A stretch of 32,000 nucleotides of DNA. Source: Amoeboradix gromovi X-113 (taxonomy: Eukaryota > Fungi > Sanchytriomycota). The translations under genes were made by a program, and so were the position numbers. The stretch is taken from NCBI GenBank assembly GCA_018985225.1, contig JADGIF010000001.1, positions 1 to 32,000 on the forward strand. Direction: 5' to 3'. This document shows, in pieces, positions 1 to 32,000 of this stretch (positions are counted from its first letter, which is position 1; the number at the start of each line of letters is the position of its first letter). The notes below the pieces were generated by a model. The model saw only the letters and a program-made list of their open reading frames with translations, did no database searches and was not told the DNA's origin.

Positions 1-126
1 ATACAGGCGGTTTGATTGATCTATTTCTTATGAATTGGCTTTTCGTCCAATGAAAACTAAAAGCCACCTGGAATAATAAATTCCAACATACAGAAAAATA
101 AAATTTATTTATAATTACATTTTACA

Positions 127-1297
127 TTAAATTAGATCGGTTACATTCATTGGCATCTCATCAATTTGGGTGCTATAGTATTGTTCTATATCTCTTAGTA
201 TTTTAACATCTTCATTTTTAACAAAATTAATTGCCACTCCTTTACGCCCATACCTTCCAGATCTTCCAATTCTAAATTAGCTATTACTACCTATGAATAT
301 AGGATTCTCTATTGATAGGCAAATCATAATTTATAACTAAAGAAACTTGACCAACGTCCAACCCTCTAGCCCATATGTCTGTGCTAATTAATACACGAGC
401 CAGACCTTGTCTAAACTCGTGCATAATAGAGTCTCTATCTTTTTGAGGCATTTCACCATGCATGGCAGCAACTGTAAAGTGGTTTTCTCTCATTTTGTCT
501 GAGAGCCAATCCACCTTTTTACGAGTGTTGCAGAATATCACCGCTTGAGTGATTGTCAAAGTATCATACAAATCACAGAGAGTATCGAACTTCCAGCTCT
601 CTTGTTCCACGGATACAAAAAACTGTTTAATTCCTTCAAGAGTTAGCTCATCACGCTTCACGAGGATTTTAACAGGCTCTGTCATAAACTTCTTTGTTAA
701 TTCGAGTACTTCTTGCGGCAGAGTAGCTGAAACTACAATTATCTGAGTCTGCGGAGGCAAATAACGATATATATCATAAACTTGGTCTTTAAATCCTTGA
801 TTTAATAGTTCATCAGCTTCGTCTAACACTAGCATTTTAATATGCCTGGTTCTTAGTGATTTGCGCTTTATCATATCATAAACTCTTCCAGGAGTCCCGG
901 AAACAGCGTGAACGCCATAATCCAGTGTACGAATGTCTTCACCCAAGTTAGTACCGCCTATACAACAGTGGCACTGCACATTCATGTAATCACCTACGGC
1001 CAAAACTACACTCTGAATTTGGGATGCCAGTTCTCGAGTGGGCGCCATAATCAGAGCCTGAGTTTCTCTTAAATGAGTATCGATATTCTGTAAAATACCA
1101 ATGCTAAATGTAGCTGTCTTCCCTGTACCACTCTGCGATTGAACAATAGTGTCTCTTCCACTAGAAATTGGGACTATGGCTCGCTTCTGAATAGCTGAAG
1201 GTTTTTCAAAATTAAATGCATAGATTCCTCTAAGTAACTCTGGTTTTAGTCCCATTTCATCGAAGGATTCATAAACAGCAACGTCGTTTTTCATCAT
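127..1297 (-). CDS. FAL1: DEAD-box RNA helicase eIF4A-III/Fal1; two exons (1297..291, 271..127)
   Basis: Motifs QSGTGKT, PTRELA, DEAD and SAT are present. Removing the 19-nt intron 272..290 restores motif VI ([13 protein letters not shown]) and the typical C-terminus ...[16 protein letters not shown]. Confidence 0.93.
272..290 (-). other. 19-nt spliceosomal intron
   Basis: Sequence GTAGTAATAGCTAATTTAG has GT-AG ends and a CTAAT branch-like motif. Splicing restores helicase motif VI. Confidence 0.92.
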
Positions 1298-1747
1298 CCT
1301 ATTTTCAAGGAGTACAGATAATCTGTTTGAGCAACTTGATACACCTCAACAATAAAAGAAGTCTAACAATGAATGTTAATTGAAATCTAACGATTTATTT
1401 ACGACCACATATCTCATCTTCCAAACTTCAAAACATAACTTGCAAATCGAATTGGGCCTCAGTACTTGTCCTTTGAGCAGGCATTGAATTTTTCAAAATT
1501 TCTAGATAACCCGTCAACCTTTGATTTACTCTTCTTCTTTTAGATATCAAGAATTACAATTTTTCAATTTGTGATATACCCTGCATACGATTAAAGTAGG
1601 GCGGCGAATCAGGAATTCACTCATTGTATCTATTTGGATCACATATTGCTCTTTATATTCATCACAATTGAGAGAAGCTAAACCATGAATTTTTAGTTCA
1701 GTGTTATTTTCGCACAAAACAAGGGTTTATTGACATTTTCCTCAGAA

Positions 1748-2890
1748 ATGATAAAATATGCTTTAAAAGACAATATCGTATGCAAAGGAAAAATTACTCA
1801 GGCTGCCTCAAATGTACTGAGGGACTATGTGTCTTCGTTCAATAGTACAATTGTAGACCAACTGGATGGCGATTATATTTCCGTAAACATGGACGAATTT
1901 GGGTTTGGTAGTTACGGCGTCCATTCAGCATACGGGCCTGTCTCGATAAATGGAAGAGTGGCTGGAGGTTCAAGCAGCGGCTGTGCAGCGGCTGTTAAGC
2001 TGGAACATTGTCTTGTAGGAATTGGCACCGACACTGGTGGATCAATAAGATTACCAGCGGCCTTTTGCAACTTAATAGGGTTCAAGCCGAGCTATGGTAG
2101 AATTTCCAGATATGGTGTAATTGCTTATGCACAGTCGCTAGACACAGTCGGCCTGCTGTCAAAATCTCTTAATGAAGTTATTAAAACATTTAAAATACTG
2201 GACAAATACGATGATAAGGATCCAACTTCTATTCCAACATCACTCAGAAAGTCCTTTGTTGAGAGCAAAGACTCATTTGTTATTGGGGTACCTCGGAACG
2301 TAAAAGATGAGAAATTTCAGCAAATGGTTTCTCAGTTGCGAGGTAATCCAAAATTGAAAATCAAAAAAATAAGTTTGCCCCATTTTAAATACAGTCTTGC
2401 CTGCTATTATATTATAGCGACTGCCGAGGCTTATAGTTCTTTAAACAGATATTCTGGACTTCTTTACCCTGCAGCAAAACACAATAAAACTTTTGAGCAA
2501 ACTCGTAAACTGATAAGAGACTTGTTTGGAAAAGAGGTCAAAAATAGACTTGAGCTAGGCGGATTTGTCCTTAATAATGAGGACTATGAGGCTTGGTTTT
2601 TACAAGCAACTAAAGTTAGACGGTTAATCCAAATGGACTATAAGATGGCATTTCAGCATGTAGATTACGTGATTCTGCCGACAACTCTACAAGAACCGCC
2701 TCTAGTAAAGGATGTCTTAGATCCCAAGGTATCTGATTATAATTCCGATTGTTATACAGTTGGCCCGTCTCTCGCCGGAACTCCAGTTTTGAGCATTCCC
2801 TTGCACAGGTATTCGGTTCAAGTAATAGCACCATTTCAAAATGACAATCAATTATTGAATGATGTTTTAAGTATGGGAGTTGTACAATAA
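1748..2890 (+). CDS. HER2: Glutamyl-tRNA(Gln) amidotransferase subunit A (mitochondrial GatA/Her2), amidase signature family
   Basis: Motifs KDNI, NMDEFGFGS, GGSSSG, GTDTGGSIRLPAAFC and FKPSYGRISRYG. First ATG is at 1748. Confidence 0.88.
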   Translation: MIKYALKDNIVCKGKITQAASNVLRDYVSSFNSTIVDQLDGDYISVNMDEFGFGSYGVHSAYGPVSINGRVAGGSSSGCAAAVKLEHCLVGIGTDTGGSIRLPAAFCNLIGFKPSYGRISRYGVIAYAQSLDTVGLLSKSLNEVIKTFKILDKYDDKDPTSIPTSLRKSFVESKDSFVIGVPRNVKDEKFQQMVSQLRGNPKLKIKKISLPHFKYSLACYYIIATAEAYSSLNRYSGLLYPAAKHNKTFEQTRKLIRDLFGKEVKNRLELGGFVLNNEDYEAWFLQATKVRRLIQMDYKMAFQHVDYVILPTTLQEPPLVKDVLDPKVSDYNSDCYTVGPSLAGTPVLSIPLHRYSVQVIAPFQNDNQLLNDVLSMGVVQ

Positions 2891-2911
2891 ATTTATTTTT
2901 TTAAACCTTCA

Positions 2912-4162
2912 ATGGAGTTGCCGCCCAAAAAAGATGAGGACAATTATGAAAACATAATGCGTCTGCGCAAGAAACCACAGCTTGAAGATATACTAGAGAC
3001 CACTGAAAGTGAAGCTGATGAAGACAGACAATTTCAAGTACCGCTTACAAGAAATTGGAAAAATTGGTGGACTCGTGCATATCTTAGTTTAATCATGTCA
3101 GCCGGTTTTGTTATAATTGTGTTGAGTGGTCCTTTGTATATTATAATATTGGTAAGCATTTTACAGCTAATTGTATTTAAAGAAGTCATAAGCATTACAC
3201 ATATGCCCAGTAAGATGAAGAAATTGCCATGGTTCCGAGTCTTAAATTGGTACTTTTTGTTCGCTCTAAACTTTTATCTCTATGGGGATAGCATAAATGA
3301 GCATTTCGGACCATTAAAAGTATTACAACACCATTTGTTTACGTCGTATATGATCTATATAATCGGAATCATCATGTTTGTTCTAAGTTTAAGAAAGGGT
3401 CACTACAAATTTCAATTTGCACAGTTTGCATGGACACACATGGTTCTAATGATCGTTACTCTTCAAATTCACTTGACTATGCAAAATATACTTGATGGCC
3501 TTATTTTTTTCTTTTTACCCAGTTCTTTAGTCGTCATCAACGATGTTTGCGCTTACGTTTTTGGATTTTTCTTCGGTCGAACTAGGTTAATAAGAATTAG
3601 TCCAAAAAAGACTTGGGAAGGATTTATTGGTGGAGCACTGTGCACCTTAGTTCTTGGTTTCATACTCGCAAGTTTTTTTTCTAATTTTGACTACTTCATT
3701 TGCCCAATTAAGGACATACACACTAACGTGTTTAACTATAAGCCATGTGTTCATAATCCTGTATTTGACTATGAGCTATACGACATGAACTTTTTTGATT
3801 TCAAAATAACCATTGCCCCAATTCAATTCCATGCCCTTATTATGGTATGCTTTGCTTCAATTATAGCACCATTTGGTGGTTTCTTTGCTAGCGGTGTGAA
3901 ACGAGCGTTTAAAATAAAAGATTTTGCCGATTTCATACCAGGTCACGTAAGTTATTGTCTAATCTAGGGTGGCGTTACTGACAGGCTAGATTGCCAATTT
4001 GCTATGGGCGTATTTAGCAATCTCTATTTGCGATCATTTATACGAATTAAAAGAACCAATCTCTCTCAACTATTTAAGATAGCTATAACTCAGTTAGACC
4101 CTCAAGATCTTCCTATTTTAATTAAAATGCTTCAGGATTACAAAAAAGCAATAAATAATTGA
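2912..4162 (+). CDS. CDS1: Phosphatidate cytidylyltransferase (CDP-DAG synthase); two exons (2912..3946, 3968..4162)
   Basis: Motifs SPKKTWEGFIGG and FASGVKRAFKIKDF. Splicing gives IPGH|GGVTDRLDCQ. Confidence 0.95.
3947..3967 (+). other. 21-nt spliceosomal intron (ends in an in-frame TAG)
   Basis: Sequence GTAAGTTATTGTCTAATCTAG. Splicing restores the conserved PGHGG-DR-DC motif. Confidence 0.93.
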
Positions 4163-4181
4163 TTTATTTACTTGAATCTAT

Positions 4182-6872
4182 TCATTGTAATAACTTAGTT
4201 AATTGCTTCTTTATTCCCTTCTCACTCAGCTCCTCATCTTTTATTTTGTGAATAAACTGAGTCAATGCCGTCGTTGTCTGCATGTTTATGTTACTATTTG
4301 TTATGCACTTGATCAGCATCATTGGATCTTTTATTCCTACGAAATGTTTTATGATTATTCCAACAATGCTTATTATGCTTGGTAGTCGCTCTACATCATA
4401 GCATTTGAACAGCTTGAATAGAATCATTTCTAGTAACTGACTGTTTACTTGCACATCTGTAAACAAAACGCTAATGTTTTCTTTTATTATCATCATGTAT
4501 CTCTGCATTATTCCCTCATTAGCAATCTCCAACAGTCCAAAACTATTACCCAGCAATATAGCTCTCTCTTCTCCAAAAGATTCTGAACTCATCATGGTCA
4601 TACTTTGCTCTACGACTGTTATAAACGATTTTGTTAGTTTATGCAAATAATGGCTTTGGACTATACTGTCATCTACATTCTCATTTAGTATCTCTGTTTC
4701 CATCAGATGGCGTTTAGATATTAATGGTGCCATGAATAACAAGAATGGTTTCAGAATAAATGTCAGCAATACTTTGTGCTGACTGGCTTTGCTGTTATCT
4801 ACACACGGTATGATCATGTTGGTAATGATCAAATTCCAGTATTTTAAATGAAGTTCTACTACATCCGAAGTAAATACAAAAGTACTCAGAATGCTGATCG
4901 CCAGTTCATTCTCGTAGAATAACGGCCATGCTAGTGCTAGCCCTAGCAAATCGTAGCACTGAGTTGCTAGCAAGTTAATTTGGATGTTTATTGGCGACTC
5001 ACTGATGCTATTTGCGTTGAAATTGGGTGAATTAGGCTTTCGTAATATTTGATTACGATCAATGCTACTTGGCCCAATAAATTTGTTAGCATGCATAATG
5101 GAATGTAGATCCTTTAAACCTTGGCAAATGTATTCCAAAAACGAATTGTACAACTGTCTGATATTGACAGGTATCTCAATAATACTAGATTTCAAAGGGT
5201 CCAGCAAAACGTTTCTTAGACGAAGGAATTGCTCGGCTAAAATTAAAAAGCTTATCAAATCTTCCGAATTTGGATATACAGTGTTAAAATCCGTGTTGAT
5301 ATTAAATACCAAAAGCTGGGGTTTAAAATTGGGGATTGGCACTTTTTGTAATAATGCAAACAAATCATTATCCATGGCGTGACTTAGCAAAGGAATACAG
5401 CAAATGCTGAACTTCATAGCTATTGGGACCGTATCATTCAGTATAATAGATGGGGCTATTTGGCTATAGTTGTTGTACAGTATACGAGAATGATGCATAC
5501 AAATGGTTTGAGTAATGGAACTAGCATTCTTGAAATGGCGATTACAAAGACATTGCTCAAGAATATACAGGGAGTCGTTAGGCAGTTTCTTTGCAAGCAG
5601 TAATACAACCTTGGTGAATTGCTCATTTTGATCAAACTGAGCAAGCAATAAACAAAGTAGATCGTGCAGCTTCTTTTGATTTAAAAGATCAGGCTGAATA
5701 TTACGAATAATGGTAGTCAGTACTTGGCAGGATTTGGTCAAACCCCATTTGCTGCCATTCAACATGATTAAATCTAAAGACGTTAGAGCATGCTCTCTAC
5801 CTAAGGATCCCAGAATAGATTGTACCTTGGACATTGCCTGTTGAATGTAAATCTTGTCTTCATCTTGTTGCTCATTGATAAGAGGCTTAACAGCTACACA
5901 GCAGTGTAAAATAGGAGAAATATCGCTGACTTTAAATTTACAGCAGTAGTCAAACAAATAAAGACTGTATAGGCAGATTGGAAACGTTTGATTAGAAAAC
6001 TGCAAACCTACTTGATAAAATGCATTAACCACATCCAACGATGGATTGGGATTTGATTTCTTAAACACATCTAGAAACTGTATGTAGAACTCACCCGTGA
6101 TTTCCAGCATACAATACTGCTGCAATGCAGTGTGCAGATTTGGGTCGATCAAAATTGGAGCTAAAATATTTGGGCGAACGCTGATATTGGCAATAACACT
6201 TAACAAATGAATGTCGTTTTTAATAACGTCCTCCACATTAGTAGATTTTATATGAGGAATGATGGATTGAATCACAAACTGAATAAAGTCGAGATTGTCT
6301 TTGTACAGTTCAAGAGAGTTCTCCAATATTTCTAGTAAAATAGCGCAAGGATCTACAAGATACAATTCAAAGACGGGCTTGATATTGTTTTGAACAAATA
6401 GCCATTCACTTAAAAAGGGAGCTATCTCATCTAGCACTACCAATTCGGATAATATCATCAAGGTGAATGAATTGAAAGGAGGATGAACTAGTTTAGGCAA
6501 TTCTTTAACATTCTTTTCAAGATAGACAGCCATCAGCTGAGCACTCTTCTTTAATATGACATTGTTAACCTGAGTTTGAGTCAGTTTGGAATAAAAGTGA
6601 GTCAAATTGACATCATTGTACTTGCAGATGCGCTTCATAAGTAAAGTGATAAGACTGACTATGAACATTAGTTGGCCCATTTGGTTCTCACCAATTGAGG
6701 AATTCAAAACATCCAAGATTTGAATAGAAAACTGACTGTTGTCAATCATTCGCATCATAATAACTTCTAGCTCCTTAACTTTCTGCAATTGATTATTACA
6801 ATAAGCTTGCTTTAGTTCCACCAAATACTGCATTACTTCAAGGAGTCCAGAAAATATATTGATGAATGTCAT
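4182..6872 (-). CDS. HEAT/ARM-repeat karyopherin, probably a divergent Exportin-5/Msn5
   Basis: 896-aa Leu/Ile-rich helical ORF. Segment LHLKYWNLIITNMIIPCVDNSKASQHKVLLTFILKPFLLFM resembles the Exportin-5 C-terminal region as I recall it. Start codon uncertain. Confidence 0.55.
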   Translation of the reverse strand: MTFINIFSGLLEVMQYLVELKQAYCNNQLQKVKELEVIMMRMIDNSQFSIQILDVLNSSIGENQMGQLMFIVSLITLLMKRICKYNDVNLTHFYSKLTQTQVNNVILKKSAQLMAVYLEKNVKELPKLVHPPFNSFTLMILSELVVLDEIAPFLSEWLFVQNNIKPVFELYLVDPCAILLEILENSLELYKDNLDFIQFVIQSIIPHIKSTNVEDVIKNDIHLLSVIANISVRPNILAPILIDPNLHTALQQYCMLEITGEFYIQFLDVFKKSNPNPSLDVVNAFYQVGLQFSNQTFPICLYSLYLFDYCCKFKVSDISPILHCCVAVKPLINEQQDEDKIYIQQAMSKVQSILGSLGREHALTSLDLIMLNGSKWGLTKSCQVLTTIIRNIQPDLLNQKKLHDLLCLLLAQFDQNEQFTKVVLLLAKKLPNDSLYILEQCLCNRHFKNASSITQTICMHHSRILYNNYSQIAPSIILNDTVPIAMKFSICCIPLLSHAMDNDLFALLQKVPIPNFKPQLLVFNINTDFNTVYPNSEDLISFLILAEQFLRLRNVLLDPLKSSIIEIPVNIRQLYNSFLEYICQGLKDLHSIMHANKFIGPSSIDRNQILRKPNSPNFNANSISESPINIQINLLATQCYDLLGLALAWPLFYENELAISILSTFVFTSDVVELHLKYWNLIITNMIIPCVDNSKASQHKVLLTFILKPFLLFMAPLISKRHLMETEILNENVDDSIVQSHYLHKLTKSFITVVEQSMTMMSSESFGEERAILLGNSFGLLEIANEGIMQRYMMIIKENISVLFTDVQVNSQLLEMILFKLFKCYDVERLPSIISIVGIIIKHFVGIKDPMMLIKCITNSNINMQTTTALTQFIHKIKDEELSEKGIKKQLTKLLQ

Positions 6873-7786
6873 CTTCTTCTCAATACAATCTTGGCATTTA
6901 AAAAGCCGTAAGTTATACTAATAGTGGTAATTTTTTCATAACACAGCATATTTTGATAGTCTCCAGTACTTATTTGTAAGACCAAGGTATTGTTCTCGTA
7001 CAGTCCTATAGATTCACAATGTTTGTAGAGGCCATTAAATATTTTGTTCCGGATGTCTTTGCATCTGCAAAGGTCTAGCACTTGTTTTCTCCTGAGAGTT
7101 CTGAATGAATGCTTTGCCATAAATGCCTTGTAAATTGGATTAGTACCTTTCTTTGTGAAATTCCATTTAGATATGTTAGCAATCACATCGAATGGAAGTA
7201 GTTTTCTACGAATGGATCCAACACTGTTGACCACAATCATCTTTGACCTTGCGTTCTGGTTAAAGGGCTCTAAATTCAGCCCACGTAAATCTAATCTCTT
7301 AGCTGACAACACTGCACCATGTCCCCGAATATCATCCCCATACCAGTCTTGTATCGCGGCAAAGTATTTGATAATTTCCGATTGCCTTGCACTCTTGTAT
7401 TTCGGGTCCCTGTTTTTGCATTCAATTCTTAGTATACTGCCATTGGAGTATTTGAAAGCAATATCCACAAGGTTGTTATTGACAAAATTATTATTTTCGT
7501 CCCTTCTGGAGTTGTCCTGTGTCATCAATATTTGATAGGGATCGTGCTCAAGTAATGGTTCAATCTCAGAAACGTCTCGAAAGAATGTAATTCTCTTATA
7601 CTTGAGAGGAAATGCATCTTTTATATTCAACTGTCGTAATAATCTCTTATGTAGTCCTGAGTGGGGATAGCATAATTCTATTGCAACTGCATATTGAAAC
7701 GTGTATCCCTGCCCGCAATTCTCGTTTAGTTTAATAAATTCTGACGCTTCAGCCAAGGCACTAAGATACTTGAAAGGGTTCTGCAT
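6869..7786 (-). CDS. Putative PD-(D/E)XK (Mrr/restriction endonuclease-like) nuclease
   Basis: Intact 305-aa ORF with GYTFQ (motif I-like), VDIAF...RIECKNR (D...ExK), and a following helix plus GAVLS strand typical of the Mrr catalytic fold. Confidence 0.5.
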   Translation of the reverse strand: MQNPFKYLSALAEASEFIKLNENCGQGYTFQYAVAIELCYPHSGLHKRLLRQLNIKDAFPLKYKRITFFRDVSEIEPLLEHDPYQILMTQDNSRRDENNNFVNNNLVDIAFKYSNGSILRIECKNRDPKYKSARQSEIIKYFAAIQDWYGDDIRGHGAVLSAKRLDLRGLNLEPFNQNARSKMIVVNSVGSIRRKLLPFDVIANISKWNFTKKGTNPIYKAFMAKHSFRTLRRKQVLDLCRCKDIRNKIFNGLYKHCESIGLYENNTLVLQISTGDYQNMLCYEKITTISITYGFLNAKIVLRRR

Positions 7787-8479
7787 AATAATAGATTATA
7801 ATTTAATTTTGGATTAAGTGAACACTACGAGAACAATGTTTACAAATGATTGGTATTGTCTGAATGCCCGATATTGTCGTTGATGGTGATGTAGTCACCA
7901 TAGTCGAAGATCTGTGAATTTATATTTGGCGTCGCAGTCGTAATCCACATGGGAATGGGATTCATCAATGAGAATACCTCACACCTTTATATTCCAAGTA
8001 TCTTTAATAGCAAGGAGGAATTATAAAAAGATGATTCAATAAATAGGATTTACTTATCATGTAAATAAAATCACCCAATGGATCACAATAGACAATGCAC
8101 TTGTCGGGAGGAATAGCTGTTGCTTCTTCCGTTATGAAGAAATATTGACCTACTGCGGCCATCAAATACCTGTTATTTGCGTTCAAAATCTAAGCGATTT
8201 TTTGACAACAAAGATGCTTTACATATAGCACAGTTGAAAGGTATATTCAAGATGTCATATGCCAGGATATTTGGTTTTTGAAAATCAAAAGGTTTCAGTT
8301 AAGACTTGTAATCGCTCTTTAAACCAAGACACCGGTGCATTTTAACAAACCTGCACCCTAAGAGCAAAACGAATTAAAGATAGTGATTGGATGTTAATGA
8401 GATTCACAAACGTTGCAATTTAGGGCGTGACTTGTAATGGTGCTCTAAGCAAAACCATACGCCATTTTTGTGTTTTTAG

Positions 8480-9812
8480 ATGCTAGGTGTAATCATCGAT
8501 GTTGTCAACTTGATGGGCTTATTATACACGCAAACACAAAAGATGAAAAGGAATAGTGAAGAGTTGAAGTCTCTGATCACGCGTGTATCCTTGTTGGAAA
8601 GCGTACTAAGCCAAATAGTAACTATCGAAACATCAAAAAGTACAGACCTAGTTTTGGGGCATGTCAAGGAAGTCTTGGAAGAAATCATTAGAGAAATAAA
8701 TATAGTACATGAACTTAATGTTGCGTTGAGACTAGGACTAGCTGGTGGCCATAAAGAAAATATTGACAAATATCAATACAAGCTGGATGAATTAACAATG
8801 CAGTTAAATTTGACATTCCAAATTGATAGCAGAGTTGAGCAATTCAAAGGGTCCAAATTAATGGAAGCTAGAATGAATGAAATCTTGAAGAAAACGGATC
8901 ACATGAATACCGCTCAATTGACTCAAATGGTCCAAAATGATTTACCAGAGGAGTTGAAGAAAGGATAGGAAGAATCTATAAATCTAGGTAGAAAAGTGGT
9001 AGTTGATATGAACAATTTACAACAATTGCAGGAAAAAGTGCTTATAAAGGAAAAAGGCTTTAAAATTGATTTTATTAGCAACAAAGCATTGGAACTATCA
9101 GAGGACATATGCGGTAAGGGTAGCTTTGGAATTGTCTACTTAGGATATTGGCAAGACATCCATGTAGCCATCAAGAAAATAAATAACGTTCCGTTTCGAG
9201 AGATCGAAGAGTCTAGTATAAATACCGATTCAATGCAAATATCCAAAGCAGCATTGAGAGAAGTAAGAGCATTTGAGGTGCCGCAAAAGTGTCCATTTAT
9301 TGTCAAAATGTATGGCATCACATCCATGAATGGGTGCCTTGGTATTGTGATGGAATATGTCAGCAATAATTCCTTGTTTCATTGGATATACCAAGATGAA
9401 GAAAATTACGTAGACGAAATACTCATGAAGGGTATTGCAAGCAAAATAGCAAGAGCATTAGCATTTATGCATGAAAAAAAGATAGCACATAATGATATTA
9501 AAAGCAACAATGTGATGCTAGATGAATTGTTTATTCCTAAATTAATAGATTTAGGTACTGTCAAGCTAGTTGATTTAGTTTTAATTGCGAGTAGTAAGAG
9601 ATCCGCCCAGAATAATGGTGCAGTACGATGGAAAGCTCCTGAATATTTACAAGCTACAATGAGGAATGAGGAATGCGAAATTACAAAAAGACTATCCATT
9701 TTGTGGTGACGTGTACAGTTATTCGATTTTATTAGGCGAAATGTTTTCTAAAGAATTGCCATTCAGCATGTTTGATAATGACGAAGATATCAAGAAGGGT
9801 CCAAGTAGGTGA
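8480..9812 (+). pseudogene. Disrupted TKL-type protein kinase with an N-terminal MLKL-like four-helix-bundle domain
   Basis: ORFs 8480..8968 and 8996..9709 share a frame, separated by TAG at 8966-8968. Kinase motifs GKGSFG, VAIK, HNDIKSNN, DLG and WKAPE are present. The DVYS-SILLGE segment follows in another frame after about 9690, and the C-lobe is then truncated. Confidence 0.75.
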
Positions 9813-10161
9813 CATGTAAACTTAAAGTATGCAGATACCGTTGAGATTAGAACGCTTTCGGCCTTGGCCGAGCTCGTTGCCACAATGCCTGTAGACTTTT
9901 GAGAATATCTCGATACTGAATTGCTCAACTTCTTCTTGAAGGTTGCAGCAAGTTGTGGTACAGTAATACGGGCTAGCGCCTTATTTTCAGCAGTGACTGT
10001 GATATCCTTGAGATCGCTGTATCTTCATGTGTAGTAACAATCTTAAATGAGAGGCTTGTGCGCTGGTTAGGCACTATAGTAATTTCCTCTGTCATTACGA
10101 TAGCTACTGCTTTAGTCTCTTCTGTCATTGTAGTGGCTATGGCACTAGGTTTAATTGACAA
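9813..10161 (-). pseudogene. Frameshifted Thr/Ser/Ala-rich coding remnant of unknown identity
   Basis: Two consecutive minus-strand reading frames with protein-like composition and an internal MTEE repeat. Confidence 0.25.
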
Positions 10162-10256
10162 ATATACGTATACTGTACCAGAGTTTTACTAGCAGACCAG
10201 CTCCATTTAACAACACTACGGCAAAATCCGTGTATTTGGGATCTCAGAATAGACAA

Positions 10257-10399
10257 TTTATATCGAAATTTGAAACATAAATACTCTCTACCTCCTATTC
10301 TTTATTTCAATCATTATTTCAGAGACATAGTACAACTATTGGCTCTACAATAATGATTTCAAATAATTTAACACAATTATTCTTTAAAAACTAGACTAA
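10257..10399 (+). repeat. Fragment of the family B (Sola2/Fanzor1-like) element
   Basis: TATCGAAATTTGAAA-ATAAATA-TCT-TAC, TCTTTATTTCAA and CATAGTAC match 30272..30390. Positions 10385..10399 (TAAAAACTAGACTAA) are identical to the family B TIR core. Confidence 0.7.
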
Positions 10400-10561
10400 G
10401 AAATGTTTCATACTTTAATCTAGTCCTCTCTAATTAGACTAAATATAAATTATGGAATGACTGAATTTTTGCGTTTTGTGCTAGACATTATAAAAGTTCA
10501 TTAACATAATAATTTAATTTTACAATTGATCCCCAAATTAAAACATTATTTCTGTTAAAAA

Positions 10562-11990
10562 ATGATTACCTCAGTAGAAAAGCAAAAATTTCATTCTGAC
10601 CATGACTGGTATAAACTTATAACAGAAGATCATTACAAAAATCAAATGTTTCCTCACATATTTCCAGCGGATTTTCAAGAGGAAATTGGATTCGGGATAT
10701 TTTCAGATACTACAGAAGTTCCTTGCTATTTCAATGTGAAAAGTAGATATGACTATACTATGATAACAATAATTCATCCAGATATGATCACTGAACATGT
10801 TGTAGATCCAGTTAGAGTTTCTCAGGGACAAACATCAAACCACAAATCTAAGATCAAAGATAAATTTACTATTAAACCCAAACTAGCAGAGGAGTTGTCT
10901 ACGATGAGCGACTTTAAAGAATATGTTGATCTGAATAACAATACTGTAAATTTCCGGCTTTTGTTTAAGTACTTACTTGTGTCTATGAAAAAATGGAAAA
11001 GTTAAAGATTTCTTTCTTTGGATTCAATCGCTTTGCTACCGCAGGAAAAATTATCCCAAAAATGAAGGAATTTGGTGAAAGAAAAGGTATTCGCTATATT
11101 GTACATGCTGATATCAAGAATTTCTATGACAGTTTTTATTTACATGCAAATTCATGGAGCATTTTAGGGAGTAAAAAGCAAGTAAAGCATTACTTTGTTC
11201 AAAAGAGCTATGGCCCCGTAATTTGGAAACTGGAATCCAAAAATGTATGGATGGTGCAACTGTAGGATTGCCGATTGCTCAAACTATTTTTTCGCACTTT
11301 GCAGAGCTATTTCTAATCAAAATGGATGCTCTGCTAGCAGAAAAATGCCCCGAAATAGTCGCTATTAGAGTTGATGATTCCTATTTTATATTTGGAAAGA
11401 CAAAAGATGAATGCTCAAAAATTCTCTTTCAGTTATCCAAACTGTTGAGGTCATACAAATTCTATTTAAATGGTTTAAAGTCAACTTGTGTTGAGAATTT
11501 AACACCTCAAAAGTGGGATGACTTGATGGTAAAGCCAAAAGCTTGCGAGGAAGTAGTAAACATGTTCAGATTGCCTCAAGGTCAACAAAACGAGTGTTCT
11601 ATTAAGTTACTTCTTGATCATCAATTTCTCTGTCAATGGTTTATAGAAGATTGGGATGTAGAAACGGAAGAGGATTTATTAACACGGCTATTGCAGGATT
11701 TTCCGTCCACCCACGTTGCGATTTTTAAAAAAATAATTGATCATGAACTAGCTCAAAAGTTTGTCTCTGTATTTTTCAAAAGAAATGAGTATTTGTATGC
11801 AACTCATCCAACCATCCAATTAATTTGGTGCTTATGGGTTTGTTTTAAGAGAAGCTTGAGAATTGGTAATTATTCCAGTAAAATTAGAGAGCTAGACGAT
11901 CCGTTGATCAACTTGTTAATGGATATGATCGAAAAGAAACCCACTTCTAAACCATATGGGTATTTTAAAAAGCTAGTAAATAATATATAG
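10562..11990 (+). pseudogene. Bacterial-type defence-associated reverse transcriptase (Drt3b/AbiA/AbiK-like), about 476 aa after correcting two -1 frameshifts
   Basis: Collinear motifs across three overlapping ORFs: VPCYFNVK...ITIIHP; ISFF...HADIKNFYDSFYLHANSW; NLETGIQ...TVGLPIAQTIFSHFAELFLIKMD; IRVDDSYFIF; FYLNGLKS. Confidence 0.8.
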
Positions 11991-12851
11991 CTCTATCAGA
12001 TATCTAATATGATTTATTAACTGAGTTCTTTCTTTCAAATACTTGCAACATTTTATTTTACCTGGCTATATTCTAAATTATGTTGATCTAGCTGAGAAGT
12101 ACGCAAGTAGTTCACGTTCTGCAAAAAGATATTTAGATTTAAGAAAAGCTCTTAATGTGACAATATTCATTTATTTCTAGAAACAATGATCAAAGGTGTA
12201 AATGATATTCCACAAAATCTCAATGCCAAGATACGTCGTCACGAATCATTTGATCATTCTATTTTTCATTTACTATTGTGGATTTGTCATCCCAAAGGTT
12301 CATCTTTTCATTCAGAGAGACAAACAGCATCTGGCAGATCTGATTCATACTATTGCAAAAAATATAGACACGGAATTGAGTTCAAAGGACCCACCAGTTC
12401 AGACCTGAGTATGACTAGTCGCTATTGGTGTCAATTTGAACAAATAAAAAATTTGAAAATAACAGATTAATAATTACAGCCAAAATTGCTGGAGAAACTC
12501 GCGAGAATCAAGAACGATACTATCAAGAATGGAAAGAACGAAATTTCCCTGTTACATGTGATATTTACAATGCTGCACAATTTCAAGACGAATCCAAGTA
12601 TAATGAATTTGGAATTGAAGATTTCGGAAAATCGTTTTTTGGGAGCAATAGCGTCTCATGGAAATTCTCAAAACCATATTGGTGCAAATATTAAAACAGA
12701 CTGGAAGCGATTGAATGAATAAGTAAATATTGAATTTTCATTAATTTTACTTTTTGATTGGGTTGTGGATTTTATCTAATAATTTTAGCGTTTTTGGACT
12801 TTTGACTTTAGTCTCGATTATCTCAAAATCATATTTTGCTAACTTGTCTAC

Positions 12852-12980
12852 TTATTGTACTTTGTGTCCCATATTTCTTGCTGCCATATTTTCTTTTTGT
12901 GCTAGTAAATGACAGTTTGTACATTCAAATATCCACATTGGGTTTCCATCTCTGCGCATTCCTCAATTAAACGCTTGAAT
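12852..12980 (-). pseudogene. Fanzor2/TnpB C-terminal remnant
   Basis: 12935..12852 translates WIFECTNCHLLAQKENMAARNMGHKVQ*, which aligns with YTCTNCHLKIDRDHMAARKI of the 16954 ORF and is also similar at DNA level. Confidence 0.65.
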
Positions 12981-13252
12981 ACGCTCCTCCGACTACTCTC
13001 TAGCCCTTTGTCATAGATGGGAAAAATAGAATACCTTAGCTTGATTCACCTAGAAAATTATTGTGAGAGGTTTATAAGTGCGATAAGACTAATTATATCG
13101 CGATAAATGATTTACTCAACAAGAATTAACGCCTATCAGGTGGAAAACAACCATTAAAGTTTATGCATAATGCTCTAATAGCATATTACGTCTTCTAAAT
13201 GGGCTAATTAGAACTGAGAAAGGGTTTGCGCTGTTAAGATTCTGATTGAAAC

Positions 13253-14504
13253 ATGAATTCAAATATTTCAAATATTTTAATTGAAGCTTCTAAATATCCA
13301 GAAATTGAGTCTAAGCAAATCAAAAAGTTGACAAAGCTGATTAAATTTGTATTTCCAGAGTCCAATATATCTCTGAACAAAAAGGGACTTGGTAAAATCA
13401 AAATACACGAAGTTGACATTATAATCCTAGTAAATCCAGAAACTACTTTTTCAGCAGACGAAATTCACCAGCTTAAAGGATTTGTAAGAGGCAAAGGACA
13501 TTTGGTGTTATTTTCTCAGCCACCGAATATCACAGTTTTAAATAATTTGAATTCTATCTTTGAGGAATATCATTTTAAGCTTTACGATGATCAGGTAATT
13601 AGAACTACCTATAAAAATGGATACTATCACCCTAAAGTGGCATACATCTCCGATGGAGCTATTAACCGTTCTCTTCCTCTGTACTTCAAAAAAGAAAAAA
13701 CTGACTTTCAAATTCTACTTCCGTATGGTCATACTATCAGTTGTGGGTTTCCATGTGTTCCTATTATGGGTACAGGCTCTCACTGTTATCCTGTTAATAG
13801 ACCTGTTTGTGGTGTTTACGACTCTCAAACTGGTGGAAAAGTTGTATTATGTGGCAGCTATCAAATTCTACTTGACAAGTTCATCGATAGTAATGATAAC
13901 TCCAAATTTATAGAATATCTATTCCAGTATTTAAAGAATGAATCGAAGTTGAATGAGTTAGACATTCGTGATCCTGGCATTAATGAATACCAACTGGTAC
14001 CAAATATCAAAGAACTTAGCACTCAGTTCCAGTATGGCATTGAAGAATCAGAATCTGTTGATTCTGAGGTGTTAAAACTACACAAAAAGGACTTATTTCA
14101 TATAGGCACTGATTCTGTTTCCACTATTAAACAAGTGTGTGGCAGCTTGCAAATAGCCATTGAGCCTCTGGAGCTAATTCGTCCAGAATTTTCAGCTCCG
14201 GTGCCATTATTGAAATTAGCTTTATTTCATCCTACAATGAGAACAACACTTCCAGCCCCATTGGAGTTGTTCGATTTGGATGAGCATTGTGCTAGCGATC
14301 AAGAAAAACTAGGAATGCTTGTCAACAAATGTATTTTTTTCTCACTTAGGCACTGATGAGGATTTAGAATATTTTATTCTTGAAGCTGCAAACATATTAT
14401 CAATAGATGAGCATCTAAAAACGCCAATTAGTATACTTAAACATGTTTTATTTGAATGTATTAAATGGAAGATGAACGATTCCACATCCATAGCAAGAGA
14501 TTAA
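13253..14504 (+). CDS. IFT52: Intraflagellar transport protein 52; two exons (13253..14330, 14350..14504)
   Basis: Motifs YYHPK, DGAINR, YPVNRP and PAPLELFDLDE. Splicing gives NKCTDEDLEYFI. Confidence 0.92.
14331..14349 (+). other. 19-nt spliceosomal intron
   Basis: Sequence GTATTTTTTTCTCACTTAG with a CTCAC branch-like motif. Splicing restores the IFT52 C-terminus. Confidence 0.9.
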
Positions 14505-14519
14505 AAATAAATACTCTGC

Positions 14520-15560
14520 TTAGTCCTTTCTAGATCGTATACGCCTCATCATATTTATGAAGTTGAACAAGCCGACGGAAAATGCAGTTCCTATACTAAA
14601 GTAACTAACGTACCAAAACGCATTAAGATTTTCTTCAAATCCAGTCAGTAAATTCATACCAAACAAAGTACTAAACAATGCGCCGGTAGATGCACTAGCA
14701 GATAAGATCGTCAACTTCAATTCTAATATAATAAGATCATTTCTTTCACTATCCAGCGTGATATTTACAATACCCTCAGTTGTTGCAACTTGTTTTTGGA
14801 GTTCAGCTGTCAATTGTAATACTTCTTCAATTCTGCTTACATAAGATTCTAACAACAGCTCAATCTCAGTATGGTTGTTATCCCCTACTCTCAATCGGGA
14901 AAACTTGTCTGGATGAATTTTCTTTTCCGATATGTACAATTCAGCTAAGTCTTCATCATTTTCCAACAGTTCGCTTAAGCTGCGAGAAAACGGTTCCACC
15001 TTTTGAAGAAAAGAGTTCAGTTCCTTAGAATGATACAAGAGACTCATCAGATCTTTTCTACTAATCTTATTCTGTTTTTGAAAGCTGTCCAGTATTTGCT
15101 CTACAGGAGTAGAAATAAGTTTTAAATCTTCTTGAAGGTCTACAGCATAAGACTCCAGCATCACTTCGAGTATTTTAAATTCGTACGGAAGTGGATCAGT
15201 GGGGTCACTCAACTTATTCTCCAAGGAAAACATTAGTTGAGACAGCTTTTCTAATTCCAAAGTAGTTTGCGGTTCAAAAAGTAGCATTCTATTATGACTT
15301 ACAACAGCCTTGATACTTTCCAGTGATATAATAATTGCTTCTTCACGAACTAGCAAACTCGGATAAGTTTTAATTCTGCTATCCACTTTTCTCAAATCTC
15401 GAGGCTGCAGCCCAAAACTAGCACATAAATCCAATTTGCTAGATTGAATGTTACTTTTCTTACCAGACTCGTCGAACTCTGTGCATTTTAAATTGAATTG
15501 AATCTTGGGTGGAGTAACTGCCATAAACCTTCGAATGAATCTTGACGAGGTAAAGTTCAT
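14520..15560 (-). CDS. MRS2: Mitochondrial CorA-family Mg2+ transporter Mrs2/Lpe10
   Basis: Motifs LQPRDLRK, LPYEF, EIELLLESY, LDSERN and FGMNL, with two C-terminal TM helices. Confidence 0.92.
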   Translation of the reverse strand: MNFTSSRFIRRFMAVTPPKIQFNLKCTEFDESGKKSNIQSSKLDLCASFGLQPRDLRKVDSRIKTYPSLLVREEAIIISLESIKAVVSHNRMLLFEPQTTLELEKLSQLMFSLENKLSDPTDPLPYEFKILEVMLESYAVDLQEDLKLISTPVEQILDSFQKQNKISRKDLMSLLYHSKELNSFLQKVEPFSRSLSELLENDEDLAELYISEKKIHPDKFSRLRVGDNNHTEIELLLESYVSRIEEVLQLTAELQKQVATTEGIVNITLDSERNDLIILELKLTILSASASTGALFSTLFGMNLLTGFEENLNAFWYVSYFSIGTAFSVGLFNFINMMRRIRSRKD

Positions 15561-15594
15561 CCTGTTTCAAACTACAAGTTAGAAATACTAATTG

Positions 15595-15915
15595 AAACAC
15601 CTTGTTCCCTAAAAAAACAAGGACTCGCTTAGATGCTGCGTGCCAGCGACCTGTTGCAACAGTATCTGAAGTCGCTGGAACTCTGACGTGGGATTGAATA
15701 GGGATGTGTATATTTCAAGTGTGCTCTTCACTGCCATGTGGCCTCTCGAGCCAGTCACCATTCCAAAGTCTTTGATGGTTTTGGAAGCTGAAAAGTATTG
15801 AGACAAGGCATTGACTTGCTTTTCAGGACCTCTTTGGTTTATTTGACGAGACGTTCGCATGTAAGATCAGCTCTTTTGGCGAGAAGTCTAAGATCCAGGC
15901 GACCCTTGAATCGCT
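15595..15915 (-). mobile_element. Divergent Fanzor2-element remnant related to family A, with a structured right end
   Basis: Minus strand CACATGGCAG...CCCTATTCAATCCCACGTCAG matches family A CATATGGCAG...CCTTATTCAATCCCACCTCAG. RGHMAVKS resembles RDHMAARK. Hairpins at 15643..15678 and 15600..15622. Boundaries approximate. Confidence 0.6.
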
Positions 15916-16123
15916 TTTAAATGCTAGAAGAGCTTTTTCTAGATACTGCTGCAAGGCTATCGCGGCGATAAATAGCTTGTTCTAAAGAAACTACAACCCA
16001 CAAGTGAATTTGGCAAATTGTAGAAGCAAGCTTCTCAATATTATACCACTAAGGCCTTACGCCACTTACGGTTGCTGCCGAATTTCTTCTACCATTCTGT
16101 CCTAATGATGAAGTAAAAGGAGT

Positions 16124-16569
16124 GGGATACCAAATATAAAAACTAGACCAAGTCGTCTTTAAAGTAGGTGCTCCATAAGGAGGAAATACTATTAGTAATA
16201 AAAGTCCTTCTATCAAACCAATTTTCTTTCATTAATGTCATTCCCCTCTTTAAAATATAACAAAATGACCCACCATCTCTTTCAAATATATGAGGTCTTT
16301 GAGTGTCTAAACAAAAGGTGCATTATTTTAGACAATACTCTTTATCTGTTCCATTTCCTTTTCTTCTAACCACCTTTCGTATAACTTATTTTGTTTTCTC
16401 TTGTTCTTATTAGTAATTGTTTCTAAGATTTTGATAGATGAAAAGCGTTTATACTAAAATAGTTTACTCGGATCAATCAGATTAATTTAATTTACTATCG
16501 GTTAATACACTTGATTTAATGATTCAAACTGTTTCAGAAAGTTAGTCTAGTTTTTATATTTGATGTCCC
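16124..16569 (-). mobile_element. Family B copy: non-autonomous TIR transposon (Sola2-like) with a Fanzor1-like remnant
   Basis: 28-bp imperfect TIRs at 16124..16151 and 16542..16569, and a perfect 4-bp TSD GAGT at 16120-16123 and 16570-16573. Internal CTFCLDTQRPHIFERDGG...MKENWFDRR is homologous to 30520..30727. Confidence 0.85.
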
Positions 16570-16733
16570 GAGTGTTTTTCTACGAGATCTCCGATATATC
16601 TTGCTTAAAATATTGCAACGGCATATCTTTTGTGCTTAAATTTATCATCTACTATTGTATAAGTCTGCTTCTTATACCACGTTCCCATATTTCTATTGTG
16701 ACTACTTTTATAAGCGCTCAGTGGAAGTCCACC

Positions 16734-17337
16734 TTATAGTAACGGCTTGACTATTTTCTTGAATAAATAATTTATTGCGAATTTGTACATATTTTTGTAT
16801 CATTTCAAGACTTTTCCAGATTTTTTTAACACCTTAAACACTCGATATTCTTCCTTTTCGCAAATGGTAAATCAATTCTAAATAAATAACTAGCAGGTAC
16901 AGCATAAAAAGACAAATGATCTTATATACTTACCCTCGTTCAATACGAGCCAGATGCTAAGTAGCTTGTCGAGCAAGGTCGCAAGAAACTTGGCTACAAT
17001 GTCCCATTACACATTCAAGCAACGCTTGAAGTTCAAGTGTAAAAAAAGAGGAAAGACGATGGTCGAATGCAATGAACCATTTACTAGTCAGACATGTACA
17101 AGGTGTGGTACTCTAAAGAAAACCAATTTAGAAACATACACATGTACCAATTGTCATTTGAAGATAGATAGAGACCATATGGCAGCAAGGAAGATATACA
17201 TCAAGTATCTGTATCCTTATTCAATCCCACCTCAGGGTAGTGCAAGCGTGAGCAGTCACTGCAACGGAGATCTAGTACGGATAGTTTCTCTGTGGAAATT
17301 CTCGATTTTCTCGGAAATCAGTACTTTTAACGAGGAG
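16734..17337 (+). mobile_element. Family A copy 1: internally deleted IS607-type Fanzor2 element
   Basis: 5' region shared with copies 2 and 3. Contains the Fanzor2 C-terminal half LIYLPSFNTSQM...SHYTFKQRL...NEPFTSQTCTRCG...CTNC...DRDHMAARKI and the right end TTTTAACGAGGAG. Left boundary approximate. Confidence 0.88.
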
Positions 17338-17340
17338 TAA
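16921..17340 (+). pseudogene. Truncated Fanzor2/TnpB nuclease (RuvC-II, zinc finger, RuvC-III; RuvC-I missing)
   Basis: LPxF, HYxF, ExxTSxxCxxCG, CxxC and DRD motifs. Confidence 0.85.
17225..17337 (+). ncRNA. Putative Fanzor omegaRNA scaffold (copy 1)
   Basis: Right end conserved in three copies, with hairpins GTGA-GCAG-TCAC, GTTTC..GAAAT, GATTT..AAATC and CTCG..CGAG pairing. 5' start is a guess. Confidence 0.6.
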
Positions 17341-17394
17341 TAACAGCGTTAGTGTGAAAATTCACAAATCCGTAAAAGCTTATTGCAATAAAGA

Positions 17395-20300
17395 TCATTT
17401 ATTTATAAATCTTTTGCCTTTTATACTAAAAGACTCCTTGGAATTAAACTCATTCTTAAATTCATAATCTCCAGCTGTAAACACGACCTCAAATAGAGAC
17501 AAGTTCAATACATCCCCTATACAGTTCATTTCTACCGCATCTTCGTTGTAATACTCATGCAAAATGCCATTTAGCTGTATTAACAATGGTTTGATTACAA
17601 ACTTGTAAGGTATTACATGTAGTACTCCATTCAGCAGCAAATTTGCAAAACCTTTCATCACAGAACTAGGGTTAATGACTTTGCAACGAAAGCATGCTCT
17701 GTTGTTGTATTTTATGTATTTTATACTGCAGTCTTCATCGACAAATGGTAGAACTACAATTCTACTTTCCTGCATTGGAATATAGAATTCAAATTCAGAA
17801 CACGGGTACTGTATTTGCTTCGTAATGCATTCAAATGACTGCCTAGGCAGCGTTATTTGCGGTATATTTAGTGATGTTCTATATCCAAATTCATCTGTTA
17901 CTAATGCATTTGTGAAATTAGATACAAACACAACATTTTTAAAGTATTTCGGGAACCCGTCTTCTATTAACAAGTGCTTTGGATGATTTATAGTTAACTT
18001 GATTAGCTCACTTCTGAAATATTCTGTTTTGACTATTTTTGCTTCAAACGGTAATGCTTTGTTCTCTATTGTTATAAATTGTTTAAATTTGCAATTTCTA
18101 TATATACATGCAATTTTTACGGATCGGATTGCTCGGCCCGCTTCATTGCCACTGAGAACTTGTAAACTTATAGCTTTGGTCTCGTTTGGGCCCAGTTTTA
18201 GTGTTTTGCTCATTTTACAATATTTGGGACTCTCAAATTGTACTTTCAATACTTTATCAAATGGATTTGAGACAATTAGTTCAACTTTATTTGCTGTATT
18301 GGGGATCAAGTGCACATCTAGTTTACTGTTTATAATCAGTTGTGGGTGTATTACTGTTCCAGTAATTGGTATACTTTTGATAACCTTATTTTTCAAATAA
18401 ATCAGTACACTTCCGTCATAGTTACCTGTCAGTTCAAGCACAACCATGATTGTGATTGATATGTTTGGTATCAATTTAATTCTCTTCGCATTTACTATTA
18501 TTTTGTCATCTGTTGTTTTTATAACTATTTCTCTTGCTATAATACCTTTGTTGGTTAAAGTCAGTGATTTAGTCAGATCTGAATTGCTAGCTACCTTCCC
18601 ATATATCAAATCCCCAACTATCTCTACCGGTTCGTTCTCCACAAGAGCTAGAAATGATATGCTACCTATTTCTACGTTGTTCCAAAATAATTTAATTTCT
18701 ATCAAGTGTGCTCTGTTTTCGTCGAACACGTGTTGAACTGCTATGTTACTGTTTAAAGTGTATTCAATTTTATGAATCAGTAACGTATCTACACTAATCT
18801 CTAAAACACATACCAAATCGCAATCGAAAGATGCATATATGACAAAATTTGATATCGCCATAGTTACCAGCGCATCGTAATCACATCTTATTACTGGTTT
18901 TGGATTTTCAAATTCTCCCTCGACATGTAGTGTTTCTTTTTTACTATTAATTATGTCAAATGAATATTCTCCCGCTGCTGTTGGATGTATTTTGATCGAT
19001 AAATCAGTTTCCTTGTAAACCAGGCACTCTGAAAAAGTGCTATTAATCGTAATAGGTCCATTTATGTTTATTATATCTAAATATTCCCTATTAATGTAAT
19101 TATTATCAGACACCAATTTAAAATTGTATACAAAATCATAAATTATGCATGTAACAGTAGGGCCGCTATTTGATTTTTCGAGTCTAGTGTTAGACTCAAC
19201 TGTACAAAGATCAATGGCTTTCCTACCTAACTCACCCCATTTACTAGAAGCTATAATGGTTATGGAAGAATCCCTAACCTTAAATATTCTTAGCATTCCA
19301 TTATTCAGTTCTATCTCCGAGTTATGTGGTAGTAGCATTAACTCTACAGTACTATGAACCTTGGATGCCACGACCGGAAATGACAAGAGGGACACAAATG
19401 TGTCTGTGATATTAGAGGGGCATTCTATTTCGACTTTTGGTGTAGTGAAATTACAGCTGACATTCTTGTTGATCACCTCGTCTGTGCCTTCAAATTTTAC
19501 TTTGATGTTGACAGTTTTAGATCCTTTCAATTCACTGAAAACTTTAACAAAAAGACTGTTACTCTCAGAAGGATTTAGGTACCCAGATAAGCTGTTTTCT
19601 GAGAGTATACTCGAGGTGCAACTCAATACTATTTCGTATGATAAGCCGATTTTATTACTTAAATTCACAATAGAGAGTGGAATAGAGTACTGTATACCAA
19701 CTACGCAATCAAACGAATCACTGATATTTAGCCTACCTTCAGGACCTATCGCGCTTGCACACAACTCTATAATAAGTGGAAATTCTAAGCCAGTACAGAA
19801 CAGTGAAAACAAACTCCTAAATTCGCCGCTTCTAGTGGGCGAGAACACAGCTTCTAGTTTACTGAAAGAATGAGGATACAAAGTGGTGTCTGATTGATTT
19901 AAACCCAGTTGAAGAGAATCCAAAGGTTTCTTGATGGCAATATCCCAAGGACGAGCTAGGGATTTTAGTTTGTTAAGTTCCGCTTTACTCGAAGCATTAC
20001 AGATGAACTTTGGCACTGAGGAATTACCGGATTGAACGCTGTAATTTACAATGTAGTTTGAGTTATTTTTAATCCAAATTGATTGCTGACTAGATCTTTG
20101 AGAATCAATAGTAGGAAATTTCAACAAATTACTTGATAATTCCACATCTAGCAATATAGAAACGCCAGATATACTAACACTATGAACAGTAGATAACCTA
20201 CTCTCAAAAAATAAATAGGATTCACTGAAGCTGCCTAGCGCCTTTATTTTAATTAAGAGTTGAACTTCATGACTAGAATTGGGAGCGACTACTATTGTAA

Positions 20301-20739
20301 AAGCGTCTAATGAAAGAAAAGAATGCGGTTGAAAGTCAAGATACACAGCAGAGTTTTCTAAATTTTGAATTGACACAACTACCGGAACAAATGTATTAAC
20401 TGGAACTACACCAATTTTAATTGAATTCACATGTTTGATAAGCATGGGTTTTCTTTTACACTCGATAGGAACGGAGACTTCTAAGTCTTTAGAATTACAT
20501 AAAAAACTGCCGTAGTAATTGGTGTTTATAATTGGATCCAATTTAAGTATAGCCACATGCTCTAAACCGGGTGGCAACTTGACAAAAGACTGGTTTATTA
20601 ATTCAAAATCGGATGAATCAGATTTTAGTTCCAGTTCTTCAGACAAGAATCCTAGATTTTGTACCTTAAAGTGAAATAAATGAGAGTCTGTCATATCTGC
20701 ATCACATCGAGAGATTGAAAGTGGTGACACTACAAACAT
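17395..20739 (-). CDS. HYDIN-like tandem ASH/PapD-domain ciliary protein, highly diverged and short
   Basis: Repeated beta-rich units with I-x-N motifs. N-terminal order LPPGL...VSVPIEC...SIQN...WIKNNS...YPHS..AVFSP...GLEFPL...AIGP parallels the HYDIN N-terminus as I recall it. Confidence 0.6.
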   Translation of the reverse strand: MFVVSPLSISRCDADMTDSHLFHFKVQNLGFLSEELELKSDSSDFELINQSFVKLPPGLEHVAILKLDPIINTNYYGSFLCNSKDLEVSVPIECKRKPMLIKHVNSIKIGVVPVNTFVPVVVSIQNLENSAVYLDFQPHSFLSLDAFTIVVAPNSSHEVQLLIKIKALGSFSESYLFFESRLSTVHSVSISGVSILLDVELSSNLLKFPTIDSQRSSQQSIWIKNNSNYIVNYSVQSGNSSVPKFICNASSKAELNKLKSLARPWDIAIKKPLDSLQLGLNQSDTTLYPHSFSKLEAVFSPTRSGEFRSLFSLFCTGLEFPLIIELCASAIGPEGRLNISDSFDCVVGIQYSIPLSIVNLSNKIGLSYEIVLSCTSSILSENSLSGYLNPSESNSLFVKVFSELKGSKTVNIKVKFEGTDEVINKNVSCNFTTPKVEIECPSNITDTFVSLLSFPVVASKVHSTVELMLLPHNSEIELNNGMLRIFKVRDSSITIIASSKWGELGRKAIDLCTVESNTRLEKSNSGPTVTCIIYDFVYNFKLVSDNNYINREYLDIININGPITINSTFSECLVYKETDLSIKIHPTAAGEYSFDIINSKKETLHVEGEFENPKPVIRCDYDALVTMAISNFVIYASFDCDLVCVLEISVDTLLIHKIEYTLNSNIAVQHVFDENRAHLIEIKLFWNNVEIGSISFLALVENEPVEIVGDLIYGKVASNSDLTKSLTLTNKGIIAREIVIKTTDDKIIVNAKRIKLIPNISITIMVVLELTGNYDGSVLIYLKNKVIKSIPITGTVIHPQLIINSKLDVHLIPNTANKVELIVSNPFDKVLKVQFESPKYCKMSKTLKLGPNETKAISLQVLSGNEAGRAIRSVKIACIYRNCKFKQFITIENKALPFEAKIVKTEYFRSELIKLTINHPKHLLIEDGFPKYFKNVVFVSNFTNALVTDEFGYRTSLNIPQITLPRQSFECITKQIQYPCSEFEFYIPMQESRIVVLPFVDEDCSIKYIKYNNRACFRCKVINPSSVMKGFANLLLNGVLHVIPYKFVIKPLLIQLNGILHEYYNEDAVEMNCIGDVLNLSLFEVVFTAGDYEFKNEFNSKESFSIKGKRFINK

Positions 20740-21491
20740 TTTCTTGGCCTATTGGATTTTGCAAAAAATTGTTGAAAAGTGACGATGTGAGACATGCTCT
20801 ATGAAAAGTATACTAGATTGGGTAGACGTGTAAGAGAAAGAATAAGAGAAATTGAGTAATTAGGCAAAGATACCCTAACATAAAGTACCAAAACCATTTT
20901 TCTAAATGTTATTAGATAATCACAGTAATATAAAATCATTGACACCAGCGATCTCAAGAAACGCCGATATTCTCTGAAAAATATGGAATAATATTATAGC
21001 GAATAAAAGAAATGCGAAAAAGAAAGAATGTGGCAGAAAAGAGATTCTATGATGACGGCAGTGATAGCAGAGAGGCAATTGCGATATCCGAACAAGAAGC
21101 TAGTGCATGTACCTGGTAGAGCGTAATCGGCCTTCTTATTCCTAGGTATAAAAATTCCAAAGAGCGCTTTAGCTATGATGAGAATGGCAAAAGGGCAAGT
21201 GTAGTTGTATTCAGAGATCTCGTAGTGGTAAAAGATTGTTTTCGCCGTAATGCGATCGCTTGCAGAGATGTCAATGCGCGCTGCAAAAATCCTCCCGTCA
21301 TAGAGAGTACGCTGATCAATTGCAAAGGTCCAGTCGGGAGAGAAGAGGAACTAGTAGTGCGACACCGCCTGCACCACAGGCTGCAAATTGTCGGAACCCT
21401 CTGCTCAATTATTTCTAGCTTTAGCTGGTTGAGTATAGTCAGTTTAGTTTGCAGTGTATCAAAGGATATTCGAGTTCTACTTTTAAATTAT

Positions 21492-22880
21492 TTACTGTTT
21501 CTTTATTTTTACCTCATTTTTAGCTTTATTAATGGAAGGAATAATTGGGAGCACAAAGAATGCAACAATTACGGCAACATATGGTGCCCAGTACAGGCCA
21601 TCGTACACAAATCTAATTTTTGAAAAATGTAACAAATCAAAAGCAATCATAGGATAGTACAGCATAAAATGTGTAAAGAGCCATCCCAATCCTTGCGAGA
21701 AAATGTTTTTTTGAAGCCCAAATGTAATTCGCATGAATTGGTCTTCAACCGCCACTACAAGAAATTCAAATAAAAATGTTATATAGTAACCCATGTGGAA
21801 TCCATGCCACATGGCCAAAAATAGCAGAGTACCAATAGCGCTCAAATTCTTATTGTTTAAAAATTTCAATCTTTTGAAAATATACAATTTGCACCACTGG
21901 TTTGTATTGACGTTAAAATTGTCAATGCAATGACGCAATGATGTAGCAATCTCTAGATTGTAAGGTCCGATGTTACAAACGCCTTTCATGTTTACTACAT
22001 CTTTTTCAAACCCATTAAAACTTAGTCCAGATAAGGAGCAGGGGCCTTCATTTAATTTCCAGATTCCAAAGTATTTTGTGAAAGCTCGTTTGCCAGACCA
22101 GAATACAAGATACACTTTATAATACCATGGCGAGTCCAGATAAGATTGGCTCATCAATGCAGACTCAGGAAATGTCAAATTCAATAACTGAGAAAAGGCA
22201 AGATAAAATACACCATAGAAGAAGCACTTTATGCAGTACCTTTTCGATTGCTTCCAAAATGCCATTTCTAGACTATTGGACTTGGCCTCAGCAAGTAAAT
22301 CGTTATTTAAAAAGTTTGAGAAATGCCTAAAGCTAAATAAAGGTCCGACCAAGAATCCAGAAAAGAAGTAGCAGTATGCTAATAATTCAGGAAGGTTTGG
22401 TAGAGTTTTTAATGAAATATCGCCAAGCCAAGGGAGAGAACCTGTTGTCGATCCCTTATATTCAGGGTTTGCACCATCATAGTAATCCCAAGCAAATCCA
22501 ATCAAACGCAGGCACAAAACGGATTGGCATGTTGTCCAATTCAAGTCGTATCCTTCAGAAGCCTCTGTAACGTAGCTGTACAGAAGAAACCCAAAATTCC
22601 CTAAGAAGCAAATTGCAAGAGCGATTTTGCGAGAATTTTGAAAAATGAAGCAGACCTGCCAAGTCATTATGATAGTCACAATAGAATATATTAAATCAGA
22701 CTGGCAAAATATATATCCAACCGTCAAACCAGTCAACAATAAATACGACAGACGCAAGGCTTTGGAGTTATAAACAATGTTTTTGTAGCCTAGAGCGATT
22801 GGATAGCCCAAAAGTATTCCTACAAGAAGCCGAATTGACGCTTCATCCAATCCGGTTTTGGACGACAAGACATCAAACAT
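21492..22880 (-). CDS. MBOAT lysophospholipid acyltransferase (Ale1/LPCAT3-like)
   Basis: Motifs GFLVGP, FNVNTNQW..YIFKRL and FLAMWHGFHMGYY, with a KKx C-terminus. First ATG is at 22880. Confidence 0.9.
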   Translation of the reverse strand: MFDVLSSKTGLDEASIRLLVGILLGYPIALGYKNIVYNSKALRLSYLLLTGLTVGYIFCQSDLIYSIVTIIMTWQVCFIFQNSRKIALAICFLGNFGFLLYSYVTEASEGYDLNWTTCQSVLCLRLIGFAWDYYDGANPEYKGSTTGSLPWLGDISLKTLPNLPELLAYCYFFSGFLVGPLFSFRHFSNFLNNDLLAEAKSNSLEMAFWKQSKRYCIKCFFYGVFYLAFSQLLNLTFPESALMSQSYLDSPWYYKVYLVFWSGKRAFTKYFGIWKLNEGPCSLSGLSFNGFEKDVVNMKGVCNIGPYNLEIATSLRHCIDNFNVNTNQWCKLYIFKRLKFLNNKNLSAIGTLLFLAMWHGFHMGYYITFLFEFLVVAVEDQFMRITFGLQKNIFSQGLGWLFTHFMLYYPMIAFDLLHFSKIRFVYDGLYWAPYVAVIVAFFVLPIIPSINKAKNEVKIKKQ

Positions 22881-22897
22881 TGCAACAGTCTCAAAAA

Positions 22898-23662
22898 ATG
22901 GAAGAAATACATCTAAGATGCAACAACATGAATTGTAGGAAAAAATTGCAGGCTTCAGCATATGTTACAGCATGTTCACATATATTTTGTGTTTCTTGTT
23001 CCAACAAAGCGTTTACTGAGCAATTGCTTTGTCCTGTTTGCCAAAGCGCATTAACTGGTAAATTTGACATACAACAGATGGATTTAGTACCTAATGAGAC
23101 ATACAAAAGTCAAATACTTGCTGGTCTATCACCTGAAATCGTTCAGGATATCTGTTTTCGTTCAATAAGCATGTATATGTACCAGGTCTCTCAAGAAATC
23201 CAACTTCAAGAAATAATGTACAAGCAACTTCTGCAGAAATACAAGACTGAGAGAGCCAAGATTCAAAGCAGAGAACAAAATAACGCGCAAGTGGTAAATG
23301 ATTTAAAAAGGAGATTGCAGTCTTACGAAAAGCAACACGACAGCGACAAAGTTGCCATCACAGAAATACAACAACAACTAAACCAAAAGACTAGGATTTG
23401 CCAAAAGCTTCAGCATATGTATGACATGAACAAAAAACAGTCGCAGCAGATACATACAAAGCAGGAAAATATTGCTAGCAGTAGAAATACCCACTCCAGA
23501 TCTCCAAATGAAGCGAAGAAGTCTTTGTTTAAGTTCAACTCCTTTTCCAGCAGGTTTTCGAATAACTCGGCTGAAAACATGTCGGTTGCTAGCTCTGCCA
23601 AATCTCCGATTGATATCCTCCACACACCACGGCATATTTCCCCTTCCAGTAGTTTTTCTTAA
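22898..23662 (+). CDS. HEI10: Meiotic RING E3 ligase HEI10/CCNB1IP1
   Basis: LRCN..CRK.L...AYVTACSHIFCVSC...CPVC and LAGLSPE...CFRSISMYMYQ, followed by a coiled coil. ATG at 22898. Confidence 0.88.
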   Translation: MEEIHLRCNNMNCRKKLQASAYVTACSHIFCVSCSNKAFTEQLLCPVCQSALTGKFDIQQMDLVPNETYKSQILAGLSPEIVQDICFRSISMYMYQVSQEIQLQEIMYKQLLQKYKTERAKIQSREQNNAQVVNDLKRRLQSYEKQHDSDKVAITEIQQQLNQKTRICQKLQHMYDMNKKQSQQIHTKQENIASSRNTHSRSPNEAKKSLFKFNSFSSRFSNNSAENMSVASSAKSPIDILHTPRHISPSSSFS

Positions 23663-23789
23663 TCTAGGAATATCATTGCCATTTAAAAAAAAGTCTTTAA
23701 TAAACTCTTAATCTTTGACTATTACAGTTCCTTTCTCTTCATTATTCTGCTGCTTTCTTTTTTGCCAAGTTCCCTGAAACAGTATAACC

Positions 23790-24924
23790 ATGGAATCTTC
23801 ATCTCAGCACGATATTCAATCAAATATTGAAGACAGCCCTCCTAACCCCTCACCTATTCTAGCGGAAAAGACGATCAAAATCCCACTAAAGAATGTTGGT
23901 ATTGATACCTACCCGAGCCAGTTACAATCAAAACTGAAGTTGCGCGGATTTAATTTTAATATTATGGTTGTTGGGAGTTCAGGCTTAGGCAAAACTACGT
24001 TTATTAACTCATTGTTTAACTCCAATTTAGTTAAACACGAATCGCATTTGGACGAAAGTGGTACCACTCAAATAAAAATACACAATTTTACGTTGACTGA
24101 GAATGGCATCAACATGCATCTAAATCTTATCGACACTCCCGGATTTGGTCTTGGAATAAACAATGAAAATGCAATGGAAAATATCTTAAAATACATTAAA
24201 GAACAATACACTTTGTACCTACGACGCGAACTCACTGCTGCCCGTGAAAAGTTCATTCTAGATACTCGTGTTCATGCAATTTTATATTTTATATCACCCT
24301 CAGGGCATTCTTTGAAGCCACTAGATATTCTAGCACTGAAGTTGTTGGGAGATATCTGTAATGTTATACCTGTCATTGCAAAATCTGATGCTTTAACCGG
24401 TGATGAAAGAATTGCATTCAAAAAGCGAGTTCAAGAGGAATTCCAATTTCATGGTATACGATTATATCCATATGACAGCGATCCTTATCATATTGATAAA
24501 GACAAGTCGCGCTTGGAGGACGAAGACTTGCAAAAGATATTGGAGGATCAAGTAACTTTAAATCAGAAATATCGGGATTTGATGCCTTTCGCTATAATCG
24601 GCAGCGAGCTTTTAGTACCTATTGACGGGAAAGAAGGATCAAAGATGGTCCGTGGTAGAAAGACATATTGGGGTGGTGTAATTAATATAGAGGACCCAAA
24701 TCATTGCGAATTTACACAGTTGAAGAAGTTCTTATTACAGTATTTCTAACTAATGTAGAACCAATTTGCACGATTTGATTGAAACTACGGCCCTTTATCA
24801 TTATGAATTCTTTAGAACTCGTCAACTATTGGCATTGAAAGAGAGTAGAGAGCAGCATCAAGGTCCACGATCATCTGCCAATATTTCAAGGGCAGAGCTA
24901 GCGCAAAAGAAGGCAATACAATAA
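23790..24924 (+). CDS. CDC10: Septin, Cdc10/AspD group; two exons (23790..24739, 24759..24924)
   Basis: Motifs GSSGLGKTT, DTPGFG and AKSD. Splicing gives LLQTNLHDLIETTALYHYEFFRTRQLLALKES. No coiled-coil tail. Confidence 0.92.
24740..24758 (+). other. 19-nt spliceosomal intron
   Basis: Sequence GTATTTCTAACTAATGTAG with CTAAC/CTAAT branch motifs. Splicing restores the septin unique element. Confidence 0.92.
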
Positions 24925-24989
24925 ATCTAGATGAAGATTCAACTTTTTAAAACTTTGTTACTTTATACAAGCTGAAACGCAAGATAGAA

Positions 24990-26261
24990 ATGAGTTTCTT
25001 TTTTTCTCTATTATTCTCAAAGCAGCTGCTGTTTGGTTATGATTCTATATCAAACTTTAAACCAGCCATGGTTATACATTCAGCTTCAAAAACGAGCACA
25101 GTACTGCAAACTACGAATCTGAATCAATTTAAGTTCACTGAAAAAGATATCGTATATGCATTAGATGAAGAGCCTGTAATAACCCCAATAAAATTTACTA
25201 CTTTTGATGACAAAATAATACCTGATTATACGGACAAAAACACGATAATTGGAATGGCAAAGATGTCCTGGAAAGCGTATTACGAACCAAAGAATTCTAG
25301 TGAACTGGGATGGGGGTGGTCTTCACCAGGACTAAGAGGATACGTGTTTGTACCTAGTTGGATAGCCACTGATAATGACTTAGATGATTTGCCAATCTAT
25401 ACAGATGTGGAAGATATAATTATATCTATTAAGGGTACCTCGTTTTCGCTGACCGGTGGTGGAAAAGAGCAGGATTTAGATAAAAGAAGTGACAATTTAC
25501 TTTTCAGTTGCTGTTGTGCACATGTAGATGTAACCTGGAAGGATATTTGTGACTGCGCTAGCCCTGGCAAAATATGCGATGAAGCCTGCATTCATAAAGA
25601 AGTAATGGGATGCTCATCTCCCGGGTGCTCTTGTCCTTTGGGCACCTGTACTAGAACTTACTACGACTCGGCCAAGGATATCTTAGATATCGTTAAAGTA
25701 AAGTTTCCAAATGCCCGAATTCATACCACCGGACACTCCTTGGGTGGGGCTATGGCTAGCATAATGCTCAACATGATATACGCAGATCCTACTACAAATT
25801 CAAGGGGAGGAGGTTCATTTACCTATGAATCACCTGGCCAGAGACTGGCAATTCATAGGTTAGGCATACTCTTCCCTTCTCCAATATTCAATTTTGGAAA
25901 TAACGCAGACCCTGTGTATACTGGAGAGTGTAATGGAAGAACTAGCAGTTGCTACTTTTTTGGGTAGTTTTATTTTTAATTCAGGTATGCGATGGAAACA
26001 AAATGCCATGCGGGATATGTATGCGAGTATCTAACCAGAAATGCCGGGCCACCCGAAGAAACAGAAGTAGAGGCAGAGGAATCCCTTGCGTACTCTGAGG
26101 ATCTGCCATTTTACTCAAAAGATGTGGAGGCCAAATGGAGGTTGAGCATTATTCATCATAGAATCATTCCAGTAATTAAGAACGTGCTGGAGAAATACCC
26201 CGTCCCTATTTGTGTTCAGCCTATAAACTGTACCGACTGTCCAGATTGGCAGTTCAAATAA
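24990..26261 (+). CDS. ATG15: Autophagy lipase Atg15; two exons (24990..25963, 25985..26261)
   Basis: Motifs GLRGYVF, ISIKGTS, DNLLFSCCCA and TGHSLGG. Splicing gives GYAMETKCH. Confidence 0.92.
25964..25984 (+). other. 21-nt spliceosomal intron (contains an in-frame TAG)
   Basis: Sequence GTAGTTTTATTTTTAATTCAG joins two same-frame Atg15 ORFs. Confidence 0.9.
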
Positions 26262-26379
26262 ATGCTTTAATAAATTTCTGTATTTCAAATATTCAAGAGA
26301 TTTGGGAAGATGGCAAAACTGCAGCCGAGAGTGGTCACTGTAGATGTTTTATAGTCTTAACTGAAATCTTTTTACTTAG

Positions 26380-26958
26380 TTATAAACAGCTTGACTATTT
26401 TCTTGAATAAATCATTTATCGCGAATTTGTATGCATTTTTGTATAATTTCAAGACCTTTCCAGATTTTCCTAATAGCTTAAATACTCGATATTCTTCCTT
26501 TTCACAAATGGTAAATCAATTCTAAATAAATAACTAGCAGGTACAGCATACATTCGTCAACACTGAGGAACTGGTCCAAGCATGGAAGAATTAAATGACT
26601 TTCAATGCCTATTAGAGATTTCTGTACAATTTATTCAAGGAACGCTTGAGGTTCAAGTGTAACCAAAGAGGAAAGACGATGGTTGAATGTAATGAATCAT
26701 CTACTAGTCAGACATGTACAAGGTATGGCACTCTAAAGAAAACCAACTTAGAAACTTACACCTATACAAAGTGTCTTGAGAAGATAGATAGAGACCATAT
26801 GGCAACAAGGAACATACACATCAAGTATATGCATCACTATTCAATCCAGCCTCAGTGTAGTGAAGGTGTGAGCAATCACTGTAACGGAGCATCTAGCGCT
26901 GCTAGTTTCTCTGTAGAAATTCTCGATTTTCTCTGAAATCAGGACTTTTAACGAGGAG
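26380..26958 (+). mobile_element. Family A copy 2: internally deleted IS607-type element (TnpA HTH remnant, Fanzor2 remnant and omegaRNA end)
   Basis: High similarity to 16734..17337. Positions 26530..26598 encode ITSRYSIHSSTLRNWSKHGRIK* (MerR-type HTH as in IS607 TnpA). Also a decayed zinc finger with DRD and the same right end. Confidence 0.88.
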
Positions 26959-27015
26959 TAGCAAACATGATGTTAATTACTACTTGAGAATTATGTACCA
27001 GTCTCTCCTTGATAC

Positions 27016-27261
27016 ATGGGGCATTGGTTCAAGTCACCGAGTCAGCAGTATCAGGCTCAGTATTCTATTTCACCATACAGAGCAAAGCTTTTTGATCCTA
27101 TTGGGTACTCCATTAACAAAACGCTAAAGAGATTCTCATCCAATGTGTTTTACATTGGTATTCCTCTAATTATTGGATATTCCATATATAGCTGGGCAGA
27201 TAACATGAATGATTTTTTAGAGAGCAAAGCAGGTGCCAAATTGAAAGCTCAGCACTCATAA
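27016..27261 (+). CDS. QCR8: Cytochrome bc1 complex subunit 8 (Qcr8/UQCRQ)
   Basis: MGHW..P.Q...QYSISPY, a single TM segment, and FLESKAG near the C-terminus. Confidence 0.88.
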   Translation: MGHWFKSPSQQYQAQYSISPYRAKLFDPIGYSINKTLKRFSSNVFYIGIPLIIGYSIYSWADNMNDFLESKAGAKLKAQHS

Positions 27262-27447
27262 TAAATAGCCCTTGGTTTTAATTGAAAAAGTAATTTGTAG
27301 TGATTACATTAGCTCTATTGTTCCAATTTTCTCTGTTTTTATTTTTTTAAACGCGTGAAAACTCGACAATTTCTCAATTCATCAATTGAGAATGAGATCA
27401 GGTCTCGCGATCCATAAAATGCGAAATTTAAAGAAATTGTTAGCACA

Positions 27448-27955
27448 TACAGAATGATAAATTTTGTAGAATAAATGGTTTATCGAGAATCCGTATGTAT
27501 TTTTATACAGTTGCATGACTTTTCTAGATTTTCCAACACCTTAAATACTCGATATTCTTCATTTCACAAATGATAAATGGAATCAATGGATGCAATCCTG
27601 AACATATCAAAACTAAAGAAATAACTAATAGTTACAGTATACATTCATCAACGCTGAGGAACTTGCCCAAGCATAGAACAATTTGATGTCTTTAACCCGT
27701 CCTCAAAAGATATCAACGATAAATAAACTCGTAAACTATTTATTTAATAACCCGTATGTGATTGTTCTTACCACATGTGTAACAATAGAGAGTATATGGC
27801 AGCAAGGAACATATACATCAGGTACATACATCCTTACTCAATCCCGCCTCAGGGTAGAGAAAGCGTGAGCGATCACTGTAACGGAGCATCTAGCACTGCT
27901 AGTTTCTCTGTAGAGATTCTCGATTTTCTCGGAAATCAGGACTTTTAACGAGGAG
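27448..27955 (+). mobile_element. Family A copy 3: more diverged deletion derivative
   Basis: Shares the 5' region. Positions 27570..27686 encode MINGINGCNPEHIKTKEITNSYSIHSSTLRNLPKHRTI* (TnpA HTH remnant). Almost no Fanzor coding sequence remains, but the right end is intact. Confidence 0.85.
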
Positions 27956-27997
27956 TGATTACTTTATATGATAATACTACAATTATTTTTCTAACAT

Positions 27998-28198
27998 ATG
28001 ATTGGACTGTTACTGATTTCAATTGGAACTATTATATTCACTTACTATACGGCATGGGTATTTCTGCAACCTTTTGGTATAGATTGGTTCCCAAGAAGAG
28101 ATTTAGCTATCAAGATACCATTCTCACTTTTGATTTTAGGAATAACTCTTTTAGTGTCATTGTTTATACTCGTGTCAAAAAAAAACAAGAAGAAATAA
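27998..28198 (+). CDS. DPM2: Dolichol-phosphate mannosyltransferase regulatory subunit 2
   Basis: IFTYYTAWV..QPF and FPRRDLAIKIP, two TM segments, KKxKKK tail. Confidence 0.88.
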   Translation: MIGLLLISIGTIIFTYYTAWVFLQPFGIDWFPRRDLAIKIPFSLLILGITLLVSLFILVSKKNKKK

Positions 28199-28268
28199 AC
28201 AAAATAGAGCTTTTAATTTTTCACAACCTTTTCTTTAACCTTTGAAATCCTTCAAACATTTTTAGTCG

Positions 28269-28943
28269 ATGCAGCAATCTTGGGTAAGTGACGATGCCAA
28301 TAAACAATGCGTCATATGGATCGGTCAGCTCTCTGAAGAGGTAACAGACAGCTTGCTATTTGAGCTGTGCATTCAAGCGGGCCCTGTTAAAAGCGTTCAT
28401 TTACCGAGGGATAAAGTGACACTAAAGCATCAAGGATTCGGATTTTGTGAATACATGACCATTCAAGATGCAGAATATGCTATTAAAATTTTCTCTGGGA
28501 TTAAGCTTTACGGTAAGGCAATATCCCTAAAGAAGGCAGTTGAAAGTAGGACGGAATATATGGCTGGAGCGCAACTGTTCGTAGGAAACCTTGCTCCGGA
28601 AGTAGATGAGAAATTGCTGTTGGATACGTTTACTCAATTTGGGCCTATCTCCCAGGCACCTAAAATTAGTAAAGATGGTGTAACTAACCAGTCCAAAGGG
28701 TTTGGGTTTGTATGTTTTGATAATTATGATTCTGCTGATAGAGCCATAGAAGCTATGAATGGCGAACATCTTGCTAATAAAAAACTGAGAGTCTGTTATG
28801 CATATAAGCGTGAGAAAACTGCAGATAAAGTTGGAAGTGCAGCAGAAAGGCTTATAAGTAAAGAGGCAAAAAAGCACGGAGTGTTGGCTACTGGATTTAC
28901 TGTGGGTACTTCAAATACGTTTTTAGGCTATTCAATAAATTAA
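28269..28943 (+). CDS. HSH49: U2 snRNP splicing factor SF3B4/Hsh49 (two RRMs)
   Basis: Motifs QAGPV..VHLPRDKVT..HQGFGF, GAQLFVGNLAPEVDE and GSAAERL. Confidence 0.92.
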   Translation: MQQSWVSDDANKQCVIWIGQLSEEVTDSLLFELCIQAGPVKSVHLPRDKVTLKHQGFGFCEYMTIQDAEYAIKIFSGIKLYGKAISLKKAVESRTEYMAGAQLFVGNLAPEVDEKLLLDTFTQFGPISQAPKISKDGVTNQSKGFGFVCFDNYDSADRAIEAMNGEHLANKKLRVCYAYKREKTADKVGSAAERLISKEAKKHGVLATGFTVGTSNTFLGYSIN

Positions 28944-28949
28944 TTTTAT

Positions 28950-29873
28950 TCAAGCACTAAAATGAAAGTTGCAGTCGTGGAACGCCTTCAGCAGTTCTAG
29001 TACATCATCGATTTCTAGTGAAGCTGCTCTTTTACTAGAGTACCCTGATTTAATCAATATGTCTTGTATTTTATCTTTTACTACAAAATCCTCCATCATA
29101 ACCTCGTTTTTGGAACAATAAACTTTGTAATTGCTTTCCATCATCAAAATGATAGACTTCGGCTTAAAACTTGCAGAAATGGTCTTGTGCTTTCTAGAGA
29201 ATATAATGCGCACAAGACCGTCCCATTCTTCAAAAGGAATCTCAGGTTGAGGATAAACAGGTACCATTTTAATTACTGATGAATCTACTTTTGGTGGTGG
29301 TCGAAATGAGTTACGGGAAACTTTCATGATATGCCTAATATTAGCATAAAATTGAGCATTTATGCTTAATCTACCATATAGGGAGTCGCCTGGTTTTGCT
29401 ACTAGTCTCATAGCAAATTCCCTTTGGAACATCAAAACGCTAGCCCTAAATAGCGGCCTCTGTTTTAGTAATTTAAAAACAATTTCAGAACTAATTTGGT
29501 ACGGTGTGTTACTTATACAAAGATCAAATGGAGGCAAGTCTACCTTTGTGAAATCGCCAACGATAACATGCAACTTCGATTTTAACTCAGTACCTTGAAC
29601 ACGTTTAGAGAGCTCAGCTGCCATTCTTGGATCAAACTCAATCGCAGTTAGTTTTCTACAATGCTCAAGAATTTTAACACTCAAGTTGCCGCTTCCTGGA
29701 CCAATTTCTAACACAGAATCACTTGGTTTGATTCCAGATTTTTCAACTATTGTATTTACAACTAATGGATTCTTTAGGAAATGCTGGCCCAGGGTTTTGT
29801 TTAAAGAGGGTCCTAGGGCTTTTGCAAGCGTGGCTTTCTTTTCTTTCGGTCTGAGAGTTTGAATTTTCGGCAT
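28950..29873 (-). CDS. DIM1: 18S rRNA dimethyladenosine transferase Dim1
   Basis: Motifs GQHFLKNPLV, VLEIGPGSG, SNTPYQISS, MFQREFA and FRPPPKVDSS. Confidence 0.95.
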   Translation of the reverse strand: MPKIQTLRPKEKKATLAKALGPSLNKTLGQHFLKNPLVVNTIVEKSGIKPSDSVLEIGPGSGNLSVKILEHCRKLTAIEFDPRMAAELSKRVQGTELKSKLHVIVGDFTKVDLPPFDLCISNTPYQISSEIVFKLLKQRPLFRASVLMFQREFAMRLVAKPGDSLYGRLSINAQFYANIRHIMKVSRNSFRPPPKVDSSVIKMVPVYPQPEIPFEEWDGLVRIIFSRKHKTISASFKPKSIILMMESNYKVYCSKNEVMMEDFVVKDKIQDILIKSGYSSKRAASLEIDDVLELLKAFHDCNFHFSA

Positions 29874-30127
29874 TTTTCCTTGTGTGATCCCGGTGAGAGA
29901 TTGAATTAGAAACTTTCTCCATCACTTTAAAGAGAATATTATATGGATCAAAATGATGAGTTCGCCAAAGGAGTCATGATTTGCAGCGTATTTCTAGGCA
30001 ATAAAGCTCCTCACTGGTGTGATAATAGCTTTTTGGTACTTGTCGCATATGTGTAGATGATTCAATATTGACGCCCTAATGCAATGGCTGCAGACTAATA
30101 ATTAATTTTTCAAAATTTAAAACATTT

Positions 30128-30727
30128 GAGACATCAAATATAAAAACTGGACTAACTTTCTGTAACAACTTGGAACATTATTTCAGCTTTATTAATTTTA
30201 TGGATTTAAGAGGCGAGTGGACATTCAGCTAGTTGTGGAGTTGACGATTATAAAAGGAAAATAAATAACTTTTTGTATCGAAATTTGAAAAATAAATATT
30301 CTGTACAGCTATTCTCTTACTCTTTCATCCAATCTTTATTTCAAATAAACCTCTGATTCATAGTACTAATTCATAGTACTAAGTTGTTGGAACAGTTAAA
30401 ACGAAATTGAAATTCAACAAGACAAGAGTCAAGGAGACTGTCCATAGATTACACTTCAAACAAATAGATAAGAGTAATGATGTTAGTATAACATTACAAA
30501 ATGACTCTAGAAAAAAGTACCGTCTAAGAAAATGCACCTTTTGCTTAGATGCTCAAAGACCTCATATATTTGAACGAGATGCAGGGTCTTCTAGTTATAT
30601 TTTGAAAAGAGGAATACAATCAATGAAAGAAAATTGGTACAATAGAAGATCTTTTATTAATGATAGCATTTCCTCCGTATGGTGCACCTTTAAAAACGAA
30701 TTAGTCTGGTTTTATATTTGTTGTCCC
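30128..30727 (+). mobile_element. Family B copy: non-autonomous TIR transposon (Sola2-like) with a Fanzor1-like remnant
   Basis: TIRs at 30128..30155 (GAGACATCAAATATAAAAACTGGACTAA) and 30701..30727. Flanks ATTT and ATAT form a 4-bp TSD with one mismatch. Internal LRKCTFCLDAQRPHIFERDAG. Confidence 0.82.
30356..30381 (+). repeat. Perfect 13-bp tandem duplication inside the family B element
   Basis: ATTCATAGTACTA repeated twice. Confidence 0.9.
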
Positions 30728-30877
30728 ATATATAATGCTTGTTAAATTAATTCATTAACTTTTGCGCTCAAAGCTTGGGGCCAGTTTGTGTTGCTTGCCA
30801 TAAGTAGTTTGTCTGGAATAAGCTAGAGACTAAACTATATTTAGATGCTGGTTCCATTATTCGGTCAGGTGGCTTTT

Positions 30878-32000
30878 ATGTCAACTCCAAACTCCGATTT
30901 AGAAAAAGGAATTCTTCCAAATGGTATAGCAAATCCCTCTGAGGACATTCGGGTATCACGATCTTCATCTACTATGCTGAATGAAGAGAAAGTGGACGCT
31001 GTGAAAGGCAGAAAGAGTCACAAAAAGCATTTCATTCTTTGGTACCACAAGCATTCAAACATTCTACTAATATTAACGTTTTTATTGGCTCCTGGATTGT
31101 ATGTTCTATTTACTGGATTCAACGAGAGCAATTCAACTGATGGGATAGACGTTATAACATGGACAATAGCCATTTCCATTAGTTTCGGAAGCTATTTGAT
31201 TGTATTCTATCTCTTCAGATTTTTTGTAAGGTTTGCCAGAGATAATCTGATAAGGTCGGAAGACTATAACAGGGTTGCCAGAATCCAAAATTTAATGCCC
31301 TACATAAAAGGTGTGATACTATCGTTTTGCGCATTCCTTGTTTTTACCTTTTACATTCAGCCAAAATCCATAAACAAGGACTCCATTGTTCAAAAAATTC
31401 TCTTGGGAGTATTTATAAGCGTCGTCATAATTTGCGCCCACAAATGGTCAATGATTGAGTTTTCTGCCTCATATAAAAAAATTCTTTATGGCGACAGACT
31501 AAAATCTGTGAATGCTAACACAACAGCCATAACGTATCTGCTGGAAGTGCAGCATGATAGAATAGAAGCAACAAGAAAACTGGAGCAAAATCTAAATCGT
31601 CAGTCCAGAAACAGAAAAGGAAGTGGTCAAGGAATTGTAGACACAATTAAGGAAGTACACATGAGAACGAAAACGTGGAAAGATTCATTAAGTGGGTCCA
31701 AGTCCAACACTATATCTTTTAAAGACTCGCCCATTCACACCCCTGCTTTTGCAATCAGTCCTACTAGACAAGTATACCCTGTGATGAAGAATAAACTGAA
31801 ATTCAAATCTGCAGAAGAAGCAAGAAAGGTTGCACTTGCTCTTTTTGACTATCTAAAGAAACCTTCAAGAGATTACTTGATCCCAGAAGATTTGTTCTTA
31901 TTAATTGAAAATAAGGAAAAAATAGATTCCATATTTAAAGTGTTCGATGTGAACGGAGACGGTAGCATAACTCGAAGAGAACTCCGGCAGAGGTTTGTGC
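30878..32000 (+). CDS. MscS-like mechanosensitive channel with EF-hand (fungal Msy1/Msy2 type), 3'-truncated by the window edge
   Basis: Frame opens at ATG 30845/30878 and matches the frame at the window end. It has several TM segments, EARKVALALF, and the EF-hand FDVNGDGSITRRE. Confidence 0.75.
   Translation, partial: MSTPNSDLEKGILPNGIANPSEDIRVSRSSSTMLNEEKVDAVKGRKSHKKHFILWYHKHSNILLILTFLLAPGLYVLFTGFNESNSTDGIDVITWTIAISISFGSYLIVFYLFRFFVRFARDNLIRSEDYNRVARIQNLMPYIKGVILSFCAFLVFTFYIQPKSINKDSIVQKILLGVFISVVIICAHKWSMIEFSASYKKILYGDRLKSVNANTTAITYLLEVQHDRIEATRKLEQNLNRQSRNRKGSGQGIVDTIKEVHMRTKTWKDSLSGSKSNTISFKDSPIHTPAFAISPTRQVYPVMKNKLKFKSAEEARKVALALFDYLKKPSRDYLIPEDLFLLIENKEKIDSIFKVFDVNGDGSITRRELRQRFV

What the first reader, a model, noticed from the sequence alone, without database searches (positions are those of the whole stretch)
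10562..11990. Prokaryotic defence-type reverse transcriptase (Drt3b/AbiA/AbiK-like) embedded in a eukaryotic chromosome
Seen: three overlapping ORFs join into about 476 aa, with motifs PCYFNVK..IIHP, SFF, DIKNFYDSFYLHANSW, TVGLPIAQTIFSHFAELFLIKMD, RVDDSYFIF and LNGLKS. The locus is flanked on both sides by intron-containing fungal genes. Known: the DIxxFxxSIYxHxxxW and TxGIPIGxxxSxxFAE signatures mark bacterial anti-phage RTs (AbiA, AbiK, DRT/UG classes such as Drt3b), several of which make protein-primed or template-independent DNA. They do not mark LTR, LINE, Penelope, telomerase or rvt RTs. No gag, endonuclease, RNase H or integrase is adjacent. Inference: this is a horizontally acquired defence RT, possibly a eukaryotic antiviral DNA-polymerising system. 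The downstream helical domain resembles the helical C-terminus of these families.
Basis: partly seen in the sequence, partly recalled or inferred. Interest (0 to 1): 0.92.

Follow-up and report, generated by a model that had tools for sequence, protein, structure and literature searches.

The report
Broken bacterial-type defence RT in fungus
A parasitic fungus (Amoeboradix gromovi) carries a 17-gene family of reverse transcriptases of the kind bacteria use against phages; the copy in this window is real and sits among ordinary fungal genes, but two single-base losses break it, so it is most likely a recently dead member of an unusual family.

Summary
PADLOC models place it among class 1 UG/Abi defence RTs (Drt6 3.9e-18, then Drt4, AbiP2, AbiK). 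Drt3b is a weak match. Its fold model aligns over its full length only with DRT6, DRT4, AbiK and Abi-P2.

The host is the sanchytrid fungus Amoeboradix gromovi. The gene has host-like GC and lies between eukaryotic genes. It is one of 17 divergent paralogues (20-58% identity). Orthologues occur in Sanchytrium tribonematis and in two environmental sanchytrid-like contigs. In my tree one branch (SH-aLRT 97) separates all eukaryotic copies from bacterial DRT6/DRT4. This fits an old transfer followed by expansion, not contamination.

This copy is broken. An orthologue reads both break points in one frame; ours lacks one base at 10975/10976 and one in the A-run at 11173-11177. An independent assembly of the reads agrees. 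It is probably a young pseudogene. A defence role and DNA synthesis are inferred only, and no RNA data exist.

First readers of this scan flagged the same family on four other pieces of this genome. I found no published report of such RTs resident in a eukaryote.

The parts
10562..10975 (+). Piece 1 (frame 2): N-terminal region and fingers, about 138 codons, from the ATG at 10562. It holds the HDS..D..L N-terminal motif shared with paralogues and the K....IIHP motif.
   Evidence: ORF. 42% identity over 111 aa to the single-frame orthologue L027. Aligns with the N-termini of paralogues and with C897:5454-5837.
10973..10978 (+). Break 1: one base is missing relative to the orthologue's reading (..FKYL | TCVYEKM..). 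The frame moves from 2 to 1.
   Evidence: The L027 orthologue reads FDYLQTHIYDRM in one frame. L028 also keeps V-Y here. There is no GTA...YTWATDYAG mini-intron signature (grammar from the unchecked note s1-545014). A Logan contig of the source run is identical.
10975..11175 (+). Piece 2 (frame 1): fingers/palm with RT motif A (DIKNFYDSFYLHANSW at 11110-11157; catalytic Asp codon at 11110-11112).
   Evidence: PADLOC Drt4 1.6e-8, UG30, UG14, Drt6 and AbiK on this piece. 48% identity to L027. Motif A column in the alignment with bacterial DRT6/DRT4.
11173..11177 (+). Break 2: one base is missing in or next to an A5 run. The frame moves from 1 to 0.
   Evidence: Ours has 29 nt where L027 has 30 nt between the conserved SK and ELWPR. 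The WPR that follows is conserved in frame 0, so the C4 run at 11214-11217 is not the site. The Logan contig is identical.
11178..11990 (+). Piece 3 (frame 0): palm motif B' (TVGLPIAQ, 11259-11282), motif C (RVDDSY, 11367-11384; Asp-Asp at 11373-11378), motif E region (LNGLKS), an all-helical C-terminal domain (about 11514-11987) and the stop codon at 11988-11990.
   Evidence: PADLOC Drt6 3.9e-18 over residues 5-239. Abi-P2 (7r08) is the best PDB sequence match. In the AF2 model (pLDDT 80) the two Asp sit at the hairpin turn and residues 114-271 are helical. Full-length structural alignment to DRT6 Z 10.3, DRT4 9.5, AbiK 7.8.
10246..10411 (.). Dispersed repeat (MITE-like) in the 5' flank. Not part of the gene.
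   Evidence: 14 or more copies at 70-89% identity on other contigs.
12061..12876 (.). Two dispersed repeats in the 3' flank (12061-12402 and 12518-12876). The second also lies just upstream of the paralogue C897b.
   Evidence: Copies at 93%, 87% and 84% identity elsewhere in the genome. A second contig overlaps at 12061-12145 in the read lay-out.

Best explanation
The locus is a recently inactivated copy of a sanchytrid-specific gene family that descends from a bacterial class 1 UG/Abi reverse transcriptase, the group that holds DRT6, DRT4, Abi-P2 and AbiK.

History. The ancestor entered the lineage before Amoeboradix and Sanchytrium split. It took on host base composition and expanded to 17 loci in A. 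gromovi. Some paralogues gained eukaryotic domains, namely ubiquitin and an AMPK-type carbohydrate-binding module.

The window's subfamily. This is the subfamily nearest the bacterial enzymes. It alone keeps a full catalytic set: the motif A Asp plus Asp-Asp in motif C. The intact protein would have had about 480 residues, with RT fingers and palm followed by a helical alpha-Rep-like domain.

Mechanism, inferred and not shown. By analogy with AbiK, Abi-P2, DRT4 and DRT6, the protein would work as an oligomer that makes single-stranded DNA from a tyrosine primer without a template. That DNA would be used in a conflict with viruses or mobile DNA.

Present state. Two single-base losses split the frame, so a full-length protein cannot be made by ordinary translation.
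For: Family assignment: PADLOC hits. The subfamily profile matches Abi-P2 at 6e-23, DRT6 at 5e-20 and DRT4 at 1e-14 in the PDB, with retron, group II and retroviral RTs far below or absent. Foldseek's top hits are Abi-P2, DRT6, UG15, AbiK and AbiA. The model of the window's piece 3 aligns over 255 of 271 residues with DRT6 (Z 10.3), and only class 1 UG/Abi structures cover both the palm and the helical domain.

Eukaryotic residence: the organism is confirmed as EukProt EP00835 A. gromovi. The neighbours are eukaryotic. GC and GC3 match the neighbours. There are 17 loci in the genome. S. tribonematis has orthologues. Two environmental contigs carry MYST, GH18, kinesin and Piwi genes, and their housekeeping genes are 63-69% identical to A. 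gromovi.

Single old origin: one branch (SH-aLRT 97) separates 22 eukaryotic from 30 bacterial rows. The window's subfamily (support 99) lies next to the bacteria, and A. gromovi and S. tribonematis sequences pair up within subfamilies. An exhaustive phmmer search of 1.84 billion representatives gave only sanchytrid-like hits below 1e-10.

Broken state: the L027 orthologue reads through both sites in one frame. A Logan contig of the reads at depth 35 has no differences. The 13 uninterrupted paralogues (about 20.8 kb of coding sequence) have no frameshift, so the assembly is not riddled with indels.

Known mechanism of the relatives: PMC12783706 (DRT4 and DRT6: protein-primed, template-independent ssDNA, hexamer) and PMC9226505 (class 1 = RT plus alpha-Rep).
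Against: - No RNA data exist for this organism in the runs I could reach, so neither expression nor silence is shown.
- The read check used contigs of what is probably the source run itself, so it is not an independent sample.
- The three pieces hold no in-frame stop. This fits a very young pseudogene, but it equally fits a working gene whose breaks are polymorphic, erroneous or bypassed.
- The bacterial side of my tree holds only DRT6/DRT4-like sequences. Monophyly against all 42 UG/Abi groups is therefore untested, and the tree is unrooted.
- Motif C (R-V-D-D-S-Y) lacks the usual aromatic residue, and gapless sequence alignment shifts its Asp pair by one position. Only the AF2 model places the pair at the turn.
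- Most paralogues have lost the second Asp, which argues against a simple polymerase role for the family as a whole.
Confidence: 0.62

Rival explanations
1. The gene is functional. The two frame breaks are errors of amplification or sequencing, strain polymorphisms, or sites bypassed by transcriptional slippage or ribosomal frameshifting at A-rich sequence.
For: About 476 codons carry no in-frame stop (P about 1e-17 by chance). Both breaks are losses of a single A. The closest paralogue, C897a, has one break of the same direction inside an A AAA AAG heptamer followed by TGA, while its S. tribonematis orthologue is unbroken. The genome came from Illumina reads assembled in SPAdes single-cell mode (PMC8371127).
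Against: A second assembler's contig at depth 35 shows the same sequence. Thirteen paralogues have no frameshift over about 20.8 kb, whereas three fall in about 2.9 kb of this subfamily. Break 1 is not at a slippery run. The neighbouring kinase gene also looks decayed. The environmental orthologues also change frame, but at other positions, so no site is conserved.
Confidence: 0.25
2. The RT family is a component or cargo of eukaryotic mobile elements, such as DNA transposons with a DUF7869 transposase-like gene. It is not a host gene family, and this copy is a dead element.
For: Four of 17 RT loci lie within about 3 kb of a DUF7869 ORF, and at C367 and C384 the ORF sits directly upstream on the same strand. 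At least 29 DUF7869 loci in 10.5 Mb give an expectation of about 0.3 such neighbours. The window's gene is flanked by dispersed repeats. Four of 17 copies are disrupted.
Against: No two copies exceed 58% protein identity, so there has been no recent transposition. The window's gene has no DUF7869 ORF and no convincing terminal inverted repeats around it. Orthologous pairs are kept between two genera. No endonuclease or integrase is present. Co-location may only reflect shared TE-rich, gene-poor regions.
Confidence: 0.1
3. Bacterial contamination or a chimeric contig: the RT belongs to a bacterium that was sequenced together with the fungus.
For: The original assembly contained much bacterial DNA that had to be removed (48.7 Mb reduced to 10.5 Mb; PMC8371127). 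The nearest non-sanchytrid homologues are bacterial.
Against: GC is 31-35% and GC3 28-33%, like the neighbouring genes. Eukaryotic genes lie on both sides of the same contig. There are 17 paralogues, some fused to ubiquitin or AMPK1_CBM domains. Orthologues lie next to kinesin, Piwi and MYST genes in three other genomes. The window's pieces score only 22-64 bits and its paralogues 45-125 bits against models where true bacterial members score 300-640 bits. The clade is separate.
Confidence: 0.01
4. It is a known eukaryotic RT type: rvt, TERT, a Penelope-like element, or a LINE or LTR element.
For: UG RTs, TERT and PLE share a deep clade (PMC12632851). rvt equals UG37 and occurs in fungi (PMC9226505).
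Against: No UG37 model appears among 24 PADLOC hits. The genome's TERT is a separate locus, C834, with a Telomerase_RBD. Pfam RVT_1 is below threshold. Retroviral RTs align only to the palm. There are no accessory retroelement domains.
Confidence: 0.02

Closest known systems
DRT6 (UG12) and DRT4 (UG15), bacterial class 1 UG/Abi defence RTs
   Same: They are the best PADLOC matches for the window's gene and for nearly all paralogues. They share the order of motifs A, B', C and E and the palm plus C-terminal helical repeat domain. The structural alignment runs over the full length (Z 10.3 and 9.5). The protein is a stand-alone single polypeptide of about 480-540 residues.
   Different: Scores are 22-64 bits for the window's pieces and 45-125 bits for its paralogues, against 300-640 bits for true members. 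One supported branch separates the family from them. The setting is a eukaryotic nucleus with a 17-copy family. Motif C is RVDDSY rather than RY[VI]DD[YF]. The conserved GN.LD and QDGQT.GIPIGPDTS blocks are only partly kept. This copy is frameshifted.
Abi-P2 (PDB 7r08), RT of P2-like prophages of E. coli
   Same: It is the best solved-structure match by sequence for the subfamily (6e-23) and for piece 3 (1.2e-5). It is also the top Foldseek and VIA hit for the orthologue model (Z 14.2, rmsd 2.8 over 163 residues). The paralogues C1105 and C966 share Abi-P2's unusual Arg at the x of YxDD (PMC2602772).
   Different: The window's gene has Val, not Arg, at that position. Identity is only 14-20%. 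Abi-P2 lies in a prophage hypervariable region and is known to act as a trimer or hexamer with a Tyr primer. None of that is testable here.
AbiK / AbiA of Lactococcus
   Same: The same class and fold, matched along most of the length (AbiK Z 7.8-13).
   Different: The sequence match is weaker (AbiK 1.2e-6). AbiA's HEPN domain is absent. Both are plasmid-borne in bacteria.
   Same: A class 1 UG/Abi RT with an alpha-Rep domain.
   Different: The match is weak (6.6e-6 on piece 3, 6.3e-4 on piece 2). Drt3b works with a second RT, Drt3a, and an RNA. No partner lies next to this gene, although tandem RT pairs do exist at two other loci of the genome.
rvt genes (UG37), domesticated RT-like genes of fungi and other eukaryotes
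   Same: They are non-mobile RT genes resident in fungal genomes that may use protein priming (PMC9226505).
   Different: They belong to a different UG group, with no model hit here. rvt genes are single-copy and larger, with an N-terminal coiled coil. The sanchytrid family is multi-copy and has the class 1 architecture.

Membership tests
Class 1 UG/Abi reverse transcriptases (Mestre et al. 2022) | RT domain that matches UG/Abi profiles better than other RT profiles | tested here: met
   PADLOC Drt6 3.9e-18, Drt4, AbiP2 and AbiK against Pfam RVT_1 at 0.1. PDB profile hits run Abi-P2, DRT6, DRT4, Drt3b and AbiK, well above Cas6-RT and group II RTs.
Class 1 UG/Abi reverse transcriptases (Mestre et al. 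2022) | C-terminal alpha-helical HEAT-like repeat (alpha-Rep) domain fused to the RT | tested here: met
   In the AF2 model of the window's piece 3, residues 114-271 are all helical, with pLDDT 84-96 over most of the stretch. Only DRT6, DRT4, UG15, AbiK and Abi-P2 align across both palm and helical domain (235-258 residues). This is model-based, not experimental.
Class 1 UG/Abi reverse transcriptases (Mestre et al. 2022) | Catalytic Asp in motif A and Asp-Asp in motif C | tested here: met
   The D of DIKNFY (11110-11112) and the DD of RVDDSY (11373-11378) are present. AF2 puts the DD at the beta-hairpin turn. The aromatic residue of Y/FxDD is missing. Most paralogues have DN, DK or DT instead, and three also lack the motif A Asp.
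Class 1 UG/Abi reverse transcriptases (Mestre et al. 2022) | Prokaryotic host with a defence-island or mobile-element context | tested here: not met
   The host is a fungus and the neighbours are IFT52, MRS2 and an MLKL_N-kinase gene. PADLOC finds nothing specific in the neighbours beyond a generic kinase domain.
Class 1 UG/Abi reverse transcriptases (Mestre et al. 2022) | [quoted passage not shown] | not testable with these tools
   Known for AbiK, Abi-P2, DRT4 and DRT6 (PMC12783706). It needs biochemistry on an intact relative.
DRT6 (UG12) or DRT4 (UG15) proper | Full-length match to the family model at the level of true members, and placement inside the bacterial clade | tested here: not met
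   63.6 bits (piece 3) and 25-32 bits (piece 2), against 300-640 bits for bacterial members. All eukaryotic rows fall outside the bacterial DRT6/DRT4 side (SH-aLRT 97).
Abi-P2 | Conserved Arg at the x position of Y/FxDD (Simon & Zimmerly 2008) | tested here: not met
   The window's gene has R-V-D-D. The paralogues C1105 and C966 have C-R-D-N, keeping the Arg but losing the second Asp.
rvt (UG37) | Match to the UG37 profile; single-copy gene with an N-terminal coiled coil | tested here: not met
   No UG37 model appears among the PADLOC hits for the window's pieces or the six paralogues scanned with PADLOC. There are 17 copies, and no coiled-coil N-terminus is evident in the alignment.
Eukaryotic retroelement RT or telomerase | RVT_1 above threshold with gag, EN, RNase H, IN or a TERT RNA-binding domain | tested here: not met
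   RVT_1 scores 12.7 bits against a cut-off of 29.6. No such domains lie nearby. The genome's TERT is at C834.
Intact protein-coding gene | One uninterrupted reading frame, or breaks explained by introns | tested here: not met
   There are two frame changes. The orthologue is continuous across both. No mini-intron signature is present. A second assembly of the reads is identical.

The most novel reading that the evidence does not exclude
Sanchytrid fungi maintain a working, diversified system built from bacterial Abi/DRT-type reverse transcriptases. One subfamily, which includes this gene's intact relatives, would still carry out protein-primed DNA synthesis. The degenerate paralogues, some fused to ubiquitin or carbohydrate-binding domains and some arranged in fixed tandem pairs, would act as sensors or regulators. 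Together they would protect the cell against viruses or the transposons that crowd this genome. That would make it a eukaryotic immune module of a kind not yet described.
Probability: 0.2. Interest if true: 0.85.

Novelty: new variant of a known kind. Interest (0 to 1): 0.6.

Why it matters
Several bacterial immune modules (cGAS-STING, viperin, gasdermin, TIR, Argonaute) are known to have eukaryotic counterparts. I found no report that the Abi/DRT class 1 reverse transcriptases have one. The reference survey of this family removed eukaryotic hits by design (PMC9226505).

A stable, expanded and rapidly diverging family of these enzymes in a fungal lineage raises three points:
- It would extend the list of shared immune parts across domains of life.
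- It gives a natural series running from a catalytically complete subfamily to degenerate paralogues with eukaryotic domain fusions.
- It bears on current claims that UG-type RTs moved from bacteria into eukaryotes, namely the proposed origin of telomerase (PMC12632851).

The window's own copy adds a birth-and-death data point. It is probably the least useful member for experiments.

Tried and rejected
- Mini-introns at the two frame changes. I considered GT..AG candidates of 17, 23, 26 and 35 nt at the ORF overlaps. None fits the genome's GTA...YTWATDYAG grammar (an unchecked note, s1-545014), and the orthologue leaves no room for an insert. Rejected.
- Breaks at the A6 run (10987-10992) and the C4 run (11214-11217), my first guess and that of note s1-545053. 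Rejected, because frame 1 is already homologous from 10975 (T-C-V-Y-E-K-M against T-H-I-Y-D-R-M) and WPR in frame 0 precedes the C run.
- A conserved break position among relatives, which would have pointed to an intron or a programmed shift. C897a, L027 and L028 all change frame, but at different places.
- Word-indexed protein search with the family profile: only self hits. Uninformative.
- Scans of IMG/VR viral contigs and JGI metagenome contigs for the subfamily: no relatives. The alignment A1 was too divergent for that tool.
- Rfam scan of the whole window: no hit. The bacterial promoter/terminator scan is not meaningful in a eukaryote.
- 'Defence island' with the neighbours. The 896-aa and 305-aa ORFs match nothing in Pfam or PADLOC, and the kinase matches only generic kinase models. 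No neighbour family recurs at the other RT loci except Fanzor/TnpB-like and DUF7869 transposon ORFs. Not supported.
- C834, which weakly matched the Drt6 model, is the genome's telomerase and was dropped from the family count.
- Joined protein. I did not send a joined or frame-corrected protein to any tool. The three pieces were searched, aligned and folded apart, and the orthologue P0007 stood in for the continuous protein.
- dN/dS was not attempted, because at 42-54% protein identity synonymous sites are saturated.
Full report
WHAT IS THERE. Window 10562-11990 (+) holds three ORFs in three frames: 10562-11005, 10993-11265 and 11223-11990. In this AT-rich stretch a random frame meets a stop about every 13 codons. 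The chance of 476 stop-free codons is about 1e-17, and the six fixed frames of the region carry 19-42 stops each.

Pfam's general RT model stays below threshold (RVT_1, 12.7 bits against 29.6). PADLOC's defence-RT models hit clearly. Piece 3 matches Drt6 at 3.9e-18 over residues 5-239, then Drt4 at 3.1e-13, AbiP2 at 4.6e-11, Drt8, UG14 and AbiK. Drt3b reaches only 6.6e-6. Piece 2 matches Drt4 at 1.6e-8.

WHOSE GENOME. The window is contig C435 of a 10.5 Mb, 1319-contig assembly. Exact look-ups give EukProt EP00835, Amoeboradix gromovi, for paralogues of the gene. This matches earlier notes of this scan. The published genome came from Illumina reads assembled with SPAdes in single-cell mode and decontaminated with BlobTools. 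That paper says nothing about reverse transcriptases or gene transfer (PMC8371127).

The neighbours are eukaryotic: DEAD-box helicase, amidase, CDP-DAG synthase, MLKL_N plus protein kinase, IFT52 and MRS2. GC (0.31-0.35) and GC3 (0.28-0.33) of the RT pieces match those genes.

A FAMILY, NOT A SINGLETON. The Drt6 model finds 19 matches in the assembly. One of them, C834, is the telomerase, with Telomerase_RBD plus RVT_1. That leaves 17 RT loci.

- Thirteen are single uninterrupted ORFs of 432-659 codons.
- Identities among the copies are only 20-58%.
- All six paralogues I scanned with PADLOC match Drt6, Drt4, AbiP2 and AbiK, and none matches Pfam RVT_1.
- C908 carries a ubiquitin domain and C897b an N-terminal AMPK1_CBM.
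- Sanchytrium tribonematis has orthologues: P0002, P0005 and P0011.
- Two ENA metagenome contigs carry relatives of the window's gene among MYST, GH18, kinesin and Piwi genes. Their housekeeping genes are 63-69% identical to A. gromovi, so they come from sanchytrid-like organisms. The RT itself is only 33-54% identical, so it evolves faster than the housekeeping genes.

RELATION TO BACTERIAL RTs. An exhaustive phmmer search of piece 3 against 1.84 billion representatives gave 41 hits. Only four fell below 1e-10, and all four were sanchytrid-like. The rest are about 500-residue proteins. Those I checked are true bacterial DRT6/DRT4 members, scoring 300-640 bits. They come from Thermoflavimicrobium, Flagellimonas and a Planctomycetota MAG whose protein is named Drt4. 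The window's pieces score 22-64 bits against these models and its paralogues 45-125 bits.

In a maximum-likelihood tree of 22 eukaryotic and 30 bacterial rows, one branch (SH-aLRT 97) separates the two sets. The window's subfamily (window, P0007, P0008, C897a and P0011; support 99) lies next to the bacterial side. A. gromovi and S. tribonematis sequences pair up inside subfamilies.

The tree has limits. It is unrooted. It has many long branches. Its bacterial side was sampled only from the nearest hits.

A profile of the subfamily matches solved structures in this order: Abi-P2 6e-23, DRT6 5e-20, a SUMO-tagged RT (26cz) 5.6e-18, DRT4 1e-14, Drt3b 9e-14 and AbiK 5e-11. Cas6-RT-Cas1 and a group II maturase follow far behind. 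ESM Atlas neighbours are bacterial RVT_1 clusters.

STRUCTURE. An AF2 model of the orthologue P0007 (pLDDT 76) has Abi-P2, DRT6, UG15/DRT4, AbiK and AbiA as its top Foldseek hits. The best VIA Z-score is 14.2, to Abi-P2. Group II and DGR RTs are nearly tied on the palm and fingers alone.

A model of the window's own piece 3 (pLDDT 80) places Asp67 and Asp68 (nt 11373-11378) at the turn of the motif C hairpin. Residues 114-271 form ten helices. Only DRT6 (Z 10.3, 255 of 271 residues aligned), DRT4 (9.5), UG15 (8.9), AbiK (7.8) and Abi-P2 (7.1) align along the whole length. Retroviral RTs align to only 70-90 palm residues. RT fused to a C-terminal helical repeat domain is the architecture that defines class 1 UG/Abi RTs (PMC9226505).

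ACTIVE SITE ACROSS THE FAMILY. Bacterial relatives read R-Y-[VI]-D-D-[YF] in motif C, and Abi-P2 reads R-Y-R-D-D-Y. The window's subfamily has R-V-D-D-S-Y, or I-D-D-A, H-D-D-S or F-D-E-A in its other members.

Most other paralogues have D-N, D-K or D-T in place of the Asp pair, and C897b has N-N. C420, C367 and C1152 also replace the motif A Asp by Asn. So only the window's subfamily keeps a complete catalytic set. C1105 and C966 keep Abi-P2's peculiar Arg (PMC2602772).

THE BREAKS. In L027, pieces 1, 2 and most of piece 3 lie in one frame.

- Break 1. Ours reads FKYL in frame 2 and TCVYEKM in frame 1, where L027 reads FDYLQTHIYDRM. L028 keeps V-Y at the same place. This puts the break at 10975/10976, with one base missing.
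- Break 2. Ours has 29 nt where L027 has 30 nt between SK and ELWPR. This puts the break in the A5 run at 11173-11177.

Neither site carries a mini-intron signature. A Logan contig of the one public run that holds this DNA covers 10300-12145 at depth 35 with no difference and no indel. That run is probably the source sample, so this excludes an assembler artefact but not an artefact of the sample itself.

C897a, the nearest paralogue, has one break of the same direction inside A AAA AAG followed by TGA. Its S. tribonematis orthologue is continuous there. C966 has an in-frame TAG, and C1234 has two stops. Three frameshifts fall in about 2.9 kb of the DD subfamily and none in about 20.8 kb of the other intact paralogues. 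If breaks were spread evenly, the chance of that pattern would be about 0.002. This is a post hoc figure.

I read the window's copy as a young pseudogene (about 0.65-0.7). A working gene with erroneous or bypassed breaks is the main rival.

CONTEXT. I found no convincing terminal inverted repeats around the gene. Both flanks hold dispersed repeats.

Clustering the ORFs around all RT loci gave two recurrent neighbour families. The first is a Cas12f1-like TNB (Fanzor/TnpB) ORF at five loci, which fits the transposon load noted earlier in this scan. The second is a DUF7869 transposase-like ORF at four loci. DUF7869 has at least 29 loci in the genome, so four of 17 within about 3 kb far exceeds the roughly 0.3 expected. 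The window's gene has none nearby.

The neighbours of the window's gene give no specific defence-model hits. The 'defence island' idea of another first-reader note is therefore not supported.

HOW IT WOULD WORK. What is shown: homology, fold, catalytic residues, eukaryotic residence, family structure and the broken state. What is inferred from relatives: oligomeric, tyrosine-primed, template-independent ssDNA synthesis. In DRT4 and DRT6 such DNA becomes toxic when a phage ssDNA-binding protein shields it from host exonuclease (PMC12783706). Whether sanchytrids use it against viruses or transposons, or whether the degenerate paralogues have another role, is open. No RNA run was available.

WHAT IS KNOWN. 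I found no paper reporting class 1 UG/Abi RTs as residents of a eukaryote. The reference survey discarded eukaryotic hits. First readers of this scan flagged the same family on four other pieces of this genome; those notes are unchecked. My census confirms that such loci exist.

Noticed in passing
window 8480-9812: The upstream MLKL_N plus protein-kinase gene also looks decayed. An in-frame TAG (8966-8968) separates the MLKL_N part from the kinase part, which continue in the same frame. A 7-nt tandem duplication (aatgagg twice, about 9660-9673) shifts the frame between kinase subdomains VIII (APE) and IX (DVYSY).
   Followed up: partly
G000:C897:4444-8404 and G000:C218:37642-40721: There are two tandem RT pairs on the minus strand with the same order: a 'b'-type copy upstream and an 'a'-type copy 300-770 bp downstream. 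C897b has lost the motif C Asp pair and carries an AMPK1_CBM domain. C897a is the window gene's closest paralogue. The arrangement recalls two-RT bacterial systems such as DRT3.
   Followed up: partly
L009:571-2547 (G000:C908): A 659-residue paralogue carries a ubiquitin-family domain (residues 482-545, 6.7e-9) after the RT and helical region.
   Followed up: no
G000:C367, C384, C908, C1105: DUF7869 transposase-like ORFs lie within about 3 kb of four RT paralogues. At C367 and C384 they sit directly upstream on the same strand. The C1105 copy also has a homeodomain. The genome holds at least 29 DUF7869 loci.
   Followed up: partly
window 16894-17337 and four other RT contigs: A roughly 145-residue ORF with a Cas12f1-like TNB domain (5.5e-19), a Fanzor/TnpB remnant, recurs near five RT loci. 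This probably reflects the abundance of these elements in the genome.
   Followed up: no
L043:3342-5765 (G000:C834): The genome's telomerase RT (Telomerase_RBD plus RVT_1, 807 codons) gives a weak match to the Drt6 model (2.2e-5). This is in line with the recently proposed kinship of TERT and UG RTs.
   Followed up: no
L027:9080-9180 and L028:5900-6040, 6730-6830: The environmental orthologues also change frame, once in L027 and twice in L028, at positions different from ours. I could not find clean GT..AG mini-introns there, so whether these are introns, errors or further decay is unresolved.
   Followed up: partly
window 4182-7786 (-): Two long adjacent ORFs (896 and 305 codons) have no Pfam or PADLOC match.
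   Followed up: partly

What the first reader, a model, noticed from the sequence alone, without database searches (positions are those of the whole stretch)
16734..27955. IS607-type TnpA/Fanzor2 family with three deletion derivatives that all keep the omegaRNA end
Seen: copies at 16734..17337, 26380..26958 and 27448..27955 have different internal deletions but keep the ~110-nt right end. The hairpin GTGA-loop-TCAC varies only in its loop (GCAG, GCAA, GCGA; two are GNRA). CTAGC-nnn-GCTAG (copies 2 and 3), GATTT..AAATC and CTCG..CGAG are also present. Homology stops sharply after TTTTAACGAGGAG(T). Known: Fanzor2 derives from IS607 TnpB, and its omegaRNA scaffold overlaps the right end with the flank serving as guide. 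Inference: stand-alone omegaRNA loci with different guides (TAATAACAGCG.., TAGCAAACATG.., TGATTACTTTA..) usable in trans by an intact Fanzor2 elsewhere in the genome.
Basis: partly seen in the sequence, partly recalled or inferred. Interest (0 to 1): 0.75.

Follow-up and report, generated by a model that had tools for sequence, protein, structure and literature searches.

The report
Fanzor2 ghost elements in fungal parasite
These three repeats are gutted copies of a jumping gene that once carried an RNA-guided DNA cutter (Fanzor2); each keeps both ends, including a predicted guide-RNA fold, most likely because the ends are needed to jump, and whether they still make working guides is untested.

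Summary
Observation confirmed and extended. The three 0.5-0.6 kb repeats are internal-deletion derivatives of an IS607-type element: left end, the N-terminal helix-turn-helix of a serine transposase (TnpA), the Fanzor2 C-terminus, right end. There are no terminal inverted repeats or target duplication; both junctions carry an AG core (left CAG in 4 of 5). Each deletion type recurs in sister ORFs labelled Amoeboradix gromovi, and at least 146 contigs of one DNA run leave the right end into different flanks, so these are amplified non-autonomous subfamilies. The right end is an omegaRNA scaffold by descent: a structure model built from the three copies alone finds the right ends of two intact relatives with compensatory changes, and a sequence-only model does not. 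Present use as guides is not shown: the copies fold no better than shuffles, the scaffold as a whole is no more conserved than adjacent dead coding sequence, the left end is kept as well, and no intact Fanzor or TnpA of this family was found. 'Ghost' Fanzor loci are already described. New member of a known kind; the copy number, host lineage and AG core are the fresh points.

The parts
16744..17337 (+). Copy 1 (deletion type 1): left end, TnpA start, Fanzor2 C-terminus, right end; left core reads GG, probably a changed AG
   Evidence: same junction in sister ORFs P0005 and P0165
16864..16906 (+). Copy 1 TnpA N-terminal remnant (with a 29-nt gap against copy 3)
   Evidence: (loose ends at 16872 and 16906)
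16909..17340 (+). Copy 1 Fanzor2 remnant: shifted RuvC-II Glu, C4 zinc finger, RuvC-III; 128-aa ORF 16954-17340 without RuvC-I, so catalytically incomplete
   Evidence: Pfam Cas12f1-like_TNB E 1.4e-18; NCBIfam TnpB match begins at about 16909; best solved relative 9B0L
17230..17337 (+). Copy 1 right end / predicted omegaRNA scaffold; 33 of 36 model pairs, 1-nt deletion in a bulge
26388..26958 (+). Copy 2 (deletion type 2), left junction CAG, right junction GAG|T
   Evidence: same junction type in P0003, P0161, P0162, P0163
26508..26610 (+). Copy 2 TnpA winged-HTH remnant
   Evidence: 53% identical over 30 aa to the intact IS607 TnpA of L003, pairwise E 3e-11; NF033518 positions 3-27, E 0.11
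26633..26847 (+). Copy 2 Fanzor2 zinc-finger/RuvC-III remnant, two zinc-finger cysteines lost
   Evidence: Pfam E 2.9e-12; translation
26850..26958 (+). Copy 2 right end / predicted omegaRNA scaffold; 36 of 36 model pairs; ends 57 bp before the QCR8 start codon
27451..27955 (+). Copy 3 (deletion type 3), left junction CAG; loses the zinc finger, keeps RuvC-III onward
   Evidence: same type in P0160, P0164, P0166
27570..27692 (+). Copy 3 TnpA N-terminal remnant
   Evidence: 46% identical over 41 aa to L003 TnpA, pairwise E 9e-12
27847..27955 (+). Copy 3 right end / predicted omegaRNA scaffold; 35 of 36 model pairs
12871..13133 (-). Diverged relic r4: left-end-like sequence after TAG, zinc-finger/RuvC-III trace, no recognisable right end
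15590..15746 (-). Diverged relic r5: RuvC-III/C-terminal trace and a diverged right end
   Evidence: (E 0.54, weak)

Best explanation
The three repeats are internal-deletion derivatives of an IS607-type TnpA/Fanzor2 transposon that likely spread as non-autonomous subfamilies, moved in trans by an intact TnpA, and their right end is a predicted omegaRNA scaffold that was likely kept because it doubles as the transposase end. Shown: the element anatomy, the TnpA and Fanzor2 remnants, recurrence of each deletion type elsewhere in the same species, many different right flanks, and a right-end fold shared with two intact relatives through compensatory changes. Inferred from IS607 biology: TnpA binds short repeated motifs in both ends and recombines at a 2-bp core, here AG, into a CAG-type target without duplication; a Fanzor2 with a matching TAM (predicted CAG) would cut the empty site left by excision, while the element's own end (GAG) would be spared. 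While the master was active each ghost could supply a guide against its own empty site; these three copies now look like slowly decaying relics of that phase.
For: TnpA: remnants match the N-terminus of an intact IS607 transposase (L003; 170 bits against a cut-off of 110, Resolvase domain). Fanzor2: TNB domain, Glu six residues before the zinc finger as in Yoon et al., best PDB hit mimivirus Fanzor2 9B0L, DPG motif in the closest full-length relatives. Subfamilies: 9 sister ORFs, all labelled A. gromovi, fall into the three junction types 2+4+3. Copy number: 885 contigs laid on 150 bp of right end; 146 contigs with low-agreement loose flanks at three end positions, 72 rows not shown. No TIR or TSD. 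AG core: CAG at the left of c2, c3 and two contig snippets, CGG in c1; L002 and L003 also end AGGAG|T. Both ends share motifs (ATCGAGAAT inverted pair, TTTCNNGA-like repeats) as IS607 ends do. RNA fold: model R1 finds L003 at 26.5 bits (E 1.4e-5) and L002 at 17.5 bits (E 0.006), the sequence-only model finds neither on the right strand; 12 double-sided changes among 32 evaluable pairs in L003 and 12 among 25 in L002; those two ends fold at z -2.78 and -4.17. Decay: window copies z -0.83, -1.01, 0.0; their majority -1.7; scaffold not more conserved than the 60 nt of dead coding sequence before it (p 0.54); c1-c2 identity is 85% in the right end against 88% in the coding remnant and 89% in the left end.
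Against: Variation among the copies avoids predicted pairs (7 of 72 paired against 12 of 44 unpaired columns vary, p 0.019, partly circular), and the common polymorphisms seen in contigs and sister ORFs sit mostly in loops, which could mean continuing selection on the RNA. The last 40 nt are more conserved than the rest (2 of 40 variable, p 0.01). An intact-looking Fanzor2 of another family exists in the same species (P0016). The serine-recombinase catalytic domain was not seen in any copy, so IS607 membership rests on the N-terminus and on relatives. The left core rests on five junctions.
Confidence: 0.72

Rival explanations
1. The ghosts are live stand-alone omegaRNA loci: transcribed by read-through from neighbouring genes, processed and loaded by an intact Fanzor2 (an unassembled master, or the P0016 family), so that the genome holds hundreds of different guides.
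For: Scaffold pairs nearly intact (33, 36, 35 of 36); variation skewed to loops; c2 and c3 lie downstream of same-strand genes; ghost scaffolds of SpuFz1 work with the protein (Saito 2023, passages); the species' assembly came from amplified single sporangia, where a repeated master could be lost (inference); one 2.7-kb contig runs on 2.4 kb upstream of the Fanzor C-terminus and could not be read.
Against: No full-length protein above 66% identity among 215 stored proteins of 200 aa or more; the seven hits at 78-89% identity among the best 150 are all 99-125 aa; 9 of 912 candidates matched the TnpA start and all are 100-166 aa fragments; P0016 is only 48-54% identical; single copies fold no better than shuffles; sister ORFs imply several pair-breaking private changes.
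Confidence: 0.2
2. The right end is conserved only as a transposase-binding end; its hairpins are by-products of repeated motifs and never mattered as RNA.
For: No compensatory pair among the three copies (0 of 38); non-significant folding; strongest conservation coincides with the repeated TTCTCG motifs.
Against: Structure-dependent detection of the L002 and L003 ends and compensatory changes, including C-G to A-U in the closing helix; 25 more distant viral loci give at most 15.2 bits; architecture matches described IS607/Fanzor2 RNAs.
Confidence: 0.05
3. Each copy was inserted full length and then deleted locally and independently.
For: The three deletions differ.
Against: The same junctions recur in sister ORFs on other contigs and as joints or loose ends in many contigs.
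Confidence: 0.03

Closest known systems
Ghost Fanzor loci of Spizellomyces punctatus Spu-1 (134 ghosts), also drawn for Fz2 of Naegleria lovaniensis and Mercenaria mercenaria (Saito et al. 2023, PMC10432273)
   Same: About 550-nt ORF-less or ORF-broken elements that keep both ends and the omegaRNA region, many copies, variable flank as would-be guide, proposed use in trans.
   Different: Spu-1 is Fanzor1 with 30-nt inverted repeats and has 19 full-length genes in the genome; this family is IS607/Fanzor2, has no TIR, keeps TnpA and Fanzor fragments, and no intact family member was found.
IS607-type Fanzor2 elements (ApmFz2/ISvMimi, ISNY2A1; Bao and Jurka 2013, Yoon et al. 2023, Schargel et al. 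2024)
   Same: Serine-transposase TnpA upstream of Fanzor2, shifted RuvC-II Glu, no TIR/TSD, right-end RNA with three stem-loops and a long-range pairing to the last bases before the guide.
   Different: Core dinucleotide AG with a CAG-type target instead of GG/GGG; scaffold about 108 nt against 205 nt for ApmFz2, overlapping the last 35 or so codons of the ORF; host is a cellular fungus with well over a hundred defective copies.
Bacterial IS607 / IS1535 / CboIStron (Chen et al. 2018, PMC6188088; PMC10690162)
   Same: Short repeated motifs and an imperfect subterminal inverted repeat in the two ends, 2-bp core at both junctions, TAM predicted to equal the target while the element's own end differs at -3.
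   Different: GG core there; no group I intron here; eukaryotic host.
Extra fRNA copies in Chlamydomonas reinhardtii (Jiang et al. 2023, PMC10530073)
   Same: 20 additional conserved guide-scaffold copies beyond the Fanzor loci.
   Different: Fanzor1/Helitron context, expression shown there by small-RNA sequencing.

Membership tests
Fanzor2 | RuvC-II glutamate shifted to six residues before the zinc finger | tested here: met
   E-PFTSQT-C in copy 1; criterion from Yoon et al.
Fanzor2 | [TS][TS]xx-C4 zinc finger-X(5,50)-RD C-terminal motif | tested here: met
   Copy 1 complete; copy 2 has lost two Cys; copy 3 lacks the finger; motif from Bao and Jurka
Fanzor2 | DPG motif in RuvC-I | tested here: inconclusive
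   Deleted in all window copies; present in the closest full-length relatives P0267, P0006, P0008, P0012, P0016
Fanzor2 | Closest to Fanzor2 / IS607 pro-Fanzor rather than Fanzor1 | tested here: met
   Best of 14 PDB sequences is 9B0L, E 7.5e-12, no chain named Fanzor1 listed; relatives in giant-virus contigs and cyanobacteria. No tree was built.
Fanzor2 | RNA-guided DNA cleavage with a TAM | not testable with these tools
   No intact family protein found; needs a cleavage assay
IS607 family | TnpA with N-terminal MerR/BldC-like winged HTH upstream of TnpB | tested here: met
IS607 family | Serine-recombinase catalytic domain | tested here: inconclusive
   Deleted in the three copies and the 9 sister ORFs; present in relative L003
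IS607 family | No terminal inverted repeat, no target-site duplication | tested here: met
   (best end-to-end local scores 5-9, subterminal only), junctions
IS607 family | Same dinucleotide core at both junctions | tested here: met
   AG at the right end of 3 of 3 copies and at the left of 4 of 5 family junctions; the described cores are GG
IS607 family | Short repeated motifs and imperfect subterminal inverted repeat in both ends | tested here: met
   by pattern match only; binding not tested
omegaRNA (TnpB/Fanzor2 type) | Conserved secondary structure with covariation at the right end | tested here: met
   Between families: (alignment fitted to the model). Within the three copies no compensatory pair
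omegaRNA (TnpB/Fanzor2 type) | Long-range pairing of the last scaffold bases with a 5' segment (pseudoknot) | tested here: inconclusive
   CCTC/GAGG here, CCTAG/CTAGG in L002 and L003; predicted as a nested closing helix, pseudoknot topology not shown
omegaRNA (TnpB/Fanzor2 type) | Expressed small RNA extending into the flank | not testable with these tools
   No RNA holder listed
Ghost Fanzor locus (Saito 2023) | Both ends kept, Fanzor ORF missing or broken, many copies | tested here: met
Ghost Fanzor locus (Saito 2023) | Intact cognate Fanzor in the same genome able to use the scaffold | tested here: inconclusive
   None of this family found; whole genome not available; P0016 is an intact-looking Fanzor2 of another family

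The most novel reading that the evidence does not exclude
A 10-Mb parasitic fungus carries hundreds of mobile IS607/Fanzor2 ghost cassettes with an AG core and CAG target, still selected for their RNA fold, each expressing a guide to its own empty site for a Fanzor2 supplied in trans: a genome-wide, self-targeting guide library that keeps non-autonomous elements in place, and a source of a compact (about 108-nt scaffold) Fanzor2 system with a new TAM.
Probability: 0.17. Interest if true: 0.68.

Novelty: new member of a known kind. Interest (0 to 1): 0.4.

Why it matters
Ghost Fanzor loci are known, but whether they are kept for their guides or only because transposases need the ends is open. 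This family offers a natural test set: three amplified deletion subfamilies with well over a hundred insertions in a small genome, where selection on RNA pairs can be separated from selection on transposase motifs once the assembly is in hand. It also extends IS607/Fanzor2 to sanchytrid fungi (no mention found in searches or in the supplements searched) and predicts an AG core and CAG TAM in a clade whose intact members (L003, P0267, P0006) could be assayed.

Tried and rejected
Whole-genome analysis: no genome is held for the window and the genome index gave no answer, so the master-copy question rests on protein searches and one DNA run. RNA: no RNA holder listed; this says nothing about expression. 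Exact right-end pattern scans of metagenome and viral contigs: 0 matches. First protein search for longer relatives: none among 50 candidates, weak. tblastn of the 22-aa TnpA remnant against plasmids: no match. Six-frame Pfam/NCBIfam scans of whole copies missed the TnpA remnant; it showed only on short pieces and by direct comparison. Rfam: 0 families at gathering score. Guide matches in the window: best 3-4 mismatches in 16 nt, chance level; genome-wide search not possible. Plain MAFFT/RNAalifold of five ends misaligned them and was not used. P0267 and the L003 TnpA found no close loci in viral contigs. Summed contig depth was not used as copy number. Whether the first hairpin's loop is GCRA (favoured by sister-copy variation) or GTGA (favoured by L003) stays open. 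Bacterial promoter scan: chance level and not applicable. Earlier findings: two look-ups returned nothing.
Full report
Setting. The window is gene-dense eukaryotic DNA of about 36% G+C with IFT52, a hydin-like gene, MRS2, QCR8 and a lipase. Two window proteins are held in EukProt with names hidden, and all 14 close sister ORFs that I looked up (P0001-P0005, P0060, P0121, P0160-P0166) carry the public label Amoeboradix gromovi. The window therefore most likely comes from that sanchytrid fungus, whose 10.5-Mbp genome was assembled from amplified single sporangia (PMC8371127, passages). No whole genome was available.

The observation. Three direct repeats align at 80-89%. All share a left block of about 120 nt, the start of an ORF, and about 170 nt at the right; the middles differ. 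Homology ends after AACGAGGAG. Two more diverged relics lie on the minus strand, one without a recognisable right end, so 'all keep the right end' holds for the three named copies, not for every relic in the window.

Fanzor2. The 128-aa ORF in copy 1 hits Pfam Cas12f1-like_TNB at E 1.4e-18 and has the glutamate six residues before the zinc finger that marks Fanzors (Yoon et al., bioRxiv 2023.08.09.552727, Results parts 1-2 of 3 read). Its best solved relative among 14 is 9B0L, the mimivirus Fanzor2 (PMC11832414, passages). RuvC-I is deleted in every copy, so none can be a nuclease. Full-length relatives with the DPG motif are 48-66% identical over the shared part; many sit in giant-virus contigs (a neighbour of L004 is an NCLDV capsid).

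TnpA. Whole-copy scans found no transposase. Short pieces gave weak MerR and IS607-transposase hits (E 0.025-0.11), a sister ORF a BldC-type HTH at E 3.9e-5. The decisive comparison was locus L003, an intact element with a 240-aa IS607 transposase (170.2 bits, cut-off 110; Resolvase domain) overlapping a Fanzor2: the remnants of copies 2 and 3 match its N-terminus at 53% over 30 aa and 46% over 41 aa. Among 87 loci, L003 is the best match for the TnpA start and second best for the Fanzor remnant; 30 of the 87 hold a TnpA relative.

Subfamilies and copy number. Reading the sister ORFs, the copy-1 junction recurs in P0005 and P0165, the copy-2 type in P0003, P0161, P0162 and P0163, the copy-3 type in P0160, P0164 and P0166. 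One DNA run (X1; it may be the window's source, so not independent) gave 2704 contigs on copy 1 and its neighbourhood, which includes a MITE end, and 885 on 150 bp of the right end; 33, 60 and 53 contigs leave it at three terminal positions into unrelated flanks (agreement about 0.4), with 72 more rows not shown. So there are at least about 146 right-end insertions, and the deletion types moved after they arose. Movement needs both ends, which by itself explains why the right end is kept.

Ends and core. No terminal inverted repeat or target duplication. Both ends carry related short motifs and one imperfect inverted pair, as described for IS607 ends (PMC6188088, passages). The left junction reads CAG in copies 2 and 3 and in two contig snippets, CGG in copy 1, TAG in relic r4 at the same distance from the conserved block; the right junction is AG in all, and L002 and L003 also end AGGAG|T. 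I infer an AG core and a CAG-type target, in place of the GG/GGG of described IS607 elements. By analogy with ISXfa1 and CboIStron, the TAM would equal the target and the element's own GAG end would escape cutting; this is a prediction.

Is the right end an omegaRNA? The three copies alone do not show it: z-scores 0.18, -0.28, -0.47 or -0.83, -1.01, 0.0 on tighter bounds, and 0 of 38 pairs compensatory. The relatives do. L002 and L003 fold at z -4.17 and -2.78 into a closing helix plus three hairpins ending two bases before the terminus, the topology that copy 2 and the three-way consensus had already given. A covariance model made from the three window copies only finds the L003 end at 26.5 bits (E 1.4e-5) and the L002 end at 17.5 bits (E 0.006), full length and on the right strand, among 63 kb; a sequence-only model from the same alignment finds neither there. 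Background: 15.4 bits in a GC-rich stretch of L007, and at most 15.2 bits in 25 of the 77 viral loci, so L002 alone is near the noise but sits exactly at the expected place. On that model-fitted alignment (5 of 15 rows kept: the three copies, L002, L003) L003 keeps 30 of 32 evaluable pairs, 12 by double changes, and L002 21 of 25, 12 by double changes; the closing helix shows C-G to A-U in both. This fits the three-stem-loop reRNA of IS607 TnpB/Fanzor2.

Are the ghosts still used? For: 33, 36 and 35 of 36 pairs intact; variable columns favour unpaired sites (7 of 72 against 12 of 44, p 0.019, but the structure came from these sequences); the two common contig polymorphisms in the hairpins are loop positions (that table lists only 7 differences and misses some); of five recurrent changes inferred from nine sister ORFs, four are unpaired in the core (non-synonymous changes only, related copies). 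Against: the 111-nt scaffold is no more conserved than the 60 nt of dead coding sequence before it (19 of 111 against 13 of 60 variable, p 0.54); only the last 40 nt are (2 of 40, p 0.01), and these also hold the repeated motifs; several private changes break core pairs; the majority sequence folds better (z -1.7) than any copy, as expected for decay from a structured ancestor. No intact partner was found: the seven hits at 78-89% identity among the best 150 are 99-125 aa, 9 of 912 candidates match the TnpA start and are all fragments, and none of 215 stored proteins of 200 aa or more exceeds 66%. A 671-aa Fanzor2 with DPG, Glu and RD exists in the same species (P0016) but belongs to another family. 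These searches are limited to predicted proteins and can miss a collapsed master.

Mechanism. Most likely a virus-associated IS607/Fanzor2 element entered this lineage (inferred from its relatives), threw off three or more deletion derivatives that kept both ends, and TnpA spread them in trans. While the Fanzor2 was present, each ghost's right end plus flank could guide cutting of its own empty site and so restore it by repair, the model proposed for TnpB and for ghosts. The three copies here are about 85-89% alike and appear to be decaying. Confidence 0.72; live guides 0.2.

Novelty. Ghost loci are described for Fanzor1 (134 in S. punctatus, scaffolds active with SpuFz1) and drawn for Fanzor2 hosts (PMC10432273, section 7 and passages); Jiang et al. 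report 20 extra fRNA copies in Chlamydomonas (PMC10530073, passages); Bao and Jurka define Fanzor2 in IS607-type elements (PMC3627910, passages). Library searches for Fanzor with sanchytrid and for Fanzor, IS607 and AG dinucleotide returned 0 papers, and the species name is absent from the supplements searched (one picture-only file not searched, tables may list accessions only). Verdict: a new member of a known kind, with a real omegaRNA end, a likely AG core and unusual abundance; interest 0.4.

Noticed in passing
window 16124-16569 and about 30119-30728: A second, very abundant MITE-like family with 28-bp terminal inverted repeats; its TIR is 27 of 28 identical to a motif present twice upstream of the Fanzor2 gene in metagenome locus L002, hinting that both element types travel together.
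   Followed up: partly
window 10562-11990 (+): Three overlapping ORFs that together look like a broken reverse transcriptase of bacterial (retron/Abi-like, recalled) appearance; only a weak RVT_1 hit, E 0.03.
   Followed up: partly
window 8480-9709 (+): MLKL-like N-terminal domain (E 3.6e-7) followed by a protein kinase ORF: a HeLo/MLKL-kinase arrangement in an early-diverging fungus.
   Followed up: no
window 6869-7786 (-): 305-aa ORF without Pfam hit that shows a D...ExK pattern reminiscent of PD-(D/E)XK nucleases (recalled motif).
   Followed up: no
window 26959-27016 and 27261-27451: Copy 2 ends 57 bp before the QCR8 start codon and copy 3 begins about 190 bp after its stop, so the insertions may touch its promoter and 3' end.
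   Followed up: no
P0016 (EukProt, A. gromovi): Full-length 671-aa Fanzor2 with DPG, shifted Glu and RD motifs and a CxC first zinc-finger pair; a second Fanzor2 family in the same species.
   Followed up: partly
L003:1155-2990: Intact IS607 element with overlapping TnpA (240 aa) and Fanzor2 (604 aa) and a well-folded right end; a ready candidate for TAM and core assays.
   Followed up: partly
window 10257-10321 and 30272-30343: A further 65-70-nt repeat, one copy inside the larger MITE-like element.
   Followed up: no
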